Origin: Buttiauxella sp. | GTDB lineage: Bacteria > Pseudomonadota > Gammaproteobacteria > Enterobacterales > Enterobacteriaceae | DNA length: 64,000 nt | NCBI GenBank assembly: GCA_032000125.1 | Contig: DAMALH010000016.1 | Span: 2,580-66,579 of the forward strand | Reading direction: 5' to 3' | Shown here: piece by piece, positions 1 to 64,000 of the stretch | Layout of the letters: the number at the start of each line of letters is the position of its first letter | How positions within the stretch are numbered: the stretch's first letter is position 1 | Made by a program: the position numbers and the translations under genes | Notes under the pieces: model-generated | Told to the model about the DNA's origin: nothing | Databases searched by the model: none | What the model saw: the letters and a program-made list of their open reading frames with translations, nothing else

Positions 1-385
1 GTGATGCGCTAAGCTGGTTGCGCAGCCCTAATTCGTCAAACAGCGCCAGCGGATCCCCAATTTGCAGCTCCTGCGCCGTTTTGCCTTCAATCGCCGTTAA
101 TAAAACCGCCAGCAAACCACGAACGATGCGGCCTTCGCTGTCGCCATAAAAGTGCAGCGTGCCGTTTGATTCGCGCTGATGGCCGAGCCAGACGCGGTTT
201 TCGCAGCCAGCAATTTCGATATCATCGCGTTTTAAGTCTGCGGGCAGGGCGGGAAGCTGTTTGCCAAGCACGATCAGCTGTCGATATTTATCTTCCCACT
301 GCTGCAGGGGGATGAACGTTGCGCGCAGCGTTTCAGCGGTAATAGCGTTGCCAAACGGATGCCCGGCTAAAAATCCACTCGTCAT
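1..385 (-). CDS. csdE: CsdE (SufE-like sulfur acceptor); C-terminal part cut by the window edge
   Basis: Not in the ORF track because no stop lies in the window. Hand translation of the minus strand from the ATG at 385 gives [69 protein letters not shown]... This contains the SufE/CsdE-type GCENRVWL cysteine motif. The start abuts the csdA stop (386-388), as in a csdAE operon. Confidence 0.8.
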
Positions 386-1591
386 TTAATCCACCAGAAT
401 ATCCAGCGCGCGGTCGATGGCTTTCACCAGCTCGTCCACGTCGCTTTGTGTGTTATAGGGGGCGAAGGACGCGCGAAGCGTGCCGCTCACTCCCAGCGCG
501 GCAAGCAGCGGCTGTGCGCAGTGCTGTCCGGCTCGTAACGCGATGCCTGATTCTGCCAGCAGCGTTACCATGTCGCTGTGGTGAACCCCCGCGAAATCGA
601 ATGCCAGCAGGCTTGAGTCCTGGCAGCGGAAGCTGCGAAAGCCCGGGCGCTTCGCCAGCTCGGCTTCTGCAAGCGTTGCAAGCCCCCGGCTGTAAGTCTC
701 CGCCTCAGCCACGTCTATATCTTCAAGCCATTCAAGCGCGGCGCTAAGGCCAATCACGCCGGCGACGTTTGGCGTACCGGCTTCAAAACGATAGGGCACC
801 GCCTGCGTTTTGAAACCTTCAAACGAGACGTGGGTAATCATTTTACCGCCGCCAAGCCACGGCGACATCTCTGCCAGCAGGCCGGTTTTACCATACAGCG
901 CGCCGATGCCCGTAGGTCCGTACAGCTTGTGGCCGGAGAAAGCATAAAAGTCGATATCCAGCGCCTGCACGTCCGGCGGGCAATGCACCACGCCCTGGGC
1001 GCCGTCCACCATCACCACTGCTCCAGCATCGTGCGCAAGGCCGATAGCTTTTGCGAGATCCGGGCAGCCGCCGGTTACGTTCGACATCTGCCCCAGCGCC
1101 AGAACTTTGGTGCGTGAGTTGAGCAAAGCAGGAAGCTGGTTGAGATCGGCAAGGTAATCTTTACCAATCGGCAGTTTAACAATACGTGCCCCGGTTTGCT
1201 CAGCGACCATCAGCCACGGCACGAAGTTAGCGTGGTGCTCGGCTTCGCTGACGATGATTTCATCGCCCGGCCGCAGGCGCGGGAGGGCGTAACACTGCGC
1301 AACCAGGTTGATGGCCTCGGTGGTGCCACGCGTCCAGATAATATCTTTGCCGGAAGGGGCGTTCAGCAAGGCTGCCACGGCTTCACGCGCCGCTTCGTAA
1401 CGGGCAGTGAGGCGCTGCGCCGTAGGGAACTGGCTGCGGTGAACGTTGCCTGCGCTGAGGCTGTAAAATTGCTGGCTGGCGTCAACCACCGCCTGAGGTT
1501 TTAATGCGGTCGCCGCAGAGTCCAGATAGACGCCGGCATCCGCGAGCGCCGGGAACTGGCTGCGAAAATGGGCAGGGTTAAATGCTTTCAT
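386..1591 (-). CDS. csdA: Cysteine desulfurase CsdA (PLP-dependent, class V aminotransferase fold)
   Basis: ORF track 386..1627. I prefer the internal ATG at 1591 (MKAFNPAHFRSQFPAL...), which has a GAGGA Shine-Dalgarno upstream and matches the E. coli CsdA N-terminus. It also has the SGHKLYGPTG PLP-lysine motif. Confidence 0.9.
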   Translation of the reverse strand: MKAFNPAHFRSQFPALADAGVYLDSAATALKPQAVVDASQQFYSLSAGNVHRSQFPTAQRLTARYEAAREAVAALLNAPSGKDIIWTRGTTEAINLVAQCYALPRLRPGDEIIVSEAEHHANFVPWLMVAEQTGARIVKLPIGKDYLADLNQLPALLNSRTKVLALGQMSNVTGGCPDLAKAIGLAHDAGAVVMVDGAQGVVHCPPDVQALDIDFYAFSGHKLYGPTGIGALYGKTGLLAEMSPWLGGGKMITHVSFEGFKTQAVPYRFEAGTPNVAGVIGLSAALEWLEDIDVAEAETYSRGLATLAEAELAKRPGFRSFRCQDSSLLAFDFAGVHHSDMVTLLAESGIALRAGQHCAQPLLAALGVSGTLRASFAPYNTQSDVDELVKAIDRALDILVD

Positions 1592-1787
1592 AATGATCCT
1601 CGTTTCAATCCGTAGATCGTGGCGCATTTCTTACGGGTGCACAAGGTATGCGTAACTATCGGAATGTTCTGCTTAACCTGGAAAAGTTACAAAAGAGAGT
1701 TATGCTAATAATTGTTAGGCTAAGGTTTCAGCCCGTAAGCAGAAGAGATTTAAGTAGCATTAAACTCTATATACAAGGAGAAGAATT

Positions 1788-2015
1788 ATGAATAAGGCAG
1801 CCGCTATTGTATCTGCATGTATGATGACTTTTGCTCTTGCAGCATGTTCCAGCCCGAACTACGTAATGCACACCAACGATGGCCGCACCATTGTCTCCGA
1901 TGGTAAGCCCCAAACCGATAACGAAACAGGGATGATTCAGTATAAAGATGCGAACGGGAACAAACAGCAGATCAACCGTACTGATGTGAAAGAGATGGTT
2001 GAGCTTAAGCATTGA
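1788..2015 (+). CDS. ygdI: Small lipoprotein of the YgdI/YgdR family (75 aa)
   Basis: ORF track 1788..2015. It has a signal peptide with lipobox LAAC|SS and an AAGGAG Shine-Dalgarno upstream. Its position between csdA and gcvA matches E. coli. Confidence 0.8.
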   Translation: MNKAAAIVSACMMTFALAACSSPNYVMHTNDGRTIVSDGKPQTDNETGMIQYKDANGNKQQINRTDVKEMVELKH

Positions 2016-2024
2016 TAAGTGAAT

Positions 2025-2229
2025 AAAAAAAAGCACCGCGTTAAGCGGTGCTACATTAATCACTATGGACAGACAGGGTAAATGTACAGGAAGTGAAAAG
2101 GGGTAGCTTTGCTACCGGGGTCTGGAATGCCAGACCAATTGCAAACACAACAACACAACATCACAACCGTAAGCCAAAAGCCCTCCAGAACACGCATTCC
2201 AGACAGCTTTTCGTTCCGGCTCAGGAAGT
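2025..2229 (-). ncRNA. gcvB: GcvB small regulatory RNA
   Basis: The minus strand reads ACTTCCTGAGCCGGAACGAAAAG...GGCTTACGGTTGTGATGTTGTGTTGTTGTGTTTGCAATTGGTCTG...GTAGCAAAGCTACC...CACTTCCTGTACATTTACCCTGTCTGTCCATAGTGATTAATGTAGCACCGCTTAACGCGGTGCTTTTTTTT. This is near-identical to E. coli GcvB as I recall it, including the GU-rich R1 region and terminator. It is divergent from gcvA. Confidence 0.9.
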
Positions 2230-2357
2230 GCCGCCACTATAGGTATTTGCTGGTGCATCCTCAACGGACAATTTATAATGGCTCAGATAAAAAAAACTAA
2301 TAGGTTAATTAAGTTAACCTTTTTGTTAACAGCCATTAACATTTAAGCCCCTTACCC

Positions 2358-3275
2358 ATGTCCAAGCGTTTGCCACCTCTTAATGCGTTACGTGTTTTTG
2401 ATGCCGCCGCACGTCACCTGAGCTTTACTAAAGCGGCCGAAGAGCTATTCGTCACTCAGGCGGCCGTTAGCCACCAGATTAAGTCTCTGGAGGACTTTTT
2501 AGGGCTAAAGTTGTTCCGTCGCCGCAACCGCTCGCTGCTGCTCACTGAAGAAGGGCAGAGCTATTACCTCGATATTAAAGAGATTTTTTCTCAGCTCACC
2601 GAGGCGACGCGCAAGCTCCAGGCCAGAAGCGCAAAAGGCGCGCTGACGGTAAGTTTACTGCCAAGTTTTGCCATTCACTGGCTGGTGCCTCGCCTTTCCA
2701 GCTTTAACTCAGCTTATCCGGGAATTGATGTCCGTATACAGGCCGTTGACCGTCAGGAAGATAAGCTTTCTGACGATGTTGACGTGGCTATTTTTTACGG
2801 CCGCGGAAACTGGCCCGGCCTGCGGGTTGAAAAATTGTACGCTGAGTATTTGCTGCCGGTCTGCTCGCCGATGCTGCTTACGGGCGACAGGCCAATCAAA
2901 ACGCCGGACGATCTCGCGCACCACACTTTATTACACGATGCTTCGCGGCGGGACTGGCAAACCTATACGCGCCAGCTGGGCGTGAGCCACATTAACGTGC
3001 AGCAGGGGCCCATTTTCAGCCACAGCGCGATGGTGCTGCAGGCCGCCATTCACGGGCAGGGCATTGCGCTGGCGAATAACGTCATGGCGCAGTCTGAAAT
3101 CGAAGCGGGCCGCCTGGTTTGCCCTTTTAACGACGTGCTGGTGAGTAAAAATGCCTTTTATCTTGTTTGTCATGACAGTCAGGCAGAACTCGGTAAAATA
3201 GCCGCATTCCGGCAGTGGATCCTGGCGAAGGCCGCCAGTGAACAGGAAAAATTCCGCTTTCGCTACGATCAATAA
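2358..3275 (+). CDS. gcvA: LysR-family glycine cleavage system activator GcvA
   Basis: ORF track, 305 aa. The N-terminal HTH is MSKRLPPLNALRVFDAAARHLSFTKAAEELFVTQAAVSHQIK. The gene is divergent from gcvB. Confidence 0.95.
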   Translation: MSKRLPPLNALRVFDAAARHLSFTKAAEELFVTQAAVSHQIKSLEDFLGLKLFRRRNRSLLLTEEGQSYYLDIKEIFSQLTEATRKLQARSAKGALTVSLLPSFAIHWLVPRLSSFNSAYPGIDVRIQAVDRQEDKLSDDVDVAIFYGRGNWPGLRVEKLYAEYLLPVCSPMLLTGDRPIKTPDDLAHHTLLHDASRRDWQTYTRQLGVSHINVQQGPIFSHSAMVLQAAIHGQGIALANNVMAQSEIEAGRLVCPFNDVLVSKNAFYLVCHDSQAELGKIAAFRQWILAKAASEQEKFRFRYDQ

Positions 3276-3322
3276 ATAAATCTTCGCGCGGCCAGGCTGC
3301 GCCTTACAGTTAGGGTTACACC

Positions 3323-3718
3323 ATGACCAGCCGTTTTATGCTGATTTTTACCGCTATCAGCGGCTTTATTTTCGTTGCCCTTGGGGCTTTTGGGGCACAC
3401 GTATTAAGCAAATCTCTTGGTGTCGTTGAGATGGGCTGGATCCAGACGGGTCTTGAATACCAGGCTTTTCATACGCTGGCCGTTTTTGGCCTGGCGGTTG
3501 CTATGCAGCGCCGTATCAGCATCTGGTTCTACTGGAGCAGCGTGTTTATGGCGCTCGGCACCGTTTTATTCAGCGGCAGTCTCTATTGTCTGGCGCTGTC
3601 ACATTTACGCCTCTGGGCGTTTGTTACACCCGTTGGCGGGGTAAGCTTCCTCGCCGGATGGGTTTTGATGTTGATCGGTGCAATGCGCCTGAAACGTAAG
3701 GGCGCAAGCCATGAATAA
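3323..3718 (+). CDS. ygdD: DUF423 inner-membrane protein YgdD
   Basis: ORF track, 131 aa, four hydrophobic segments. Position between gcvA and rlmM matches E. coli. Confidence 0.85.
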
Positions 3719-4814
3719 TAAAGTTATTTTGTACTGCCGCCAGGGCTTTGAAAAAGAGTGCGCGGCGGAAATTACCGATAAAGCAGGAAGCCGCGGCGTA
3801 TACGGTTTTGCGCGTGTTAAAGAAAGCAGCGGCTATGTAATTTTTGAATGCTATCAGCCAGAAGACGCTGACAAGCTGGCGCGTGAACTGCCGTTTAGCG
3901 ATCTGATCTTCGCTCGCCAGATGATCGTTGCCGGCGAGCTGTTAAAAGATCTGCCGCCGGAAGATCGCATCACGCCGATCGCCGGGATGCTGCAGGGCGT
4001 GGTGGAGAAGGGCGGCGAGCTGCGCGTTGAGGTTGCCGATACCAACGAAAGCAAAGAGCTGCTGAAGTTCTGCCGCAAGCTGACGGTCCCGCTGCGGGCC
4101 AGCCTGCGTGACGCGGGCGTGCTGGCTAACTATGAAACGCCAAAGCGCCCTGTGGTGCACGTTTTCTTTATCGCCCCTGGCTGTTGCTATACCGGTTATT
4201 CGTATTCCGACAACAACTCACCGTTTTATATGGGCATTCCCCGGCTTAAATTCCCGGCGGATGCGCCAAGCCGTTCAACGCTCAAGCTCGAAGAAGCGTT
4301 CCACGTCTTTATTCCTGCCGACGAATGGGACGAACGCCTGGCAAACGGAATGTATGCGGTGGATTTGGGCGCCTGCCCCGGCGGCTGGACTTACCAATTG
4401 GTGAAACGCAACATGTGGGTCTCTTCCGTGGATAACGGCCCGATGGCGCAAAGCTTGATGGACACCGGGCAGGTGACGTGGCTGCGTGAAGACGGGTTTA
4501 AATATAAGCCAACGCGCAATAACATCTCCTGGATGGTATGCGACATGGTTGAAAAGCCTGCGAAAGTGACGAGCCTGATGACGGCCTGGCTGGTGAACGG
4601 CTGGTGCCGTGAAACCATCTTTAACCTCAAGCTGCCAATGAAAAAGCGCTACGAGGAAGTGTCGCAAAACCTTGCGCAGATGCGTGAGAAGCTACAAGAA
4701 AACGGCATCAGCGCGCAGATTCAGGCACGCCAGCTTTATCACGACCGGGAAGAAGTGACCGTGCACGTGCGCCGTATGTGGGCCGCCGTGGGCGGCCGTC
4801 GCGACGAGCGTTAA
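3711..4814 (+). CDS. rlmM: 23S rRNA 2'-O-ribose C2498 methyltransferase RlmM
   Basis: ORF track, 367 aa. It has the AdoMet-binding motif [12 protein letters not shown] and overlaps the ygdD stop by 8 nt. Confidence 0.9.
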
Positions 4815-4844
4815 CAGCAAAACGGCAGGGTGGATGACGCAAGC

Positions 4845-5618
4845 TTATCCGCCCTGTCCTCGCTTAACGGGTAAGCGTAACTGCTGCAAATTCCCGTCCA
4901 GCTTTAAATCCGTCTGCAAACGTGCAACCTGGCGACAGGTGAAGGCGCTCTCTTTATGCGACTCCAGCTTTTTCCGCCATTTCTCCGGTACCTCGTCCAG
5001 CTGCTGATACAGCGCTTCAAGCGTTGAGAACTGGTTTATCAATTGGGTGGCGCTTTTGGGCCCGATGCCCGCCACGCCCGGTATTTTGCTGCTGCTTATG
5101 CCTGTAAGGCCCCAGAAATCAGGCAGTTGCTCGGGCAGCACGCCATACTCTTGCGCAATGAAAGGCGCATCCAGCCAGCGTTTCTGGAAGTAGTCGCGAA
5201 TCTCAATCCCCGGCGCCAGCAGCTGGCAAAAACCTTTATCGGTGGAAATGATAGTGGCGCGATGGCCGCCCGCTGAGAGCTTAACGGCAAGGGTTGCAGC
5301 CAGATCGTCCGCCTCGTTCCCCTGCGAATGCCAGCAGGCGACGCCGCGACGGGCGAAGGCTTCCCGAATGACGGGCATTTCATGCTGCAGGGATTCCGGC
5401 ATCGGCGCACGGCCGGCTTTGTAGTCCGGCAGCACCTGATGCCGCCAGCCTTCGCGCCTGTTTTCATCGTCAAACACCGCAACGGCATGGGTTGGCTGGC
5501 TGTGGGTTATCAGCAGTTCAAGGGCGTGCAGACAGGTGTCGACGCAGGGGGAGCCCTGTACCGCATGAATACGGCGAATAAGGTTCAGCGCGTCGACGAT
5601 AAGTAGATGAATGTTCAT
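4845..5618 (-). CDS. xni: Flap endonuclease Xni (ExoIX)
   Basis: ORF track, 257 aa. [22 protein letters not shown]...[18 protein letters not shown] matches E. coli Xni along its length. Confidence 0.9.
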
Positions 5619-5802
5619 TGTTTTTCACTTTCTGTAGCGACTCCGCCTACTTTAACATCTCCCCGCGCGGGGGGCGAATCTGAGAAAGCGATTTGGGAAA
5701 GCGCCTCGCAAAAAATCATCGTTTTTACTTCTGCAAAGGCATTGCTAATTAATTTGATTGCTATGTATATTTTAAACGAACAGAAAAATCAGAGATAACA
5801 AT

Positions 5803-6987
5803 ATGAGCAACAGCACGCACCTCGCACATCGCATCCAGAATCTGCAGCCTTCGGCTATTCGTGAACTTTTAAAACACAGCAAAATGCCGGGCGTGATTTC
5901 GCTTGCGGGCGGTATTCCTTCCCATGAACTGTTCGATAAAGAAGGCCTGGCGCAAGCCACGCACAGGGTCGTGGGTGAGAGCTTTAACGACGCTTTCCAG
6001 TATGGCTTAACGGAAGGGAACGTTGAGCTTCGCCAGCAGCTTGTCAGGCTTTGCCAGGAGCGCGGCATTACCACCAGCCCTGACCAACTGCTTATCACCT
6101 CCGGTTCTCAGCAGGCGCTGGATCTGTTAATTCGCGCGCTGGCAAACCCCGGCGACGTGTTTGTCGTTGAACGTCCAACTTACCTTGCCACGCTGCAAAT
6201 TCTTAGCCTCACGGAAGCCACGGTAAAATCCGTCGGCGGCGACGAGCACGGCATGATCGTTGATGAGCTCGAAGATTTACTGAAAACGACCCGCATTAAG
6301 TGCGTTTATCTGGTGCCTACCTTTGGCAACCCGAGCGGCACAACGCTCAGCGCTGAGCGCCGCGAGAAGCTGGTGAAACTGGCCGTTGAGCATGATTTCG
6401 TTATCATTGAAGACGATCCGTACGGCGCAATCAGCTTTACCGATAGCCGTGAGAAAACGCTTTTCCAGGTTGCGGCGGAAAGAGGCAATCACGAAAACGT
6501 GGTCTATACCTCAACCTTCTCTAAAATTCTGGCGCCGGGGCTGCGTGTGGGCTGGTTAATCCTGCCGGAATGGATGAAGCAGAAGGTGGCTATCATTAAG
6601 CAGGCTACCGATCTGCATGCCAACTCTCTCTCCCAGTCGTTAGTGGCGGCTTATCTGACTCTGGACCGGTTGAATCCGCAGATTGCGCTGATTCGCGAGG
6701 CCTATAAGCAGAAATGCCTTAGCCTGTCGCGCTACCTGCAGGATGAGCTGGGCGAGCACATCAGCTTTAACCAGCCGCAGGGCGGGATGTTCCTGTGGGC
6801 GAAGTTCCGCTACGAGTTTGATACCACCAGGTGGCTGCAGCAGACGCTGGAAAAAGGCGTGGTCTACGTGCCCGGCGAGTTCTTCTTTAGCGACAACGCG
6901 GATAAAAAGACGCTGCGTTTCTCTTACGCCACGGCCTCGGAGGAACAGCTTTACGAGGCGGTGAAGCGGCTGAAGTCGGCGCTGTAA
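5803..6987 (+). CDS. PLP-dependent aminotransferase, class I/II (2-aminoadipate/LysN-like); substrate unknown
   Basis: ORF track, 394 aa. It has the SAIRELL...ISLAGGIP N-terminal signature and the STFSKILAPGLRVGW PLP-lysine motif. Confidence 0.75.
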   Translation: MSNSTHLAHRIQNLQPSAIRELLKHSKMPGVISLAGGIPSHELFDKEGLAQATHRVVGESFNDAFQYGLTEGNVELRQQLVRLCQERGITTSPDQLLITSGSQQALDLLIRALANPGDVFVVERPTYLATLQILSLTEATVKSVGGDEHGMIVDELEDLLKTTRIKCVYLVPTFGNPSGTTLSAERREKLVKLAVEHDFVIIEDDPYGAISFTDSREKTLFQVAAERGNHENVVYTSTFSKILAPGLRVGWLILPEWMKQKVAIIKQATDLHANSLSQSLVAAYLTLDRLNPQIALIREAYKQKCLSLSRYLQDELGEHISFNQPQGGMFLWAKFRYEFDTTRWLQQTLEKGVVYVPGEFFFSDNADKKTLRFSYATASEEQLYEAVKRLKSAL

Positions 6988-7016
6988 ATAAAAAGGAGCC
7001 TTTTGGCTCCTTTTTT
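6988..7016. terminator. Bidirectional intrinsic terminator between the aminotransferase gene and kdgT
   Basis: The sequence is an A-run, then GGAGCC-TTTT-GGCTCC, then a T-run, between convergent stops at 6987 and 7024. Confidence 0.7.
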
Positions 7017-7023
7017 AATCACG

Positions 7024-8004
7024 CTATGCGTTTTGTACCAGCTCTTTCTCTCGTATCTTACCGCCGACGCGTCTTGAGTAGAGCGCGGTTACGATCGGCA
7101 CCAGAATTGCCGTTACGACGACGCTTGCGGCGACTAGCGCGGTAGCGGAAGCCGCAACGGGTTCAAACGCCGGATTGATTTGCGCAATGATAACCGGATT
7201 CGCCACCGCCGCTCCCGCCGCAGAAGAGGCGGCAATGCCCGCGGTCCCGTTACCTCCGGCAATAAATTTATCGGCCAGTATCAACGGGATGCCGGTAATT
7301 ATGATTACGGCAACGCCCAGCAGAATGCCCAGCAGGCCGGTATCCATAATCACCCTCAGGTTGATGGTGTTGCCCAAAGCAAATCCGAAGAACGGAATCA
7401 GCGTTGGCGTAGCCTTGCTGAAAAAGGCGCGCAAATCATGATCAAGATTACCCAGCGTGAAGCCAACCAGGAAAGGCAGCACGGCGCCGACAAAGTGGTG
7501 CGGCTCAAACGTGGCCAGGCCAGCCGAACCCAGAATCACCATCGTCATCAACGGTCCGGATTCCAGCGACATCAGAACGAATGCGCCAGACTCTTCTTTG
7601 GTGCCGTACTGGTTCATCAGGCTGGCGTACAGGCCGCCGTTAGTCATGTCCATGGCTGAAACCAGCGCCAGTACTGACAGACCAGCAAACATTCCGGTCT
7701 GGATTCCTTCGTCGGGAATAAAGGAGGAGGCAATCATCGCCACAACCCAGGCAACCGCTATTTTGGTGATAACCAGCGTGCCGGATTTGCGCAGTACCGT
7801 ACCGGTGGCGCGTAAATCAATGGAGGCGCCAATACAGAAAAACCACACCGCAAGAATAGGAACGGTGCCGCCGATCATACCTTTAGTAAAGGAGCCAAAG
7901 TAGCTCCCTGCATCCGGCGCGAAGGTATTTAACAACGCGCCAAGCAGCAGCGGAATGAGCATCATCCCGCCAGGAATACGTTCAATATTCGCTTTAATTT
8001 TCAT
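7024..8004 (-). CDS. kdgT: 2-keto-3-deoxygluconate permease KdgT
   Basis: ORF track, 326 aa, polytopic. [18 protein letters not shown]...[21 protein letters not shown] matches E. coli KdgT as recalled. Confidence 0.9.
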
Positions 8005-8068
8005 AAAAATTCCTCATCATTCCTTATTGAACCCTGCGTGACGGCTTAAAATGCGCGCACGGGTTCGC

Positions 8069-8091
8069 AATAAAAATCTTGTATTTTTATT
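8069..8091. promoter_or_regulatory. AT-rich perfect 9+9 inverted repeat; candidate KdgR-type operator upstream of kdgT
   Basis: The sequence AATAAAAAT-CTTGT-ATTTTTATT lies 65-87 bp upstream of the kdgT start. Its resemblance to the KdgR box is only approximate. Confidence 0.35.
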
Positions 8092-8241
8092 GGGTTATCT
8101 GAAGTTTCCGCACAAAGTACTGAAGCTTATTCTTTAGTACAGGTCTGGTATGTTGCTATGAACGAGGTTTTCCCGAATGGTTAGGCTCCGAAAGCTACTG
8201 TATGGCGGCCACTATCCATCCATCGGAATTATGATTCAATC

Positions 8242-8264
8242 AAAATGAAACAATATTTCAATTT
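8242..8264. promoter_or_regulatory. Candidate KdgR operator upstream of kduI
   Basis: AAAATGAAACAATATTTCAATTT fits the KdgR box pattern (AAATGAAAC-N3-GTTTCATTT-like) known from pectin and KDG regulons. It lies in the kdgT/kduI divergent region. Confidence 0.5.
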
Positions 8265-8419
8265 GGATCACATTATTTTTATGCCAACGCTGCTAAAGTA
8301 TTTATTAAGAAGCTGAGATGTAAATAACGTGTAATAAAAGATATTTATATCGCCGTTTTTCATTAATAGCGACGGATGTGATTAGCGTATCCGTTCGAAT
8401 ATGCCGGTGAGGAGAAGTA

Positions 8420-9256
8420 ATGGAGATTCGTCAAAGCATTCACAGCGAACATGCGAAAACGCTGGATACGGCTGGTCTGCGCAAAGAGTTTTTGATTGAG
8501 AAGATTTTTATCGCCGATCGGTACACCATGACCTACAGCCATATCGACCGCATTATTGTCGGCGGCGTGATGCCGGTGACGCGCTCAGTGAGCGTGGGCG
8601 GTGAAGTGGGCAAACAACTGGGCGTGAGCTATTTTCTTGAGCGCCGGGAGCTGGGCGTTATCAACATTGGTGGCGCAGGCACCATTACGGTTGACGGCAC
8701 CTGCTATGAAATTGGTCATCGCGATGCGCTGTATGTAGGAAAGGGCGCGAGAGAAGTGGTGTTTGAAAGCGTTGATGCGGCGCAACCCGCCCGCTTTTAC
8801 TATAACTGCGCGCCGGCCCATACCACTTACCCAACCAGGCGCGTTACGCCTGCGGATGTATCACCGGTCACGCTGGGTGAAGACGTCACCAGCAATCGTC
8901 GCACTATCAACAAATATTTCGTTCCGGACGTGCTGGAAACCTGTCAGTTGAGCATGGGGCTAACGGAACTGGCGCCTGGCAACCTGTGGAACACCATGCC
9001 GTGCCACACCCATGAACGCCGTATGGAAGTCTATTTCTACTTTGGGCTGGAAGAGAATAGCTGCGTTTTCCATATGATGGGGCAGCCGCAGGAAACCCGT
9101 CATCTTGTGGTGCAAAATGAACAGGCCGTTATTTCGCCGAGCTGGTCGATTCACTCGGGCGTAGGCACGCGCGCTTATACCTTTATCTGGGGTATGGTGG
9201 GTGAGAATCAGGTGTTTGACGATATGGACCACGTCAAAGTGGGGGATTTGCGCTAG
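8420..9256 (+). CDS. kduI: 5-dehydro-4-deoxy-D-glucuronate isomerase KduI
   Basis: ORF track, 278 aa. It has cupin-type motifs ([16 protein letters not shown]) and a GAGGAG Shine-Dalgarno upstream. Confidence 0.9.
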
Positions 9257-9274
9257 GACGCTCCGCTATAAAAA

Positions 9275-9454
9275 AGGCCCTCAATCGAGGGCCTCAGATT
9301 GCTGACCAGGAAGTAAAAAGCGTAGTTTTTCCTTCCTGGTGATTATCAGCTGAAAATTAATGGATTGATTTTCCTTGTTTTTAAACGACAGCCCTTTTTA
9401 GTTTTATCACGCTGGAAGTTTTGTCGTCAGTCTGAGGCCCTCAATCGAGGGCCT
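9275..9454 (+). repeat. MITE-like structured repeat, copy A: 140-bp core (9295-9434) flanked by identical 20-bp hairpin copies (9275-9294 and 9435-9454)
   Basis: The direct repeat is AGGCCCTCAATCGAGGGCCT, present twice. Core termini are CAGATTGCTGAC...GTCGTCAGTCTG (imperfect inverted repeats). Internal hairpins lie at 9305-9340 and 9352-9373. The core aligns along its length with 10890-11031 and with the reverse complement of 40612-40751. Confidence 0.8.
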
Positions 9455-9460
9455 TGCTTT

Positions 9461-10825
9461 TTAATCACAGGAAACTTTCATCGCCAGCCCACCGCGTGAA
9501 GTTTCGCGGTATTTGGCGTTCATGTCCTTGCCGGTTTCATACATCGTTTCGATAACTTTATCGAGGGAAACGCGCGGCTCGCTGGTGCGACGCATCGCCA
9601 TACGAGCGGCGTTGACCGCTTTCACCGCGGCAATAGCGTTTCGCTCAATGCATGGCACCTGAACCTGGCCCGCGACCGGGTCGCAGGTAAGCCCGAGGTT
9701 ATGTTCCATGCCGATTTCCGCCGCGATACAAACCTGTGCCGGGCTGCCGCCCAATAGCTCCGCAAGGCCTGCCGCCGCCATTGAACAGGCTACGCCGACC
9801 TCGCCCTGGCATCCTACTTCTGCCCCGGAAATCGAAGCGTTCATTTTATACAGGGACCCGATAACGCCCGCCGCCAGGAAATAGCGCGCGCAGGAGTTTG
9901 CGTTTACTTCCCGGATGAACTTATCGTAGTACGCCAGCACCGCAGGGACGATACCGCAGGCGCCGTTGGTTGGGGCGGTAACAACTCGGCCGCCCGCAGC
10001 GTTCTCTTCGTTAACCGCCAGGGCAAACATGTTGATCCAGTCCACCACGGCCATTGGGTCGGAGTTGTTCTTATCGCTGCTTACCAGCATCCTGCGTAAC
10101 GCTGCCGCACGGCGCGGTACACGCATTTTGCCCGGCAGCACGCCTTCGGTGGTGATGCCGCGTTCAATGCCGCCGCGCATCACTTGCCAGACGTTGGCGA
10201 AATGCGCGTCGATTTCCGCCTGGCTATGCATTGCTCGTTCGTTTTGCATCATCAGTCCCGAGAGCGACAGGCCGGTTTCATCGCAGTGTTTGCGTAAATC
10301 CGTTGCGTTCTTATACGGATAAGGCACAGCAACTTGTTGGGTATCTTCCTGCCCAAAATGCGCCTCATCGACGATAAAGCCGCCGCCGATGGAATAGTAT
10401 GTCTGGCCGTACAATGCCTTATCGCCTGCCATCGCCGTGATTCGCATACCGTTTTCATGCAGAGAGAGGTTGTCGGTATGGAAATTCATGCAGCGGTCTA
10501 CCGGGAATTCCACCTCGTGCGCGCCATTAGCCAGCATCAGTCGGCCATGGGTGTTCACATCCTGAATGAAATGCGGAATGGCATCGATATTCACGGTATC
10601 CGGCAGGTTACCTGCGAGTCCCATAATAATTGCGATATCGGTATGGTGGCCTTTACCGGTCAGAGAGAGCGAGCCATAAACGTCAACAATGACGCGGGTG
10701 ACATCGCGCAATATCCCTTGCGCAATTAAGTCATCAGCGAACTGTTTGCCAGCCTTCATTGGGCCGACGGTATGGGAGCTGGAAGGTCCGATACCGATTT
10801 TAAAAATGTCGAATACGCTAATCAT
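9461..10825 (-). CDS. sdaB: L-serine dehydratase 2 (iron-sulfur dependent)
   Basis: ORF track, 454 aa, starting MISVFDIFKIGIGPSSSHTVGPMKAGKQF... It lies downstream of sdaC as in E. coli. Confidence 0.95.
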   Translation of the reverse strand: MISVFDIFKIGIGPSSSHTVGPMKAGKQFADDLIAQGILRDVTRVIVDVYGSLSLTGKGHHTDIAIIMGLAGNLPDTVNIDAIPHFIQDVNTHGRLMLANGAHEVEFPVDRCMNFHTDNLSLHENGMRITAMAGDKALYGQTYYSIGGGFIVDEAHFGQEDTQQVAVPYPYKNATDLRKHCDETGLSLSGLMMQNERAMHSQAEIDAHFANVWQVMRGGIERGITTEGVLPGKMRVPRRAAALRRMLVSSDKNNSDPMAVVDWINMFALAVNEENAAGGRVVTAPTNGACGIVPAVLAYYDKFIREVNANSCARYFLAAGVIGSLYKMNASISGAEVGCQGEVGVACSMAAAGLAELLGGSPAQVCIAAEIGMEHNLGLTCDPVAGQVQVPCIERNAIAAVKAVNAARMAMRRTSEPRVSLDKVIETMYETGKDMNAKYRETSRGGLAMKVSCD

Positions 10826-10864
10826 GATGCGTCCATTGCGTGAGTGACTTTGAAGGGGGAGGTA

Positions 10865-11056
10865 ACCGCCCGCAGAAAGCGGGCGGTTTTACTTTTTGAC
10901 AAAGAAAGAAAAAACGTGGTTTTTCCTTCTTTGTGGTCATCTGTCGAAAATTAATGAATTAATTTTCCATGTTAATTTTTCATCGGGATATTTTCTTCTC
11001 GCTACCGCAAGAGATTTGTTATCCGTTTCTGACCGCCCGCAGAAAGCGGGCGGTTT
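10865..11056 (+). repeat. MITE-like structured repeat, copy B (diverged): 142-bp core (10890-11031) flanked by identical 25-bp hairpin copies (10865-10889 and 11032-11056)
   Basis: The direct repeat is ACCGCCCGCAGAAAGCGGGCGGTTT, present twice. Internal hairpins lie at 10899-10934 and 10946-10967, homologous to those of copy A. The element sits in the sdaC-sdaB intercistronic region. Confidence 0.75.
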
Positions 11057-11075
11057 AACGCTAATCGTTGCTGAA

Positions 11076-12365
11076 TTAGCCGAACAGAGAGTAAGAGATA
11101 GCGGAGATAGCAATCAGGCCCATTACCACAACGAATACGTTGCTGATATGGCCGCTGTATTTACGCATGGCAGGTACTTTCTGAATAGCGTACATCGGCA
11201 TCAGGAACAGGATCATCGCGATCACCGGGCCGCCCAGGGTTTCAATCATCCCCAGGATGCTTGGGTTCAGGGTAGCCACAATCCAGGTAGTGATCAGCAT
11301 GAAGATAGCGGTGATACGGTTCAGCTTGTTGATTTCAATGCTTTTACCTTTGCCGCGCAGCGACTTGATAACCATACCGTTGAAGCCTTCACGGGCGCCT
11401 AAATAGTGGCCAAGGAAGGATTTGGTGATGGCAACAATCGCAATGATCGGCGCCATCCAGGCGATAACCGGTGCGTTAAAGTGGTTGGCCAGGTAAGACA
11501 GAATAGAGATGTTCTGCGCCTTGGCTTCGGCCAGATCCGCAGGGGAGAGGCTCAGTACGCAACTGAACACGAAGAACATTACCGTCAGCACCATCATGAT
11601 GTGCGCATAGGACAGGATGCGGGAACATTTCTTCTCAGCGCCTTCGCCGTATTCATTACGTTTTGCTACCGCGAATGCAGAGATAATAGGCGAGTGGTTA
11701 AAGGAGAACACCATTACCGGAATTGCCAGCCACAGCGTCATCCACAGGCCGCTGCCGGTCGCCGGCGACGCGCTGAAGGACATGCTTTCGAATGCCGCGC
11801 CGCTCCAGTTAGGAATCAGGTACAGCGCCAGCATCATCAGTGCCGCCACAAACGGGAACACCAGAATGCTCATCGCTTTAACGATCATTTGCTCGCCGAA
11901 GCGCACGATGGTCATCAGGCCAACAATCAGAATCAGGGACAGGATAGCGCGCGGTGGAGAAACCATACCCAACTGGTGAGTAATAAAGCTGTCCACGGTG
12001 TTGGTGATGGCTACGCTATACACCAGCAGGATTGGGTAAATGGCGAAGAAGTAAAGCAGGGTAATGATTTTACCGGCGCCAACGCCAAAGTGCTCTTCTA
12101 CAACTTCGGTAATGTCTTCGCCAGGATTTTTACCGGACAGCACAAAGCGGGTTAAGCCGCGGTGCGCAAAGAAGGTCATCGGGAAAGCAAGAATGGCCAT
12201 AATAAACAGCGGAATAAGGCCGCCAACGCCTGCGTTAATCGGCAGGAACAGCACGCCAGCACCGATGGCAGTGCCATACAGGCCAAGCATCCACATGGTA
12301 TCTGACTTACGCCAGGAACTTTTTGTCTCGACAGAGGCAATACTGCCGGTTTGTGTAGTATCCAT
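11076..12365 (-). CDS. sdaC: Serine:H+ symporter SdaC
   Basis: ORF track 11076..12407. I prefer the ATG at 12365 ([37 protein letters not shown]), which has a GGAGAAG Shine-Dalgarno upstream and matches the E. coli SdaC N-terminus. Confidence 0.95.
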
Positions 12366-12791
12366 CAACTTCTCCAGAAAGAATGATTTTTGCAAAATTT
12401 CAGTCAATAACGATGCTTATCAAATGACCGCTGAAACTAAATTCTGTGTCAGGCCTTTTTTCTAGTAATTTTGACCCGTGACTATCGGCGGGCGGAAAGA
12501 TACATTTATGCCATCAATGTATCAGTGATCGCGATCCCAAATGCAAGAATCAACCATCCGAGCAGTTATTGGCGATATTTCAAACTGGATGTGATCATTC
12601 ATGCAACATTTATGCGCAAAAATATTAGCATTTGTGAAAGATGCAATATATTCGATACGAGTAAATAGTTGATTTTTGTCTACATAAAGAGGATTAAACA
12701 GCATTTTAACGAGGGGAATATATAAATGGCATGATGTCTTACGGCAGAGCGGACGGGAAAAGCAATCGTTTGGCCTGCGAGGCAACAGAAG

Positions 12792-12815
12792 AAAAAAGGC
12801 GACATTGCTGTCGCC
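12792..12815 (-). terminator. Intrinsic terminator downstream of ppnN
   Basis: The minus strand reads GGCGACAGCAATGTCGCC followed by TTTTTT, immediately after the ppnN stop. Confidence 0.7.
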
Positions 12816-12827
12816 TGGGCCAGTGAA

Positions 12828-14192
12828 TCAGGTGCAGATTTCGTAGCAGGGGATATAGGCGCTACCGGGGAGTTTCATACGGTGCTGCGCTACAAAGCCC
12901 TGTAGCAGATCGTCCATGCGTTTCATCATTCGGGCATCGCCGTGGATTTTGTACGGACCGTATTGTTCGATGGCGCGAATACCACCCTCTTTTACGTTCC
13001 CTGCCACAATGCCGGAGAAAGCCCGACGCAAAGAGGCGGCCAGCTTTTCTGCCGGCTGATTCGGGTAAAGATTGAGATCCGCCATATTTTCATGTGTTGG
13101 CTCAAACGGCATTTGTAGATCCTGCGCGATGCGCATCGACCAGTTAAAGCTATAGGCGTCGCCTGTTTCACGCCGATTCTCTTTCACCTGCGGCATGGCC
13201 TTTTTCATCAGGCGGGCCACTTCCGGCGCGTCATCAATAATAATTTTATAGTGACGACGTGCCTGTTCACCAACGGTGCTGACGATAAACTCGTCCAGCA
13301 CGCGGAAGTAATCCGCGCTCTCTTTCGGGCCGGTCAGAATCAGCGGCAGGATCTGATCGTGGTTGTGCGGATTCATCAGAATACCCAACAGATACAGCAG
13401 CTCTTCTGCCGTGCCCACGCCGCCCGGGAAGATGATTATGCCGTGGGCGATACGGACAAAGGCTTCCAGACGCTTTTCGATATCCGGCATGATGATCAGC
13501 TCGTTGACCAGCGGATTAGGCGGCTCAGCGGCAATGATCGACGGTTCTGTCAGGCCGATAAAGCGCCCCTCTTTATAGCGCTGCTGCGCGTGCCCCACGG
13601 CTGCACCTTTCATCGGCGCTTCCATCGCGCCCGGCCCGCAGCCGGTGCAGATATTCAGCTCACGCAGCCCCAGTTGGGTGCCGACGCGGCGTGCATACAG
13701 GTATTCGTTTTCGTTAATGGAGTGCCCGCCCCAGCAGACGACGAGGTTTGGCGCCTCGCCGACGTGCAGCGCACGGGCGTTGCGTAGAATCGAAAACACC
13801 ATATTGGTGATATGCGAGGAGTCTTCCAGATCAAGGTTCTGGAAGCGGCCTGCGTTTGCGAGCTGGCCGTTAACAAACAGAATGTCGCGTAATACCGCGA
13901 ACAGGTTAGCCTGCAGGGCGCGGATAATGCGGCCATCGACAAAGGCGTCTTCCGGTGGATTGATAAGCTCCAGCTTAACGCCGCGTTCACGGCGCAACAC
14001 GTTGATATCAAAGTTTTCGTAGCGCGAGAGAAGTTCTTTGCTGCTGTCGGTCTGGCTGCCTGAGTTAAGGACGGCAAGCGAACAGTTGCGGAAAAGTTGG
14101 TAAATGTCGCTGCTGGCCGTGCGTTTAAGCATATCGACTTCCAGTTGCGACAGCATATCCATTGAGCCAAGAGGGCTAATATGTGTAATCAA
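12828..14192 (-). CDS. ppnN: Pyrimidine/purine nucleotide 5'-monophosphate nucleosidase PpnN (YgdH, LOG family)
   Basis: ORF track, 454 aa. [29 protein letters not shown]...[10 protein letters not shown] matches E. coli PpnN. Confidence 0.9.
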
Positions 14193-14306
14193 GTTAACTC
14201 CTTACGGAGCGAGTGTGCCGCTCCCAATGATTACAATAGCCCTGCCTCATCGAATTTAACAACCCGAAAACCATTACTCCGTTATCGCCTGCGAGGCATT
14301 TCGCAT

Positions 14307-15149
14307 TTATTGACGAACGAGGCGGCCAAAGGCCGGATGGAAATCGGTATTGGTGCGCCACGGGTTGATATCCAGCCCGCCGCGGCGGGTATAACGCGCA
14401 TAGACGCTCAGCGACTGTGGCCCGCAAAAACGCTGGACGTCGTTGAAAATGCGTTCAACGCACTGCTCATGGAATTCGTTATGGTGGCGGAATGACACGA
14501 GATAACGCAGCAGCTTTTCACGGTCAATACGCGGGCCGCGATAACGAATCTGCACTGAACCCCAGTCGGGCTGATGGGTAATCAGGCAGTTGGATTTCAG
14601 AAGGTGGCTGACCAGCGTTTCTTCTACGATTTCGTCTCCGGCGGCACCCGTCAGATAATCGGCACTGAATTCATAGCTATCGATAACGATGTTCTGCTCA
14701 TCGATGCACTCGCCGTTGAAAGCGGCGATTTCCTGGGCTTCAAGCTCGTGCAAACGGAACAGCACGACGCTGACATCGCCCTGTGCGCAGGCGCTCAGGT
14801 CACGCGTTAAGGTTTCCTGTACGCTTTCCCAGCCGCTAAAGCGCGTCTGGTTAAAACTGTTGAGATAGAGCTTAAAGCTTTTGGATTCAACGAGGTTCAC
14901 GCTGTTAGCATCAAGCTGTACGTGCCCAACGGCCACCTGCGGCAGGCCGTTATCGTTTAGCCAGGACAGTTCGTATAGCGTCCAGATATCGCCACCGGTA
15001 AAGGGCAGGTTATCCGCCCGCAGGCCTAACGGATCGCGGTTCAGACTGCGCGGCACGGCCTGAAGCAGGCCGGGTTCGTAGGTGTCCTGGTAAGCGGTTG
15101 GCTTGCCCAGCGTCAGGCCGCTCAGCGCCTGGTGTTTTTCATAAGACAT
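14307..15149 (-). CDS. queF: NADPH-dependent 7-cyano-7-deazaguanine reductase QueF
   Basis: ORF track, 280 aa. It has the [16 protein letters not shown] active-site cysteine region and the C-terminal [16 protein letters not shown]. Confidence 0.95.
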
Positions 15150-15217
15150 GTGTCACCGATAGAATGCAGGTACAATTGGCCTCTATTGTACCGCAGCCTT
15201 AGGTGAGTGAGAAATTG

Positions 15218-15766
15218 ATGGATAACGATGTGCGCCAGGCGCTGGAAGCATTTACCGAACGTTTTTGTACGCAGTGGCGTGAGCAAACCGGCGGCTGGCC
15301 CGCAAGCGAAGAGCTGTACGGCGTTCCGTCACCCTGCATTGTCACCACCACCGGCAGCGACGTGCGCTGGCAGCCGCAACCTTTTTCCCTTGAGGACGAT
15401 TTAAGCGGCGTTGCGCGCGCGCTGGATATCTCGCTCCAGCCGGCGGCCCATCAGTTTTATACCACACAGTTCGCAGGCGATATGCCCGCGCTATCCGGCA
15501 GCGTGGTTTTGACGCTTCTGCAGGCCTGGAGCGAGGACGACTTTCAGCGCGTTCAGGAAAATCTCATCGGCCACCTGGTAACGCAGAAACGTCTGAAACT
15601 CCCACCGACCCTTTTTCTGGCCACCACGCAGGACGAAATGGAAGTGGTGTCGCTGTGCAACTTAAGCGGTGAAGTGGTGCTGGAAAAAATTGGCACTAAG
15701 CAGCGCACGACGCTGGCGCCCTCGCTGGTGGCATTCCTGGAATCGCTCCAGCCGCGGGTTATTTAG
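15218..15766 (+). CDS. syd: SecY-interacting protein Syd
   Basis: ORF track 15203..15766 starts at a GTG. I prefer the ATG at 15218 ([16 protein letters not shown]...). YGVPSPCIV...YTTQFAGDM...[18 protein letters not shown] matches E. coli Syd. Confidence 0.9.
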
Positions 15767-15785
15767 CCCGGTCGCGCAGCTTGCG

Positions 15786-15803
15786 TGTGAGAGATCTCTT
15801 ACA
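15786..15803. promoter_or_regulatory. UvrY (SirA/GacA-type) response-regulator binding palindrome upstream of csrB
   Basis: TGTGAGAGATCTCTTACA is a perfect 18-bp inverted repeat identical to the UvrY site described upstream of E. coli csrB. It lies about 190 bp upstream of the inferred csrB 5' end. A half-site-like TGTAAGAGATCG follows at 15809-15820. Confidence 0.75.
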
Positions 15804-15979
15804 AACCCTGTAAGAGATCGCTAACTTTTTAGCAGGCATTGGCTGACCGCTATTATTGCATTCCTTTACTTTTCAAACTGTTGGATATCTGCCGCTTGGC
15901 TTTCGAACGAAAGTTTATGGGAACTATCCCGCCGGGTCCCTTGTCACAAACGGCCAAATAAGAGATCCTGTATTCATCG

Positions 15980-16349
15980 ACAGGACGTCGAATAGTGAAG
16001 GCGACATCAGGATGACGTCCCTTCATGCGGAAGCGGAACACGTCAGGAAGGCGTTACAGGGAAGGCTTCAGGAAGAAGCAAGGAACCACTCAGGATGAGT
16101 AAGGGACACCTCCAGGAAGGAGAATGAGAGCCGAATCAGGGTGATTGGCGGGTCAGGAAGACTAAAGGATTTCGCAGCAGGATGATGCAGGACACCAGCA
16201 GGATGCCGGTTGCAGGATGCATGTACGATGGATTGTAGGTCAGGAGACCGCAGGACAAAGTTGTCACGGACGAGCAGGGAGCACTAAAAGTAGCCGGATT
16301 AGCTGCGAAACGAACCGGGAGCACTGTTTATACAGTGCTCCCTTTTTTT
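15980..16349 (+). ncRNA. csrB: CsrB, the CsrA-sequestering sRNA (5' end approximate)
   Basis: By my hand count there are more than 20 GGA triplets, many as CAGGA(U/A)G in short hairpin contexts (for example ACATCAGGATGACGT, CTCCAGGAAGGAG). The 3' end, GAGCAGGGAGCACTAAAAGTAGCCGGATTAGCTGCGAAACGAACC plus terminator GGGAGCACTGTTTATACAGTGCTCCCTTTTTTT, is almost identical to E. coli CsrB. The gene lies between syd and yqcC as in E. coli. Confidence 0.9.
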
Positions 16350-16419
16350 ATGCTTTTTTTCGCCAGGCCAAAGAAGTGATATGCTTGCCCGCTTTATTGG
16401 CCTGACGTATGAGGTTTTT

Positions 16420-16749
16420 ATGGAACGCCATGCGCTGGTACGCCAGCATTTACAAGCAATCGAACAGGTTTTACGCGATCACCAGCAGTGGCAGGGTATT
16501 GCTCCGCAGCCTGCCGCCTTTGAAAGCACGCAGCCATTTTGTATGGATACGCTGGAGCCGCATGAGTGGCTACAGTGGGTGCTGATTCCGCGTATGCACG
16601 CGCTTATCGACAGCAAACAGCCGCTGCCATCTTCTTTTGCCATTGCCCCCTATTATGAAATGGCGCTTGATGCCGCCCATATCGGCCGCGAACCGCTGCT
16701 GGCCGCCCTGCAGGAGCTGGACGTTCTGTTTGCCGGTGCCGCCGACTGA
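16420..16749 (+). CDS. yqcC: DUF446 protein YqcC
   Basis: ORF track 16381..16749. I prefer the ATG at 16420, preceded by GAGG. STQPFCMDTLEPHEWLQWVLIPRMHALIDSKQPLP matches E. coli YqcC. The stop overlaps the truC start (TGATG). Confidence 0.85.
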   Translation: MERHALVRQHLQAIEQVLRDHQQWQGIAPQPAAFESTQPFCMDTLEPHEWLQWVLIPRMHALIDSKQPLPSSFAIAPYYEMALDAAHIGREPLLAALQELDVLFAGAAD

Positions 16750-17531
16750 TGCTGGAAATCATCTATCAGGACGAATGGCTGGTAGCGGTGAACAAACCGT
16801 CTGGCTGGCTGGTGCACCGTAGCTGGCTGGACCGGCACGAAAAAGTCTTCGTGATGCAAACCGTGCGCGATCAAATCGGCCAGCACGTGTTCACCGTCCA
16901 TCGTCTGGACAGGCCGACGTCCGGCGTGCTGCTGATGGGGCTTTCAAGCGAGGTTGGGCGGCTACTGTCGCAACAGTTCGAAAATCATCAGGTTCAGAAG
17001 CGTTATCATGCAATAACTCGCGGCTGGCTTGAGGATGAGGCGGTGCTGGATTACCCGCTAACCGAGGAGCTGGATAAAATTGCTGACAAGCATGCCAGCC
17101 AGGATAAAGGCCCGCAGCCTGCGGTAACCCATTATCGCGGCGTGGCGACGGTTGAAATGGCGGTGTCGGCGGGACGTTACCCGACGGCGCGCTACAGCCT
17201 CGTGGAACTCGAACCGCAGACCGGCCGCAAGCACCAGTTGCGCCGCCACCTTTCGCACCTGCGCCATCCTATTATTGGCGATTCGAAGCACGGTGATTTG
17301 CGCCAGAATCGCGCTGCTGCGGAACATTTCGGCTGCCAGCGTTTAATGCTGCACGCAAGTCACCTTCAGCTTAATCACCCGGTTACCGGCGAGCCGCTCG
17401 TTTTGCGCGCGCAGCTTGACGATACGTGGATGCAGATGATGTCACAGTTTGGCTGGCACGGCATGCTCAGCGATATCGAAAAGGTTGAGTTTGCGGCAGG
17501 CAACCGTCAGGATGAAAACCAGAAACCCTAA
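16749..17531 (+). CDS. truC: tRNA pseudouridine(65) synthase TruC
   Basis: ORF track, 260 aa: MLEIIYQDEWLVAVNKPSGWLVHRS...HRLDRPTSGVLL (catalytic Asp motif). Confidence 0.95.
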   Translation: MLEIIYQDEWLVAVNKPSGWLVHRSWLDRHEKVFVMQTVRDQIGQHVFTVHRLDRPTSGVLLMGLSSEVGRLLSQQFENHQVQKRYHAITRGWLEDEAVLDYPLTEELDKIADKHASQDKGPQPAVTHYRGVATVEMAVSAGRYPTARYSLVELEPQTGRKHQLRRHLSHLRHPIIGDSKHGDLRQNRAAAEHFGCQRLMLHASHLQLNHPVTGEPLVLRAQLDDTWMQMMSQFGWHGMLSDIEKVEFAAGNRQDENQKP

Positions 17532-17547
17532 TCCAGGAAGTTAACCG

Positions 17548-17997
17548 ATGGCCGAAGTGGGAATTTTTGTTGGCACCATGTATGGAAACTCGCTGCTGGT
17601 GGCAGAAGAAGCCGAAGCGATTTTGATAAAGCAGGGACACAAAGCGACGGTGTTTGAAGACCCGGAGCTGGCAGACTGGCAACGCTACCGCCAGCATTAC
17701 GTGCTGATTGTCACCTCGACCACCGGCCAGGGCGATTTACCCGACAGTATTGTTCCGCTGTTTCAGGCCTTAAAAGACGAAGTGGGTTACCAGCCGGAGC
17801 TACGCTACGGGCTGATTGCCCTGGGCGACAGCAACTACGACCATTTCTGCGGCGGCGGTAAAAAGTTTGATGCGCTGCTCCAGGAGCAGGGCGCAACGCG
17901 AGTGGGGAGCGTGCTGGCAATCGATGCTAACGATCACCCCGAGCCGGAAGCGGTCGCCAATCCCTGGGTTGAGCAGTGGGCTAAGCTGCTGGGCTGA
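17548..17997 (+). CDS. yqcA: Flavodoxin-like protein YqcA
   Basis: ORF track, 149 aa. It has the flavodoxin signature VGTMYGNS...[11 protein letters not shown]. Confidence 0.9.
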
Positions 17998-18011
17998 ATT
18001 AATTCTTTCCC

Positions 18012-18046
18012 GGCGGGTAAGCGGCAGCGCTACCCGCCTTATTTTT
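18012..18046 (+). terminator. Intrinsic terminator-like hairpin after yqcA
   Basis: GGCGGGTAAGCGGCAGCGCTACCCGCC is followed by TTATTTTT. Confidence 0.6.
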
Positions 18047-18355
18047 GCGGCCCATGTCACCGCGTCTATCCACCTGCCCGCAAACCCGTCCCCCTCGATT
18101 TTCTACTTTGTTGCAAAAAGCGTGAACCATCCCTCGGCTTTATGGACAGACGCCAGAAACTGCTCGAACGTTGAGCATCAAACTTGTGTCTTTGCACGAT
18201 GAGGCCAGCCAGTTCCCTCCATATACTTTCTTCCGGTTAAGTAATAAAACCGCGCAAACCAGCGTAATAGCTCGTTTCGCTAATAAAAATACCGTGCCAA
18301 AAACCAAGCACCCTTTCCGTTACCCTACAAATGCTGTTTAGTTCAGGAGTGCATC

Positions 18356-19711
18356 ATGAACACAATTAGCCAAACGGCGAGCGTGGTCGAAAAAAGGACT
18401 AACGCCCGCTACTGGATAGTGGTGATGCTGTTTATCGTCACTTCATTTAACTATGGCGACCGCGCCACCCTGTCTATTGCCGGCTCCGAGATGGCAAAAG
18501 ACATCGGGCTTGACCCCATCGGTATGGGATACGTTTTCTCCGCGTTCTCATGGGCCTATGTCATCGGCCAGATTCCGGGCGGCTGGCTGCTTGACCGCTT
18601 CGGGTCGAAGCGCGTCTATTTCTGGTCCATTTTCATCTGGTCGATGTTTACCCTTTTGCAGGGCTTCGTCGATATCTTTAGCGGCTTTGGCATTATCATC
18701 GCGCTGTTTACGCTGCGTTTTCTGGTGGGCCTGGCCGAAGCGCCATCTTTCCCCGGCAACAGCCGCATCGTGGCGGCCTGGTTCCCGGCGCAGGAGCGCG
18801 GCACCGCGGTCGCCATTTTTAACTCCGCGCAATATTTTGCGACAGTGATCTTTGCCCCGGTGATGGGCTGGCTGACGCACGAAGTGGGCTGGTCGCACGT
18901 GTTCTTCTTCATGGGCGGGCTGGGTATCGTCATTAGCTTTGTCTGGCTGAAGGCGATCCACGACCCTAACAGCCATCCGGGCGTGAACAAAAAAGAGCTT
19001 GAATACATCGAAGCGGGCGGCGCGCTCATTAACATGGATCAGAAAAAGGCCAAAGAGCACGTTCCCTTTGCACAAAAGTGGGGCCAGATCAAACAGTTGA
19101 TTGGCTCACGCATGATGATTGGCATCTATATCGGCCAGTATTGTATCAATGCCTTAACCTATTTCTTTATCACCTGGTTCCCGGTTTATCTGGTGCAGGA
19201 AAAGGGAATGTCGATTCTGAAGGCGGGCGTTGTGGCTTCGGTGCCAGCGGTATGTGGATTTATGGGCGGCGTGCTGGGCGGGGTTATCTCCGACTGGCTG
19301 TTGCGCCGCACCGGTTCGCTAAATATTGCGCGTAAAGCGCCCATCGTGCTGGGAATGTTGCTCTCGGTCAGCATGGTGTTCTGTAACTACGTGCAGGCTG
19401 AATGGCTGGTGGTGGGCTTTATGGCGATGGCTTTCTTCGGCAAGGGCATCGGTGCGCTGGGCTGGGCCGTGATGGCCGACACCGCGCCAAAAGAGATCAG
19501 CGGTCTGAGCGGCGGTCTGTTTAACATGTTCGGCAACGTTTCCGGCATCGTGACGCCAATTGCTATCGGCTACATTGTCGGGGTCTCCGGCTCGTTTAAC
19601 GGCGCGCTGATTTACGTCGGGGTCCACGCCATTGTCGCAGTGCTTAGCTATCTGGTGATCGTTGGCGATATCAAACGCATAGAACTCAAACCCGTCATCG
19701 CAGGACGATAA
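18356..19711 (+). CDS. gudP: MFS glucarate/galactarate transporter GudP
   Basis: ORF track, 451 aa, polytopic MFS (anion:cation symporter type). It is the first gene of gudPXD. Confidence 0.9.
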
Positions 19712-21054
19712 TGATGAATACTCAAGCAAGTCCAATCGTCACGGATATGAAGGTCATCCCGGTCGCCGGTCATGACAGCATGTTGCTCAATATCGGCGGA
19801 GCGCACGGCGCCTTTTTCACCCGCAACATTGTGGTGCTTACCGATAGCGCCGGGAACACCGGCGTGGGCGAAGCGCCCGGCGGGGAAGTCATTTACCAGA
19901 CGCTGGTGGAAGCTACCGGGCAGGTCGTCGGGCAGGAAGTTGCGCGCATGAATCGCGTGGTGCAGAACGTCCACAAAGGCAATCAGTCAGCCGATTTTGA
20001 TACTTTTGGTAACGGCGCCTGGACCTTTGAACTGCGCGTTAACGCGGTGGCGGCGCTGGAAGCGGCGCTGCTGGATTTACTGGGCAAAGCGCTGAACGTG
20101 CCGGTTTGCGAGCTTCTTGGCCCAGGCAAGCAGCGCGATGAGGTTACCGTGCTGGGCTACCTGTTCTATATCGGCGATCGCAACAAAACCGATCTGCCTT
20201 ATCTGGACGGCAAGCATGCCAGCCACGTCTGGTATGAGCTGCGCCATCAGGAAGCGCTGACCAGCGAGTCGATAGTGCGCCTGGCGCAGGCCGCGCAGGA
20301 CCGCTACGGTTTTAAAGATTTCAAGCTTAAAGGCGGCGTGCTGCCGGGCGAGCAGGAGCTGGACGCCGCCCGTGAGCTAAAAAAACGCTTCCCGGATGCG
20401 CGTATTACCGTGGACCCTAACGGGGCGTGGCGGCTTGATGAAGCCATTGAATTATGCAAAGGCATGGGGGATGTGCTGACCTATGCTGAAGATCCTTGCG
20501 GCGCCGAGCAGGGCTATTCCGGGCGTGAGGTGATGGCGGAGTTCCGTCGCGCGACCGGCCTGCCTGTCGCCACTAATATGATAGCCACCAACTGGCGTGA
20601 AATGAACCATGCTGTAATGGTCAACGCGGTAGACATTCCCCTTGCCGATCCGCATTTCTGGACGCTGAGCGGCGCCGTGCGCGTAGCGCAGCTGTGCGAT
20701 GACTGGGGGTTAACCTGGGGCTGCCATTCGAACAACCATTTCGATATTTCGCTGGCGATGTTTACCCATGTGGGGGCGGCGGCGCCGGGCAAGCCGACCG
20801 CTATCGACACGCACTGGATCTGGCAGGAGGGCGATCAGCGCCTGACCACCTCCCCGCTGCAAATCGTCAATGGCAAAATCGCCGTGCCTGATGCGCCAGG
20901 CCTTGGCGTGGAGCTGGACTGGGAGCAGGTGCGAAAAGCGCACGAAATCTACAAGGCGCTGCCGGGCGGGTCGCGTAACGATGCCGCCGCCATGCAGTAC
21001 CTGGTGCCCGGCTGGCAATTCGATCGTAAGCGTCCGGCTTTTGGCCGCGGATAG
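19711..21054 (+). CDS. gudX: Glucarate dehydratase-related protein GudX (enolase superfamily)
   Basis: ORF track, 447 aa. It is a clear paralogue of the next ORF (shared ...[28 protein letters not shown]...). Confidence 0.85.
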
Positions 21055-21080
21055 ATATTCTTGCTGACAAGGAACGAATA

Positions 21081-22421
21081 ATGAGTACATCAACTTCGAC
21101 GCCGGCAGTGGCTTCCATGCAGGTGGTTCCCGTCGCCGGGCATGACAGCATGCTGATGAACCTGAGCGGTGCGCATGCGCCGTTCTTCACCCGTAATATT
21201 GTGATAATTAAAGATAACGCCGGGAATACGGGCGTGGGGGAAATTCCGGGCGGCGAAAAAATCCGCCAGACGCTGGAGGACGCAGCGGTGCTGGTGGTGG
21301 GTAAAACGCTTGGCGAATACAAAAATATTCTCACCGACGTGCGTCAGAAATTCGCGGATCGCGATGCCGGCGGCCGCGGCATGCAGACGTTTGATTTGCG
21401 CACCACGATTCATGTCGTTACCGGGATTGAAGCGGCGATGCTTGACCTGCTGGGGCAGCATCTCGGCGTGAACGTCGCGAGCCTGCTGGGCGACGGACAG
21501 CAGCGTAGCGAAGTGGAAATGCTGGGCTATCTGTTCTTTGTGGGCAACCGCCAGCTCACTCCGCTGCCTTATCAAAGCCAGCCGGATGAAAAGTGCGACT
21601 GGTATCGTCTGCGCCATGAAGAGGCGATGACGCCGGACACCGTGGTGCGCCTGGCGGAGGCCGCTTACGAAAAATACGGCTTTAACGATTTCAAACTTAA
21701 AGGCGGCGTGCTGGCCGGAAGCGAGGAGGCCGAGGCGGTCACCGCGCTGGCAAAACGTTTTCCACAGGCGCGCGTAACCCTCGATCCGAACGGCGCGTGG
21801 TCGCTCAACGAAGCCATAGCCTTGGGTAAACAGCTACGCGGCGTGCTGGCGTATGCCGAAGATCCATGCGGCGCCGAACAAGGCTACTCCGGGCGTGAGG
21901 TAATGGCGGAATTCCGCCGCGCAACGGGCCTGCCGACGGCAACCAATATGATAGCCACCGACTGGCGTCAGATGGGCCATACGCTTTCGCTGCAATCCGT
22001 GGATATTCCGCTTGCGGATCCACATTTCTGGACCATGCAGGGCTCGGTGCGCGTAGCGCAAATGTGCCATGACTTTGGCCTGACCTGGGGTTCGCATTCC
22101 AACAACCACTTTGATATCTCGCTTGCGATGTTCACCCACGTGGCGGCAGCCGCGCCGGGTAAAATCACCGCCATTGATACCCACTGGATCTGGCAGGAAG
22201 GCAATCAGCGCCTGACTAAACAGCCGTTTGAAATTAAAGGCGGCATGGTGCAGGTGCCGACGACGCCGGGCCTGGGCGTTGAGCTGGATATGGACGAACT
22301 GATGAAGGCCCATGAGCTGTATCAAAAACACGGGCTTGGCGCACGTGATGACGCTATGGCAATGCAGTATCTTATCCCTGAATGGACTTTTGATAACAAA
22401 CGCCCTTGCATGGTGCGTTAA
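21081..22421 (+). CDS. gudD: D-glucarate dehydratase GudD
   Basis: ORF track, 446 aa. It has enolase-superfamily motifs and the third position in the gud operon. Confidence 0.9.
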
Positions 22422-22484
22422 GCGGCCACCGGCGCCCGCGGGCGCCGGACAGAATGACAACTTCCACATCGCGACGGACGGCAT

Positions 22485-23627
22485 ATGAAAATTGTAATCG
22501 CACCAGACTCCTGGAAAGAGAGCCTCAGCGCTCTGGAGGTAGCGACACAGATAGAGGCGGGCTTCAGGGAGATATTCCCCAACGCCTGCTATGTGAAGCT
22601 GCCGGTTGCAGACGGAGGCGAAGGAACCGTGGAAGCGATGGTCGCCGCAACGCAGGGCAGCATTGTCAAAATTGGGGTAACGGGGCCGCTTGGCAAACCC
22701 GTGGCCGCTTTTTATGGGCTCTCCGGCGACGGCGAGTGCGCCTTTATCGAAATGGCCGCGGCCAGCGGGCTGGAACAGGTTCCGCTGGCAGAGCGGAACC
22801 CGCTTCTTACCACGTCCTGGGGGACGGGCGAACTCATTAGCCATGCGCTGGATCGCGGCGTGAAGCACATTATTATCGGCATTGGTGGCAGCGCAACTAA
22901 CGATGGCGGCATCGGCATGGCGCAGGCGCTCGGCGCAAGGGTGCTAAACGAGCAGGGCGAGCCGCTAGGGTACGGCGGCGGCGAGCTTGAGAAAATGGCC
23001 CGTATTGATATCAGCGGGCTGGATAAACGCCTGCGGGATTGCCGTATCGAGGTGGCCTGCGACGTGACAAATCCTTTAACCGGCGACAAGGGCGCTTCGG
23101 CAATTTTTGGCCCGCAGAAGGGAGCATCCCCGGAAATGGTGCAGCGGCTGGACGCGGCGCTTGGCCACTATGCAAAAATCATCGCCCGCGATCTGGATAT
23201 CGACGTGCTGACGCTGGCAGGCGGCGGAGCCGCCGGGGGCATGGGGGCCGCGCTGTACGCCTTTTGCGGCGCCGAACTGCGGCAGGGTATCAATATTGTT
23301 ACCGAGGCGCTTCACCTGGATGAGCTGGTGCGTGACGCGGACCTGGTTATCACCGGCGAAGGCCGCATCGACAGCCAGAGCATTCACGGCAAGGTGCCGG
23401 TGGGCGTAGCAAAAGTGGCAAAACGCTACAATAAGCCGGTTATCGGCATTGCGGGCAGCCTGACTGAAGATGTGGGCGTGGTGCACGAACACGGGCTGGA
23501 TGCCGTATTCAGCGTGTTATATACCATTTGCACGCTTGACGAGGCGCTGGAAAACGCCGGGGAAAACCTTTGCAGGGCGGCCAGAAATATTGCCGCAACG
23601 CTTGCGGTGGGACGTTCGCTGCCTTAA
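22485..23627 (+). CDS. garK: Glycerate 2-kinase (GarK/GlxK family)
   Basis: ORF track, 380 aa. MKIVIAPDSWKESLSALEVA...GIGGSATNDGG...GEGRIDSQSIHGKVPVGVA matches the E. coli GarK family. The symbol is tentative and based on its glucarate-pathway context. Confidence 0.8.
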   Translation: MKIVIAPDSWKESLSALEVATQIEAGFREIFPNACYVKLPVADGGEGTVEAMVAATQGSIVKIGVTGPLGKPVAAFYGLSGDGECAFIEMAAASGLEQVPLAERNPLLTTSWGTGELISHALDRGVKHIIIGIGGSATNDGGIGMAQALGARVLNEQGEPLGYGGGELEKMARIDISGLDKRLRDCRIEVACDVTNPLTGDKGASAIFGPQKGASPEMVQRLDAALGHYAKIIARDLDIDVLTLAGGGAAGGMGAALYAFCGAELRQGINIVTEALHLDELVRDADLVITGEGRIDSQSIHGKVPVGVAKVAKRYNKPVIGIAGSLTEDVGVVHEHGLDAVFSVLYTICTLDEALENAGENLCRAARNIAATLAVGRSLP

Positions 23628-23681
23628 ATCATCAGCAGAAGCTCCCGGATGATAAGCCTATCAGGCGGGAGTTTAGCGTCA

Positions 23682-24023
23682 TCAGGCGACTTTTCTGGTA
23701 TTGCTTTTGCGATAGGCCGAGGGCGAAATATGGTACTTTTTACCGAATATACGCGTAAAAGACTGCTGGGAGTCAAAACCGTAGCGTTCTGAGATATCAA
23801 CGATTCTGTCATCGGTGTTCACCAGATCGTCGGCGGCCAGCATCAGCTTTCTGTCCCGGATCCAGGTCCCCATGCTTTTTCCCGTCGTGCCGGTGAACAA
23901 TCGCTGCAGATACCACTTTGAATAGCCGGAATGCTTTGCCACATCCTCAATTCGGAGCGGCTTATCCATATTGTCTTCAATCCACTCAATCAGCGATTCC
24001 ATGAAGCGCGCAGGCATGGACAT
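23682..24023 (-). CDS. ramA: Small AraC/XylS-family activator of the MarA/SoxS/RamA group (113 aa); likely RamA
   Basis: ORF track, 113 aa, with two HTH units (IEDVAKHSGYSKWYLQRLF; ERYGFDSQQSFTRIF). It lies 31 bp downstream of the romA-like gene with an AAGGAGGA Shine-Dalgarno. The locus architecture is ramR / romA-ramA. Confidence 0.7.
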   Translation of the reverse strand: MSMPARFMESLIEWIEDNMDKPLRIEDVAKHSGYSKWYLQRLFTGTTGKSMGTWIRDRKLMLAADDLVNTDDRIVDISERYGFDSQQSFTRIFGKKYHISPSAYRKSNTRKVA

Positions 24024-24054
24024 AAATCCTCCTTTTTTATGAAGGTGTCGATGG

Positions 24055-25212
24055 TTAATCGGCTTTTGCTTCCCACCAGGGAAGGAAGCGTTGTTCCGGA
24101 TCGTTCATTTTCACCACTTCTCCCATTTCTGGCGTCAGCAGCCTGTAAAGTTTGGCTTTGCTTGCCGCCGCGATCCTTTTCCAGGGCTCATACCAGGGGT
24201 GATTCGACATCGAAAAACGCCCGGCGTGCCCCGGTAGCATCACTTTTGCGTGCAAATCAGCGGCGGCAGCGGCGGTTTCTTCCGGCAGCATGTGGATATT
24301 TTGCCATGCCGGGTTGTACTGGCCGTTTTCCAGAATAGCGAAATCGACCGGGCCAAACTGCGCGCCAATATTTTTAAAGTGCGGGCCGTAGCCGCTGTCG
24401 CCGCTGTAGAAGATCTTACGGCGAGGCGTGACAAACATAAAACTTGCCCACAGCGTTTTGTTAGCGGTCAGGCCGCGTCCGGAGAAGTGCCGTGCTGGCA
24501 GAACATGGATAGTCAGAGTGTCCGCCGCAGCCATATTTTCGTGCCAGTCCAGCTCGTGAATAATTGCCGGTGCAAAGCCCCAGGCTTCCAGATGCGATCC
24601 CACGCCGAGCGCCGTCACTATCTGCTTCACTTTGGGTTTGAGCGCCGTAAGCGTCGGGTAATCCAGATGATCCCAGTGATCGTGGGAGATAATCAGATAA
24701 TCGATCTCTGGCATATCCGCCGCTTGCCACGGGTAGTCGCCACTAAACGCCTTATTCATAAAGGAGAAGGGCGCGGCATAGCTACTGAATACCGGATCGA
24801 TGAGAATTTTATGGCCGTCGAGCTGTATGAACCACGAAGAGTGGCCGAGCCAGATAACCACATCCTCATCGCTTTTCAACGACGTTAAATCGGTCTTAAC
24901 CACCGGCAGCGCGCGTTCCGGTTTGGTATCGCTATGTTTTACGAACAGAAAGTCCCATAACACGGATGAAAAGCTTTTGCCGTTGGTGTACATCGGCGTC
25001 GCCGTTTCGTTATGAAACTTACCGTCACGCCAGTTTGGCGAAGCCTGAATCCTTGCAAGACGCTCTCCGTCCGGCAATTTACCAAATTCAATCATGGAGA
25101 AGAGACTGACAAAACCAGCAACACTGCCTGCTAACATGATGACCACCAGAATGAGCGTTTTAACATAGAGGCGACGGGGCTTGTGCGACGTCATAGAAAA
25201 CGAACTTGTCAT
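24055..25212 (-). CDS. romA: Metallo-beta-lactamase-fold hydrolase (RomA-like); start codon uncertain (25227 GTG, 25212 ATG or 25194 ATG)
   Basis: ORF track 24055..25227. It has the HxHxDH zinc motif (ISHDHWDHLD), an N-terminal membrane anchor, and sits upstream of the ramA-like gene. Confidence 0.7.
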   Translation of the reverse strand: MTSSFSMTSHKPRRLYVKTLILVVIMLAGSVAGFVSLFSMIEFGKLPDGERLARIQASPNWRDGKFHNETATPMYTNGKSFSSVLWDFLFVKHSDTKPERALPVVKTDLTSLKSDEDVVIWLGHSSWFIQLDGHKILIDPVFSSYAAPFSFMNKAFSGDYPWQAADMPEIDYLIISHDHWDHLDYPTLTALKPKVKQIVTALGVGSHLEAWGFAPAIIHELDWHENMAAADTLTIHVLPARHFSGRGLTANKTLWASFMFVTPRRKIFYSGDSGYGPHFKNIGAQFGPVDFAILENGQYNPAWQNIHMLPEETAAAAADLHAKVMLPGHAGRFSMSNHPWYEPWKRIAAASKAKLYRLLTPEMGEVVKMNDPEQRFLPWWEAKAD

Positions 25213-25235
25213 TGAGTGAGTGAACACTCATTATA
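25208..25235 (-). promoter_or_regulatory. RamR operator overlapping a TATAAT -10 element of the romA-ramA promoter
   Basis: The minus strand reads TATAATGAGTGTTCACTCACTCAATGAC, with a TGAGTG-N6-CACTCA inverted repeat. This is nearly the same as the Salmonella RamR operator as I recall it (TATAATGAGTGCTTACTCACTCATAATC). Confidence 0.65.
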
Positions 25236-25376
25236 GAAAGCGATGGCTCGCCGTCAATCACATTTTTGTCAGCCCGCTGCCGGTAAAATGGCGCGCCGCA
25301 GGCCGCCGGTAAGGTTGCTCTGGCGCGGGCTAACATGGTTTAATTTTGGGGAAAATCGCAAACGCTGTGAGGAAAT

Positions 25377-25949
25377 GTGGCTCGTCCAAAAAGTGAAGAT
25401 AAACGATTAGCGCTGCTCGAAGCGGCAAAAGAAGCGGTGGCTGAGTCAGGGCTGGGCGCGGCAACGTCGCTTATAGCCAAAAAAGCCGGCGTTGCTGAGG
25501 GAACGCTATTTCGCTATTTCGCCACCAAAGATGAGCTGCTTAATGCGCTTTATCTGCACCTTAAGACGGGGCTTGGCAAAATGATGATGGAGAATTATCA
25601 GCCCGGCTCCTCGGTTAAAGAGCGCGTTCGCGCCGTGTGGAGCGGCTTTATTGACTGGGGCGTGATTTCTCCCACGGGGAGTAAAGCGATGCGCCAGCTT
25701 GCGGTTTCCGACAAAATCACCGAAGAAACGCGGCAGAAGGTCGTACAGCTTTACCCTGAACTGCATGAGCTGTCCGAAGCCTGCGTAACGAGTGAGATAT
25801 TCTCCTGCGGGCAATCCGCTTTCGCCGACGCGATATTCTTCTCGCTGGCCGAAACCACCATGGAGTTCGCCCTGCGTGAACCTCCTGAGGCCGCAAACTA
25901 CAAAAGGGCGGGCTTTGAGGTGATGTGGCGGGCGATGACTAAAGAATAG
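25377..25949 (+). CDS. ramR: TetR-family repressor RamR
   Basis: ORF track, 190 aa, GTG start. MARPKSEDKRLALLEAA...AGVAEGTLFRYFATKDELLNALYLHLK...RQLAVSDKITEET...LAETTMEFA...GFEVMWRAMTKE closely parallels Salmonella RamR as recalled. The gene is divergent from romA-ramA. Confidence 0.85.
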   Translation: MARPKSEDKRLALLEAAKEAVAESGLGAATSLIAKKAGVAEGTLFRYFATKDELLNALYLHLKTGLGKMMMENYQPGSSVKERVRAVWSGFIDWGVISPTGSKAMRQLAVSDKITEETRQKVVQLYPELHELSEACVTSEIFSCGQSAFADAIFFSLAETTMEFALREPPEAANYKRAGFEVMWRAMTKE

Positions 25950-25981
25950 GTCGCCCGCGTCATGGCTGGATGAAACTGCTT

Positions 25982-28747
25982 TTATCCGCCCTTGCTTAAC
26001 ATCTGCTGCGCGGCTGCGGAAACGTTAGCCATCTCATCAAGCAGCTCAAGCAGTTCGGGTTCCAGTTCCTGCGGCGGAACACCGCTGCGCATTTCATGTT
26101 CAAGCCGCTGACAGAGGTTTTTCAGCCGCGGTACGCCGCTGTAGCTGCAGCTACCGTGCAGCTTATGGATGATATCCGCCAGCCCTGGCGGCTCTTCGCC
26201 CACTAGCTGTTCTTCGACGGTATTGCGTACCTCTGGCAGGAAGGCCAGCAGCATTTGCAGCATATCCCGCGCCAGATCGGGCTTGTTCGCGGCCTGGTGC
26301 AGAGCCAGCGCCCAGTCGAGCGTCCGATCATTATTGAGCGTCGGCGATACGGCATCGGGCGGTGTCGGCAGGGCGACCGCGATACCGCCAGGCTGATAGC
26401 GTACCAGCAGGTTATGCAGCTTCTGCTCTTCAATCGGCTTGGCGAGATAGTCGTTCATCCCGGCGCTCAGCAGCTTCTCTTTTTGTCCCGCCATGGCGTG
26501 CGCCGTTACGGCAACGATGGGCGTTTGCTGGTGATGGGGGAGCTGGCGAATCAGCTCGCAGGCGCGGATTCCGTCCATGTCCGGCATCTGGATATCCATT
26601 AAAATAATATCTATCTGCATCTGTTTGGCGCGGTCGATAGCCTGCAGGCCGCTCTCACACAGCACGACGTTCTGGACATGATCTTCAAGCAGCGCGCCAA
26701 TCAGCTTGAGGTTGGCCGGGTTATCGTCCACGGCCATTACCGTCATCGGGAATTTGCCGCGGCTTACGCCTTCTGAAAGCTCGGGTGCCCGGCTAAACGA
26801 TCGGTTTGCCAGCATCGGCAGCAGGCGCGTTGAGGTTATCGGTTTGAGCAGGCAGGCGGTTACCCCCTGTTTTTTAATCGATTCCGCGCTGACATAGGCA
26901 TGACACGGCAGCGCCAGAATCAGGCAGTCCGTCATGGCGGTCGCCCGCGCAAGCTTTGGATTTTCCATGTTCAGCGCATCGGTATCGTTCACCGGAATGC
27001 CGATAAGCAGAATGTCGTAATGCTCGTCGGGCAGCATGGTGAATGACGGGCTATAAACGACGGTTAACGGGGTGCCGGCCAGTAAATTCAGGGTACTTTG
27101 GGCCGCCGAGGCGTTCTGTTCAACGTAGGCGATACGCTTTCCAGCCAGGTTTTCGTTGGCATACCCGTCCAGCGCGGCATTCGGGTTTAAATCGAGATTG
27201 ACGTGGAACCAGAAAGTAGAGCCGCGGTTAGGCTGGCTGTGGAAGGAGATATCGCCTCCCATCTCGTTAACCAGTTTTTGCGTGATAACGAGGCCGAGGC
27301 CGGTTCCGCCGTGGCGGCGTGAAATGCTGGCATCTGCCTGGCGAAACGCCTGGAACAGACGGGACTGTTCGCGCGCCGGAATGCCGATGCCGGTGTCGTG
27401 GATCTGCATTTCGATCTGAACTTTGTTATTGCCCTGTGAGCGTTTCTCAACCAGCAGATCGATATTGCCGCTTTCGGTAAATTTAATCGCGTTGCCGACA
27501 AGGTTTGTGATCACCTGCTGCAGGCGCAGCGGATCGCCAATCACGTTGTCCGGCACGTCGTTTTTGATATTCAGCGTCAGCTCCAGGCCTTTGTCGTGAG
27601 CCGAATGGGCCAGCAAAATCACCACTTCATCAAGCGTGCTGCGCAGCGGGAAGGGGATGCTCTCAAGGATAAGCTTGCCCGCTTCGAGCTTCGAGAAGTC
27701 CAGCACGTCGTTGATGATGGCCAGCAAATTGTTCGCCGAGCGCTCGATGGTATGCAGATGGTCGCGCTGGGTCTGGTTGAGGTCGGTTTTCAAGGTCAGA
27801 CGCGTGAAGCCGATGACGCCGTTGAGCGGGGTGCGTAGCTCGTGGGACATATTGGCCAGAAACTCAGATTTGATGCGCGCGGCTTCCTGGGCGCGCTTCT
27901 TCGCTAAATCCAGCTCGACGTTCTGGATTTCCATCTGTTCGAGCGTTTCACGCAGGTCAGACGTCGCCTGGTCGATGTTATGCTGCATCTCTTCATGATA
28001 GGCGGTGAGCGACATTGCCATCGAGTTGATGCCGTTTTTAAGCATGGCCAGCTCGCCCAGCATAAAACCTTCGACGCGGCTATCAAGCTGCCCGCGGCGG
28101 ATACGGTCAACGGTGTTCACCATATTGCGAATCGGGCCGGTGACATCGCGCATCAGCCGGTAAGCGAACAGCACCGCAATGCCTATGCAGAACAGCATCA
28201 TCATCGTGGAGATAAAAATTTCCCGATACTGCTGCAGGCGCACGGATTTAAGATCCAGCTCCACGGCGACATAGCCGAGCGTATTTCCCGCAGGCTTAGC
28301 ATCGGTGACCGCCGACTCATCCGGGGAATAGCTTTCGGAAATGATGGGCGTGCGCAGGATAATGACGTCGCCTTCGCGGGCAACGCTTAAGCTTTTCGGC
28401 GGCTTTTGTCCATCCGGCAAGCGCAGCGCCGAAGGGCTAAGCTGGAAATTCGACGTAACAAACAGCTTATTTTTTTCATCAAAGACGGAGATGGCCCGCA
28501 CGATATCCGAGTGGCGACGGTGCAGGACGCTAACAAGCTGACGGATAGACTCGCGGCTGTGAAAGCTCATGCCATATTCGCTGGCCACCGCAAGCGGCTC
28601 AATGATGCTGGCCCCGGCATCCTCCAGTTGATGCTGTAAGTCGTTGTAACGATGGACAACGAAAAAAGTGCTGAGCAGCAAACCGATCATTAGCGTCGGA
28701 GCCAGAATCAGGATCATCATGCGTGCCCGCAGGCTGTAGTTGGTCAT
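25982..28747 (-). CDS. barA: Tripartite sensor kinase BarA (partner of UvrY)
   Basis: ORF track 25982..28804. I prefer the ATG at 28747 ([38 protein letters not shown]). The H-box [10 protein letters not shown], receiver domain and HPt domain are all present. Confidence 0.95.
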
Positions 28748-28806
28748 GGGGTTCCGATATGGGACAATTAAGGCAACAGTTAATATTTGAGAGCTCATCT
28801 CCACTT

Positions 28807-30120
28807 ATGGCGCAATTCTACTCTGCAAAGCGGCGGGTTACGACTCGTCAGATCATAACCGTGACAGTTAACGACCTGGACCCGTTTGGCCAGGGCGTAG
28901 CGCGTCATAACGGAAAAGCGCTATTTATCGCGGGCGCGCTGCCCGGCGAGCAGGCCGAAGTCGCTATCACGGAGGATAAACGCAGCTTTGCGCAGGCCGT
29001 GGTGAAGCGGCGTCTGAACGATAGCCCGGAGCGCGTGGTTCCTCGCTGCAGGCACTTTGGCGTCTGCGGCGGCTGCCAGCAGCAGCATGCAAGCGTTGCG
29101 CTGCAGCAGCAGGCGAAATCCCACGCGCTGGCGCGCATGATGGGAACGCGGGGCGCACCGCGGGAGGTCGATGAAATCATTGCCGACAAGCCCTGGGGCT
29201 ATCGCCGCCGGGCCCGGTTAAGCCTGAATTTCCACCTGAAATCACAGAGTTTACAGATGGGTTTTCGCAAAGCGAACGACAAAGAGCTGGTAAATATTCA
29301 TCAGTGCCCCGTTTTAGCGCCCCAGCTTGAGGCATTGCTGGAACCTTTGCGCCAGTGTTTGTCTGAATTAAAAGCCGTCCGTCGTTTAGGACACGTGGAG
29401 CTGGTGCTTGCGGACGGCGGTCCGCTGATGGTGCTGCGTCATCTCAGTCCGCTTGAAAATAGCGATCGGCAAAAACTGGAACAGTTTTCGCAAATGACCG
29501 GGGTGGCGCTGTTTCTTGCGCCTGACAGTGAAACGCTGGAAGCGCCCGGCGATGAAGCCCCCTGGTATCATTCAGACGGGCTACGCTTAAGCTTTAGCCC
29601 GCGTGATTTCATCCAGGTGAATGACGCGGTAAATCAGCAAATGGTCGCCCGTGCTATCGACTGGCTCGATGTTCAGCCAACAGACCGGGTATTAGATCTG
29701 TTTTGCGGCATGGGCAACTTCACGTTGCCGCTGGCAAAGCGCGCGGCGAGCGTGGTTGGCGTTGAAGGCGTTGCTGCGCTGGTGGCGAAAGGTGAATATA
29801 ATGCCCGACATAATTCGCTAAAAAATGTCACCTTCTTTCATGAGAACCTGGAGGAAGATGTAACGCGTCATCCCTGGGCTGCGTTAGGGTTTGATAAAAT
29901 ATTACTCGATCCGGCACGGGCTGGCGCGCCCGGCGTGATGCAGCACGTTATTAAACTTGCGCCGCGGCGGGTGGTTTATGTTTCCTGTAACCCCACCACG
30001 CTTGCGCGCGACAGCGAAGCGTTACTAAGCGCGGGTTACCAACTTTGGCGGCTGGCAATGCTCGATATGTTTCCCCATACCGGGCACCTGGAGTCAATGG
30101 CGCTCTTTGAGCGTAGTTAA
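28807..30120 (+). CDS. rlmD: 23S rRNA m5U1939 methyltransferase RlmD (RumA)
   Basis: ORF track 28723..30120. I prefer the ATG at 28807 ([25 protein letters not shown]...). It has the 4Fe-4S cysteines [14 protein letters not shown]. Confidence 0.95.
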
Positions 30121-30168
30121 GCGGTTAATCAGGAGCGGCCTGATGCGAGTATCCGACAGGAGAGGACA

Positions 30169-32397
30169 ATGGTTGCGGTAAGAAGTGCACATCTCAATAA
30201 AGCTGGCGAATTTGCGCCCGATAAATGGATTGAAAGTCTCGGGATTACTAACCAGCAGTCATGTGAACGCTTAGCCGAAACCAGGCGTTACTGCGAACAG
30301 CAGACCCAGGGCCATCCGAACGCGGAGCTATTGCTGTGGCGCGGCGTCGAGATGGTAGAGATCCTCTCCATGCTCAGTATGGACAACGATACGCTACGGG
30401 CGGCGCTGCTGTTTCCGCTTGCCGATGCGGGCGTGGTCAGCGAAGAGGTCATGCGTGAGAGCATTGATAACCAGGTTGTCACGCTGATTCACGGCGTGCG
30501 CGATATGGCGGCTATTCGCCAGCTAAAAGCCGCCCACACCGATTCCGTTTCTGCCGAGCAGGTGGATAACGTTCGTCGCATGCTGCTGGCGATGGTGGAT
30601 GATTTCCGCTGCGTGGTCATTAAGCTTGCCGAACGCATCGCTCACCTGCGCGAGGTTAAAGACGCGCCGGAGGATGAACGCGTCCTCGCCGCGAAAGAGT
30701 GCACCAATATCTATGCGCCGCTCGCCAATCGTCTTGGTATCGGGCAACTGAAGTGGGAGATGGAAGATTACTGCTTCCGCTATCTGCATCCGGCGGAGTA
30801 CAAGCGCATCGCCAAACTGCTGCATGAACGCCGGATTGACCGCGAACACTATATTGAGGAGTTCGTCGGGTCGCTGCGTAAGTCGATGAAAGAAGAGGGC
30901 GTTAAAGCCGAAGTTTACGGTCGCCCGAAACACATCTACAGCATCTGGCGCAAAATGCAGAAAAAATCGCTCGCCTTCGATGAGCTGTTCGATGTGCGCG
31001 CCGTGCGCATCGTTGCGGAGCGCCTGCAGGATTGCTACGCCGCGCTGGGCATCGTGCACACCCACTTCCGCCATATGCCGGACGAGTTTGACGACTATGT
31101 CGCTAACCCGAAACCCAACGGCTACCAGTCCATTCACACCGTGGTGCTGGGGCCGCACGGCAAAACCATCGAAATCCAGATCCGCACAAAGCAGATGCAC
31201 GAAGAGTCGGAGCTGGGCGTTGCGGCCCACTGGAAGTACAAAGAGGGCAACTCGCGCAGCGGCAACACCGGCCATGAGGATCGTATCGCCTGGCTGCGCA
31301 AGCTTATCGCCTGGCAGGAAGAGATGGCGGACTCCGGCGAGCTGCTCGACGAAGTGCGCAGCCAGGTCTTCGACGACCGCGTGTATGTCTTTACGCCAAA
31401 AGGCGACGTGGTGGATTTACCCGCTGGCTCTACGCCGCTCGATTTTGCCTACCACATCCACAGCGATGTCGGGCACCGCTGCATAGGCGCGAAAATCGGC
31501 GGGCGCATCGTGCCCTTTACCTATCAGTTGCAGATGGGCGATCAGATTGAAATCATCACCCAGAAGCAGCCGAACCCGAGCCGTGACTGGCTGAATCCGA
31601 ACCTCGGTTACGTCACCACCAGCCGCGGGCGCGCCAAAATCCACAACTGGTTCCGCAAACAGGATCGCGATAAAAATATCCTCGCCGGGCGTCAGATTCT
31701 GGATGACGAAATCGAACGTCTGGGCATCAGCCTCAAAGAGGCGGAGAAATACCTGCTGCCGCGCTATAACTTCAATGAAATCGACGAGCTGCTGGCGGCG
31801 ATAGGCGGCGGCGACATTCGTCTTAACCAGATGAGCAACTTCCTGCAGGCGCAGTTTAACAAACCGACCGCCGCCGAACAGGACGAGCAGGCGCTGCGCC
31901 AGCTAAAACAGAAAACCTATGCGCCGCAGTCACGCAGCAAAGACAATGGCCGCGTGGTGGTAGAAGGCGTCGGCAATCTGATGCACCACATTGCGCGCTG
32001 CTGCCAGCCGATACCGGGTGATGAAATCATCGGTTTTATCACCCAGGGCCGCGGGATCTCCATTCACCGGGCGGACTGCGACCAGCTCGCCGACCTGCAA
32101 TCCCACGCGCCGGAACGCATCGTCGACGCCGTCTGGGGCGAGAGCTATTCCAGCGGATACTCGCTGGTAGTACGCGTCACGGCAAACGATCGCAGCGGGC
32201 TGCTGCGCGATATCACCACTATTCTGGCGAATGAGAAGGTGAACGTGCTGGGCGTGGCAAGCCGTAGCGACACCAAACAGCAGCTTGCCACCATCGATAT
32301 GAACATTGAAATCTATAACCTACAGGTGCTGGGCCGCGTGCTCGGCAAGCTGAACCAGGTGCCGGATATTATCGATGCGAAGCGGCTGCACGGCTGA
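30169..32397 (+). CDS. relA: GTP pyrophosphokinase RelA ((p)ppGpp synthetase I)
   Basis: ORF track, 742 aa, with full-length similarity to E. coli RelA (for example RPKHIYSIWRKMQKK, TGS and ACT regions). Confidence 0.97.
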   Translation: MVAVRSAHLNKAGEFAPDKWIESLGITNQQSCERLAETRRYCEQQTQGHPNAELLLWRGVEMVEILSMLSMDNDTLRAALLFPLADAGVVSEEVMRESIDNQVVTLIHGVRDMAAIRQLKAAHTDSVSAEQVDNVRRMLLAMVDDFRCVVIKLAERIAHLREVKDAPEDERVLAAKECTNIYAPLANRLGIGQLKWEMEDYCFRYLHPAEYKRIAKLLHERRIDREHYIEEFVGSLRKSMKEEGVKAEVYGRPKHIYSIWRKMQKKSLAFDELFDVRAVRIVAERLQDCYAALGIVHTHFRHMPDEFDDYVANPKPNGYQSIHTVVLGPHGKTIEIQIRTKQMHEESELGVAAHWKYKEGNSRSGNTGHEDRIAWLRKLIAWQEEMADSGELLDEVRSQVFDDRVYVFTPKGDVVDLPAGSTPLDFAYHIHSDVGHRCIGAKIGGRIVPFTYQLQMGDQIEIITQKQPNPSRDWLNPNLGYVTTSRGRAKIHNWFRKQDRDKNILAGRQILDDEIERLGISLKEAEKYLLPRYNFNEIDELLAAIGGGDIRLNQMSNFLQAQFNKPTAAEQDEQALRQLKQKTYAPQSRSKDNGRVVVEGVGNLMHHIARCCQPIPGDEIIGFITQGRGISIHRADCDQLADLQSHAPERIVDAVWGESYSSGYSLVVRVTANDRSGLLRDITTILANEKVNVLGVASRSDTKQQLATIDMNIEIYNLQVLGRVLGKLNQVPDIIDAKRLHG

Positions 32398-32454
32398 TAT
32401 TACGCCCTCACTCTATCCCTCTCCTGCGGGAGAGGGGATAAGCAAGGAATAAAA

Positions 32455-33246
32455 ATGAATCAAATCTCCCGCCTGCAGGACATCATGAAGCGCCTGCGGG
32501 ACCCGGAAACCGGCTGCCCGTGGGATCGCGAGCAAACCTTTGCCACCATCGCGCCGTATACGCTTGAAGAAACTTACGAAGTGCTGGACGCCATCAACCG
32601 TGAAGATTTCGAGGATCTGCGCGGCGAGCTGGGCGATTTGCTTTTCCAGGTTGTGTTTTACGCGCAGATGGCCCAGGAAGGGGGGCGTTTCAACTTCGAG
32701 GATATTTGCGCGGCCATCAGCGATAAGCTTGAACGCCGCCACCCGCATATTTTTGGCGATGCTACCGCAGGCAATAGCGCGGAAGTGCTCGAAAAATGGG
32801 AAAGCATCAAAACGGCCGAGCGTGCCGAAAAAGAGCAGCATTCGGCGCTGGATGATATTCCCGAGGCGCTGCCCGCATTGATGCGTGCGCAAAAAATTCA
32901 GAAACGCTGCTCGTCCGTCGGCTTCGACTGGGATTCTCTCGGCCCGGTGCTGGATAAAGTGCACGAAGAGATCGACGAGGTGATGCACGAGGCGCAACAG
33001 GCCGTGGTGGATGAAGCGAAGCTTGAAGAAGAAGTGGGCGATTTACTGTTCGCCACGGTGAATCTGGCGCGTCATTTAGGCACCAAAGCTGAGATAGCGT
33101 TACAAAAAGCTAACCGAAAATTTGAGCGTCGTTTCCGCGAAGTGGAAAGCATTATCGCGGCGCAGGGGCTGGAAATGCCGCAGGCAACCCTTGAGCAGAT
33201 GGAAAAAGCCTGGCAGCAGGTTAAACGCCAGGAAACTGAAATCTAA
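32455..33246 (+). CDS. mazG: Nucleoside triphosphate pyrophosphohydrolase MazG
   Basis: ORF track, 263 aa, with tandem MazG domains (CPWDREQTFATIAPYTLEETYEV...). Confidence 0.9.
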   Translation: MNQISRLQDIMKRLRDPETGCPWDREQTFATIAPYTLEETYEVLDAINREDFEDLRGELGDLLFQVVFYAQMAQEGGRFNFEDICAAISDKLERRHPHIFGDATAGNSAEVLEKWESIKTAERAEKEQHSALDDIPEALPALMRAQKIQKRCSSVGFDWDSLGPVLDKVHEEIDEVMHEAQQAVVDEAKLEEEVGDLLFATVNLARHLGTKAEIALQKANRKFERRFREVESIIAAQGLEMPQATLEQMEKAWQQVKRQETEI

Positions 33247-33456
33247 CGCATTTTTGCGATCAAGCGCATTTTATGGCAATTTCAAATTAACAAGCGCTTG
33301 ATTTGCGTCAAAAACATTTATAGCAGACCCGCTATTTTCTCAGGCCTGACAAAGCGCGAGGTCAGGCTGGCGGGTGAAGAATGAAAGTTTGTGGCGCCCA
33401 TGCTGTTCGGGTATACTGCTTTCCCGTCCTGGTTATTCCATCGTCTTTAAACCTAA

Positions 33457-35109
<1,653 letters not shown>

Positions 35110-35119
35110 AAAAAGTTAG

Positions 35120-36487
<1,368 letters not shown>

Positions 36488-36513
36488 TTATTGCTGCCGC
36501 TTTAGGTTCTGAT

Positions 36514-36539
36514 AAAAACCCGCGCAAGCGGGTTTTTTT
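36514..36539. terminator. Bidirectional intrinsic terminator (eno / RpiR-family gene)
   Basis: AAAAACCCGCGCAAGCGGGTTTTTTT lies between convergent stops at 36487 and 36550. Confidence 0.8.
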
Positions 36540-36549
36540 ATACCTGAAA

Positions 36550-37386
36550 TCAGATCAGCAGCGGCAACGTTGCGCTCGCGGTTTGCTGGCTTGCAGAGGC
36601 ATAGCGGCTGTCGTGGGAAATTAATTCGCCAATCAGCACTTCAACCAGCAGCATTGCGCCAACCTTGGCGTTCAGCGCGCCTGCGCTGAGCGGGCCTTCC
36701 GGTTTTGCCGCCACCAGCAGCAGGTCGGCCAGGTCGGCGAGCGGGCTGCGAAGCGTATTACTCAACAGCAGCACGCGCGCGTGGCGCTTTTTAGCAATCT
36801 TCACCGCATGCAGCAGATCCTTCGTCGAACCGGAACTGGAGATCGCCACCACCAAATCACGCTCGCCAAGCGTGGCGGCACTCATCGCCGCACGATGCAT
36901 ATCGCTGAAAAGCTGGGCTGACTTGCCCAGGCGCAGCAGCTTGTAGTGCAGGTAATCGCCCATGATTGCGCTGGCGGCAACGCCATAAATCTGCACGGAC
37001 GTCGCCTCATGGAGCGCAAGCCCCGCCTTCTTAAGCACATCACGATTGATGAGTTTTCCCGTATCCCGCAGCGCCTGCACGGATTCTTCCACAAGTTCAT
37101 CAATACTGTCTTCGCTGGCCGCAGCTGCGGGCTGGTTTTGCTGAATATCCAGCGCCACCGCCATCTTGAACTCGGTGTAGCCTTTGCAGCTTAAATGATG
37201 GCACAGGCGAGTAACGCTTGCCTCGCTGGTTTCGCTTTCCCGCGCCAGTTCGGTAATCGTCAGGTACAGCACCTTCTGCGGTTGCGTAAGGATAAAATCC
37301 CCCAGCTTTTGCAGCGTCGGGCTATAGCCCGGCAACCCCTGGCGCAGGTGCAGCAATATATTTTCATTTTCCGTCATCGAGCCCAT
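36550..37386 (-). CDS. MurR/RpiR-family transcriptional regulator (HTH plus SIS domain)
   Basis: ORF track, 278 aa. It has an N-terminal HTH_6-type region (LTITELARESETSEASVTRLCHHLSCKGYTEFK) and a C-terminal SIS region (VAISSSGSTKD). The alternative start is the ATG at 37377. Confidence 0.8.
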   Translation of the reverse strand: MGSMTENENILLHLRQGLPGYSPTLQKLGDFILTQPQKVLYLTITELARESETSEASVTRLCHHLSCKGYTEFKMAVALDIQQNQPAAAASEDSIDELVEESVQALRDTGKLINRDVLKKAGLALHEATSVQIYGVAASAIMGDYLHYKLLRLGKSAQLFSDMHRAAMSAATLGERDLVVAISSSGSTKDLLHAVKIAKKRHARVLLLSNTLRSPLADLADLLLVAAKPEGPLSAGALNAKVGAMLLVEVLIGELISHDSRYASASQQTASATLPLLI

Positions 37387-37551
37387 TCCGCTTCCTGTTC
37401 AAACTGCGTCTAGTGTGGCGGAAAGCCCCCGTGCTGTGCCAGCAGATTCGATTAAATGTGATCGCGATCGTAATGATGGTGGAAATTTTCAGTATATATG
37501 TATTATTGTGATAAAAATTTTCACCACAATAAGTCCTCGGGGAGAAAATTT

Positions 37552-39108
37552 ATGTCAGTATTCAGCGGAGCCTCATCAGGGAGCTGGTTCGAGAAGGCCC
37601 AGCGGTTTGGAAAATCCTTTATGCTGCCGGTCGCGGTGTTGCCCGCGGCGGGTTTGCTGCTGGGTATCGGCGGTGCGTTATCCAACCCTAATACCGTTGC
37701 GGCCTGGCCATTCCTGGATGTGGCATGGCTTCAGGGCATTTTCACCATCATGGCAAGCGCCGGCTCTATCGTATTTGCCAACCTCGCGGTGCTGTTTGCC
37801 GTGGGGGTCGCCGTTGGGCTTGCGAAGGGCGATAAGGGAACGGCAGGGCTTGCCTCGCTGCTGGCCTATCTGGTAATGAACGCCACCATCAATGCGCTGC
37901 TGACGCTAAGCGGCGCGCTGGCGACAGCCAATCCAGGCGCTGTAGGGCAGGGGATGGCGCTTGGTACGCAGACGCTTGAAACCGGCGTGTTTGGCGGGGT
38001 CGTCATCGGTCTTGTCACCTCGCTGTTGCATAACCGCTATAACAAAATCGAGCTGCCGCAGTTTCTCGGATTCTTTGGCGGATCGCGTTTTGTGCCGATC
38101 GTCAGCTCGCTGGCGGCGATTGTGGTCGGCGCGGTAATGACGCTTGTCTGGCCGCATTTCCAGAAGCTCATTTTCGGCATGGGCGGTCTGGTGGACGCCA
38201 CCGGCTACTTCGGCACCTTTATTTACGGCTTTGTGCTGCGCATGCTTGGCCCGTTCGGCCTGCACCATATCTTCTATTTACCTTTCTGGACTACCGCGCT
38301 TGGCGGCAGCGAGATGATTAACGGCCAGCTTGTGGAGGGCACGCAGCGTATTTTCTTCGCCCAGCTTGGCGATCCTGATACCCAGCAGTTTTACATCGGC
38401 ACCGCGCGCTTTATGTCAGGACGCTTTATCACCATGATGTTTGGTCTGATTGGCGCCTGCCTTGCGATGTACCATACGGCTAAGCCGGAAAACCGCAAAC
38501 GCGTGGCCGGGCTGTTAATCTCCGCGGCGCTGACCTCTTTCCTTACCGGCATCACCGAGCCGATTGAATTCTCGTTCCTGTTTATCGCCCCGGTTCTGTA
38601 CGTGATTCACGCGGTATTCGACGGGCTGGCCTTTATGCTGGCGCATATTCTGCACATCACCATCGGGCAAACCTTCTCCGGCGGCTTTATCGACTTCATG
38701 CTGTTTGGCGTGCTGCAGGGCGAAGCGAAAACTAACTGGCTATTTGTGCCGCTGGTGGGTATCCCGTGGTTCTTTCTTTATTACTTCACCTTCCGTTTTG
38801 TCATCACGCGCTTCAACTTTAAAACGCCGGGTCGTGAAGATGTCTCCACGGAAAATGTGCAGGTTGCGGCGGGGGAGCGCCCTTTACAGGTCATCATCGC
38901 GCTTGGCGGCAAAGAAAACATTGTTGAGCTGGATTGCTGTGCCACCAGGCTGCGCGTCACGCTGCATGACGGCACGCTTGTCGATGAAGCCTTGCTAAAA
39001 GAAACCGGCGCGCGGGCGGTTATCCGCCGTGGGAACGGCGTGCAGGTGATTTACGGTCCACACGTGACCATTATTAAAAATGAAGTAGAGGAGATTCTTG
39101 CCCCATGA
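37552..39108 (+). CDS. PTS transporter, fused EIIC-EIIB of the glucose/N-acetylglucosamine family; no EIIA domain
   Basis: ORF track 37498..39108. I prefer the ATG at 37552, preceded by GGGGAGAAAA. It has a polytopic EIIC with the GITEPIEF motif and a C-terminal EIIB with phospho-cysteine context [10 protein letters not shown]. Confidence 0.8.
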
Positions 39109-39803
39109 AACCATCCATGCTGTCGCAAATTGAGGGAAAACTCATTGTCTCCTGCCAGGCGCTGGATAACGAACCGCTGCACAGCCCGTTTATTATGTCG
39201 CGAATGGCGCTGGCCGCGGCGCAGGGAGGTGCGTCGGCTATCCGTGCCAACAGCCTTATCGACGTAAAAACGATTATGGATGCGGTGGATTTACCCGTTA
39301 TCGCCATCATCAAGCGCGACTATCCGGGGAGCGATGTTTACATTACGGCAACGCTTAAAGAAGTGGATGAACTGATGGCGGTCAAACCAGCGATGATCGC
39401 GATGGATGCCACCGGGCATGAGCGTCCGGGCGAGCTGGATTTGCGTGGGCTGGTCGAGGCGGTTCGCAGCCGTTATCCGGAGCTGCTGCTGATGGCGGAT
39501 ATCGCCACGGTGGACGAAGCGCGCTATGCCGAAGAAATCGGTTTTGACTGCGTTGGCACCACGCTGCACGGCTACACGTCGGAAACTAAAGGGCAAATGC
39601 TGGCAAACAACGATTGTCAGTTCCTGCGCGATGTCCTGGCTGCGGTGAACCTGCCGGTGATTGCCGAAGGTAATGTTGAAACGCCAGCAATGGCGGCTCG
39701 TTGCCTGGCGCTGGGCGCGCATGCGGTGGTGGTAGGCGGGGCGATAACCCGTCCGCAGCAGATCACCAGCCGCTTCGTAAATGCCATGGTTAAGCAAGGG
39801 TAA
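39105..39803 (+). CDS. nanE: N-acetylmannosamine-6-phosphate 2-epimerase (NanE family)
   Basis: ORF track, 232 aa. It has a [10 protein letters not shown]...GGASAIRAN...AIIKRDY pattern typical of NanE, and an ATGA overlap with the PTS gene. Confidence 0.8.
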
Positions 39804-39915
39804 CCATGGCCGACCGGCTCGGTCGCCCCCCGATTGAGCCGGTCACCCCCTTTAAGCATGATCTCAGTCGCCAGTTCTGCGATAATTAGTTTTTACGACT
39901 ATTACAGAGATGATT

Positions 39916-40587
39916 ATGCAGTACCCGATTAACGAGATGTTCCAGACCCTGCAAGGGGAGGGCTATTTTACCGGTGTGCCCGCCATCTTTATCCGCCTGC
40001 AGGGCTGCCCGGTGGGCTGCGCGTGGTGCGATACCAAACACACCTGGGATAAACTCGCGGATCGTGAAGTGTCTCTGTTCAGTATTCTCGCCAAAACTAA
40101 AGAGAGCGATAAATGGGGCGCGGCAAGCGCGGAAGACTTGCTGGCCGTGATGCAGCGTCAGGGCTACACCGCCCGTCACGTGGTGATTACCGGCGGTGAA
40201 CCATGTATCCACGATCTGCATCCCTTAACGTCTTTGCTGGAACACCACGGCTTTAGCTGCCAGATTGAAACCAGCGGCACGCACGATGTCCGCTGCTCGG
40301 CGGCAACCTGGGTAACGGTATCGCCGAAGGTGAATATGCGCGGCGGTTACGACGTGCTTGCTCAGGCGCTGGAACGAGCGGACGAAATCAAACATCCCGT
40401 TGGCCGCATGCGCGACATCGAGGCGTTAGATGAGCTGCTAAGAACGCTTCACGATGACAAAAACCGCATTATCGCCCTGCAGCCTATCAGCCAGAAAGAA
40501 GACGCCACCCGGCTGTGTATTGAAACCTGCATTGCCCGCAACTGGCGGCTTTCGATGCAGACGCATAAGTACCTGAATATCGCCTAG
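39916..40587 (+). CDS. queE: 7-carboxy-7-deazaguanine synthase QueE (radical SAM)
   Basis: ORF track 39910..40587. MQYPINEMFQTLQGEGYFTGVPAIFIRLQGCPVGCAWCDTKHTW matches E. coli QueE. Confidence 0.95.
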   Translation: MQYPINEMFQTLQGEGYFTGVPAIFIRLQGCPVGCAWCDTKHTWDKLADREVSLFSILAKTKESDKWGAASAEDLLAVMQRQGYTARHVVITGGEPCIHDLHPLTSLLEHHGFSCQIETSGTHDVRCSAATWVTVSPKVNMRGGYDVLAQALERADEIKHPVGRMRDIEALDELLRTLHDDKNRIIALQPISQKEDATRLCIETCIARNWRLSMQTHKYLNIA

Positions 40588-40591
40588 TAAA

Positions 40592-40771
40592 AAGGCACCT
40601 GTCGGTGCCTTGAGACTGATGACAACCTCTCCAGCGTGACAAAACTAAAAAGTGCCGTCATTTAAAAACAAGGAAAATCAATTCATTGATTTTCATCTGG
40701 TAATCACAAAGAAGGAAAAACCACGCTTTTTTCTTCTTTGTCAGCAATCTGAAGGCACCTGTCGGTGCCTT
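40592..40771 (-). repeat. MITE-like structured repeat, copy C (inverted relative to A): 140-bp core (40612-40751) flanked by identical 20-bp hairpin copies (40592-40611 and 40752-40771)
   Basis: The direct repeat is AAGGCACCTGTCGGTGCCTT, present twice. The reverse complement of the core aligns base-for-base with copy A (CAGATTGCTGAC...TTGATTTTCCTTGTTTTTAA...TTTTTAGTTTT.TCACGCTGGA...CAGTCT). Internal hairpins lie at 40706-40741 and 40673-40694. Confidence 0.8.
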
Positions 40772-40775
40772 TTCC

Positions 40776-42224
40776 TTAGTCGACCAGCGGACTCAGCTTC
40801 TGCAACAGCGGGTCAAGGTACTGATTCACCTGCCGATAAACCCCTTCGTTAAGCTGCGTATAAAATGTGTGGTTGCCCATATTGGGCTGGAAGTTATCGC
40901 CCATGCGAATCATCTTCTCGCTCGCTTCCTCGTAGCTTGCGAATGTGCCCACCGCCATCCCGGCGTTAATTGCGCAGCCCACGGAGGCTGAACCTTTCAG
41001 CAGATTGCGGCAGGTTGGCACGCCGAACACGTCGGCAAAAATCTGCATAAACAGGTCGCTGTTGGCGCCGCCGCCGGAAATGATTAGCTGTTTAAACGGC
41101 GTTTTAAGCTCCAGCGCCATCTTGTCCATGTGATTTTTCATGGTGAAGGCAATGCCCTCCAGAATCGAGCGGTACATATGCGCCCGGGTATGGCGGCCGT
41201 CAAAACCAATTATCGTCCCTTTGCGGAACTCAGCCTCCGAAGGCGGCGCCCAGTCGTGAACGGTGATGAGCCCCTCGCAGCCTGCGGGTACTTTTGTGGC
41301 CTCGGCGTTGAGCAATTCTTCGATGGTTAAATCGAGGTCTTTCGCGTCCGCCAGCGCCGCGGCGCCAAACTGATCCCGGAACCAGCTTATCGTCCACATT
41401 CCCCGGCGAACGCCCATGCATTCATAGAGGTAGCGATGAGGAATCGAGGCCTGGAAAGGCCAGAAGTTTTGCGCGTCCTTCACGTTTTCATCGCCGTGGA
41501 CCATTGCGCCGATATAGGTACCCAGGGAGATAAGCGCCACGCCTTTCTCAAGCGTACCTGCACCAAGGGCTTCTACCGCTTTATCATGCGCCGTTGCCAC
41601 AACCGGAATACCGGCCGGAAGGCCAATAAGCCTGGCCGCTTTGTCAGTTAATTTGCCCAGCACTTCCCCCGGCTTCACCACGTCCAGCACCTGCGCGCGT
41701 TCAAGATTACAGCTCTTCCACGCCTGCGGATCGGTGCTCCAGTCGAGCGTGTCATTGTCCATCGGCCACCAGCCGATGTAGTTGGCGCAGGTATCCTTAA
41801 ACTCGCCGGTCAGGCGATGGGTGATATAGCCCGACGTCGTGGTGACGTAGCGCACGCCCTGATAGGCATCAAGGTATTCGTAAGGCTTGTTGAGTCGCTT
41901 ATCCATCCAGTTGATCACCGGGTAAGCCAGCTCGCCGTTGGCCGTCAGCAGCACGCGGCAGCAGCGCACGATGCAAATCCCCATCGCCTGAATTCGGCTG
42001 GTATCGCGTCCCTGGCGGGTAAAATTCGCCACCGCCTCGCGGAAGGCGACCTGTAACGAGTCCCACAGATCGTCATCGGGGTGCTCCGCCAGCAGCGGCG
42101 CGGGAATATCCAGATTGCGCAGCGCCTGTTTCCCTTCGCTGACCACGTTGCCCTGCGTATCAAAAATCACCACCTTGGCGCTTTGCGTGCCGACATCCAC
42201 ACCCATCAAATAGTTAGTTGTCAT
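40776..42224 (-). CDS. ygcE: FGGY-family carbohydrate kinase (YgcE-like)
   Basis: ORF track, 482 aa, with the N-terminal FGGY motif LMGVDVGTQSAKVVIFD. It sits next to queE as in E. coli. Confidence 0.8.
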   Translation of the reverse strand: MTTNYLMGVDVGTQSAKVVIFDTQGNVVSEGKQALRNLDIPAPLLAEHPDDDLWDSLQVAFREAVANFTRQGRDTSRIQAMGICIVRCCRVLLTANGELAYPVINWMDKRLNKPYEYLDAYQGVRYVTTTSGYITHRLTGEFKDTCANYIGWWPMDNDTLDWSTDPQAWKSCNLERAQVLDVVKPGEVLGKLTDKAARLIGLPAGIPVVATAHDKAVEALGAGTLEKGVALISLGTYIGAMVHGDENVKDAQNFWPFQASIPHRYLYECMGVRRGMWTISWFRDQFGAAALADAKDLDLTIEELLNAEATKVPAGCEGLITVHDWAPPSEAEFRKGTIIGFDGRHTRAHMYRSILEGIAFTMKNHMDKMALELKTPFKQLIISGGGANSDLFMQIFADVFGVPTCRNLLKGSASVGCAINAGMAVGTFASYEEASEKMIRMGDNFQPNMGNHTFYTQLNEGVYRQVNQYLDPLLQKLSPLVD

Positions 42225-42247
42225 TTCCGGCTCTCCATTCTCAATAA

Positions 42248-43537
42248 TTATTCAGCTATCGCCTGCGGTTCGGAGCCTGCCTGCTGCGAGCTTTGAATCT
42301 TTCTGAACAGCAGGAAGGTAAACACCAGCACCAGCCCCATGGCGCAGAGCCCCATGATCCACATGTTGCGATAGGCGATGGCGGCGGGCAGGGTGTCCTG
42401 CCAGTGGCCAACCAGCGGGTAAACAAACACGTCCGGCAGGAAGCCAATTACCGAACAAATCCCGACGGTGGTGCCCATAATGAACCCTGGCGTACGCGCC
42501 TCGCCCGGGCAGGCAAAGTAAAGCCCGCGAGAGGCGTAACAGGTAAAAGCGAGCAGCAAAATCAGGCCGATACCGATAGCCACGGACTGTGGCTGACGGG
42601 TAGTGACCAGCAGGGCGACCAGCGAAAGCACGCTTACGAGCGCCAGAAGCTGAATCACGCGCGTCGGGGATTTAACCCGGCTGTAGGTGGTAATCAGACC
42701 GCCGAGCGGGCCGCAGACGGCGCGGAAGATTTTATTGATAACGATGCCCATATAGCTCGCCGCCACCAGCGACATGCCGTACATTTCCGTCAGGTAGTTC
42801 GTGGAATAGCTCAGAATGGCGTAGATAGTGTAAACGCCAAAGATAATCATGCTGCAATACCAGGTGGTGCTGATGCGCAGCACGGAGACGATATCTTTTA
42901 GCTGAAACGCGGGTTTCGCCGCTTCTTCTGTAACAGCGGTGCGGCTGGTAAAGCCGTCGCTGACGAAGAACCAGCACAGCACGCCAAGCGCGATATAGAC
43001 GCCGCTGTAAATCAGAATCACCGCTTTTAAGCTGTTGGCGTCTTCCGGGGCGAAGCGTGAAAAAATCCACATGGTGAACACCGCCAGCGCCATTACGCCC
43101 ACGCCGCGCAGCCCTTCCATCCAGCCCATGATTTTTCCCTGCTCGCTGTGGTCGCCCAGCAACGATGCGGCTTTAATCGAGACCGACCACAGCATCAGGA
43201 TAGTAGTGATGGCAAACGCGACCTGGATGACGATCATTACCCAAAGCGGCGGGTAAAACGCCATTACAACGCCCAGCAGGCCCGTGGCGATCATCGCCAG
43301 CGTCATCATTTTTCTGTGTGAGAATTTGTCGGCAATAATGCCGCTCGGCGCATAAAGAATAATTGCGGTAATACCGAAAGTACTCATTATTAACCCTATT
43401 TCGGTATTGGAAAAGCCCATAAACTTTGCCATGGGAATTTGATAAATATACCGTAAATAGGCCAAGTCAAAACTTACCCCCCCGCTGATACTTATTATTG
43501 CCAGGGTCAGCCAGCGGCGGAAATTGGAATCACGCAT
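42248..43537 (-). CDS. yqcE: MFS transporter (YqcE-like)
   Basis: ORF track 42248..43666. The N-terminal 43 codons of that ORF run through the leader terminator, so I prefer the ATG at 43537 (MRDSNFRRWLTLAIISISGG...), preceded by GAGAAAG. Confidence 0.75.
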   Translation of the reverse strand: MRDSNFRRWLTLAIISISGGVSFDLAYLRYIYQIPMAKFMGFSNTEIGLIMSTFGITAIILYAPSGIIADKFSHRKMMTLAMIATGLLGVVMAFYPPLWVMIVIQVAFAITTILMLWSVSIKAASLLGDHSEQGKIMGWMEGLRGVGVMALAVFTMWIFSRFAPEDANSLKAVILIYSGVYIALGVLCWFFVSDGFTSRTAVTEEAAKPAFQLKDIVSVLRISTTWYCSMIIFGVYTIYAILSYSTNYLTEMYGMSLVAASYMGIVINKIFRAVCGPLGGLITTYSRVKSPTRVIQLLALVSVLSLVALLVTTRQPQSVAIGIGLILLLAFTCYASRGLYFACPGEARTPGFIMGTTVGICSVIGFLPDVFVYPLVGHWQDTLPAAIAYRNMWIMGLCAMGLVLVFTFLLFRKIQSSQQAGSEPQAIAE

Positions 43538-43570
43538 AGTATCTTTCTCATCATTTGGTTTGATTCGGGC

Positions 43571-43632
43571 AAAAAAAAAGAAAAGCAACCAGTCCTTTGC
43601 AGGATGATTACTTTTCTCGGGGTCTCTAGTAA
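43571..43632 (-). terminator. 5'-leader element of yqcE: conserved box TTACTAGAGAC plus a long intrinsic terminator (about 17-bp stem, one bulged C, U9)
   Basis: The minus strand reads TTACTAGAGACCCCGAGAAAAGTAATCATCCTGCAAAGGACTGGTTGCTTTTCTTTTTTTTT. It lies between the predicted promoter and the yqcE start and is a near twin of 43791-43855. Confidence 0.65.
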
Positions 43633-43668
43633 TGGCCAGAATTAGTAACACACCGATAAATTCCATTG

Positions 43669-43684
43669 TGTGAGAAATATCACG
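43669..43684. promoter_or_regulatory. CRP-binding site candidate for the yqcE promoter
   Basis: TGTGA-GAAATA-TCACG matches 9 of 10 consensus half-site positions. Its centre lies about 44.5 bp from the start of the yqcE leader box, which is class II-like spacing. Confidence 0.55.
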
Positions 43685-43737
43685 ATTATGCTTTCGGTCT
43701 GCTTTTTATGGCCGTTAATTGCCCACAAAAACTAACT

Positions 43738-43753
43738 TGTGAAATACGTCACA
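43738..43753. promoter_or_regulatory. CRP-binding site candidate for the ygcW promoter
   Basis: TGTGA-AATACG-TCACA matches both consensus half-sites perfectly. Its centre lies about 45.5 bp from the start of the ygcW leader box. Confidence 0.65.
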
Positions 43754-43790
43754 AAACCTCCCGCGCGGCTATGCTATTTCTTTTAGCCAG

Positions 43791-43855
43791 TTACTAGAGA
43801 CGATGAGAAAAGTAACTTCCCTTTCGGGGGGAGCTTGCTTTTCTCATTTTTTTTG
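43791..43855 (+). terminator. 5'-leader element of ygcW: conserved box TTACTAGAGAC plus a long intrinsic terminator (10-bp perfect lower stem, bulged C, upper stem, U8)
   Basis: The plus strand reads TTACTAGAGACGATGAGAAAAGTAACTTCCCTTTCGGGGGGAGCTTGCTTTTCTCATTTTTTTT. It ends 26 nt before the ygcW ATG. Confidence 0.65.
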
Positions 43856-43880
43856 CGTTCAAAAAATTAAGGGGTTCACC

Positions 43881-44666
43881 ATGTCACTTAGCGCGCTCAA
43901 TGAATTCTCGCTGGATTTCTTCTCGCTGAAGGGAAAAACGGCCATCGTCACCGGCGGCAACAGCGGGCTGGGCCAGGCGTTTGCCATGGCGCTGGCAAAA
44001 GCGGGAGCGAATCTATTTATCCCCACCCTGATTGCCGATAAGGGGGAAACGCAGGAACTCATTGAACAACAAGGCGTTAAGGTCGCCTTTATGACGGTTG
44101 ATATTACCGAAAAAGGGGCCCCGGCCAGGGTGATTGCCCGGTGTGTGGAAACGTTTGGTGCGGTGGATATTCTGGTCAACAATGCGGGAATCTGTAAGCT
44201 TAACAAGGTGCTGGACTTTGGCCGTGAAGACTGGGATCCGATGATCAACATTAATCTGACCGCCGCTTTTGAATTAAGCCACGAAGCCGCAAAGGTTATG
44301 ATTCCACGCAATCAAGGCAAGATTATTAATATTTGTTCACTCTTTTCATATCTCGGCGGGCAATGGTCGCCAGCATATTCTGCCACGAAGCACGCGCTGG
44401 CTGGATTAACCAAAGCGTATTGTGATGAGCTTGCGCAATATAACATTCAGGTAAACGGCATTGCCCCTGGCTATTACGCGACCGATATTACGACTGAAAC
44501 CCGCAGGAATCCGGAAACAAATAAACGCGTGCTCGATCATATTCCAGCCAACCGCTGGGGAGAAACTCAGGATCTCATGGGAGCGATGGTTTATTTATCA
44601 AGCCGCGCCTCTGATTATGTGAATGGTCATTTATTAGTTGTCGACGGTGGTTATCTGGTCAGGTAA
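43881..44666 (+). CDS. ygcW: Short-chain dehydrogenase/reductase, KduD/gluconate-5-dehydrogenase-like (YgcW-like)
   Basis: ORF track 43803..44666. The start of that ORF lies inside the leader terminator, so I prefer the ATG at 43881 (MSLSALNEF...), preceded by AAGGGG. It has the TGGNSGLG cofactor motif and the YSATKHA catalytic YxxxK. Confidence 0.8.
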   Translation: MSLSALNEFSLDFFSLKGKTAIVTGGNSGLGQAFAMALAKAGANLFIPTLIADKGETQELIEQQGVKVAFMTVDITEKGAPARVIARCVETFGAVDILVNNAGICKLNKVLDFGREDWDPMININLTAAFELSHEAAKVMIPRNQGKIINICSLFSYLGGQWSPAYSATKHALAGLTKAYCDELAQYNIQVNGIAPGYYATDITTETRRNPETNKRVLDHIPANRWGETQDLMGAMVYLSSRASDYVNGHLLVVDGGYLVR

Positions 44667-44738
44667 TGCTTTGCAGGTTTATGCCTGCCTCTATTTTCAT
44701 TATTTATATTCCATTTTATTTGTCAGGAAGGAGTTGTC

Positions 44739-46193
44739 ATGTCTTTATCTCGCGAAGCGATTGTGGATCAGTTAAAAGAACTCGTTGGTCCGCAGCAGGT
44801 TATCACCGACGAAAAAGTCTTGCAGAAAAACAGCATCGACCGGTTCAGAAAATATGCGGATATCCACGGTGTCTACACGCTGCCGTTGCCTGCCGCCGTG
44901 GTTAAGCTGCAAAATCCCGAACAGGTTTCCAGCGTGCTGGCCTTCCTGAACAAAAACCGCGTTAACTGCGTGCCGCGCACCGGGGCTTCGGCGACCGAGG
45001 GGGGGCTGGAAACGGTAGTGAAAAATTCGGTGGTGCTGGACGGTTCCGGGCTGAATAAAATCATCAATATCGATATTGAAAACATGCAGGCAACCGCGCA
45101 GTGCGGCGTGCCGCTGGAAGTGCTGGAAAACGCCCTGCGTGAAAAAGGTTACACCACCGGCCATTCGCCGCAGTCCAAGCCGCTGGCGCAGATGGGCGGC
45201 CTTGTGGCAACGCGCAGTATCGGCCAGTTCTCCACGCTGTATGGCGCAATCGAAGATATGGTTGTAGGGCTTGAAGCTGTCTTCCCGGACGGCAGCATTA
45301 CGCGCATTAAAAACGTGCCGCGCCGCGCCGCGGGCCCGGATATTCGCCACGTGATTATCGGTAACGAAGGGGCACTGTGCTATATCACCGAAGTGACGGT
45401 GAAAATCTTCAAATATATGCCCGAAAACAATCTGTTCTACGGCTATATTCTCGACAACATGAAAACCGGCTTTTCTATCCTGCGCGAAGTGATGGTGGAA
45501 GGTTACCGCCCGTCTATTGCCCGCCTGTACGACGCAGAGGACGGCACCCAGCACTTTACCCATTTTGCCGAAGGCAAATGCGTGCTGATTTTTATGGCCG
45601 AAGGATCAAAGCGACTTGCCGAGGCGACAGGTGCCGGTATTGAAGAGATCGTTGTTCGCCATCCGGAATGCAAAAAGGTCGACAGCCGCCTGATTGAAAC
45701 CTGGTTCAATAACCTCAACTGGGGCCCGGACAAGGTTGCTGCCGAGCGCGTGCAGATTATGAAGACCGGCAATATGGGCTTCACCACAGAAGTCTCAGGC
45801 AGCTGGAGCTGCATCAACGAGATTTACCACAGCGTGATCGCGCGCATTCGCAACGAGTTTCCTCACGCCGATGACATCACTATGCTGGGTGGCCACTCTT
45901 CCCACAGCTACATTAACGGCACCAATATGTACTTCGTCTACGACTACAACGTGGTGGACTGTAAGCCGGAAGAAGAGATCGACAAATATCACAACCCGCT
46001 GAACAAAATTATCGTCGAAGAGACCATTCGCCTCGGCGGGTCGATGGTGCATCACCACGGCATCGGTAAACACCGCGTTCACTGGTCGAAGCTGGAGCAC
46101 GGCAGCGCCTGGCCCATTATGCAGGGCCTGAAAGACCAGTACGATCCGCAGGGCATCATGAACACCGGCACCATCTGGCCGATTGAAAAATAA
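44739..46193 (+). CDS. ygcU: FAD-linked oxidase (FAD_binding_4 / alkyl-DHAP-synthase- or GlcD-like; YgcU-like)
   Basis: ORF track, 484 aa. It has an N-terminal FAD-binding PCMH-type region (VPRTGASATEGGLE) and a GGAAGGAG Shine-Dalgarno upstream. Confidence 0.8.
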   Translation: MSLSREAIVDQLKELVGPQQVITDEKVLQKNSIDRFRKYADIHGVYTLPLPAAVVKLQNPEQVSSVLAFLNKNRVNCVPRTGASATEGGLETVVKNSVVLDGSGLNKIINIDIENMQATAQCGVPLEVLENALREKGYTTGHSPQSKPLAQMGGLVATRSIGQFSTLYGAIEDMVVGLEAVFPDGSITRIKNVPRRAAGPDIRHVIIGNEGALCYITEVTVKIFKYMPENNLFYGYILDNMKTGFSILREVMVEGYRPSIARLYDAEDGTQHFTHFAEGKCVLIFMAEGSKRLAEATGAGIEEIVVRHPECKKVDSRLIETWFNNLNWGPDKVAAERVQIMKTGNMGFTTEVSGSWSCINEIYHSVIARIRNEFPHADDITMLGGHSSHSYINGTNMYFVYDYNVVDCKPEEEIDKYHNPLNKIIVEETIRLGGSMVHHHGIGKHRVHWSKLEHGSAWPIMQGLKDQYDPQGIMNTGTIWPIEK

Positions 46194-46201
46194 CACCGGA
46201 C

Positions 46202-46229
46202 GTCGGCTCCTCAGGGGGCCGACTTTTTT
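46202..46229 (+). terminator. Intrinsic terminator after ygcU
   Basis: GTCGGCTCC-TCAG-GGGGCCGAC is followed by TTTTTT. Confidence 0.7.
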
Positions 46230-46256
46230 GATCCGGGTCGACGAAGGAATCTGCTT

Positions 46257-47612
46257 ATGTGCTCCGAACCGGTTCGCATGGACGACCTGCCTCTCAACCG
46301 TTTTCATCTCCGCATTGCCGGGCTGACGTTTGGCGCGCACCTCACCGACGGTTACGTGCTGGGCGTGATTGGCTTTGCGCTGGTGCAGCTCACGCCGCAA
46401 ATGTCCCTTACGCCGCTTCAGGAAGGCCTGATCGGCGGCTCGGCGCTGCTGGGCTTATTTTTCGGCAGCCTGGTGCTCGGCTGGATTTCAGACCATATCG
46501 GGCGCCAGAAAATTTTTAACTTCAGCTTTGTGCTCATCACGCTGGCCTCCTTTGGGCAATTTTTTGCCCAGACGCCGGAACAGCTTTTCTGGCTGCGGGT
46601 TCTGGTAGGTATTGGCCTGGGAGGCGATTATTCCGTAGGGCATACCATGCTGGCCGAGTTCTCGCCGCGCAAATATCGCGGCGTGCTTCTCGGCTCGTTT
46701 AGCGTGGTCTGGACGCTGGGCTATGTCGCGGCCAGCCTGATTGGCCATCAGCTGGTGGATGCCGGGCCGGACGCCTGGCGCTGGCTGCTGGCCTCCGCCT
46801 CATTGCCCGCGCTGGTGATTACGATCCTGCGCTGGGGGACGCCGGAATCTCCCCGCTGGCTGCTGCGTTAGGGGCGGGTTGAGCAGGCTCATCGGATTGT
46901 GCGCCAGTATCTGGGCGAGCATGTGATGCTCGGCGATGAGATAGCCGTCTCTACATCGCGCCATCTGCGAACGCTGTTTTCCGCTCGCTACTGGCGGCGC
47001 ACCGCTTTTAATAGCTTCTTTTTCGTTTGTCTGGTGATCCCATACTTCGCTATTTACACCTGGCTGCCGTCTATCAGCGGCCTGCTGGGGATAGGCCAGG
47101 GGCTGAGCGCGACGATCTTTTTAAACGTCGTGCTGGTCGTCGGCGCCTTGTTGGGGCTGGTGCTGACGCAATGCTGTACCCGGCGCGGCTTCCTGATTGG
47201 CGGCTTTCTGGTCCTGCTGGTGAGCCTGACCACGCTGGCCCTGCTTCCGGCCCATTTCAGCACCGCGATTCTGCTGCTGTTCTTTATCTTCACGCTGACA
47301 ATCTCGGCGGTGAGTAACCTGGTGGGCGTGCTGCCCGCGGAAAGCTTCCCGACGGACATCCGTTCGCTTGGCGTCGGATTCGCCACCTCAATGAGCCGTC
47401 TTGGTTCAGCTATCAGCACCGGGCTGCTGCCGGTGGCGCTGGTATCTTACGGCGTGCAGAGCACCATGCTGATGCTAAGCGCCGTGCTGCTGCTGGGGCT
47501 GCTGGTTTCCGTGTTCTGGGCGCCAGAAACCCGCAATCTCAGCCTGGTTGCGGCCTCCGGTAATAAGGAATATCACCCGGGAGCGACGCATGAACATTCT
47601 GTTAGCCTTTAA
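46257..47612 (+). pseudogene. ygcS: MFS sugar-porter-type transporter (YgcS-like) interrupted by one in-frame TAG at 46869-46871
   Basis: ORF-track entries 46257..46871 and 46899..47612 are in the same frame. The reading ...ESPRWLLR-TAG-GRVEQAHRIVRQYLGE... is continuous across the stop and spans the conserved PESPRWL loop of sugar-porter MFS proteins. An AAGGAA Shine-Dalgarno precedes 46257. Confidence 0.7.
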
Positions 47613-48369
47613 GGCCGAGCCTGATTTATCCATGCTGGCCGAAAAGGACTGGCTGGAGGCCGAACAGGGCAATCTTAATACTGCTCTGACTCGCCCGTGT
47701 TTTGGCGATGATGAACAGGCCGGGGCGGAAATACTGCTGCGCCAGCCAGAGCTAAACCTGACGGCAATAAGCGTGGGCAACGGACGGGCGGAAATTTTTT
47801 TACGCCAGCTAAAAGCCTCTGGATTCCAGCAGGTTGTTAACGTGGCGCTGGATGACGAGGCCCGTTTTGCACCACGACAAATCGCAGACCTGCTGGCCGC
47901 CTGGCAGCAGCGCAACCCGCAGTCGCTGATTGTGCTGGGATCGCGCAGCGTGGAAGGAAATAGTGGTCAAACGGGTTTTTATCTGGCGGAGCTGCTGGGC
48001 TGGCCCTGCTTTAGCCGCGTTTGCGATCTGGCGTTAGAGACAGAAAGACAGCAGGTGAGCCTTGAGCAGCGTATTGAAAAAGGCCATCGGCAGCTTACCG
48101 TGCGGCTGCCTGCGGTGGTAATGATGGAGAGCGACGGGCGCTACTGCCTGAGAACGCCGGGGCTGCGGCAAAAGCTGGCGGTAAACGCCGGGGACGTTCA
48201 GATCGTTAGCGCCGAATCCCTGGGCTACAGCACGCCAGCATCGCCGCGATGCCTGAAGCTGACGCGTAAAACGCAGCGTCGCGCGGGTCTGATTATTCAG
48301 GGCAGGGATGCGCGGGAAAAAGCACTTCACCTGTACCGGGACTGGCTACAAAAAAGGATGCAACCATGA
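47590..48369 (+). CDS. ygcR: Electron-transfer-flavoprotein beta-subunit-like protein (YgcR-like)
   Basis: ORF track 47548..48369. I prefer the ATG at 47590 (MNILLAFKAEPD...). It has ETF-beta/FixA-like length and layout and is immediately followed by an ETF-alpha-like gene with an ATGA overlap. Confidence 0.7.
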   Translation: MNILLAFKAEPDLSMLAEKDWLEAEQGNLNTALTRPCFGDDEQAGAEILLRQPELNLTAISVGNGRAEIFLRQLKASGFQQVVNVALDDEARFAPRQIADLLAAWQQRNPQSLIVLGSRSVEGNSGQTGFYLAELLGWPCFSRVCDLALETERQQVSLEQRIEKGHRQLTVRLPAVVMMESDGRYCLRTPGLRQKLAVNAGDVQIVSAESLGYSTPASPRCLKLTRKTQRRAGLIIQGRDAREKALHLYRDWLQKRMQP

Positions 48370-49232
48370 AAATTGCTCTGGTTATGCCGGATGGAGAAAG
48401 TCAGCAGCGCAATGAGTTTGGAAGCTTTCTTGCTAACAGCCGCCTGACTTCAGCGGCGTGCGAGCGCTGGCAGCTTCCCGCTATGGATTTTACGGAAAAT
48501 GCGTTAGCCGCACTTGCCGCTGAGTTTGCGCAAAATGCGGTAGATATGCTGCTTTTCCCTTCCGGCTGGCAGGGGGCTGAACTGGCAACGCGCCTGGCGT
48601 TCAGGCTTGGCGGCGATGCGCTGAGCAACGTCAACCACGGAGATTTTGCCGATCGGTGCAGCGTGAACAAACCCGCCTGTGGCGGAGCGATGGAAGCCGA
48701 AATCAGGCTACAAACCAGGCCCTGGTGCCTTAGCGTAGCAGCGGCGCCGGGGGCGACGGCCTGGCAGCCCGATTGCCCCACGGTGCCTCTTGCGGCAACA
48801 GACGCTGAACCGGACTGGCTGGTAAGCCAAAGTACAATACTTAAGGCGCAGGCGGGTGGATTAGCGGAGGCAAAGTTTGTGCTGGCGGCAGGGCGGGGAG
48901 TAGAAAGCGCGGACAATATGCGGCGGTTCGAAGCGCTGGCGGAACAGTGGGGGGCAGAGGTTGGCGCGAGCCGCGAAGCCGTAATGCACGCCTGGTGCGG
49001 CATGGATCGTCTGATAGGGATGTCCGGCACCCAGGTGGCGCCAGAGATTTGTATTGTAGCCGGTGTCTCGGGAGCTTCCGCTTTTACCAGCGGAATTAAC
49101 CGTAGCCGGTTTATCGTCGCTATCAACAACGATCCCCAGGCGCCTGTTTTCAGGCAGGCGGACGTGGGGGTTGTTGATGAGCTGATGCCGGTGCTCGAAG
49201 CGCTGGACGAACTCGCTACGGCAAAAGCTTAG
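48366..49232 (+). CDS. ygcQ: Electron-transfer-flavoprotein alpha-subunit-like protein (YgcQ-like)
   Basis: ORF track, 288 aa. The C-terminal FAD-binding signature is GMSGTQVAPEICIVAGVSGASAFTSGINRSRFIVAINNDPQAPVF. Confidence 0.8.
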   Translation: MKIALVMPDGESQQRNEFGSFLANSRLTSAACERWQLPAMDFTENALAALAAEFAQNAVDMLLFPSGWQGAELATRLAFRLGGDALSNVNHGDFADRCSVNKPACGGAMEAEIRLQTRPWCLSVAAAPGATAWQPDCPTVPLAATDAEPDWLVSQSTILKAQAGGLAEAKFVLAAGRGVESADNMRRFEALAEQWGAEVGASREAVMHAWCGMDRLIGMSGTQVAPEICIVAGVSGASAFTSGINRSRFIVAINNDPQAPVFRQADVGVVDELMPVLEALDELATAKA

Positions 49233-49791
49233 CCAGTTGCCAGACGCCGGTATTAGTCGTGGCGATGGCGAGCGCGCCGGCGTTTAACGCGTTATTGGCG
49301 TCTTCCGCATCGCAAACCAGGCCCCCGGCGATAACCGGCAGATCGATCTTATCCGTTACCCACTTCATCACTTTTGGCATGCAGCCCGGCAGGATTTCGA
49401 TGCAGTCCGGGTTCGACTGCGCCACCTGCTTATCGATATTGTGATAGGAAATTGAATCAACGATAAACAGCCGGTGAATGGCGAAAAACCCCTGCGCGCG
49501 TGCGGCTTTCACCATCGACGCTTTGGTGCTGATGATGCCATCGGCGGCCGTCACCAGCTTCAGGAAGTTAATCACGATCTCTTTATTCGAGGTGCCTTCC
49601 AGTAAATCCACATGCACAAAGGCGTACTTATCGGCCTTTTTGATCTGCTGGACGATGCCGGTAATGGTGCAGATATTGCCATAGAGCACGGAAATAAACT
49701 TACAGTCAGACTCCAGCGCGAGCTGCAGGCTCTGGTTATCTTTTACCGCGGCGATAAGCGGGTGTTGCTTGAGTAAAGGCATTAAAGACAC
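49216..49791 (-). CDS. ygcP: GlpP-family (glycerol-3-phosphate-responsive type) transcription antiterminator homologue (YgcP-like)
   Basis: ORF track, 191 aa. It has a PLIAAVKD...VLYGNI...FVHVDLLEG pattern typical of the G3P_antiterm family. It overlaps the ygcQ 3' end convergently by 17 nt. Confidence 0.75.
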   Translation of the reverse strand: MSLMPLLKQHPLIAAVKDNQSLQLALESDCKFISVLYGNICTITGIVQQIKKADKYAFVHVDLLEGTSNKEIVINFLKLVTAADGIISTKASMVKAARAQGFFAIHRLFIVDSISYHNIDKQVAQSNPDCIEILPGCMPKVMKWVTDKIDLPVIAGGLVCDAEDANNALNAGALAIATTNTGVWQLAKLLP

Positions 49792-49856
49792 AGCAGGAAC
49801 TCCATTCTTTAACCCGGTATAGATAAGGCCGCGGCCTGAAAAACCGGGTATGACAT

Positions 49857-50129
49857 TTAACCAAAGCGTAGCTGGATGCCCAAGCCCGCAGACGGATAGC
49901 GCCAGCGGCTGAGAGTTTGCTCATCGCACAGCAGACGACAGGTGCCGCACTCCAGACAGCCGCCGGGGTCAATGACCAGGCCGCTGTTCTCGTTGAAGCG
50001 ATACAGTCCGGCGGGACAGGCCTTCACCAGCACGGAGAGCGTGGCGTAATCGGCATGGTCTGCCAGCACAATATGGGGTTCAGCATCCGGGATATAGCGA
50101 TTTTTTGCCAGTTTTTCATTAACGTTCAC
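49857..50129 (-). CDS. ygcO: FixX-like ferredoxin (YgcO-like)
   Basis: ORF track, 90 aa, with cysteine pattern CPAGLY...CLECGTCRLLC. It overlaps the upstream FixC-like gene. Confidence 0.8.
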   Translation of the reverse strand: MNVNEKLAKNRYIPDAEPHIVLADHADYATLSVLVKACPAGLYRFNENSGLVIDPGGCLECGTCRLLCDEQTLSRWRYPSAGLGIQLRFG

Positions 50130-51400
50130 AGGCTTCTGGCTCCTCGAAAAATATCTTTAACCAGGCGCGACCAGCCGGTACGTCGGGCGTGACGCCACAG
50201 CAGCGCCGCCAGGCGATGCGGCGTGTTACAGCCGACAGAATGAACCTCATGCTGGATTGCGGAAAGCAAATCGGGGTAAGCCTGGTAGAGCGCGGGCGTT
50301 TGCAGGAATTCGGGTATTTTCTGGTAGCGGGACATGATTGACCACAGCGAATTTATTTCAAGCTGCCGCCGGTAAACAGGCCCCAGGTCCGTGTCGTCGT
50401 TTTCCCGCAGCGCGGTAATTAACGTCCGGGCCGCTGCCTGCGCCGAAAGCGCGGCTAAATCCATACCGCGAATCGTAAAGCCGGTATTCACGCAAAAGCG
50501 GGCGCTGTCGCCCACCAGCAGATAGCCTTTTCCCGCAAGGCGTTCAGGCACGCCCTTTAGGCCGCATTCCGGAATCAAATGCGCGCCGTACTCCATGACT
50601 TCCGTCCCCCGTAGTAAAGGGCGTAGCGAAGGATGCCGTTTAAATTGTTCCAGCAGTTCAGGAAGCGGGACGGGAGCGCCGCGAAGCGAAGAAAGCGGGC
50701 AAACCAGGCCGAGGGAGAGCGTTTCGTTATTGGTATACAGAAAGCCACCGGCGGGCAGATCGGCGCAGATACCGCCGGTAAACAGCCAGGCTGCGCCTTC
50801 ATTACCTTCCAGCGCAAAGCGGTTTTCCAGCGTTTCTTTCGGGAGGGCAAGTATCTCTTTTACGCCCACCGCCACGCCGTTTTCCGACAGCTTTTTCACC
50901 AGCAGATGTTGTTCGGCCAGCAGCGTATTCGCCCCTTCGGCAATCACCACCGTTTTCGCAAACAGCGCTTCGCCCTCAACGATAACGCCGCGTACCGCGC
51001 CGTTTTCAATCTTAAAAGATTCAACCTGCACGCCAGTAAGACACTGCGCGCCAGCTTGTTCAGCCTGAGCGAACAGCCACGGATCGAGCCGCGCGCGCAA
51101 AACGCTCCAGCAGGCGGCGTCGGCATGGTGATAGTCAAGCGTAGAGGCTCCGCCGTTTGTCAGGGCGGAAAGTTTTTCGCGGGTGATCTTTCTCTCAAGC
51201 GGGGCCGAGCGGACAAAGTCGGGAAAGATGGCTTCAAAGGCATAGCTGTAAAGCCTGCCGCCGGACAGATTCTTTTCGCCGGGCCCGGCGGCTCGTTCGA
51301 GCAGCAAAACTTTTAGCCCGGCGCGAGCGCAAAGCGTGGCGCAGCAGGAACCTGCGACGCCTGCGCCTACGACAATAACATCGAAATCTGGAGTGGACAT
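50126..51400 (-). CDS. ygcN: FixC-like FAD-dependent oxidoreductase (ETF:quinone oxidoreductase type; YgcN-like)
   Basis: ORF track 50126..51409. I prefer the ATG at 51400 (MSTPDFDVIVVGAGVAGS..., dinucleotide-binding motif). Confidence 0.8.
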   Translation of the reverse strand: MSTPDFDVIVVGAGVAGSCCATLCARAGLKVLLLERAAGPGEKNLSGGRLYSYAFEAIFPDFVRSAPLERKITREKLSALTNGGASTLDYHHADAACWSVLRARLDPWLFAQAEQAGAQCLTGVQVESFKIENGAVRGVIVEGEALFAKTVVIAEGANTLLAEQHLLVKKLSENGVAVGVKEILALPKETLENRFALEGNEGAAWLFTGGICADLPAGGFLYTNNETLSLGLVCPLSSLRGAPVPLPELLEQFKRHPSLRPLLRGTEVMEYGAHLIPECGLKGVPERLAGKGYLLVGDSARFCVNTGFTIRGMDLAALSAQAAARTLITALRENDDTDLGPVYRRQLEINSLWSIMSRYQKIPEFLQTPALYQAYPDLLSAIQHEVHSVGCNTPHRLAALLWRHARRTGWSRLVKDIFRGARSL

Positions 51401-51513
51401 CCTGCGCACCTGTTTATTGCGACAGGGCAGAGTAGCAAAACGCCAGGAAGATTAGTTTGACGCGGGGCGCAGAGCATAAAGTCCGGAAAGCGGCTTGCGA
51501 ACTTCAGGAGCGA

Positions 51514-51873
51514 TTAGCCTTTATACACGCAGCCTGCGGTACAGGTTTCTTTAATCATTACCGCGCTAAGAAGCGGTACGAGCGGTTTCATCTCGTCCCA
51601 AATCCATTTTGCCAGCACTTCGCTGGTGGGGTTCTCAAGACCTGGAATATCATTCAGATAGTAATGATCCAGCCTGTCGTAAGTAGGTTTAAACGCGGCC
51701 TTCAGTTCGGAAAAATCCATAATCCAGCCCGTATACGGATCGACCTCGCCGGTAATTTCCAGGCGCACCATAAACGAGTGGCCGTGCAGGCGACCGCACT
51801 TATGGCCTTCCGGCACATGCGGCAGGCGGTGAGCGGCTTCGAAGGTAAAATCTTTAAACAGGGTGGTTGCCAT
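51514..51873 (-). CDS. queD: 6-carboxy-5,6,7,8-tetrahydropterin synthase QueD
   Basis: ORF track 51514..51951. I prefer the ATG at 51873 ([34 protein letters not shown]...), matching E. coli QueD. Confidence 0.95.
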
Positions 51874-52189
51874 TATTGCAGTCTCAGTAGGGCGAAAAAC
51901 CGCCGCATAGTACCGGAATCCATTATTTTGCGCATTAACTAAAGCTGTCATCCGGGCTTATTCGTCTTTCCTTGCCGCTTTCAGGAAATTAACCTCTTTT
52001 ATATCAATTAATTGCTTAACCTCTTTTGATGTTATGGGTTACCCGAAAAAACGGTTAGTCATTTTGGTTATTTGTTATTTCCATCCCTTCTTTAATTGTT
52101 ATTATCCGGCTGGTTAACCTTACCCTATGAATGCTTTTTACCGTTAAACGTTGAAAACGGTACCCTTTGCTACTGGAACCTAATCAAGC

Positions 52190-53995
52190 ATGACAACTCA
52201 GGCCCCACCGACCGCTTTGCTGCCGCTTACCCCGGAGCAACTGGCACGCCTCCAGGCGGCGACAACCGACTTCTCACAGACCCAACTGGCCTGGCTTTCC
52301 GGCTATTTCTGGGGAATGATTAATCAGCATCCGGGCGCGGCGGCTACAGCGCAGCCGCCTGCGGCTGAAGTGCCGGTTATCACCTTGATTTCCGCCTCCC
52401 AGACCGGCAATGCGCGTCGCGTTAGCGAGCAGTTACGTGACGATCTGCTGGCGGCCAAACTGAACGTTAATCTGGTCAACGCGGGCGACTATAAATTCAA
52501 ACAGATCGCTCAGGAAAAACTGCTGATTGTTGTCACCTCCACGCAGGGTGAAGGCGAGCCGCCAGAAGAGGCGGTGGCGCTGCATAAGTTCCTGTTCTCG
52601 AAAAAAGCGCCGAAGCTTACCGATACGGCGTTTGCCGTATTTAGCCTTGGCGACACGTCCTACGAATTTTTCTGCCAGTCCGGCAAAGATTTCGATTCTA
52701 AACTCGCGGAGTTGGGCGGCGTTCGCCTGCTGGATCGCGTAGATGCCGACGTGGAGTTCCAGCCCGCAGCGCAGCAGTGGCGCGGTGAAATCGTTGAGCT
52801 GCTGAAATCGCGCGTGCCGGCGGAAACGCCAGCCCAGGCCAGGATCACCGCAACCGGCGTGGTAAACGAAGTCTTCACCAGCCCGTACAGCAAAGAAGCG
52901 CCGCTGACGGCGACGCTTGCGGTTAATCAAAAAATCACCGGCCGCGATTCTGAAAAAGACGTGCGGCATGTCGAAATCGAGCTGGGGGATTCCGGCCTGC
53001 GTTACCAGCCGGGCGATGCGCTTGGCGTCTGGTATCAGAACGATCCTGCTCTGGTAAAAGAGCTGGTGGAACTGCTGTGGCTGAAGGGTGACGAAAGCGT
53101 GTCCGTTGAGGGCAAAACGCTGCCGCTGAGCGAAGCGCTGGAATGGCATTTCGAGCTGACGGTTAACACCAGCAATATCGTTGAAAAATATGCCCAGCTT
53201 ACCCGCAACGCGGCGCTGCTGGAGCTGGCTGGCGATAAAACCAAACTCCAGCACTTTGCCCAGAGCACGCCGATTGTCGATATGGTGCGTTATGCCCCGG
53301 CTGAACTGAGCGCGGAACAGCTCATTGAGCTGCTGCGTCCGCTTACGCCGCGCCTGTATTCCATCGCCTCTTCGCAGGCTGAAGCCGAAAGCGAAGTGCA
53401 TATTACCGTCGGCGTTGTGCGCTACGACATAGAAGGCCGCGCCCGCACCGGCGGCGCTTCCGGCTTCCTTGCCGACAGGCTTGTCGAGGATGGCGAAGTC
53501 CGCGTGTTCATCGAACACAACGATAACTTCCGCCTGCCGGCTAACCCGGAAACCCCGGTGATAATGATTGGTCCGGGCACGGGTATCGCCCCGTTCCGCG
53601 CCTTCATGCAGCAGCGTGAAAACGATGGCGCAACGGGTAAAAACTGGCTGTTCTTCGGCAACCCGCATTTTACTGAAGATTTCCTCTATCAGGTGGAATG
53701 GCAGCGCTACGTCAAAGAGGGCCTGCTGACGAATATCGATCTGGCCTGGTCCCGTGACCAGCAACATAAAATATACGTACAAGATAAGCTGCGCGAAAAA
53801 GGCGCGGAACTGTGGAACTGGATTAACGAAGGTGCCCACATTTACGTTTGCGGCGACGCCAATCGTATGGCGAAAGACGTTGAGCAGGCGTTACTGGAAG
53901 TGGTTGCCGAGTTCGGGGGTATGGACCTTGAGTCGGCAGATGAATTTTTAAGTGAGCTGCGCATTGAGCGCCGTTATCAGCGAGATGTCTACTAA
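52190..53995 (+). CDS. cysJ: Sulfite reductase [NADPH] flavoprotein alpha component CysJ
   Basis: ORF track, 601 aa, with flavodoxin-like and FNR-like domains ending ...ERRYQRDVY. Confidence 0.97.
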
Positions 53996-55707
53996 TGAGC
54001 GAAAAACACCCTGGACCTTTAGTGGTTGACGGAAAACTGACTGATGCCGAGCGCATGAAGCGTGAAAGTAACTTCCTGCGCGGCACCATTAAAGAAGATT
54101 TACAGGACGGGCTCACCGGTGGCTTTAAGGGCGACAACTTCCTGCTTATCCGCTTCCACGGCATGTATCAGCAGGATGACCGCGATATTCGCGCCGAGCG
54201 CGCCGCGCAGAAGCTGGAACCGCGTCACGCCATGATGCTGCGCTGCCGTTTGCCGGGCGGGATCGTCACCACGGAGCAGTGGCGCGCCATCGATAAATTC
54301 GCCGAAGACAAAACGATTTACGGCAGCATTCGTCTGACTAACCGCCAGACCTTCCAGTTTCACGGCATTCTGAAGAAGAACGTGAAGCCTGCCCATGAGA
54401 TGCTGCATGAGGTGGGCCTGGACGCGCTGGCGACCGCCAACGACATGAACCGTAACGTGCTGTGTACGTCAAACCCGATTGAGTCCAGTCTGCACCAGGA
54501 AGCGTACGAGTGGGCGAAAAAGCTCTCCGAGCATTTGCTGCCGCGCACTCGTGCCTACGCTGAGATCTGGTGGGATCAGGAGAAAGTCGCCACCACCGAC
54601 GAAGAGCCGATCCTGGGCGCGACCTATCTGCCGCGTAAATTTAAAACCACGGTTGTAGTGCCGCCGCAAAACGACGTCGATCTGCATGCCAACGACATGA
54701 ACTTCATCGCGATTGCCAAAGACGGCAAGCTGGTGGGCTTCAACCTGCTGGTAGGCGGTGGCCTGTCCATCGAGCACGGCAACAAGGCAACCTACGCCCG
54801 CACCGCAAGCGAATTTGGCTATATCCCGCTTGAGCACACGCTGGCCGTAGCGGAAGCGGTTGTGACGACGCAGCGCGACTGGGGCAACCGTACCGATCGT
54901 AAAAACGCCAAGACCAAATATACGCTTGAGCGCGTTGGCGTCGATGTGTTCAAGGCGGAGGTGGAGCGCCGCGCGGGGATTACCTTTGAGCCGATCCGTC
55001 CTTACGAATTCACCGGTCGCGGCGACCGTATTGGCTGGGTAAACGGCATTGACGATAAATGGCACCTGACGCTGTTTATCGAAAACGGCCGCATCCTGGA
55101 CTATCCGGGCCGTCCGTTGAAAACCGGGCTGATGGAAATCGCCAAGATCCACAAAGGCGATTTCCGCCTCACCGCTAACCAGAACCTGATCGTGGCGGGC
55201 GTGCCGGCAAGTGAAAAAGCGAAAATCGAGAAGATCGCCAAAGATCATGGGCTGATGCACGCGGCGAAACCCCAGCGTGAAAACTCCATGGCCTGCGTGT
55301 CATTCCCGACCTGTCCGCTGGCGATGGCCGAAGCGGAACGCTTCCTGCCGCAGTTTGTGACTAAAGTTGAAGACGTGATGGAAAAGCATCACGTGGGCGA
55401 TGAAAACATTGTTCTGCGCGTAACCGGCTGCCCGAACGGCTGTGGCCGCTCAATGCTGGCGGAAATTGGCCTGGTGGGCAAAGCGCCGGGGCGTTACAAC
55501 CTGCATATCGGCGGTAACCGCATCGGCACTCGCATTCCGCGCATGTACCGTGAAAATATTACCGAGCCAGAGATTCTGGCATCGATAGATGAACTGGTGG
55601 GCCGCTGGGCGAAAGAGCGTGAAGCTGACGAAGGCTTCGGTGATTTTACTGTCCGCGCCGGTATTATTCGTCCGGTGCTCGATCCGGCTCGTGATTTTTG
55701 GGAATAA
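53995..55707 (+). CDS. cysI: Sulfite reductase hemoprotein beta component CysI
   Basis: ORF track, 570 aa. It has the siroheme/4Fe-4S cysteine cluster (TGCPNGCGR) and a TAATG overlap with cysJ. Confidence 0.97.
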
Positions 55708-55723
55708 CCTAAGCGAGGAACGT

Positions 55724-56455
55724 ATGTCCGTACTCGATCTACAAGCGCTGAACGAATTACCGAAAGTCGAGCGCGTGCTGGCGCTGGCCGAGGTAAATGC
55801 TCAGCTCGAAAAGCTCAGCGCGCAGGAGCGCGTAGGCTGGGCGCTGGAAAACCTGCCCGGCGAGTTTGTGCTGTCCTCGAGTTTTGGCATCCAGGCGGCG
55901 GTGAGTCTGCATCTGGTTTCTCAGCAGCGCCCGGATATTCCGGTGATCCTTACCGATACCGGTTATCTGTTTCCGGAAACCTATCAGTTTATTGATGAGC
56001 TGACGGACAAGCTGAAGCTCAATCTGAAAGTGTTCAGCGCGAAGGAAAGCGCGGCCTGGCAGGAAGCGCGCTACGGCAAGCTGTGGGAGCAGGGCGTCGA
56101 AGGCATTGAGAAATACAATGCAATCAATAAAGTTGAGCCGATGAACCGCGCGTTGCAGGAGCTGGGCGGGCAAACCTGGTTTGCCGGACTCAGGCGCGAA
56201 CAATCCGGCAGCCGGGCGAATTTGCCCGTGCTGGCGATTCAGCGCGGCGTGTTTAAGGTCCTGCCGATCATCGACTGGGACAACCGCACGGTTTACCAGT
56301 ATCTCACCGAGCATGGCCTGAAATACCATCCGCTGTGGGATCAGGGTTATCTGTCGGTCGGCGATACCCACACCACGAGGAAGTGGGAGCCGGGTATGGC
56401 GGAAGAAGAGACGCGCTTCTTTGGCCTCAAGCGCGAGTGCGGCCTGCACGAGTAA
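55724..56455 (+). CDS. cysH: Phosphoadenosine phosphosulfate reductase CysH
   Basis: ORF track 55589..56455. The true start is the ATG at 55724 ([23 protein letters not shown]...). It has the C-terminal ECGLHE motif. Confidence 0.95.
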
Positions 56456-56461
56456 AGTAAA

Positions 56462-56490
56462 GCTTGCTCCCCGTTACGGCGGGGAGCAGC
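56462..56490. terminator. GC hairpin between convergent cysH and iap (probable bidirectional terminator)
   Basis: TGCTCCCC-GTTACGGC-GGGGAGCA has T-rich flanks on both strands. Confidence 0.5.
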
Positions 56491-57531
56491 TTATTTCCCC
56501 GCTTTAGCCAGCTCTTTCACCAAAGGCAACATCACGCGCACCACATCGTGGCTGCGTTTCTCAATGCGTCCCGGTAGCCATTTATCCAGATACGCCTGAT
56601 TGTCGAGCGTTGCCTGATGCCAGCTTTTCCCCTTCGGGAACGCTTTATTTTTGGCACGCTGCTGAAAACCGTCTTTATCCCCAAGCGACCAGTTGGTTGC
56701 CTCTACAGACAGCACCGGAATGCCCGCTTTATCAAAAGGCACCGCATCGTTGCAGCAGGCTGTGCCTTTCGGATAGTTAACGTTTAGCCCCGGATTTATC
56801 GCGGCCTGAATGCCCAACTGATGCGCAATGCTCAGCGCCCGGTCGCGGGTGAGCTTGCGCACCGCTGCTGGCGTGGATTTTCCGCTGTTAAAATAGAGCT
56901 TATCGCCCGTAATCAGGCTATCGAGGTTAATCACCAGCAGGGTGTTTTTCTTTTCGCGCTCGCTCATGCGGCTGATAATATTTTCCGCGCCGAGCGAGCC
57001 AATCTCCTCGCCGCTGGTGGCGATAAAACGGATGCCGTAGCGTGTCGGCACCGTTTTCAGACGCTGCGCCAGCTCCAGCATTACGCCAAGACCGGATGCG
57101 TTGTCGTCCACGCCTTGCAGCGTCAGACCGCCAAGGTTGTCGTTCACGTCGTTGTCGGTTAACGGCGTGTAGGTATCCAGATGCGCCATGATAATAATCT
57201 GCTGCGGCACTTTACCCTCGCGCGCGGCAATGACCTGGCTTGCGCTGACGTTATGCCAGTTCTGGTGACCGTCTTTGGTGGTGTAAAGATAGCGGGTATT
57301 AAAGCGGCGAATATCGCTCTGGTAGCCGTAAAGCGCGAACTGCTGTTGAAGGTAATCCGCGGCTAGCATTTCGGCCGGGCTGCCGGTCATTCGTCCTGGA
57401 AAAACGGTGGCGATGTGGCGAGTCTGCAAATTAGCGGTTTCACCTGGATGCACGGAAGCGGCCCCTGCGGAAAACGTGAAACCCACGCCAAATGCCAGGC
57501 AAATAGCCCAGCGGCGCAATGCGGGAAACAT
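56491..57531 (-). CDS. iap: Alkaline phosphatase isozyme conversion aminopeptidase Iap
   Basis: ORF track, 346 aa. ARHIATVFPGRMTGSPAEMLAADY...GIRFIATSGEE...LPLVKELAKA matches E. coli Iap. Confidence 0.85.
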   Translation of the reverse strand: MFPALRRWAICLAFGVGFTFSAGAASVHPGETANLQTRHIATVFPGRMTGSPAEMLAADYLQQQFALYGYQSDIRRFNTRYLYTTKDGHQNWHNVSASQVIAAREGKVPQQIIIMAHLDTYTPLTDNDVNDNLGGLTLQGVDDNASGLGVMLELAQRLKTVPTRYGIRFIATSGEEIGSLGAENIISRMSEREKKNTLLVINLDSLITGDKLYFNSGKSTPAAVRKLTRDRALSIAHQLGIQAAINPGLNVNYPKGTACCNDAVPFDKAGIPVLSVEATNWSLGDKDGFQQRAKNKAFPKGKSWHQATLDNQAYLDKWLPGRIEKRSHDVVRVMLPLVKELAKAGK

Positions 57532-57804
57532 AACTGGTCCTTTTTATTTTCAGTAATTTTTTTTGCCTGCGTAGTATGAAACTGTGACGGGGGTTACACA
57601 ATTCCAAATCCTCCTAAAGTCCCGCTAAACAGTCCCTTCAGCACATTTTGTGATTTGCAAAACCACGGCGTTATTCCTTTACGGAACTAGTCATTCCAAT
57701 TCGTAATTTCATAAGAAATATACCCGCGACTTATAGTCCCTTTTAATTTCATTTAAACGGCCGGATCAGATCCGCCGTGATACTCGCAGCTTTAAGGGAA
57801 GGTT

Positions 57805-58713
57805 ATGGACCAAAAACGACTCACTCACCTGCGGCAACTGGAGGCTGAAAGCATCCATATTATCCGCGAGGTTGCAGCCGAATTTTCCAATCCGGTGATG
57901 ATGTACTCGATCGGCAAAGATTCCTCGGTGATGTTGCATTTGGCTCGTAAGGCCTTCTATCCGGGCACGCTGCCGTTCCCGCTGCTGCATGTGGATACCG
58001 GCTGGAAATTCCGTGAAATGTACGAATTCCGCGACCGCACCGCAAAAAACTACGGTTTCGAACTGCTGGTGCATAAAAACCCGGAAGGCGTGGCGATGGG
58101 CATTAACCCGTTTGTCCACGGCAGCGCTAAACACACGGACATCATGAAAACCGAAGGGCTGAAACAGGCGCTCAGCAAATACGGTTTTGATGCGGCTTTC
58201 GGCGGCGCGCGCCGTGATGAAGAGAAATCTCGCGCCAAGGAGCGAATTTATTCGTTCCGCGACCGCTTCCACCGCTGGGACCCGAAAAACCAGCGTCCTG
58301 AGCTGTGGCACAACTATAACGGCCAGATTAACAAAGGCGAAAGCATTCGCGTGTTCCCGCTCTCCAACTGGACCGAGCTGGATATCTGGCAGTACATCTA
58401 CCTGGAAAACATCGAGATTGTTCCTCTGTACCTTGCAGCACCGCGCCCGGTGCTGGAGCGCGACGGCATGCTGCTGATGGTGGATGACGACCGCATTGAC
58501 GTGCAGCCGGGCGAAGTTATCGCCCAGAAAATGGTACGTTTCCGCACGCTGGGCTGCTGGCCGTTGACCGGCGCCGTTGAATCCCAGGCGCAAACGCTGC
58601 CGGAAATCATCGAAGAGATGCTGATTTCCACCACCAGCGAGCGTCAGGGACGAGCAATCGACCGCGATCAGGCCGGGTCGATGGAACTGAAAAAGCGTCA
58701 AGGGTACTTCTGA
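57805..58713 (+). CDS. cysD: Sulfate adenylyltransferase subunit 2 CysD
   Basis: ORF track, 302 aa: [23 protein letters not shown]... Confidence 0.97.
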
Positions 58714-58723
58714 GGACCGCATA

Positions 58724-60151
58724 ATGAATAACGCAATTGCACAACAAATCGCGGAGCAGGGCGGCGTCGAAGCTTATCTGCACGCTCAGCAACATAAAAG
58801 CCTGCTGCGCTTTCTGACCTGCGGCAGCGTCGATGACGGGAAAAGTACGCTCATTGGCCGCCTGCTTCACGACACGCGCCAGATTTATGAAGATCAGCTT
58901 TCTTCCCTGCATACCGACAGCAAGCGTCACGGCACCCAGGGCGAAAAGCTCGATTTGGCTTTGCTGGTGGACGGCCTGCAGGCCGAGCGCGAGCAGGGCA
59001 TTACCATCGACGTGGCGTACCGTTATTTCTCCACCGAGAAGCGTAAATTTATTATTGCCGACACGCCGGGGCACGAGCAGTACACCCGCAATATGGCGAC
59101 GGGCGCTTCAACCTGCGAACTGGCGATCCTGCTGATCGATGCGCGCAAGAGCGTGCTGGATCAGACTCGCCGTCACAGCTTTATTTCCACGCTGCTTGGC
59201 ATCAAGCATCTGGTTGTGGCCGTTAACAAAATGGATCTCGTCGGCTTTGATGAAGAGCGGTTCGAGCAGATCAAACAGGACTATCTGACGTTTGCCGAGC
59301 AGCTGCCGTCGGATCTGGATATTCGCTTTGTGCCGTTGTCCGCGCTTGAGGGCGATAACGTCGCGACGCAAAGCGCCAATATGGCCTGGTACACGGGGCC
59401 GACGCTGCTTGAGCTTCTGGAAACGGTGGAGGTGAAACGTCTGGTTGAACAGCAGCCGATGCGTTTCCCCGTGCAGTATGTTAACCGTCCAAATCTGGAT
59501 TTCCGCGGTTACGCAGGCACGCTTGCCTCGGGGTCGATAAAAGTCGGACAGCGCATCAAAGTGTTACCGTCCGGCGTTGAATCCACCGTGGCGAGAATCG
59601 TAACCTTTGATGGTGATTTGCAACAAGCTGCTGCGGGAGAGGCGATCTCTTTAGTGCTGAAAGATGAAATCGACATCAGCCGCGGTGATTTACTGGTGGA
59701 CGCAGGCGACGCGCACCCGGTGGTGCAGTCCGCGAAAGTTGACGTGGTGTGGATGGCAGAACAGCCGCTGGTACCGGGCCAAAGCTATGACATCAAAGTG
59801 GCCGGTAAGAAAACCCGCGCGCGCGTTGATAACATTCATCATCAGGTGGAGATTAACACCCTGACGCAGCGCGTAGTGGAAAGCCTGCCGCTAAACGGTA
59901 TCGGCCTGGTTGATTTAACTTTCGATGAGCCACTGGTGCTGGATAAATACCAGCACAACCCGGTTACCGGCGGGCTGATTTTCATCGACCGCCTGACCAA
60001 CGTCACCGTTGGCGCCGGCATGGTGCGCGAACCGCAGGAGCAGGTTTATCAGGAGCCTTCGGCCTGGAGCGCCTTTGAACTGGAACTGAACGCGCTGGTG
60101 CGTCGCCACTTCCCGCACTGGGGCGCCCGTGATTTGCTGGGAGGCAAATAA
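58724..60151 (+). CDS. cysN: Sulfate adenylyltransferase subunit 1 CysN (GTPase)
   Basis: ORF track, 475 aa, with GTP-binding motifs [14 protein letters not shown] and NKMD. Confidence 0.97.
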
Positions 60152-60756
60152 TGGCTGAGCACGACGAAAACGTCGTCTGGCATCCTCATCCCGTCACAAA
60201 ACAGCAGCGTGAGCAGCTCCATCAGCACCGCGGCGCGGTGCTGTGGTTCACCGGCCTGTCCGGCTCCGGTAAATCGACCGTCGCCGGCGCGCTTGAGGAA
60301 GCGCTACATAAGCTTGGTGTCAGCACCTATTTGCTCGATGGCGACAACGTGCGCCACGGGCTGTGCAGCGATTTGGGCTTTAGCGATGAAGATCGGAAAG
60401 AGAACATCCGTCGCGTGGGAGAAGTCGCCAGTCTGATGGTGGATGCAGGGCTGGTCGTGCTGACAGCTTTTATCTCCCCGCATCGTGCAGAGCGACAAAT
60501 GGTACGCGAGCGAATCGGCGAGGGGCGCTTTATCGAAGTCTTCGTGGACACGCCCCTTGAGATTTGCGAAGCGCGCGATCCCAAAGGATTATACAAAAAA
60601 GCCCGCGCCGGCGAGTTGCGTAATTTTACCGGTATCGATTCGGTATATGAGTCGCCGCGCGAGCCAGAAATACACTTAGACGGCGAACAATTGGTAACAA
60701 ATTTGATTGCGCAATTATTAGACCTGCTGCGCCGTGACGATATTATCAAATCCTAA
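60151..60756 (+). CDS. cysC: Adenylyl-sulfate kinase CysC
   Basis: ORF track, 201 aa, with P-loop GLSGSGKST and a TAATG overlap with cysN. Confidence 0.97.
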
Positions 60757-60809
60757 AGACAGTACCGGGCGCATAACCGCGCCTGGTCACTCAGGTCAAC
60801 GGATTCGTT

Positions 60810-61133
60810 ATGCGCAACAGCTCGAACATAGTTATCACACAGGCTGAAACCAGCCCGTCAGTCGAAGATAGCGCCTGGTCTTTGCCGGGAGCGTTCATTG
60901 GCTTCTTGTCGTGGCTGCTGGCGCTGGGTATTCCTTTCCTGATGTACGGCCCTAATACGCTATTCTTCTTCCTTTATACTTGGCCATTCTTCCTTGCGCT
61001 GATGCCCGTTGCCGTGGTGGTGGGTATTGCGCTGCACTCGCTGGCGCGTGGGCGGCTGCATTATAGCTGTGTGGCAACCTTGCTGACCGTGGCGCTGATG
61101 TTCGGTGCTTTGTTTATGTGGCTTATGGGTTAA
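60810..61133 (+). CDS. ygbE: Inner-membrane protein YgbE (DUF3561)
   Basis: ORF track, 107 aa, three hydrophobic segments. Position between cysC and ftsB matches E. coli. Confidence 0.8.
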   Translation: MRNSSNIVITQAETSPSVEDSAWSLPGAFIGFLSWLLALGIPFLMYGPNTLFFFLYTWPFFLALMPVAVVVGIALHSLARGRLHYSCVATLLTVALMFGALFMWLMG

Positions 61134-61313
61134 CCGGCCACCGCATGAAACCGGGTATATTTCTCGCTTCCGATTGAAGCTAAACCTCCCGCAGGCGCGC
61201 ATATTGGCGCAATTTGTGATAAATTCTGCCGCAAATTCGACGACTCGCCAGGGCAGACGAGTGGAGTCCGACATAAAGTTGTGGGATGATTGTGCCGTTT
61301 TTCAGGGGGCTGG

Positions 61314-61631
61314 ATGGGTAAACTAACGCTGCTATTGCTGGCCTTGTTGGTCTGGCTGCAGTATTCGCTGTGGTTTGGAAAAAACGGCGTGCATGATTAC
61401 GCGCGTGTCAATGAAGACGTGGCTGCGCAGCAGGTGACCAACGCTAAGCTCAAGGCGCGCAACGATCAGCTTTTTGCGGAAATTGACGATCTTAACGGCG
61501 GCCAGGAGGCCATCGAAGAGCGCGCACGCAACGAGTTGAGCATGACCAAACCCGGTGAAACCTTCTACCGTCTGGTGCCTGACACCTCTAAGCGCGCAGG
61601 CAATAATAATGCCGCGCAGAACAATAGATAA
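61314..61631 (+). CDS. ftsB: Cell division protein FtsB
   Basis: ORF track 61290..61631. I prefer the ATG at 61314 ([25 protein letters not shown]...), matching E. coli FtsB. Confidence 0.95.
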
Positions 61632-61651
61632 ATCAGCATAAGTGATAACAC

Positions 61652-62362
61652 ATGGCAGACTCCTCCCCGGACGTAATTGCCGTGGTGCCGGCGGCCGGGA
61701 TCGGCAGCCGCATGCAAACGGAATGTCCAAAGCAGTACCTGCAAATCGGCGATAAAACTATTCTTGAACATGCTGTTGCGAGCGTGCTGGCTCATCCGCG
61801 TGTCGGCCATGTCATCATCGCCATCAGCCCGGGCGACTCCTGGTTCGCTTCATTGCCGCTGGCTTCAAACCCGCAGGTTACCGTGGTGAACGGAGGAGGG
61901 CTGCGCGCCGATTCTGTTCTCGCGGGGCTGCAGGCCGCGGGGGACGCTAAGTGGGTACTGGTGCACGATGCGGCTCGTCCCTGCCTCCATCAGGATGATT
62001 TAGCGCGTCTGCTGGCCATTACCCGCAGCAGCAAGGTGGGCGGCATTCTGGCCGCGCCGGTGCGCGATACGATGAAGCGCGGCGAGCCGGGCAAGCCTCT
62101 TATTGCGCATACCGTCGAGCGCGAAGCGCTCTGGCACGCGTTGACCCCGCAACTCTTCCCGCTCGAATTGCTGCGTAGCTGTCTGCTTCGCGCCCTGAAA
62201 GAGGGGGCCACCATCACCGATGAAGCCTCCGCGCTCGAATATTGCGGCTTCCATCCAGAATTAATTAGCGCCCGTGCCGATAATATAAAAGTTACTCGTC
62301 CTGAAGACCTGGCACTGGCGGCGTTTTACCTCACGCGGTTAACCCAAACGGAGAATTTATAA
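61652..62362 (+). CDS. ispD: 2-C-methyl-D-erythritol 4-phosphate cytidylyltransferase IspD
   Basis: ORF track, 236 aa, with the [11 protein letters not shown] motif. Confidence 0.95.
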
Positions 62363-62841
62363 TGCGTATCGGACATGGTTTTGATGTACACGCTTTTGGC
62401 GGCGTTGGGCCGATTATCATTGGCGGCGTGCGTGTTCCGTTCGAAAAAGGGTTGCTGGCCCATTCCGATGGTGACGTGGCCCTGCACGCATTAACCGACG
62501 CTCTGCTCGGTGCCGCAGCGCTTGGCGACATCGGTAAGCTGTTCCCGGATACCGACGCGGCATACAAAGGTGCGGACAGCCGCGAGCTGCTGCGCGAGGC
62601 CTGGCGTCGTATTCAGGCCAAAGGCTACACGCTTGGCAACGTGGACGTGACGATCATCGCTCAGGCGCCAAAAATGGCGCCGCATATCCCACAGATGCGC
62701 GTGTTTATTGCCGAAGATCTCGGCTGCCATATGGACGATGTAAACGTTAAAGCCACAACGACGGAAAAACTCGGCTTTACCGGGCGTGGCGAAGGCATCG
62801 CCTGTGAGGCGGTAGCGTTACTGCATAAGGCTCGCGCGTAA
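62362..62841 (+). CDS. ispF: 2-C-methyl-D-erythritol 2,4-cyclodiphosphate synthase IspF
   Basis: ORF track, 159 aa: [13 protein letters not shown]...[11 protein letters not shown]... Confidence 0.97.
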
Positions 62842-63887
62842 TGGATATGCAAACCCTGACCTGGCTGCACGGTAAGCCAGAAGGAACCGGCTTGATAAAA
62901 GCCAGCCCGGAAGACTTCCTGGTGACCGAAGACCTCGGCTTCGGGCCGGACGGCGACGGTGAGCATCTGCTGCTGCGCATCCTGAAAAAGGGCTGTAATA
63001 CGCGTTACGTGGCAGACGCGCTGGCTAAATTTCTAAAAGTGCAGGCCCGTGAGGTAAGTTTTGCCGGGCAAAAGGACAAACACGCGGTTACCGAACAGTG
63101 GTTCTGCGTGCGCCTGCCGGGAAAAGAGATGCCGGATATGAGCGCTTTTAGCCTGGAAGGTTGTGAAGTGCTGGAATATGCCCGTCATCGTCGCAAGCTG
63201 CGTCTCGGCGCGCTGAAGGGGAATAATTTTACCCTCTTCCTGCGAGAGGTCAGCAATCGTGCGGAGCTGGAACAGCGGCTTAATGCGGTCTTAAAAGACG
63301 GCGTACCTAACTACTTTGGCAGCCAGCGCTTTGGCATTGGCGGTAACAACTTAAACCAGGCGCGTCGCTGGGCGCAGAATAATTCTCCGTTGCGCGATCG
63401 CAATAAACGCAGTTTTTATTTGTCGGCGGCCCGCAGCGCGTTGTTTAATCAAATTGTTAGCCTTAGACTGAAAAAACCAGACTTTAATCAAGTTGTTGAT
63501 GGCGATGCGCTACAATTGGCAGGACGCGGTAGCTGGTTTGTGGCAACAAACGAAGAACTCCCTGTTTTACAACAACGCGTGGACAACGGTGAACTGCTGA
63601 TTACGGCACCGTTACCGGGCGATGGCGCGTGGGGCACGCTCAACGCCGCGCTGGAATTTGAACAGCGCTGTGTCGAACAGGAAACAGATTTGCAGGCATT
63701 ACTGGTCCGTGAGCGCGTTGAAGCCGCTCGCCGCGCCATGCTGGTGAACCCAGCAGAATTACGTTGGAACTGGTGGGATGATGTGACGGTTGAGGTGAGC
63801 TTTTGGCTGCCTGCCGGAAGTTTTGCCACCAGCGTTGTAAGGGAACTTATGAATACGCCGGGTGACTATGCGAATATTGCTGAGTAA
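62841..63887 (+). CDS. truD: tRNA pseudouridine(13) synthase TruD
   Basis: ORF track, 348 aa: [26 protein letters not shown]...[15 protein letters not shown]... Confidence 0.95.
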
Positions 63888-64000
63888 CGATGACGGAATC
63901 CACGCGCCGGGCATTCAGGCGCTGGCTAAGCGGCTACGAGAGTTTGCTGAGGTGCAGGTCGTGGCCCCGGATCGTAATCGCAGCGGCGCATCGAACTCGC
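63868..64000 (+). CDS. surE: 5'/3'-nucleotidase SurE; N-terminal part only, runs off the window
   Basis: Hand translation from the ATG at 63868 gives [44 protein letters not shown]. It overlaps the truD end by 20 nt. Confidence 0.9.

Follow-up and report, generated by a model that had tools for sequence, protein, structure and literature searches.

Mobile elements that insert into stem-loops or palindromes have been described in several bacteria. In staphylococci, IS1272, a member of the IS1182 family, targets stem-loops by a process termed 'stem-loop replacing' transposition (Wan et al. 2017, PMC5678879). The cruciform model proposed for it includes a 'pathway b' that duplicates the entire stem-loop (PMC5678879), and Siguier et al., as cited in the same paper, reported that some IS1182 members target palindromes. 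For IS1630 of Mycoplasma fermentans (Calcutt et al. 1999), duplications that span a hairpin are cited as 19-26 bp in one place and 16-26 bp in another. In Yersinia, the YPAL or RU-2 repeats (De Gregorio et al. 2006; Delihas 2007) are located between genes and in 3'UTRs. The published RU-2 starts with ttCAGACTGCTGACAAAC and ends with TTTGTCAATAACCTCa (PMC2759123), and duplications of 3-26 bp at dyad symmetries are given for YPAL in another study (PMC2229807). Terminator targeting and the duplication of a whole hairpin are already described, namely for YPAL (2006), IS1630 (1999) and the IS1182 family.

The locus analyzed here lies in a 64,000-nt stretch of Buttiauxella DNA (the window). It was originally predicted to carry a MITE-like mobile element flanked by duplications far longer than those known. 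On the second point, precedents are provided by YPAL, IS1630 and IS1182-family elements, and duplications of this kind were also seen in IS1668-like elements. The locus most probably represents an IS1182-type MITE which hits terminator hairpins, duplicates the whole hairpin, and was presumably moved in trans.

Insertions and duplicated hairpins

Direct sequence comparison proved positions 9275-9294 and 9435-9454 of the window to be identical (AGGCCCTCAATCGAGGGCCT). The sequence folds into a 4-nt loop on a GC stem of 8-9 bp. The 140 bp in between (MITE copy 1, 9295-9434, plus strand) have 38% GC and no credible ORF, the only overlapping frames being 34 aa and 44 aa long. Copy 1 starts with CAGATTGCTGAC; its end, read as the reverse complement, is CAGACTGACGAC. 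Its terminal inverted repeats, CAGATTGCTGACCAGG on the left (9295-9310, plus strand) and TTTTGTCGTCAGTCTG on the right (9419-9434, plus strand), are imperfect. The layout is thus the one predicted at 9275-9454: two identical 20-bp hairpins around a 140-bp non-coding insert with imperfect inverted repeats.

Two further structures are found inside copy 1. A subterminal hairpin (9305-9340, plus strand) has a 15-bp stem and a 6-nt loop; its arms (9305-9319 and 9326-9340) are 93% complementary, and compensatory changes are seen against other copies, a covariation limited to four pairs in few sequences. A central AT palindrome (9352-9373), located at most 2 bp from the element centre, matches the IHF consensus WATCAANNNNTTR, and its identification as an IHF-type site is a consensus match only.

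Copy 1 is flanked by two convergent genes, kduI (8420-9256, plus strand) and sdaB (9461-10825, minus strand), according to Pfam assignments made on an identical metagenome contig. The left hairpin together with the A-run upstream of it forms the terminator of sdaB on the minus strand, and the right hairpin with the downstream T-run forms that of kduI on the plus strand.

Two more copies had been proposed in the window, at 10865-11056 and 40592-40771, and each is indeed bracketed by its own, different duplicated hairpin. Copy 2 (10890-11031, plus strand) is 142 bp long, has decayed termini, and lies in the sdaB-sdaC spacer between two 25-bp copies of ACCGCCCGCAGAAAGCGGGCGGTTT (10865-10889 and 11032-11056). 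Copy 3 (40612-40751, minus strand) is 140 bp long with the left repeat CAGATTGCTGACAAAG, and lies between two 20-bp copies of AAGGCACCTGTCGGTGCCTT (40592-40611 and 40752-40771). Its neighbors are again convergent, queE (39910-40587, plus strand) and a sugar-kinase-like ORF (40776-42224, minus strand). The core motif occurs three times in the window, as against 0.00 occurrences expected from shuffles.

To place these copies in a wider frame, one genome per bacterial species was scanned with a degenerate core pattern, which gave at least 118 stretches. Among the matches listed, the hosts are Scandinavium (several species), Dryocola, Buttiauxella, Cedecea, Citrobacter, Klebsiella, Serratia grimesii, Tenebrionibacter, and Enterobacteriaceae MAGs, about ten enterobacterial genera in all. 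BLAST found the core in none of 5,426 E. coli genomes. The insert length is 139-142 bp in the copies listed, the family has about 39% GC, and the right half of the element is highly variable among subfamilies. In Scandinavium sp. SGZ-S8, which has at least 50 copies, at least 105 pairs of copies have an identity of at least 97%, and some copies at different loci are identical. Terminal inverted repeats without an ORF, at least 118 dispersed copies, and identical copies at different loci all support the view of a MITE-like mobile element.

For each copy, the best direct repeat bracketing the core was sought. At 73 of the 118 testable copies listed from other genomes, the core is bracketed by repeats that are perfect over 16 bp or more. 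When up to three mismatches were allowed, which often fall in the loop, the number rose to about 95 of 118. Such counts cannot be due to chance. The repeats are 16-31 bp long (mode 20-22), and the perfect stem of the flanking hairpins is typically 6-13 bp. In each of more than 90 copies, the flanking repeat is a different GC-rich hairpin, with no motif common to the hairpins.

Empty sites give the state before insertion. In E. coli, Salmonella, K. aerogenes, and K. pneumoniae, the sdaC-sdaB spacer, i.e., the site of copy 2, has one hairpin and no element. Three further pairs of filled and empty orthologous loci (L054/L099, L103/L111, L071/L084) also show a single hairpin at the empty site. For the three window insertions, an exact-protein look-up led back to the same filled contig alone and gave no empty site within the species. 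Two tandem hairpins at empty loci, which would speak against duplication on insertion, were looked for, and the empty sites carry one only. Since orthologous empty sites carry a single hairpin, the flanking repeats are target-site duplications, as had been claimed for the window copies.

One could object that direct repeats often flank integrative elements and that tandem terminators exist, in which case the hairpins would be attachment sites carried by the element for site-specific recombination, or tandem hairpins present beforehand. Such an origin deserves next to no credence: the flanking hairpin sequence differs in each of more than 90 copies, the four orthologous empty sites have one hairpin, and the left junction is fixed at 29-30 nt ahead of the core motif in nearly all copies listed.

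Target-site duplication also fits what is seen at orthologous terminators that are filled in several genera, where every filled site has its own pair of hairpins, identical to each other. The closest relative of such a copy is a paralog from the same genome (up to 100% identity) and not the ortholog (75-84%), which points to independent and recent insertions into the same terminators in different genera. Such insertions can serve as polymorphic markers.

Ends common to YPAL and IS1668-like elements

The MITE ends (CAGAYTGCTGACAAAG) match those of Yersinia YPAL/RU-2 and of IS1182-family elements. YPAL begins with CAGACTGCTGACAAAC and finishes with TTTGTCAATAACCTC; its end agrees with the left end of the MITE consensus at 14/16 positions and with the IS left end described below at 15/16. 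Both repeats have dyad or terminator-like hairpins as targets, long duplications of variable length, and locations in intergenic regions and 3'UTRs. Three YPAL copies were examined; the hairpins duplicated around them measure 23, 21, and 19 bp, and the two repeats are identical or nearly so. In contrast, YPAL is 167-168 bp long with 55% GC, and the MITE is 139-142 bp long with 39% GC. The YPAL hosts are Yersinia, those of the MITE genera of the Enterobacteriaceae. No similarity was detectable between YPAL and the MITE core (local score of 7, shuffle mean of 7.8), and an RU-2 BLAST search did not retrieve the 140-bp family. Identity of the MITE with YPAL was rejected on core, length, and GC content. 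As the cores are unrelated and both GC content (39% against 55%) and length (140 against 168 bp) differ, the 140-bp MITE is, judged by its sequence, a sister family of YPAL with the same ends.

Other repeat families were considered as well. ERIC/IRU, Correia, and RUP-type (IS630-like) MITEs have a TA duplication and 5'-TA-3' termini (PMC2229807). They were rejected on their termini, as the MITE has CAGA.../...TCTG ends and duplicates hairpins of 16-31 bp. REP/BIME sequences, i.e., conserved GC-rich palindromes of 20-40 bp which are often clustered, were rejected too, the flanking hairpins here being all different and the core AT-rich. 'Kristensenii39 (142 bp)' and 'Aldovae3', from a paper on the genus Yersinia, looked promising by length and turned out to be ERIC variants. 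The original view that the element is neither ERIC/IRU nor REP/BIME thus agrees with its termini, duplications, and AT-rich core. As for membership in a catalogued family, the ends and the behavior are known from YPAL and the IS1182 family; Rfam has no match and the core is unlike that of YPAL.

A candidate for the mobilizing enzyme came from a search of a plasmid collection with a 31-nt terminal-repeat probe at a permissive E-value. Perfect 19-nt matches were found in ten Providencia plasmids and in Salmonella plasmids. In the two inspected (Providencia pPROV040-OXA and Salmonella CP053580.1), an annotated IS1182-family transposase gene lies 63 nt downstream of the match. The transposase scores 487 bits with NF033551 (cut-off 270) and also has the domains PF13751 (DDE_Tnp_1_6), PF05598 (DUF772), and PF01609 (DDE_Tnp_1). 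On these profile matches, the annotated protein is to be regarded as a bona fide member of the IS1182 family. Its homologues with 70-83% identity are found in Serratia, Citrobacter, Klebsiella, Raoultella, Salmonella, E. coli, and Yersinia, and include a 'transposase for IS1668' of Yersinia enterocolitica.

The IS on pPROV040-OXA, also present on Salmonella plasmids, is 1,596 bp long, starts with CAGACTGCTGACAAAG, and has its right terminus at ...GGGGTTCGTCATCAATCTG. Directly after its left end, a hairpin (CAAAGTCCTCGC...GAGGACTTTG; CAAAG...CTTTG) is equivalent to the subterminal hairpin of the MITE. Four of the six IS copies on this plasmid have perfect duplications of 20, 20, 21, and 19 bp, which are complete hairpins flanked by A/T-runs. 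The remaining two carry swapped hairpins of 21 and 22 bp, a pattern left by inversion between two of the IS copies. Copies of IS1668 have the same ends and hairpin duplications of 18, 21, 20, and 23 bp.

The likeness to the MITE extends from the ends to the targets. The first 16 nt of the MITE consensus agree with the IS left end at 15/16 positions, and many copies are identical to it (16/16, CAGACTGCTGACAAAG); in the window, copy 3 reaches 15/16 and copy 1 13/16. The right ends (...GTTCGTCAKCARTCTG in the IS) are similar, though the agreement is weaker (12-13/16). Terminator-like hairpins with A/T-run flanks are duplicated in both cases, over 18-23 bp by the IS and 16-31 bp by the MITE. The two differ in that the IS is autonomous, measures about 1.6 kb, and encodes a DDE transposase of 478-489 aa, whereas the MITE is non-coding. 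Moreover, their interiors are unrelated, including the central IHF-like palindrome of the MITE. It had been proposed to look in the same genome for an autonomous partner with the same termini. Such a partner was found in Providencia, Salmonella, and Yersinia, but tblastn gave no hit to an IS1182-family transposase in the window or in about 0.9 Mb of MITE-bearing loci (L001-L128). Long elements that have the same ends or lie between duplicated hairpins were also sought in the MITE-bearing loci, and only separate MITE pairs (L057, L111), tandem MITEs, and deletion variants turned up.

[quoted passage not shown] It is very improbable. When the MITE was compared with the ends of E. coli IS30, 198/500 and 91/500 shuffles scored equally; the resemblance to the IS30 terminal repeat (AGATT...TGTCAA) is no better than that of shuffles. 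IS1182-family ends, in contrast, agree at 15-16/16 positions and come with the same duplications in the same bacterial order. IS1630 belongs to another transposase family and another phylum, and the likeness is one of behavior only.

The IS1182 family, with its IS1668-like DDE transposases, is the likely enzyme source for two orphan repeats, YPAL and the 140-bp family. In the literature searched, no paper was found that links YPAL-type repeats and the 140-bp family to IS1668-like elements. A 140-bp family with a central IHF-like palindrome that is wide-spread in Enterobacteriaceae may be new. It is conceivable, if somewhat doubtful, that this family is unnamed and that its link, and that of YPAL, to IS1668-like elements with whole-hairpin duplication is unreported.

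Target choice and a proposed mechanism

An A-rich or a T-rich flank was found at 67/72 sites, and both at 42/72; taken separately, the downstream flank is T-rich at 59/72 sites and the upstream flank A-rich at 50/72. On the basis of these flanks, the targets are intrinsic-terminator-like and often bidirectional, in agreement with the terminator targeting suggested originally. The duplication usually extends 1-3 bp beyond the GC core at either side, and mostly starts with AA, AG, or AC and ends with TT or CT. Its centre coincides within 1 bp with the centre of the hairpin dyad in 60 of 72 copies. The correlation of duplication length with perfect-stem length, a crude measure of the stem, is no higher than 0.45. 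A fixed stagger is ruled out, as the duplications vary from 16 to 31 bp and are nevertheless centred on the dyad. The same property supports the earlier proposal that the joints are staggered and set by the structure of the target, at the hairpin's foot, a reading which we infer from the geometry of the joints.

The following pathway is suggested. The MITE, which encodes nothing, would presumably be mobilized in trans by a DDE transposase of the IS1182 family. This enzyme would select not a sequence but a GC-rich palindrome between A/T runs, i.e., an intrinsic terminator. Both 3'-OH ends of the transposon would be joined at the 5' foot of the hairpin, one on each strand. Going by geometry only, the joining most likely takes place on an extruded cruciform, where the two phosphates lie close to each other. 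The whole hairpin would then be left single-stranded on each side and be copied by gap repair. The predicted outcome is that exactly the hairpin (16-31 bp) becomes duplicated, with its axis at the centre of the repeat, and every insertion would make a second copy of its own target. If true, target regeneration by each insertion accounts for tandem arrays. Arrays of this kind with common hairpins are seen at L006, L092, and L108.

A role of IHF can be added to this pathway as a hypothesis. The central palindrome GAAAATCAATGAATTGATTTTC fits the IHF consensus on both strands and lies at most 2 bp from the element centre. The consensus fits 125/126 copies, a count with an ascertainment bias, as the pattern used to collect the copies fixed most of the palindrome. 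An IHF-type site at this position would probably bend the 140-bp DNA and allow the two ends to pair. Functional IHF sites have been reported in Correia elements.

Target choice could also be made by sequence or composition on duplex DNA, with a transposase dimer, possibly a flexible one, reading the boundaries between A-run, GC core, and T-run and no cruciform involved. The AA/AG/AC starts and TT/CT ends of most duplications and the A/T-rich flanks are in line with such a reading of the duplex. Furthermore, it costs much energy in vivo to extrude cruciforms with stems of 7-12 bp. On the other hand, the spacing of the joints varies from 16 to 31 bp and remains symmetric about the dyad, which is hard for a rigid synaptic complex to achieve on B-DNA, and the hairpin sequences have no motif in common. 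Recognition of duplex DNA is therefore considered rather unlikely, though worth keeping in view, and recognition of the hairpin structure is preferred.

Structure-guided joining has both similarities to and differences from the described systems. IS1272 has a transposase of the same family and also targets stem-loops that vary in size and sequence. In contrast to the enterobacterial elements, which duplicate the stem-loop, IS1272 deletes it and makes no duplication. The joints are placed at the 3' foot in the IS1272 model and at the 5' foot for the enterobacterial element. An analogy, and no more than that, exists with Cas1-Cas2 and casposases, where staggered joining takes place at both borders of a repeat that is often palindromic, so that the repeat is duplicated as a whole. 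IHF and cruciform-prone inverted repeats have been implicated in Cas1-Cas2 integration (PMC5137440). Unlike the transposase proposed here, Cas1 is not a DDE enzyme, and it acts at a fixed, leader-adjacent repeat of fixed length.

Most proposals of a structure-directed target choice have up to now drawn on a few insertions of IS1272 and IS1630. About 95 MITE and 14 IS insertions now form a natural data set for its study. If the proposal is true, they also define an enzyme-substrate pair for a DDE transposase which uses the foot of a terminator cruciform as a ruler, and hundreds of natural insertions would already display a duplication length that follows the size of the hairpin.

Neighboring genes and RNA

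The insertion changes the position of termination signals. A terminator scan located a stem with a T-tail at two places only, 9433-9456 (plus strand) and 9295-9274 (minus strand). At the filled site, the proximal hairpin of each direction has no T-tract, and the distal copy alone keeps its T-tail. In-silico deletion of 9295-9454 restores the order A-run, hairpin, and T-run, as first observed. The related claim that both genes keep an intact terminator holds in that each keeps one; it is, however, sited about 160 nt further on, and the T-tract of the proximal hairpin is lost. Because the proximal hairpins lack T-tracts, the kduI and sdaB transcripts are expected to traverse the whole insert and to end only at the distal hairpin. 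The element would thereby become part of the 3'UTRs of both neighbors, which we infer to be about 160 nt longer, with a shift of the effective terminator.

Folded as RNA, the unit of hairpin, element, and hairpin reaches -82.9 kcal/mol (z = -7.5). Much of this value is a trivial contribution of the duplicated palindromes and the terminal repeats.

A strong fold in an element that must be co-transcribed with both neighbors invites the idea that its main role is that of a functional RNA or regulatory module, e.g., a 3'UTR stabilizer or an sRNA, with a distribution due to selection and not to transposition. In the work of De Gregorio and colleagues, YPAL-positive transcripts reportedly reach higher levels, as one would expect from such a module. 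The origin of the fold energy weakens this argument, as do the high variability of the right half among subfamilies and the Rfam searches, which gave nothing with E < 0.1 at 9200-9520 at either gathering or permissive thresholds. That the element spreads by transposition is shown by its terminal repeats, by the target duplications, and by the existence of an autonomous IS that has the same ends. A primary function as RNA is thus unlikely. It is compatible with mobility, and any RNA role would be secondary to transposition.

Insertion of the MITE into terminators accounts for an odd intergenic pattern in enterobacteria, i.e., two identical terminators around about 140 bp. This twin-terminator pattern is easily mistaken by annotators for an sRNA gene or a tandem terminator, or put down to a faulty assembly. 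As for described RNAs, the Rfam matches in the whole window are CsrB and GcvB only.

Probable recurrent insertion at orthologous terminators

Several orthologous terminators were found to be filled in different genera (loci L012, L073 and L053; L001 and L055; L037, L115 and L077). At these sites, each occupant belongs to the MITE subfamily of its own genome, and each duplicated hairpin has its own sequence. The shared occupancy therefore suggests repeated independent insertion at hot-spot terminators rather than inheritance.

Tandem arrays have also been identified. At three loci, L006 (5694-5903, minus strand), L092 and L108 (163-503), one and the same hairpin occurs three times, with a MITE copy in each of the two intervals. 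At the site occupied twice in L006, the corresponding locus of a related Scandinavium MAG (L099) carries just one. Each MITE insertion regenerates its own target. Internal-deletion variants without the central palindrome are likewise flanked by perfect hairpin duplications, of 19 bp for a 98-bp variant (L111, 6620-6717) and of 23 bp for an 88-bp variant (L051, about 3186-3273).

The sdaC-sdaB spacer occupied by the second copy of the window (10890-11031) is likewise filled in Scandinavium sp. SGZ-S8 (L010), where a flanking repeat can no longer be recognised. In the window, by contrast, the duplication around this copy is a perfect 25 bp even though the MITE termini have decayed, and it looks younger than the termini would lead one to expect. 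Selection on the stem is one possible cause; gene conversion between both hairpins is another.

Families and plasmid elements with related ends

The Yersinia repeat family 'kristensenii2' (count 50) has the terminus TTTGTCAGCAGTCTGA (PMC2847712, Additional file 6), which is also the terminal repeat of the MITE. These ends are thus common to three or more MITE families whose cores are unrelated. On the E. coli plasmid p027_SK3a (L127, 1501-1664), a YPAL-like element with 75% identity to RU-2 lies between the two copies of a duplicated 19-bp hairpin, which differ by two mismatches in the loop. The YPAL-like element is present on 14 other plasmids as well (H33-H47). These plasmids are conjugative or mobilizable, and their hosts are E. 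coli, Klebsiella, Citrobacter and Shigella.

Rearrangements between IS1182-family copies

In some IS copies, the two flanking hairpins differ, yet they match the flanks of another copy. Such swapped duplications occur on pPROV040-OXA (L131, 27874-29313; L132, 33975-35414) and in Yersinia enterocolitica (L137, L138, L140 and L141), and they are the trace of inversions or recombination between IS copies. The Salmonella plasmid CP053580.1 carries a tandem pair of IS1182-family copies (L130, 3004-6002), in which the right end of the first is directly followed by the second, starting within the left-end hairpin. This arrangement resembles the left-end tandem duplications that are reported for IS1272.

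Chromosomal setting of the window

The window encodes the sRNAs CsrB/RsmB (15985-16352, plus strand, 278 bits) and GcvB (2025-2229, minus strand, 189 bits), consistent with an Enterobacteriaceae chromosome. Contig Ga0120971_100073 of the JGI metagenome 3300011900 is 100% identical to the window over the stretches compared.

Follow-up and report, generated by a model that had tools for sequence, protein, structure and literature searches.

An old copy of a 140-nt non-coding mobile element at the common, putative terminator hairpin of queE and a ygcE-like gene

The queE/ygcE spacer and the repeat family

The locus lies in a 64,000-nt stretch of Buttiauxella sp. DNA (contig DAMALH010000016.1), referred to here, at its full length, as the window. 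An ORF encoding QueE (TIGR04322, 371 bits) faces a convergent ORF for a ygcE-like kinase of the FGGY family, and between the two the sequence AAGGCACCTGTCGGTGCCTT is present twice, as identical 20-nt hairpins (40592-40611 and 40752-40771) that enclose a 140-nt core (40612-40751), the family orientation of which corresponds to the minus strand. The left hairpin is located 4 nt past the queE stop codon TAG (40585-40587), and the right hairpin 4 nt from the stop codon of the ygcE-like gene (40776-40778, minus strand). The preliminary description of this DNA had reported the pair of repeats and a core whose reverse complement matches a second repeat, copy A; both are indeed present, and the alignment of the core with copy A shows 86% complementarity over the full length. 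The window also encodes two RNAs that score above the Rfam gathering threshold, CsrB (15985-16352, plus strand, 278 bits) and GcvB (2025-2229, minus strand, 189 bits). The features of copy C, the repeat in the queE/ygcE spacer, and those of copies A and B are as follows.

40592-40611, no strand: left copy of the duplicated target hairpin, AAGGCACC-TGTC-GGTGCCTT
40612-40751, minus strand: MITE core of copy C, non-coding, 140 nt, delimited by the repeat pair, the genome matches and the alignment
40737-40751, minus strand: family left terminus CAGATTGCTGACAAA, with 15-16 nt identical to the left ends of an IS1182-family IS and of YPAL
40612-40626, plus strand: family right terminus, GAGACTGATGACAAC when read inward, an imperfect TIR
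40706-40741, no strand: stem 1, a hairpin just inside the terminus, identified by covariation, a consensus fold on both strands and the folding z-score
40673-40694, no strand: stem 2, the palindrome GAAAATCAAT-TC-ATTGATTTTC, both strands of which conform to the IHF consensus WATCAANNNNTTR
40752-40771, no strand: right-hand hairpin of the duplicated pair (putative terminator), identical to the left one over 20 nt
9275-9454, plus strand: copy A, core 9295-9434 between two hairpins AGGCCCTCAATCGAGGGCCT
10865-11056, plus strand: copy B, core 10890-11031 between two 25-nt hairpins ACCGCCCGCAGAAAGCGGGCGGTTT

The left hairpin of copy C folds into 8 bp with a 4-nt loop and forms a perfect 20-nt direct repeat with the right one. 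The right terminus is an imperfect inverted repeat of the left terminus (a count on the sequence gives matches in 11 of the 16 positions), and stem 1 consists of 15-nt arms (40706-40720 and 40727-40741) separated by a loop of 6 nt that reads GCGTGG on the family strand, with one G-T pair on the plus strand, which is equivalent to an A-C pair on the minus strand. The bounds of copy A (flanks 9275-9294 and 9435-9454) were read from the sequence and differ by one base from the arms returned by the repeat finder. Copy B represents a subfamily whose 3' half differs, so that only the first ~85 nt are common with copies A and C. In the alignment, stem 1 reads ACCAGGAAG/CTTCCTGGT in copy A and ACAAAGAAG/CTTCTTTGT in copies B and C, whereas stem 2 ends in TCAAT/ATTGA in copy C and in TTAAT/ATTAA in copy B, and reads TTAAT/ATTGA in copy A; all the stem sequences originally quoted for the three copies were recovered.

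The queE/ygcE repeat is an old copy of a 140-nt non-coding mobile element that inserted at the putative terminator hairpin common to the two genes. Such a repeat exceeds chance on the genome scale: the element occupies 64 places in the 4.14-Mb genome (76 contigs, 54% G+C), 41 of these as full-length copies of ~140 nt and 23 either truncated or reduced to the 5' module, and perfect 20-nt direct repeats abutting both ends of the core recur at most copies, with a different sequence at each locus. A search of the genome with the core of copy C yields, together with the self match at 100%, 42 matches of at least 82 nt, 40 of which are longer than 100 nt. The element is a mosaic that combines a conserved 5' module of 88 nt with variable 3' halves; it has no coding capacity and is bounded by TIRs of ~15 nt, (C/G)AGAYTGMTGACAAA, with the imperfect inverted repeats CAGATTGCTGACAAAG and GAGACTGATGACAAAC conserved across the copies. 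The copies in the window's genome have a median pairwise identity of 86% and a maximum of 95%. Short, non-coding, dispersed, equipped with TIRs, surrounded by target-site duplications for which empty sites exist, and sharing its ends with an autonomous element, the repeat has the features of a MITE.

Beyond this genome, the 5' 88 nt are found, with 80-99% identity, in 18 of 120 further genomes drawn from across the GTDB family. The 18 genomes represent one per genus, except for a second Dryocola. The module occurs in Scandinavium, Dryocola, Buttiauxella, Cedecea, Serratia grimesii, Klebsiella sp. and Enterobacter sp.; the element was not found in the E. coli genomes searched. Three more MITE families of the window's genome resemble this one in the type of terminus and in duplicating hairpins, but their cores are unrelated (C6:16972-17290 together with C46:9753-9900 as one family, C21:1811-1980 and C1:102276-102440). 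The C6/C46 family, the C21 family and the family described here have in common the centre AAAA(G)CGTGGTTTT of the hairpin just inside the terminus; the family at locus L145 carries this centre as the reverse complement, GAAAACCGTGTTTTC, and the C1:102276 family has ACATGG instead.

Duplication of whole hairpins and empty sites

The flanks were surveyed in 169 copies, from the window's genome and from fetched loci, with a threshold of at least 10 nt for a direct repeat. A flanking direct repeat is present in 140 of the 169 copies, and 115 of 137 flanking repeats are complete GC-rich hairpins that are specific to the locus and span 16-31 nt (median 22), with 77 of the 115 being perfect. The length of the direct repeat closely follows the span of the hairpin (r=0.90). 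Thus, the element duplicates the entire hairpin regardless of hairpin length (16-31 nt), and each of the two joints falls at one foot of the hairpin. When the genome was scanned for any arrangement of the type hairpin-X-hairpin, with no use of the sequence of the element, almost all that emerged were elements with this type of terminus, including the three further families named above, along with a few tRNA-related repeats.

The target hairpins lie at the 3' ends of genes, and 100 of the 115 are preceded by an A run, followed by a T run, or both, a signature that appears to be that of intrinsic, often bidirectional, terminators. In the queE hairpin, the stem takes up part of the T run, and for this reason a simple terminator scan did not flag it.

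The two hairpin copies are in direct orientation at 108 sites and inverted with respect to the loop at 4 of the 115 sites. At the loop-flipped sites (L145:about 1520-1720, which is the queE terminator of genome G122, L062:4521, L075:6206, L105:4462 and, in the window's genome, G000, C43:30267), the flanking hairpins are mutually reverse complementary, with loops such as GGAA versus TTCC. The flip may reflect either inversion of the loop after insertion or an alternative resolution of the insertion itself.

Empty sites separate the element from its target. In nine congeners, the queE hairpin (AAGGCACC-loop-GGTGCCTT) is single and directly follows queE; in one of these loci (L143, from genome G129), the flanks of the single hairpin are contiguous with the ygcE-like neighbor, at 87% identity. 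Four genomes (G129, G127, G124 and G125) have an empty site at the position of copy A; in G122, an insert of ~140 nt probably occupies it. The queE hairpin itself was hit independently in G122, where it carries a member of another MITE family whose termini are of this type. In most of the congeners, queE is followed by a neighbor other than the ygcE-like gene, so that the junction with the ygc cluster varies within the genus; the spacer there contains REP-like GC-rich palindromes (L151, L150, L152 and L154).

Given that the flanking hairpins differ from locus to locus and are single at the empty sites, they are target DNA rather than a part of the element. This bears directly on the reading of the repeat as an element of the BIME/REP type that depends for its mobility on a RAYT (REP-associated tyrosine transposase), with the flanking hairpins as its own REP units. 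The hairpin-core-hairpin layout, a core site of the IHF type and the occurrence in tandem arrays do resemble BIME-1/RIP of E. coli, but the locus-specific flanking hairpins and the empty sites contradict this reading, and the element was not found in the E. coli genomes, so that a BIME identity is exceedingly improbable. The tandem arrays, of the form hairpin-MITE-hairpin-MITE-hairpin, occur at C4:63385-63735, C8:59106-59430 and C6:16972-17290 in the window's genome, and also at loci L035 and L128; they look like BIME clusters and show repeated insertion into an already duplicated hairpin.

The two internal stems

The preliminary description had proposed that compensatory substitutions preserve both internal stems, i.e. 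that the secondary structure is under selection, and had named a statistical covariation analysis of all genomic copies as the way to examine this. The analysis used 59 copies from the window's genome, chosen without reference to the stems, with 15 bp considered for stem 1 and 9 bp for stem 2; the fetched loci that had been selected by stem 1 words are biased for stem 1 and were used only for stem 2 and the flanks. Over both stems, 95.8% of the cells are paired. Ten pairs are changed on both sides, compared with 2.2 in the shuffles, and 15 cells are changed on both sides versus 2.5 expected; none of 500 shuffles reached the observed covariation, and the slid controls are far lower. Nine of the ten pairs belong to stem 1, in which 9 of the 15 pairs are accordingly changed on both sides; these derive from about nine or ten separate events. 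The consensus fold retains both stems on either strand, and stem 1 folded as DNA has a z-score of -7.2. Stem 1 is therefore conserved as a structure, and its covariation is real.

The proposal does not extend to stem 2. Across 149 distinct copies, the compensated pairs in this stem number 4 and the broken ones 50, copy B being nearly the sole compensated case; stem 2 is essentially invariant and is conserved as a sequence, not by compensation. As a single strand, it closes only 9 pairs because its centre is 2 nt, and this centre is located within 2 nt of the midpoint of the element. The IHF consensus WATCAANNNNTTR is matched in stem 2 of 154 of 167 copies, in 144 of these on both strands. Genome-wide, there are 298 matches in 4.14 Mb, or 0.07 per kb, and ~120 of the 298 (about 40%) fall inside this MITE family. 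A consensus search found the IHF-type site neither in the IS described below nor in the other MITE families, so that IHF cannot be a general requirement, and its role as a requirement is doubtful.

The compensatory changes might, in principle, have arisen free of selection, through quasi-palindrome template switching during replication, with the covariation signal inflated by subfamily structure. Some double changes are indeed common to related copies: the ACCAGG/CCTGGT form of copy A also occurs in C25:4288, a copy of another subfamily, and CAGG/CCTG is found in three copies; furthermore, covariation shuffles can be beaten by related sequences, and the flipped loops at 4 of 115 sites demonstrate that within-strand events do occur in these hairpins. 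Against this stand the about nine or ten independent compensatory events at 9 different pairs, the rarity of false positives of the both-sides-changed measure in test trials, and the fact that five MITE families and four IS copies have hairpins of unrelated sequence that are all equally distant from the terminus, a recurrence that is hard to credit to mutation alone. Taken together, this makes an unselected origin of the changes quite improbable.

Four other MITE families possess a hairpin that is unrelated in sequence and begins 11-13 nt from the terminus, and so does either end of the IS; when the hairpins just inside the termini of the MITE families and the IS are folded as DNA, the z-scores range from -2.8 to -7.2. 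The right ends of the MITEs, folded in the same manner, have no hairpin just inside (z-score about 0). The covarying hairpin would belong to the transposon end.

Alternatively, the stems could be kept as transcribed RNA, e.g. as a structured 3' UTR that protects or destabilizes the upstream mRNA, or as a small RNA. The element resides inside the 3' ends of convergent genes, where co-transcription is to be expected, the near hairpin being devoid of a T run; the part of PMC2229807 that summarizes De Gregorio 2006 describes YPAL as co-transcribed and as altering the levels of upstream transcripts; and, as noted above, the consensus fold holds both stems on both strands and stem 1 covaries. Several observations speak against this reading. 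The orientation of insertion relative to the direction of the terminator is random (36 vs 28). The preliminary description had taken a single wobble pair as a hint that one strand is the folded one, but the two stems together contain 24 G-T pairs as read on the family strand and 47 A-C pairs, which imply a wobble on the other strand; the counts, many of which are shared by descent and are not independent, point opposite to that hint, which is not borne out. Rfam models applied to the window recover only CsrB and GcvB at the gathering score, with chance-level matches to the element at a permissive threshold, so that there is no match to an RNA family. The hairpin holds the same position at the IS ends, where a role in a host 3' UTR makes no sense; stem 2 is conserved as sequence rather than as pairing; and the copies in the window's genome are decaying, as indicated by their median pairwise identity. 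A function in RNA is, accordingly, an unlikely explanation, and stem 1 is better understood as a structure that mobility requires than as an RNA under selection.

Transposase, mechanism and relation to known elements

The search for a driver led outside the window's genome. Scandinavium sp. SGZ-S8 (G145) contains over 100 MITE termini per strand, with 14 pairs of MITE copies at least 98% identical, and carries a multi-copy IS that breaks the assembly. Rebuilt from the contig ends, this IS is 1595 bp long and encodes a protein of 491 aa that matches NF033551 (IS1182 family) with 496.7 bits against a cut-off of 270, as well as PF13751 and PF05598. Its ends read CAGACTGCTGACAAAG-hairpin and, read inward, CAGAYTGCTGACGAA-hairpin. 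The MITE termini (CAGAYTGCTGACAAA) match the ends of this IS and those of Yersinia YPAL: the left inverted repeat of the IS agrees with the MITE in 15 of 16 positions, and in all 16 for the copies with a C at position 5, whereas the right end of the MITE matches the IS ends more weakly (13/16). An interval of 7.3 kb between two termini in the same genome, considered as a possible autonomous element, turned out to represent two separate MITEs.

The IS leaves the same footprint as the MITE. Around three of the IS copies in SGZ-S8, an entire hairpin is duplicated (21, 27 and 26 nt). The fourth is inserted within stem 1 of a MITE (L162, L157; C59, C2) and has only a 7-nt duplication, ATAAAAC, which indicates that the element's own hairpin can be used as a target and that the duplication is not always that of the whole hairpin. 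According to ISfinder, IS1182 direct repeats vary between 0 and 60 bp. Genomes G002 and G073 and the Salmonella plasmid CP053580.1 contain related IS that agree with it in their termini and in the hairpins adjoining these on the inside. The IS in the plasmid (L173, 90322-92167) belongs to the IS1182 family, and is 81% identical to the Scandinavium IS; at least 60 nt of its flank are duplicated in inverted orientation around it, with hairpin loops TCT versus AGA, rather than as a simple direct duplication.

Searches of the window's genome (a draft that is 95% complete) with the IS, by blastn and tblastn, detected no IS1182 transposase, and pairs of termini separated by 250-15,000 nt and accompanied by a flanking repeat are only tandem MITEs, i.e. 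not an autonomous copy. Among 121 genomes, 6 encode an IS1182 transposase, none of these being among the 18 other genomes with the MITE 5' module. Co-occurrence is thus weak, and the link to the IS draws on the identical termini, the common footprint and one genome in which both are abundant; mobilization in trans by the DDE transposase of such an IS is most likely.

The whole body of evidence is best explained, with considerable confidence on our part, by a non-autonomous transposon with ends of the YPAL/IS1182 type that is driven by an IS1182-family transposase and duplicates whole terminator hairpins, its internal stems serving transposition. The element inserts at GC-rich stem-loops, most of them probable intrinsic terminators. 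Under this scheme, the transposase would recognize the target, and act on it, in its extruded form, a cruciform or hairpin, with one strand transfer at each foot of the hairpin. The feet are adjacent only in the extruded palindrome, which would explain why the length of the duplication follows the length of the hairpin. Stem 1 would correspond to the hairpin that each IS end has directly behind its 12-nt terminus, and both internal stems would act as DNA-level elements for transposition; stem 2, as a putative central bend of the IHF type, could fold the 140-bp element so that the ends meet. After insertion, the hairpin nearest to each gene would lose its T run, so that transcription of queE and of ygcE would be expected to proceed across the element as far as the distal hairpin; termination would be kept and the insertion would be nearly neutral.

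A more specific version of this scheme is conceivable but tentative: the IS1182-type transposase could be a structure-specific DDE enzyme that acts at the four-way junction of a cruciform or at a hairpin and knows its own ends by the hairpin located 12 nt from the cleavage site, the IHF bend being an addition of the MITE and the terminators a 'safe harbor' that is read by shape. If so, the length of the duplication would be set by the structure of the target and not by a fixed stagger.

The element is a clear case of a known kind, that of Yersinia YPAL with ends of the IS1182 family, rather than a new kind of system. With YPAL/RU-2 (sequence in PMC2759123, Table 1b), it shares the left end CAGACTGCTGACAAA, which matches in 14 of 15 nt, and a similar right end, ...TTTGTCA; both are non-coding, intergenic and multi-copy. 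In the account of YPAL given in PMC2229807, the target duplications are 3-26 bp and the targets span or adjoin dyad symmetries, and here, too, a duplication of variable length, 16-31 nt, coincides with a dyad symmetry, each one being a hairpin. The two differ in that local alignment detects no similarity past the 15-16-nt termini, in that YPAL is ~168 nt long and forms one long palindrome, unlike the 140 nt with two local stems of the present element, and in their host genera. A match confined to the termini combined with the two-stem fold makes the element a member of a YPAL superfamily, not of the YPAL family.

With the IS of the IS1182 family, the element shares the first 16 nt, CAGAYTGCTGACAAAG, followed by a hairpin, and the duplication of whole hairpins (21-27 nt in the IS); unlike the IS, it lacks a transposase, has a terminal hairpin at one end only and contains an IHF-type site that the IS does not have. 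IS1272 of staphylococci, also of the IS1182 family, targets stem-loops (PMC5678879), and palindrome targeting in this family is attributed there to Siguier et al. IS1272, however, reportedly replaces the stem-loop without duplication, whereas here the stem-loop is duplicated.

The contrast with BIME is that the hairpins of BIME-1/RIP, which also display the order hairpin, core with an IHF site, hairpin and form tandem arrays, are conserved REP units of the element, whereas those flanking the present core are locus-specific target DNA. The Correia elements (NEMIS) of Neisseria duplicate TA, do not target hairpins and are unrelated in sequence. Their likeness is that of MITEs of ~105-155 bp with TIRs, an internal IHF-binding site and co-transcription (PMC2229807), to which the IHF-type site recognized here by sequence corresponds.

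Against this background, the family provides a clean and well-populated example of a mobile element that recognizes the shape of DNA, in the form of terminator hairpins, rather than sequence, and that would leave termination intact. It ties orphan enterobacterial repeats of the YPAL type to IS1182-family transposases through identical ends and a common footprint and, for the purposes of genome annotation, accounts for duplicated terminators and for about 40% of the IHF-consensus matches in the window's genome.

Follow-up and report, generated by a model that had tools for sequence, protein, structure and literature searches.

The ygc gene cluster of Buttiauxella as a possible catabolic cassette with an accessory electron-transfer module

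Ten consecutive genes at positions 40776–51400 of the window (the whole 64,000-nucleotide stretch of Buttiauxella sp. DNA that was analyzed) form a cluster whose sequence identifies it as the counterpart, in a related bacterium, of the E. coli ygc cluster, which has long been annotated but has no assigned function. We tentatively propose, with confidence a little short of even, that it is a catabolic cassette for a 1-substituted glycerol-type substrate, in which ETF has an accessory role. The first-pass annotation had described a carbohydrate catabolic unit with its own antiterminator and a dedicated ETF–FixCX chain. The catabolic unit, the antiterminator and the tie between ETF and the FAD enzyme YgcU find support, whereas the carbohydrate substrate and the chain as a conserved feature do not. 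A literature search yielded no functional or substrate assignment for the ygc genes, as the same annotation had supposed.

Gene content of the locus and comparison with E. coli

The open reading frame list places all ten genes exactly where they had been drawn before, and the Pfam and NCBIfam model searches used for the domain assignments agree. An FGGY kinase gene of the ygcE type ('type A' lineage; 40776–42224, reverse strand; FGGY_N and FGGY_C) is followed by a yqcE-like MFS transporter gene (42248–43537, reverse; MFS_1), the open frame of which extends to 43666. On the forward strand lie ygcW, encoding a KduD-like short-chain dehydrogenase (SDR; 43881–44666; adh_short), ygcU, encoding an alkyl-DHAP-synthase-like FAD enzyme (44739–46193; FAD_binding_4 and FAD-oxidase_C), ygcS (46257–47612), and the genes of an ETF beta-like subunit, ygcR (47590–48369; ETF domain), and an ETF alpha-like subunit, ygcQ (48366–49232; ETF domain and a full-length match to ETF_alpha). 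The reverse strand then carries ygcP for a GlpP-type antiterminator (49216–49791; G3P_antiterm PF04309, 213 bits over positions 2–173 of 173), ygcO for a FixX-like ferredoxin (49857–50129; 87.8 bits on the FixX model, cut-off 166), in which the motif CP...CxxCxxCxxxC is present, and ygcN for a FixC or ETF-quinone-oxidoreductase-like flavoprotein (50126–51400; weak ETFQO_UQ-bd match). The flanks are a queE-like radical SAM gene of the 7-carboxy-7-deazaguanine synthase type (39910–40587, forward; Radical_SAM and Fer4_12), 87–93% identical to the gene beside ygcE in enterobacterial loci, and a queD-like gene of the 6-carboxytetrahydropterin synthase type (51514–51879, reverse; PTPS domain), which supports the proposed position between queE and queD.

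The ygcS product, an MFS protein of sugar-porter or organic-cation type, matches Sugar_tr/MFS in two same-frame halves and had correctly been called broken. The break is one in-frame TAG (46869–46871), at a position where relatives with an unbroken 451-aa frame have Gln, so one of the two transporters of this strain is probably lost. Open frames are intact in the other nine genes.

The E. coli K-12 cluster ygcE-yqcE/ygcWUSRQ/ygcNOP (SEED 'cluster Ygc') contains the identical ten families in the same order and orientation with the same flanks, which supports the view of one catabolic unit orthologous to ygc; E. coli IAI1 is annotated as queD-ygcNOP-ygcQRSUW-yqcE-ygcE-(CRISPR)-queE, and 5074 of 5426 complete E. 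coli genomes give a match to the cluster. At a DNA identity of about 77%, the proteins YgcU (86%), YgcW (82%), YgcP and YqcE share 79–86% identity with those of E. coli, whereas the ETF and FixCX proteins share 39–52% (YgcR 47%, YgcQ 39%, YgcN 52%). In contrast to E. coli, the window lacks a CRISPR array in the ygcE–queE interval, its ygcS is interrupted, and its ygcP and ygcQ overlap convergently by 17 nt (49216–49232, confirming the earlier statement) rather than being separated by a gap of about 148 nt. The kinase also belongs to a separate lineage by identity and in the tree: it is 97% identical to its counterparts in Buttiauxella, 77–82% in Serratia/Rahnella and 63–72% in Desulfobacterales, as against 46–49% in E. 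coli/Citrobacter/Klebsiella, and its assignment to the E. coli YgcE lineage was therefore rejected. It scores under all NCBIfam equivalog cut-offs (best XylB, 180 bits against 380), and YgcW reaches 349.6 bits on the KduD model, with a cut-off of 369.

Leaders and the YgcP antiterminator

Direct reading reveals two similar leaders between the divergent yqcE and ygcW genes. The yqcE leader (43571–43633, reverse strand) contains the box ATTACTAGAG, followed by GAGAAAAGTAAT, a long hairpin and a U-run, and is a candidate YgcP target. The ygcW leader (43790–43854, forward strand), which is also recognized by the motif common to different loci, contains the box GTTACTAGAG, GAGAAAAGTAAC, a terminator hairpin and U8. 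The motif occurs at 60 places across related loci; the base pair that closes the box/AGUAA helix shows covariation, with G-C in 14, A-U in 16 and a mismatch in one of 31 distinct variants, and a near-identical leader lies upstream of the SDR gene in GlpP-bearing Bacillota, among them Halobacillus, Virgibacillus and Pontibacillus. The motif has no match in Rfam and does not occur at ygcNOP. YgcP is encoded in 52 loci (38 from Enterobacterales and 14 of Bacillota type) and is 48–59% identical across phyla. Twin leaders that covary and are conserved across phyla make it plausible, as previously suggested, that the kinase is accompanied by a GlpP-type antiterminator acting on the leaders.

The same intergenic region contains a CRP-like site, TGTGA-N6-TCACG, on the yqcE side (43669–43684) and a CRP consensus site, TGTGA-N6-TCACA, on the ygcW side (43738–43753), and a GC-rich, terminator-like hairpin with a T-run lies between ygcU and ygcS (46202–46229, forward strand); the position of this hairpin is kept in most enterobacterial loci, with differing sequence. 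A CRP site has been predicted at E. coli yqcE/ygcW (PMC1794230).

The glp regulon of Bacillus subtilis comprises the GlpK kinase, the GlpD FAD dehydrogenase and the GlpP antiterminator, which acts on the glpD, glpFK and glpTQ leaders. An FGGY kinase, a flavoenzyme that would act on a phosphorylated C3 product, and a PF04309 antiterminator with leader terminators are common to both systems. However, the ygc flavoenzyme is of the VAO/AGPS type rather than the GlpD type, the SDR appears as an obligatory added step, the leader motif differs, and glycerol 3-phosphate itself is presumably not what YgcP binds.

Conserved core, YgcU and the class of substrate

Across 83 related loci, the triad of SDR (YgcW), FGGY kinase and YgcU is found in 75–81, the SDR in 79. 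The phyla bearing this core, at least five in number, include Pseudomonadota, Thermodesulfobacteriota, Bacillota, Chloroflexota and Actinomycetota-type MAGs, among which YgcU is 67–97% and the SDR 66–95% identical. By this comparison, YgcW, YgcE and YgcU are the conserved heart of the cluster. A transporter travels with the triad, as does a GlpP-type antiterminator in many lineages; Halobacillus, Virgibacillus and Pontibacillus have solely GlpP, the SDR, the kinase, YgcU and a betaine-type transporter. No partner accompanies YgcU more constantly than the SDR, yet the SDR was missing from the pathway drawn in the first-pass annotation.

YgcU had been assigned to the alkyl-DHAP-synthase/GlcD type, and its nearest solved structure is indeed alkyl-DHAP synthase (AGPS; E 2e-40), followed by glycolate oxidase, D-LDH and LctD; with a family profile, AGPS is again the best solved relative (E 1.4e-58). 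R262, Y398 and H438–H440 of YgcU are invariant and align with AGPS R419, Y578 and H615–617, in a register confirmed by the Y578F variant chain, whereas the score on the GlcD model is 139.9 against a cut-off of 567.9. YgcU has the FAD_binding_4 fold and the catalytic Arg/Tyr/HHH equivalents of AGPS/ADPS (PDB 4bby, 2uuu), and it may act at C1 of a DHAP-like ketone, replacing or cleaving off a group there, instead of simply dehydrogenating a polyol phosphate. Unlike AGPS, YgcU has no extension of some 170 residues at the N terminus (the alignment begins at AGPS residue 177), is encoded in a catabolic operon together with kinase and SDR genes, and is frequently paired with ETF. AGPS is redox-neutral, which leaves a stoichiometric need for ETF unexplained. 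The neighboring transporters argue for a small polar substituent rather than the fatty chain of AGPS.

Outside Enterobacterales, BCCT or OpuAC transporters, or MttB, are present in about 30 of 42 loci. Relatives that are 67–78% identical in YgcU and the SDR lie beside BCCT/OpuA betaine transporters and MttB/corrinoid methyltransferase systems, with no sugar-processing enzymes beside them; in Desulfobacula a corrinoid protein and a pterin methyltransferase adjoin the core, and two MttB genes carry the in-frame TAG of pyrrolysine-type trimethylamine methyltransferases. These neighbors point to a quaternary-ammonium compound and away from the sugar or polyol first envisaged, and suggest that the substrate is small and glycerol-like, probably of betaine or choline type, and not an ordinary sugar. 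In the neighborhoods of the related loci, neither an aldolase nor an isomerase is conserved near the core, which a C3 skeleton would explain, in that a 1-substituted glycerol would yield triose phosphate. Chance could account for part of the adjacency, given how many MttB homologues Desulfobacterales genomes carry. As a counterpoint, enterobacterial loci use MFS transporters instead of BCCT/OpuA (the yqcE-like one is 73–93% identical in 40 enterobacterial loci and absent from the others among the 83); since the Buttiauxella genome also encodes no BCCT in a whole-genome search, the enterobacterial substrate could differ. We know of no abundant natural 1-trimethylammonio-glycerol, and none was found in a literature search.

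The earlier scheme taken literally is unlikely: a neutral sugar or polyol would enter the cell and be phosphorylated, YgcU would dehydrogenate the polyol phosphate as GlpD or EryB does, and electrons could reach quinone only through the dedicated ETF and FixCX. It draws on the kinase-plus-flavoenzyme logic of glycerol (GlpK/GlpD/GlpP) and Brucella erythritol (EryA/EryB) catabolism, which the FGGY kinase and GlpP-type regulator mirror, on the sugar-porter similarity of the enterobacterial transporters, and on the adjacency and docking of ETF described below. Use of ETF is documented for enzymes of the GlcD type, including D-LDH, D2HGDH and LctD (PMC9232219). However, the scheme is at odds with the AGPS signature and low GlcD score of YgcU and with the betaine-type transporters and methylamine methyltransferases of its relatives, leaves the universally conserved SDR without a role, and lacks the isomerase or aldolase that a C4–C6 polyol phosphate needs.

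The electron-transfer module and the proposed pathway

ETF genes are next to YgcU in 57 of the 83 loci. They lie directly 3´ of it in three phyla, with a common distinctive N-terminal motif and recognition loop, and ETF-beta and -alpha immediately follow YgcU in every strict-anaerobe locus with sufficient flank. YgcQ is the sole ETF-alpha found in a whole-genome search of Buttiauxella. A docking model of YgcU with YgcR scores 0.66, against 0.00 for the best control, a mark that 58 of 80 solved complexes attain, as do 2 of 110 mismatched pairs; contacts agree by at least 90% between runs, the partner pLDDT is 76–78, and the modelled interface is the ETF-beta recognition loop (YgcR residues 186–195). 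This pass may reflect likeness to solved dehydrogenase–ETF complexes (7qh2, 1t9g). In contrast, aerobic bacilli lack the ETF genes, as do the minimal clusters of Serratia proteamaculans, Pantoea and Erwinia; four minimal-cluster species encode no ETF-alpha genome-wide, and FixCX, including YgcN, is confined to Enterobacterales. No relaxation of the predicted YgcU–YgcR interface was seen in ETF-less Enterobacterales. The neighborhood survey, an analysis outlined in the first-pass annotation, thus upholds the SDR–kinase–YgcU core and the link of ETF to YgcU, but a dedicated ETF–FixCX chain is no conserved design and a FixCX-like quinone reductase no part of the general wiring. Together these distributions suggest that ETF and FixCX are an optional accessory module.

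The arrangement resembles Acetobacterium Ldh-EtfAB (LctBCD, 7qh2) and the D-2-hydroxyglutarate/D-lactate dehydrogenases with ETF, in which a VAO-family FAD enzyme is likewise encoded beside etfB-etfA and contact is made through the ETF-beta recognition loop, as in our model; the ygc system differs in that YgcU is not of the GlcD/LctD type and ETF is dispensable in several lineages. YgcN is closest to FixC of Thermotoga EtfABCX (7koe_C, E 1.5e-54; ETF-QO 2gmh, E 9.5e-20). YgcR is weakly closest to human and Paracoccus ETF-beta, with a conserved recognition-loop motif, and YgcR and YgcQ score nearest canonical ETFs, which offers no evidence of bifurcation. In anaerobes, the ETF genes are followed by that of a second FAD enzyme, of D-LDH/LctD-like type, which may be the true ETF partner there.

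That ETF and FixCX are functionally separate from the core, either as an independently acquired neighbor serving another dehydrogenase or as a decaying remnant, is very improbable. Their much faster evolution, their absence from minimal clusters, the hairpin that parts ygcU from ygcS-R-Q, the leaderless ygcNOP and the second FAD enzyme of anaerobes would fit such a separation, and the nonsense codon in ygcS could even mean that the whole locus is cryptic in this strain. It is countered by the position of the ETF genes across three phyla, the docking model, the nine intact frames and a genome in which YgcRQ is the sole ETF and the cluster encodes no other ETF-dependent dehydrogenase.

Electrons could also run in the opposite direction. 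E. coli FixABCX has been proposed to deliver electrons to CaiA in carnitine respiration, and the other E. coli FixABCX-like sets are associated with reductases. By analogy, YgcNO and YgcRQ would feed quinol or NADH electrons to YgcU, which would reductively cleave a C-X bond beside the ketone, for example releasing trimethylamine, in a pathway that is as much an anaerobic electron sink as a carbon source. The invariable ETF of strict anaerobes, its absence in aerobes and the quaternary amine and trimethylamine links are consistent with this combination, which we nevertheless consider improbable: the ETFs are nearest to non-bifurcating ones, YgcU is retained without an electron donor module in aerobic bacilli and in those Serratia and Pantoea that lack ETF, and the acetol phosphate product is not a central metabolite and has no conserved follow-up enzyme. 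If the substrate class is right, the cluster shares with E. coli caiTABCDE-fixABCX a FixABCX-like set allied to quaternary amine metabolism; it differs in having no CoA-transferase, acyl-CoA dehydrogenase or BCCT genes, and the enzyme families are unrelated.

In the catabolic reading that we prefer, for which we infer both the order of steps and the identity of the substituent from sequence comparisons, a small 1-substituted glycerol-type compound, with a probably quaternary-ammonium or betaine-type substituent, would be imported by YqcE and YgcS here and by BCCT or OpuA in other lineages. Its terminal diol would be phosphorylated and C2 oxidized to give a 1-substituted dihydroxyacetone phosphate, from which YgcU would release the substituent by AGPS-like flavin chemistry at C1, leaving triose phosphate. 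YgcP would probably bind the phosphorylated intermediate, which would let transcription read through the terminators of the ygcW and yqcE leaders, with catabolite control from CRP. YgcRQ and the FixCX/ETF-QO-like YgcNO would pass electrons from the YgcU flavin to the quinone pool when oxygen is unavailable, serving either to accept, stoichiometrically, the electrons of an oxidative cleavage or to keep the flavin oxidized. On this reading, the ten genes would represent, in Enterobacterales, a catabolic cassette that is widespread and shared horizontally.

Gene content and lineage of the ygc locus

The ORF list and the Pfam and NCBIfam scans bear out all ten genes of the first-pass annotation, together with their coordinates. 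The FGGY kinase gene ygcE (40776–42224) and the yqcE-like MFS transporter gene (42248–43537) lie on the minus strand. The plus strand carries the KduD-like SDR gene ygcW (43881–44666), the gene ygcU for an FAD_binding_4/FAD-oxidase_C enzyme (44739–46193), the second MFS transporter gene ygcS (46257–47612), the ETF beta-like ygcR (47590–48369) and the ETF alpha-like ygcQ (48366–49232). The minus strand then encodes the PF04309 antiterminator (ygcP, 49216–49791), a FixX-like ferredoxin (ygcO, 49857–50129) and a FixC-like flavoprotein (ygcN, 50126–51400). ygcQ and ygcP do overlap convergently by 17 nt. QueE-like and QueD-like genes flank the cluster, and gene set and order match those of E. coli, which confirms the placement between queE and queD. 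The annotated locus of E. coli IAI1 has a gene order identical to that of the window and an additional CRISPR array; no CRISPR array is found next to queE in the window. Upstream of queE, a PTS EIICB gene and a NanE-like ManNAc-6-P epimerase gene occupy 37498–39803, and the same pair occurs in many relatives (L005, L011, L014 and L016).

YgcU, YgcW, YgcP, YqcE and YgcS share 68–86% amino acid identity with the E. coli proteins, in contrast to only 39–52% for ETF and FixCX, and the DNA of the locus is only ~77% identical to that of E. coli. The nearest relatives of YgcU belong to a Buttiauxella MAG (97%) and a Cedecea isolate (95%). The window comes from a 4.14-Mb draft genome in 76 contigs that is 95.5% complete. 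The cluster is matched in 5074 of 5426 complete E. coli genomes and is already known as an orphan in that species, so the finding itself is not new, and the window holds one more orthologous copy. The annotation of an orphan catabolic module for an imported, phosphorylated sugar or polyol is partly supported: the orthologous orphan cluster stands, and the substrate and the electron chain fare differently, as described below. Searches of a paper library by gene names, by the SEED label 'cluster Ygc' and by combinations of enzyme families returned no functional assignment for the ygc genes; within the limits of that library, the statement that they have no established substrate holds. Apart from the computational CRP prediction cited below, the library yielded just two pertinent items: YgcS overexpression improves NMN production (PMC8601175), and D-serine induces ygcU 1.69-fold in EHEC, with no phenotype of a ygcU deletion (PMC13012123).

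The FGGY kinase scores below the cut-offs of the equivalogs (XylB, 180 bits versus 380; LsrK, 167 versus 528; GlpK, 117 versus 590). It shares 77–82% identity with the kinases of Serratia and Rahnella, 63–72% with those of Desulfobacterales and 46–49% with YgcE of E. coli, Citrobacter, Klebsiella and Enterobacter. A quick tree groups it with the kinases of Yersiniaceae, Hafniaceae and Erwiniaceae, next to those of Desulfobacterales, and places the E. coli, Citrobacter, Klebsiella and Enterobacter kinases in a separate long-branch clade. Enterobacter sp. Cy-643 (locus L006) encodes a YgcU 94% identical to that of the window, yet has the other kinase type. The locus is a mosaic, because its kinase clade differs from the E. 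coli-type kinases; judged from these sequences, kinase lineages were evidently swapped inside an otherwise syntenic locus.

The second MFS gene is broken, as first described, by one in-frame TAG (46869–46871). The Buttiauxella, Enterobacter, Atlantibacter, E. coli and Serratia relatives have Gln (or Arg/Lys) at this position and keep an intact frame, which points to a strain-specific nonsense mutation or a sequencing error. Unless the TAG is such an error, ygcS is a predicted nonsense pseudogene here.

The three-enzyme core and the flavoenzyme YgcU

The comparison covered 83 loci, each taken with 10 kb of flanking sequence on either side; they were searched by tblastn with the proteins of the window, and their ORFs were clustered de novo. 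YgcU is conserved to an unusual degree: homologues of 67–75% identity are found in Desulfobacterales, Sporomusa, clostridial-type Bacillota, halophilic bacilli, Chloroflexota and Thermoleophilia MAGs, and at least 597 stretches of species-representative genomes encode a YgcU relative. Only three enzymes are universal: YgcU (81 of the 83 loci), the SDR (79, 66–95% identity) and the FGGY kinase (75). ETF-beta and ETF-alpha occur in 57 loci and a GlpP homologue in 52 (38 Enterobacterales, 14 Bacillota-type), while YqcE, YgcS and the FixC-like YgcN are restricted to Enterobacterales within the set.

Minimal clusters exist in two forms. In Serratia proteamaculans, S. quinivorans, S. nevei, Pantoea and Erwinia, they comprise only two MFS genes, a LysR gene, GlpP, the kinase, the SDR and YgcU. 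In Halobacillus, Virgibacillus, Pontibacillus and Alkalihalobacillus, they comprise only GlpP, the SDR, the kinase, YgcU and a transporter, and no further conserved genes surround them. A contig titled Pseudomonas lundensis (L041) also carries a minimal cluster, with a layout nearly that of S. proteamaculans/quinivorans and 78–86% sequence identity; it represents either a mislabelled or contaminated assembly or a recent transfer.

No conserved aldolase, isomerase or epimerase is found anywhere among the 83 loci, and therefore the SDR, the kinase and YgcU must themselves reach central metabolism. The simplest account of this self-sufficiency would be the conversion of a C3 (glycerol-like) skeleton to triose phosphate.

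YgcU contains a PCMH-type FAD domain and a cap domain (PF01565, PF02913). By far the best solved relative in a family-profile search is alkyl-DHAP synthase (AGPS, E = 1.4e-58), followed by glycolate oxidase, LctD and D-LDH. R262, Y398 and H438–H440 of YgcU align with R419, Y578 and H615–617 of AGPS, and the register is confirmed by the deposited Y578F variant chain. Arg419, Tyr578 and the His615–617 loop are catalytic in AGPS, and none of the five YgcU counterparts varies among 13 sequences drawn from several phyla. At the sequence level, the match to AGPS is decisive. The N-terminal domain of AGPS (~170 residues), in contrast, is absent from the 484-aa YgcU, and the alignment begins at AGPS residue 177. 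Because this extension is missing, YgcU is classed as AGPS-like and not as an AGPS. Its scores against the GlcD-type families are below the cut-offs (TIGR00387, 139.9 bits versus 567.9; NF008408, 65.7 versus 897). YgcW likewise falls below the cut-offs of the KduD equivalogs (NF005390, 349.6 bits versus 369; TIGR01832, 286.4 versus 338.85), which identifies it as a close KduD relative by score and not as a member of the family.

SDRs of the KduD and gluconate-5-dehydrogenase types act on terminal 1,2-diols, in which they oxidise the secondary hydroxyl, and AGPS exchanges the C1 substituent of an X-CH2-CO-CH2-OPO3 scaffold via a flavin N5 adduct. The SDR and the FGGY kinase would together yield X-CH2-CO-CH2-OPO3, exactly the scaffold that AGPS uses. 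YgcU would then release X and leave triose phosphate, which is chemically coherent.

Electron transfer and regulation

The ETF proteins contain PF01012 and PF00766 (ETF alpha FAD-binding domain, positions 2–81 of 81). YgcR and YgcQ score nearest to canonical ETFs, with every NCBIfam ETF equivalog under its cut-off. YgcN is nearest to Thermotoga FixC (7koe_C, E = 1.5e-54) and ETF-QO; YgcO has the FixX cysteine motif and scores 87.8 bits with the FixX model, under the cut-off of 166. YgcNO is thus described as a FixC-type flavoprotein with a FixX-type 4Fe-4S ferredoxin, for which quinone reduction is putative.

The first-pass annotation had proposed a dedicated chain in which electrons pass from YgcU through ETF to FixCX, and the evidence divides on this. 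The ETF-beta and ETF-alpha genes lie directly 3´ of YgcU in three phyla, share an N-terminal motif and conserve the recognition loop. In a whole-genome search, YgcQ is the only ETF-alpha of the genome holding the window, which therefore lacks the E. coli fixABCX and ydiQRST sets. A docking model of YgcU with YgcR scores 0.66 versus 0.00 for the best control, with at least 90% of contacts agreeing between runs and a partner pLDDT of 76–78; 58 of 80 solved complexes attain this docking mark, as do 2 of 110 mismatched pairs. The modelled interface places YgcR residues 186–195 (the recognition loop) on YgcU residues 377–383, 345, 371 and 402–404. Since similar dehydrogenase-ETF complexes have been solved (7qh2, 1t9g), this result speaks for likeness and not for binding. 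On the other side, ETF is absent from the minimal clusters, and no ETF-alpha is found anywhere in the genomes of S. proteamaculans, Ca. Pantoea symbiotica, Erwinia sp. S63 and Pantoea sp. BAV 3049. Among the loci compared, only those of Enterobacterales have FixCX, and ETF/FixCX has diverged far more than the core. At the ETF-contact positions predicted for YgcU, conservation is no lower in ETF-less Enterobacterales; these residues are altered in ETF-less bacilli, but there lineage confounds the comparison, and the result is suggestive only.

We infer that ETF/FixCX is an accessory module, with evidence that also ties ETF to YgcU. All strict-anaerobe loci with sufficient flank contain ETF, and none of the aerobic bacilli does; the simplest reading is that it would serve as the electron sink for YgcU when O2 is unavailable. 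A second FAD-linked oxidase (505–565 aa, D-LDH/LctD-like) lies 3´ of ETF-alpha in 18 non-enterobacterial loci (L045–L060 and others, e.g. L053:13249–14796). This enzyme, a remote YgcU relative only and present in no Enterobacterales locus, may share or own the ETF in Desulfobacterales and Sporomusa.

Just past the ygcU stop codon, a GC-rich hairpin is followed by a T-run (46202–46229), and the same position is occupied in L007, L009, L011, L016 and L021. The hairpin recurs 3´ of ygcU in most enterobacterial loci with stem sequences that vary by genus, and its presence is a further argument for an accessory electron-transfer module. It may act as a partial terminator and so adjust the core genes ygcWU relative to ygcS-R-Q.

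YgcP contains a full-length G3P_antiterm domain (PF04309, 213 bits, profile positions 2–173 of 173). The ygcW leader (43790–43854, plus strand) and the yqcE leader (43571–43633, minus strand) are near twins, each with a conserved box followed by GAGAAAAGUAA, a long hairpin and a U-run. A CRP-like site precedes each of them (43738–43753 for ygcW; 43669–43684 for yqcE), and a CRP site between the two genes had been predicted computationally (PMC1794230). A near-identical leader stands 5´ of the SDR gene in Bacillota that carry a GlpP homologue; it is absent from the Desulfobacterales loci, which have GntR regulators instead. Across 31 distinct variants, the base that opens the box covaries with the one following AGUAA, as G-C in 14, A-U in 16 and a mismatch in 1, and a second pair changes from U-A to C-G. 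The layout and the covariation fit an antiterminator helix that competes with the 5´ arm of the terminator, and the twin leaders are candidate targets at which a YgcP-type antiterminator is predicted to bind and act. No Rfam family matches the leaders, and no leader motif is found upstream of ygcNOP. ygcN and queD share a strand, and ygcN begins 113 nt downstream of queD. The intervening 51401–51513 contains no terminator-like hairpin or ygc leader motif, so transcription from queD may continue into ygcNOP and with it into the antiterminator gene.

Substrate class of the core

In the non-Enterobacterales loci, the core adjoins BCCT or OpuA-type (OpuAC binding protein) transporters, and the anaerobe loci have MttB-superfamily methyltransferases, a corrinoid protein and a pterin-binding methyltransferase as neighbours. 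A betaine/methylamine-type neighbour is present in ~30 of 42 non-enterobacterial loci, and the exceptions are mostly short contigs. Two MttB genes, in two Desulfobacterales MAGs, lie directly upstream of SDR-YgcU genes and contain an in-frame TAG in a GG-TAG-GDSK context (L056, 7174–8646; L074, 991–2574). Conserved sequence continues beyond the TAG, which in this context is the hallmark of the pyrrolysine type, and both genes thus likely encode pyrrolysine-containing trimethylamine methyltransferases. Ten other MttB genes have an ordinary residue at this position, as in quaternary-amine methyltransferases.

The YgcU and SDR of these relatives are 67–78% identical to those of the window, and therefore the substrate class is probably common to both. 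This is weakened by the transporters of the enterobacterial loci, which are MFS proteins, and by the genome holding the window, in which no BCCT-family transporter (BetT or CaiT type) is found. The N-terminal half of YgcS resembles organic-cation and SV2-type MFS transporters. We propose a three-enzyme route in which a 1-substituted glycerol-type compound, probably a quaternary amine, would be converted to triose phosphate. Searches of the paper library with dihydroxypropyl-trimethylammonium names returned no functional assignment.

Several other substrates were considered and dropped: C4–C6 polyols, since isomerase and aldolase are not conserved; long-chain alkylglycerols, since YgcU lacks the N-terminal domain of AGPS and the transporters serve polar solutes; glycerophosphocholine, for which a simple phosphodiesterase is enough; and nicotinamide or pyridine compounds, for which the evidence is indirect.

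A further reading, to which we give a low probability, takes YgcU as a new catabolic flavoenzyme whose AGPS chemistry would cut a non-hydrolysable C-N+ (or ether/thioether) bond at C1 of a substituted dihydroxyacetone phosphate. With a trimethylammonium substituent, the ygc cluster would be an unrecognised trimethylamine route, present in almost all E. coli and widespread among gut Enterobacteriaceae, marine sulfate reducers and halophilic bacilli. Its switch would be a GlpP-type protein with an RNA leader common to Bacillota and Proteobacteria.

In E. coli, the ygc genes form one of the larger blocks still lacking an assigned function. Added here are whole-genome tests of ETF absence and uniqueness, docking run against controls, MttB neighbours of the pyrrolysine type, the kinase mosaic and the conserved ygcU-ygcS hairpin. 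The comparison narrows an 'unknown sugar cluster' to a testable three-enzyme proposal, which includes an ether-lipid-synthase-like flavoenzyme in catabolism, protein-dependent RNA antitermination in a proteobacterium and an ETF/FixCX module found only where oxygen cannot serve. If trimethylamine is a product, the ygc cluster would bear on trimethylamine formation in the gut.

Follow-up and report, generated by a model that had tools for sequence, protein, structure and literature searches.

Background

The closest described counterpart of the system analysed here is that of GlpP in Bacillus subtilis, where antitermination takes place at the glpD, glpFK and glpTQ leaders (Holmberg & Rutberg 1991-92; Glatz et al. 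1996, 1998; Darbon et al. 2002; as referenced in PMC9604022 and PMC10573289). GlpP belongs to the PF04309 protein family, the terminators are intrinsic and situated in the 5' UTR of catabolic operons, the regulon includes a kinase able to make the phosphorylated inducer and the regulator gene itself has no leader element, all of which have parallels in the ygc gene cluster of enterobacteria. To our knowledge the RNA-binding mode of the PF04309 family has never been defined.

Other attenuation systems show a more partial likeness. In the BglG/SacY/LicT systems a weak 5' hairpin (RAT) overlapping the 5' arm of a terminator is stabilised by a protein that recognises its sequence, and termination is the default, as is proposed below for ygc, but these are CAT-PRD proteins with a fold unrelated to the TIM-barrel-like PF04309 and they are controlled by PTS phosphorylation, whereas the ygc system would use a small ligand. 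HutP, TRAP and PyrR offer examples of tandem NAG/GAG-type repeats near a terminator and of metabolite-dependent binding; however, they represent other protein families and stoichiometries, and HutP and TRAP read 6–11 triplets on an unstructured strand while the ygc leaders present two repeats in a hairpin loop.

For YgcP, the PF04309 protein of the ygc cluster, the E. coli annotation goes no further than "putative anti-terminator regulatory protein", and a search of the literature turned up neither an RNA target nor a ligand or a phenotype. In the 64 kb stretch of Buttiauxella DNA analysed here (the window), a preliminary description had proposed that YgcP acts on two leaders situated between the genes ygcW and yqcE. 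This proposal was followed up by comparative and structural analyses of the leaders and their surroundings.

Results and discussion

Two mirror-image leader elements between ygcW and yqcE

Reading of the sequence upstream of ygcW (plus strand) and yqcE (minus strand) revealed the same order of parts in both leaders: a box at the 5' end is followed by two GAGA repeats and then by a long hairpin with its U-run (Table 1). The preliminary description had called these leaders near twins, and every element was recovered where it had been placed. Just two places in the window carry the 25-nt pattern TTACYAGAGAYNNNGAGAAARGTAA, with 0 occurrences expected. When folded, the ygcW leader has a minimum free energy of -30.6 kcal/mol (z-score -5.1) and the yqcE leader one of -24.7 kcal/mol (z-score -4.2), and none of 200 shuffled sequences folded as well as either of them. 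Together with compensatory changes at 14 of the 21 pairs (see below), this bears out the earlier suggestion that the long hairpins with their U-runs are leader terminators.

Table 1. Features of the ygc region in the window, with putative functions
Feature	Position	Strand	Remarks
ygcE	40776-42224		FGGY kinase; yqcE-ygcE operon
yqcE	42248..43537	-	MFS transporter; first gene of yqcE-ygcE
yqcE ATG	43537	-	
yqcE leader RNA (putative attenuator)	43571..43635	-	Mirror-image twin of ygcW leader; 29 nt 5' of yqcE start codon
yqcE intrinsic terminator hairpin	43580..43618	-	Followed by U-run to 43571
yqcE tandem GAGA-N4-GAGA	43615..43626	-	Repeats at 43626-43623 and 43618-43615
yqcE box (C)ATTACT (RNA (C)AUUACU)	43628..43634	-	Partner AGUAAU at 43612-43607
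CRP site TGTGAGAAATATCACG	43669..43684	.	yqcE side
CRP site TGTGAAATACGTCACA	43738..43753	.	ygcW side; class II geometry
ygcW leader RNA (putative attenuator)	43787..43854	+	Predicted 5' end, box, tandem GAGA repeats, terminator hairpin, U8; 24 nt 5' of ygcW start codon
ygcW box AGTTACT (RNA AGUUACU)	43789..43795	+	5' strand of antiterminator helix; partner AGUAACU at 43811-43817
ygcW tandem GAGA-N4-GAGA, 8-nt period	43797..43808	+	Repeats at 43797-43800 and 43805-43808; in antiterminator hairpin loop; proposed protein-binding site
ygcW intrinsic terminator hairpin	43805..43845	+	Followed by U8 at 43847-43854
ygcW ATG	43881	+	
ygcW	43881..44666	+	SDR oxidoreductase; first gene of ygcW-ygcU-ygcS*-ygcR-ygcQ
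ygcP	49216..49791	-	PF04309 (G3P_antiterm), Pfam E-value 2.3e-63; proposed trans-acting antiterminator; last gene of ygcN-ygcO-ygcP

The covariance model R1, constructed from the leaders, scored 88.6 bits on the ygcW leader and 71.2 bits on the yqcE leader and gave no further match in the window, the ygcN-ygcO-ygcP operon being without the motif; no additional copies were found in the ygc region of E. coli. Among 5,064 E. coli genomes the motif occurs at a median of two places per genome and the feature is unannotated there. A search against Rfam 15 (4,227 families) at permissive thresholds gave only chance-level matches (such as mir-1252 and ctRNA; best hits E 0.8–10), far under the gathering scores, and in a paper on riboswitch prediction (PMC4448311) ygcW is named only as the gene beside unrelated windows. 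An upstream ORF starting from an AUG at 43803 within the ygcW leader was considered and rejected, the AUG not being conserved (other leaders have GAAGAG, CCUGAG or CAGAGAG at this place).

The protein that the preliminary description had named as a GlpP homologue was confirmed as a member of PF04309 (Table 1), and it also matches the structure of GlpP from Listeria (PDB 3KTS, E 1.7e-32).

Two helices predicted to compete for the same strand

When analysing the leaders for alternative pairing it was found that the box can pair with the lower 5' arm of the terminator, forming a helix of 7 bp in ygcW (AGUUACU/AGUAACU) and 6 bp in yqcE (AUUACU/AGUAAU). A shorter version of this helix, TTACT with AGTAA, had been pointed out before; the pairing itself is retained by compensatory changes while the length of 5 bp was too low. 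In the ygcW leader the first 33 nt adopt this hairpin at minimum free energy (-4.5 kcal/mol), and that of the yqcE leader reaches -1.3 kcal/mol. Between the two copies a G-to-A change in the yqcE box is offset by a C-to-U change in the arm. In an alignment that had not been fitted to this helix the box and the 5' arm were paired in 93.5% of cells, compared with 16–55% for slid controls, and compensatory changes were seen at three of the seven pairs (GC77/AU37, UA84/CG28 and AU116/GC1). The more distant loci keep the pairing as well, as AAUUACU/AGUAAUU in Sporomusa and in a further locus (L089), and as GUUGCU/AGCGAC and GGUUGCU/AGCGA(A)CC in two others (L172 and L086, respectively).

The terminator helix is paired in 89.6% of cells and has compensatory changes at 14 of its 21 pairs (118 distinct sequences). 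A bulged C had been described at the same relative position in both hairpins. A single-base bulge in the 3' arm is indeed frequent across species, but the base varies and the bulge is missing in E. coli ygcW. The compensatory changes support two mutually exclusive helices, the terminator and the 6–7 bp helix between box and 5' arm. Across the leaders the antiterminator hairpin alone has a predicted energy of -1.3 to -6.7 kcal/mol against -25 to -31 kcal/mol for the terminator, and a gap of this size agrees with a switch dependent on some stabilising factor.

Long palindromes with a conserved sequence that adjoin promoters could also be operators, the twin repeats then being sites in the DNA for a regulator of the divergent promoters. 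The stems, however, contain many G-U pairs and have changed by way of G-U, which in DNA would be mismatches, the loop length and the upper-stem sequence vary freely among the leaders, and the U-run is always present on the sense strand 3' of the stem. Moreover, the predicted start sites are 5' of the elements, RNA 3' ends are seen at them (see below) and a Pfam/NCBIfam scan of 17 neighbouring proteins gave no DNA-binding regulator, nor any CAT or PRD domain. An operator function is highly improbable; G-U pairing, loop variability and the 3' ends of RNA led to its rejection.

CRP sites and predicted promoters

The two CRP-like sites were identified at the coordinates given in the preliminary description, which had put their centres about 45 bp from the leaders. 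The exact distances to the first base of the box are 43.5 nt for ygcW and 42.5 nt for yqcE, and the class II-like spacing proposed at that time is retained, the distance being fixed at 42.5–44.5 nt in nearly all Enterobacterales, across genera. With CRP placed at -41.5 the transcript would start 1–2 nt ahead of the box; the -10 elements of both predicted promoters are weak. For the E. coli orthologue of the ygcW-side site, binding of CRP has been published from ChIP, genomic SELEX and Footprint-seq (Kd 1.7 nM), and yqcE-ygcE is given as Crp-activated in PMC8085971. The spacing would suit class II activation of both promoters by CRP, from predicted start sites just ahead of the boxes.

RNA 3' ends in the leaders of E. 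coli K-12

Premature termination, which the earlier proposal demands, can be seen in published Term-seq data from E. coli K-12 (Adams et al. 2021), where both leaders have Rho-independent 3' ends. The one upstream of ygcW is located 38 nt 5' of the gene (40,640 reads in LB, not Rho-dependent, intrinsic score 15.8) and the one upstream of yqcE 36 nt 5' of the gene (1,557 reads, intrinsic score 11.4). The ends indicate that transcripts begin 5' of the hairpins and stop at them. They fall a few nt short of the long U-run, within the first U stretch or where the GC-rich upper stem finishes, so that some 3' trimming, or termination at the proximal U stretch, must be assumed.

The abundance of the terminated ygcW leader in LB, with no read-through condition being known, would also agree with terminators outside the control of YgcP, acting as constitutive dampers of CRP-driven transcription or answering to another factor (Hfq/sRNA, the ribosome or NusG), or with the leader being mainly a stable, trans-acting small RNA of ~60 nt; small RNAs that bind Hfq have a similar 3' end, with a hairpin and a U-tail. 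Such explanations leave several observations aside, namely the conserved 5' box and its three-way covariation with the 5' arm and the 3' arm, the conservation of the element in Firmicutes, where the Hfq/sRNA logic differs, and the likeness to leaders that depend on GlpP. A function of the leaders outside the control of YgcP is for these reasons considered unlikely, although a small-RNA role could exist alongside attenuation.

Distribution of the element across ygcP loci

The loci were gathered with the YgcP protein, by searching genome contigs with a YgcP alignment and keeping the best 80 loci, all from Enterobacterales, to which distant loci were added individually. A comparison across genera had been suggested as a check, and R1 found the element, with covariation, in all 56 enterobacterial ygcP loci that reach the ygcW-yqcE spacer and in 8/8 distant loci (Vibrio, Photobacterium, Clostridium, Sporomusa and others), while the seven loci without the motif are all truncated contigs. 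Motif and ygcP homologue thus occur together in every complete locus examined (64), across three phyla, a co-occurrence that is read in one direction only, from ygcP to motif, given how the loci were collected. The reverse search, with the motif in a plasmid collection, matched nothing but mislabelled E. coli chromosomes. In Enterobacterales ygcP is located ~5 kb from the leaders, in a separate operon.

All 124 instances are in sense orientation and directly precede the gene that opens a ygc-type operon, the distance to its start codon being at most 300 nt in 122 cases and 383 nt in one. The downstream gene encodes an SDR protein in 62 cases and an MFS transporter in 57, and in the remaining ones an FAD oxidase (2), an FGGY kinase (1) or a BCCT protein (1), with no called ORF after one instance. 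The terminator sequence of the ygc leaders (GAGAAAAGUAACUUCC...) is kept across phyla, and in Clostridium the box begins 6 nt past a perfect TTGACA-17-TATACT promoter.

Comparison with canonical GlpP leaders

To compare the ygc leaders with those of GlpP a canonical set was used, consisting of 41 distinct glpD, glpF and glpK leaders located beside glpP (44 aligned). The B. subtilis glpD leader and the canonical set share with ygc a 5' AGUUA followed by GAG-N5-GAG, with an 8-nt period, in a weak hairpin whose 3' strand is the beginning of the 5' arm of the terminator. The pattern GAGN-N3-5-GAGR was found in 105/108 leaders of the ygc type and 39/41 of the canonical set, compared with a background rate of 0.5% of 44-nt windows, and a GAG-to-GAG spacing of 8 nt is the modal one in both sets (86/108 and 35/41, respectively). 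This signature of GAG repeats and AGUUA was derived in the present analysis from the 41 distinct canonical leaders and is not an established definition, and what the ygc and glp leaders have in common consists of short features recognised in retrospect.

The ygc leaders differ from those of GlpP in being more compact, the 5'-terminal AGUUACU being itself the antiterminator strand without a spacer or separate box, and in having the repeats A/UGAGA in place of GGAGA. In Enterobacterales they form a mirror-image pair behind putative class II CRP sites. The genes under proposed control are also different (SDR, FAD oxidase with ETF, FGGY kinase and transporters, not glpFKD), so the ligand of YgcP is probably not glycerol-3-phosphate.

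The covariance models kept the two groups apart. The model of the 44 canonical leaders (R2) did not match the ygc leaders with filters on or off, and R1 gave only sub-threshold matches on the canonical leaders, at least 7 of its 12 best sub-threshold matches in 528 kb of canonical glpP loci falling on such leaders. As neither model detects the other group significantly, the ygc leader is not placed in the canonical GlpP-leader RNA family. Searched against Rfam, the canonical GlpP leaders had no match either.

A terminator/antiterminator design with covarying, mutually exclusive helices in the 5' UTR is also found in riboswitch attenuators, and a strongly conserved loop sequence is typical of riboswitches too. 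The box/GAGA hairpin could then bind a metabolite directly and block the terminator, with YgcP employed otherwise, for example as an enzyme-like TIM-barrel. As a sensor, however, a helix of 6–7 bp with a 15-nt purine-rich loop and no other conserved structure is too simple for an obvious aptamer, and it matches no Rfam family. A gene of the RNA-binding family PF04309 accompanies every instance examined, and canonical leaders that share its tandem GAG arrangement are known to be GlpP-dependent in B. subtilis. A protein-free riboswitch is therefore regarded as quite unlikely.

Proposed mechanism

The reading that we consider likely is that each leader is a transcription attenuator, in which a CRP-activated start is followed by YgcP-dependent antitermination. 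Every computationally testable step of the earlier interpretation is supported by the analyses above; for the remaining step, the binding of RNA by YgcP, the constant company of ygcP and the similarity to the GlpP leaders suggest that the two leaders are very probably its targets.

According to this model cAMP-CRP, bound ~41.5 bp 5' of the start site, would activate two back-to-back promoters, each transcript starting 1–3 nt before the box. The first ~30 nt of the nascent RNA would fold into a weak hairpin, AGUUACU with AGUAACU, displaying two GAGA repeats 8 nt apart in its 15-nt loop. The AGUAACU also forms the lower 5' arm of the much stronger terminator, of ~20 bp followed by U8–9, and with this strand being shared the terminator should displace the weak hairpin by default, ending transcription ~25–40 nt before the start codon, the outcome seen for E. 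coli in the published Term-seq data. In the presence of inducer YgcP would bind and lock the hairpin with the GAGA repeats, the terminator would not form and transcription would read through into ygcW-ygcU-... and yqcE-ygcE. By analogy with glycerol-3-phosphate and GlpP the inducer would most likely be the phosphorylated product of the FGGY kinase YgcE. Expression of the cluster would then need both catabolite de-repression and substrate.

Conclusion

A broader reading, to which we give about an even chance, would unite the ygc and glp leaders as the two branches of a single, so far undescribed class of RNA switches that respond to a protein. PF04309 proteins would here read two GAG repeats with an 8-nt spacing, displayed by the loop of a weak hairpin at the 5' terminus. 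The ygc leaders would be the minimised branch, in which the 5'-terminal AGUUA doubles as antiterminator strand and which would have travelled with a catabolic cluster (SDR, FGGY kinase, FAD oxidase/ETF) through Proteobacteria and Firmicutes, and the ligand of YgcP would be a phosphorylated intermediate of the pathway other than glycerol-3-phosphate.

The ygc cluster is among the larger E. coli gene clusters without a known function. The present work proposes a precise target for YgcP, two leaders of ~65 nt with a 7-bp helix and two GAGA repeats, and a leader-reporter fusion could be used to screen for the inducer and hence for the substrate of the pathway. If true, Gram-negative bacteria would gain their first defined GlpP-type attenuation system, and from the comparison with ~40 canonical glp leaders a rule of recognition emerges that may hold for all of the PF04309 family. 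The glpD leader of B. subtilis has already been taken into the synthetic-biology toolbox; the ygc leader element, small, portable and missing from Rfam, could enter both this toolbox and annotation pipelines.

Twin leaders in the ygcW-yqcE spacer

The ygc cluster of the window is in synteny with that of E. coli, and its YgcP shares 99% identity with a protein from Buttiauxella. The spacer between yqcE and ygcW, 344 bp long, contains two near-identical elements in mirror orientation, each consisting of a box, a repeat region and a hairpin followed by a U-run.

Coordinates of the twin leaders and the flanking start codons in the window
Feature	Position	Strand	Sequence or remark	Basis
yqcE start	43537	-	ATG	
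ygcW start	43881	+	ATG	
ygcW leader, box	43789-95	+	AGUUACU	sequence reading
ygcW leader, 3' of box		+	AGAGAC-GAU-GAGAAA	sequence reading
ygcW leader, hairpin	43805-43845	+	then U8 (43847-54)	
yqcE leader, box	43634-28	-	(C)AUUACU	sequence reading
yqcE leader, 3' of box		-	AGAGAC-CCC-GAGAAA	sequence reading
yqcE leader, hairpin	43618-43580	-	then U-run up to 43571	

That the two leaders are near twins, as claimed in the preliminary description, was confirmed by reading the sequence, by folding and by a pattern count. The ygcW leader folds with -30.6 kcal/mol (z-score -5.1) and the yqcE leader with -24.7 kcal/mol (z-score -4.2), 0 of 200 shuffles being as good in either case, and a degenerate pattern of 25 nt that spans box and lower stem is found at two places in the window versus 0 expected. 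The plus-strand copy (ygcW) was also called by a terminator scan, and the CRP-like sites were found where the same description had placed them. An AUG at 43803-43805 (GAUGAG, in the second GAGA repeat of the ygcW leader) is in frame with ygcW, giving a 287-aa ORF, and is not conserved among the other leaders, so gene callers may misplace the ygcW start inside the terminator hairpin.

Elsewhere in the window, an in-frame TAG at 46869-46871 (…ctg cgt TAG ggg…) splits ygcS, whose E. coli counterpart is an MFS transporter of 445 aa, into two halves that share one frame (ORFs 46257-46871 and 46899-47612); either the gene has become a pseudogene here or the stop is a sequencing error. On its ygcE side, the cluster is separated from queE by genes for a PTS EIICB and a NanE-like epimerase (37498-40587). 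In E. coli K-12 nothing but ~1.4 kb without annotation separates ygcE from queE, so the two genera differ at this flank.

Conservation and genomic position

The same twin arrangement is present in the ygcW-yqcE spacer of E. coli K-12, and in this comparison the leaders are far more conserved than the remaining spacer and one compensatory A-U to G-C change can already be seen. The motif also adjoins ygcP homologues only 55–60% identical to the window YgcP, in Vibrio hannami, Clostridium sediminicola, Thalassobacillus, Sporomusa, Fodinisporobacter, Photobacterium, a Firmicutes MAG and a 5.7-Mb genome. A covariance model of the ygc leaders (R1), built from eight instances, was searched over 70 sources, and 56 enterobacterial sources (window and E. 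coli K-12 included) gave two strong matches each (47–91 bits), divergent and 108–244 bp apart. The seven loci without a match are all on contigs ending before the spacer, and weaker matches come from the antisense strand of hairpins already matched. The element was found in 5,064 of 5,426 complete E. coli genomes, at a median of two places per genome; no annotation exists at the element in these 5,064 genomes, Rfam 15 contains nothing resembling it and a literature search gave no description of ygc leaders.

In Limnobaculum eriocheiris (locus L015, 13860-13960) the spacer has collapsed to ~130 bp and holds a single hairpin with A9 on one side and T9 on the other; boxes and CRP sites are absent and promoters would not fit. 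It looks as if the twin leaders have fused into one bidirectional terminator, and the ygc cluster of this species may be silent.

All 124 instances are in the sense orientation and stand shortly before the gene that opens a ygc-type operon, 122 of them at most 300 nt from its start codon, and none upstream of ygcP itself. The downstream gene encodes an SDR (62 cases), an MFS transporter (57), an FAD oxidase (2), an FGGY kinase (1) or a BCCT transporter (1, in Sporomusa, 383 nt downstream), while no ORF was called downstream of the instance in L061, one of the loci gathered around PF04309 genes. The motif is constant at operon starts although gene order is reshuffled among phyla. In Clostridium both copies begin 6 nt past a perfect TTGACA-17-TATACT promoter, which places the box at the extreme 5' end of the RNA.

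The distant ygc-type clusters (L004, L086-L089, L172, L173, L002) retain genes for SDR, FGGY kinase, FAD oxidase and ETF and have the transporter swapped (BCCT, OpuAC-type ABC or MFS), and some have a duplicated FAD oxidase/ETF module with ferredoxin-fused ETF. From the BCCT and OpuAC carriers, the substrate might be of a quaternary-amine or compatible-solute type. In Vibrio hannami the ETF alpha/beta genes are intact in one assembly and split into several short ORFs in the other (L003 2434-4062 vs L002 2430-4189), which could reflect assembly errors or decay.

Competing helices

When analysing the helices on the R1-based alignment (A5; 122 leaders, 118 distinct), 89.6% of the terminator cells were paired, well above shuffled and slid controls, with changes on both sides in 14 of 21 pairs. 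The pairing between the box and the 5' arm of the terminator, suggested earlier from the window, was borne out by 93.5% paired cells versus 16–55% with the partner slid, in an alignment not fitted to this helix since it is absent from the model. Compensatory pairs occur at three of its positions (G-C 77/A-U 37; U-A 84/C-G 28; A-U 116/G-C 1), many of the compensatory cells being inherited paralogue splits (ygcW-type vs yqcE-type). The identical 28 sequences have C-G in the box helix and G-C at the matching terminator pair, so that box, 5' arm and 3' arm covary three ways, which, judged from the alignment, is the signature of competing helices. Independent events in distant lineages are AAUUACU/AGUAAUU in Sporomusa and L089, GUUGCC/GGCGAC in L061, GGUUGCU/AGCGA(A)CC in Fodinisporobacter and GUUGCU/AGCGAC in L172. 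Comparison of the region from E. coli and other genera, as initially suggested, revealed both conservation and covariation; there is strong support for the leader terminators and their conservation, for a 5' helix competing with them and for the position at operon starts.

For the first ~33 nt the structure of minimum energy is the 5' hairpin, which nevertheless reaches only -1.3 to -6.7 kcal/mol versus -25 to -31 kcal/mol for the terminator. It should lose alone, and termination would therefore be the default, read-through needing a stabilising factor.

RNA 3' ends and CRP binding in E. coli

Two MG1655 3' ends are listed by Adams et al. 2021 (eLife, PMC7815308; Supplementary file 3, sheet LB 0.4): 2900311 (-), 38 nt upstream of ygcW (mean reads 40,640; Rho score 0.50, not significant; intrinsic terminator score 15.8), and 2900556 (+), 36 nt upstream of yqcE (mean reads 1,557; Rho score 0.61, not significant; intrinsic terminator score 11.4), neither flagged as a characterised element. 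Apart from the divergent gene, neither leader has a gene upstream, and these "orphan" ends therefore represent short transcripts starting in the spacer and stopping at the hairpins. Transcription starting downstream of the hairpins and a lack of premature termination, the outcomes set against the original proposal, are thus not what is seen, E. coli having 3' ends at both hairpins. On the E. coli locus (L001), 2900311 (12312; ygcW) maps to the 3' edge of the GC-rich upper stem and 2900556 (12557; yqcE) to the first U stretch of the 3' arm. Both lie a few nt before the long U-run, an offset explicable by termination in the proximal U stretch or by trimming of the 3' end. Reading these transcripts as small RNAs with a function, or the terminators as lying outside YgcP control, is considered unlikely.

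Consensus CRP sites in Enterobacterales are centred 42.5–44.5 nt (mode 43.5) from the first box base, as expected of a class II promoter, and from this geometry CRP would activate transcription starting 1–3 nt before the box. The E. coli spacer is bound by CRP in ChIP (PMC4287617), genomic SELEX (PMC3105977) and Footprint-seq (Kd 1.7 nM; PMC12871828), and a CRP site there was predicted computationally early on (PMC1794230). Binding of RpoD holoenzyme and H-NS has also been reported there (PMC3946193) and yqcE-ygcE is reported to be Crp-activated (PMC8085971). In E. coli, premature Rho-independent 3' ends and CRP binding are both strongly supported, and given the published data the CRP half of the finding is already known, while the leaders are not.

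YgcP and the canonical glp leaders

The ygcP product matches PF04309 (E 2.3e-63) and has a relative of known crystal structure in Listeria GlpP (3KTS, E 1.7e-32), and no DNA-binding regulator was found among 17 neighbouring proteins scanned; a DNA operator is hardly credible as an explanation of the motif. YgcP and the motif travel together in Proteobacteria and Firmicutes although the other genes are completely reshuffled and the transporters replaced, and beside this association a riboswitch working without protein appears quite improbable.

GlpP-dependent antitermination has been known since the 1990s. Canonical glpP-glpF-glpK-glpD loci were gathered to test if PF04309 proteins generally accompany such RNA, using the B. 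subtilis glpD 5' UTR (PMC9604022 Table S4), an Oceanobacillus iheyensis locus and 80 metagenomic loci. The glpD, glpF and glpK leaders beside glpP have a common 5' layout of AAGUUAAUA, a short spacer, a 3–5-nt box and GGAGA-N3-GGAGA(R)A, followed by a terminator that starts with CCAC... and whose opening bases complement the box; the B. subtilis glpD segment folds into such a box hairpin. This strongly conserved motif, found in Firmicutes (L090 11170-11253; L092-L171; alignment A7), has no Rfam family and could stand as an RNA family in its own right.

The ygc leader resembles a compact version of it (AGUUACU, AGAGA-N3-UGAGA-AA, AGUAACU...). Two GAG cores start 8 nt apart in 86 of 108 leaders of the ygc type and in 35 of the 41 canonical ones, a pattern occurring in only 0.5% of 44-nt background windows. 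When R1 was searched over 528 kb of canonical loci, glp leaders accounted for at least 7 of the 12 best sub-threshold matches. The two kinds of leader differ in sequence, compactness, regulated genes and coupling to CRP promoters. Treating them as one alignable RNA family failed, as the model of the 44 canonical leaders (R2) gave no match to ygc leaders, even unfiltered. By analogy, the ygc leader probably works like a GlpP leader and has its probable recognition signature, yet is a distinct motif since R2 does not match it.

The association and the analogy together suggest that ligand-loaded YgcP would bind the GAGA-repeat hairpin and block terminator formation, the putative ligand being a phosphorylated intermediate from the FGGY kinase YgcE. 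A leader terminator is unsurprising in principle, because YgcP is annotated as a "putative anti-terminator". With this finding, a still uncharacterised cluster of E. coli and its orphan regulator become open to direct testing, and a recognition rule for PF04309 proteins in general is suggested.
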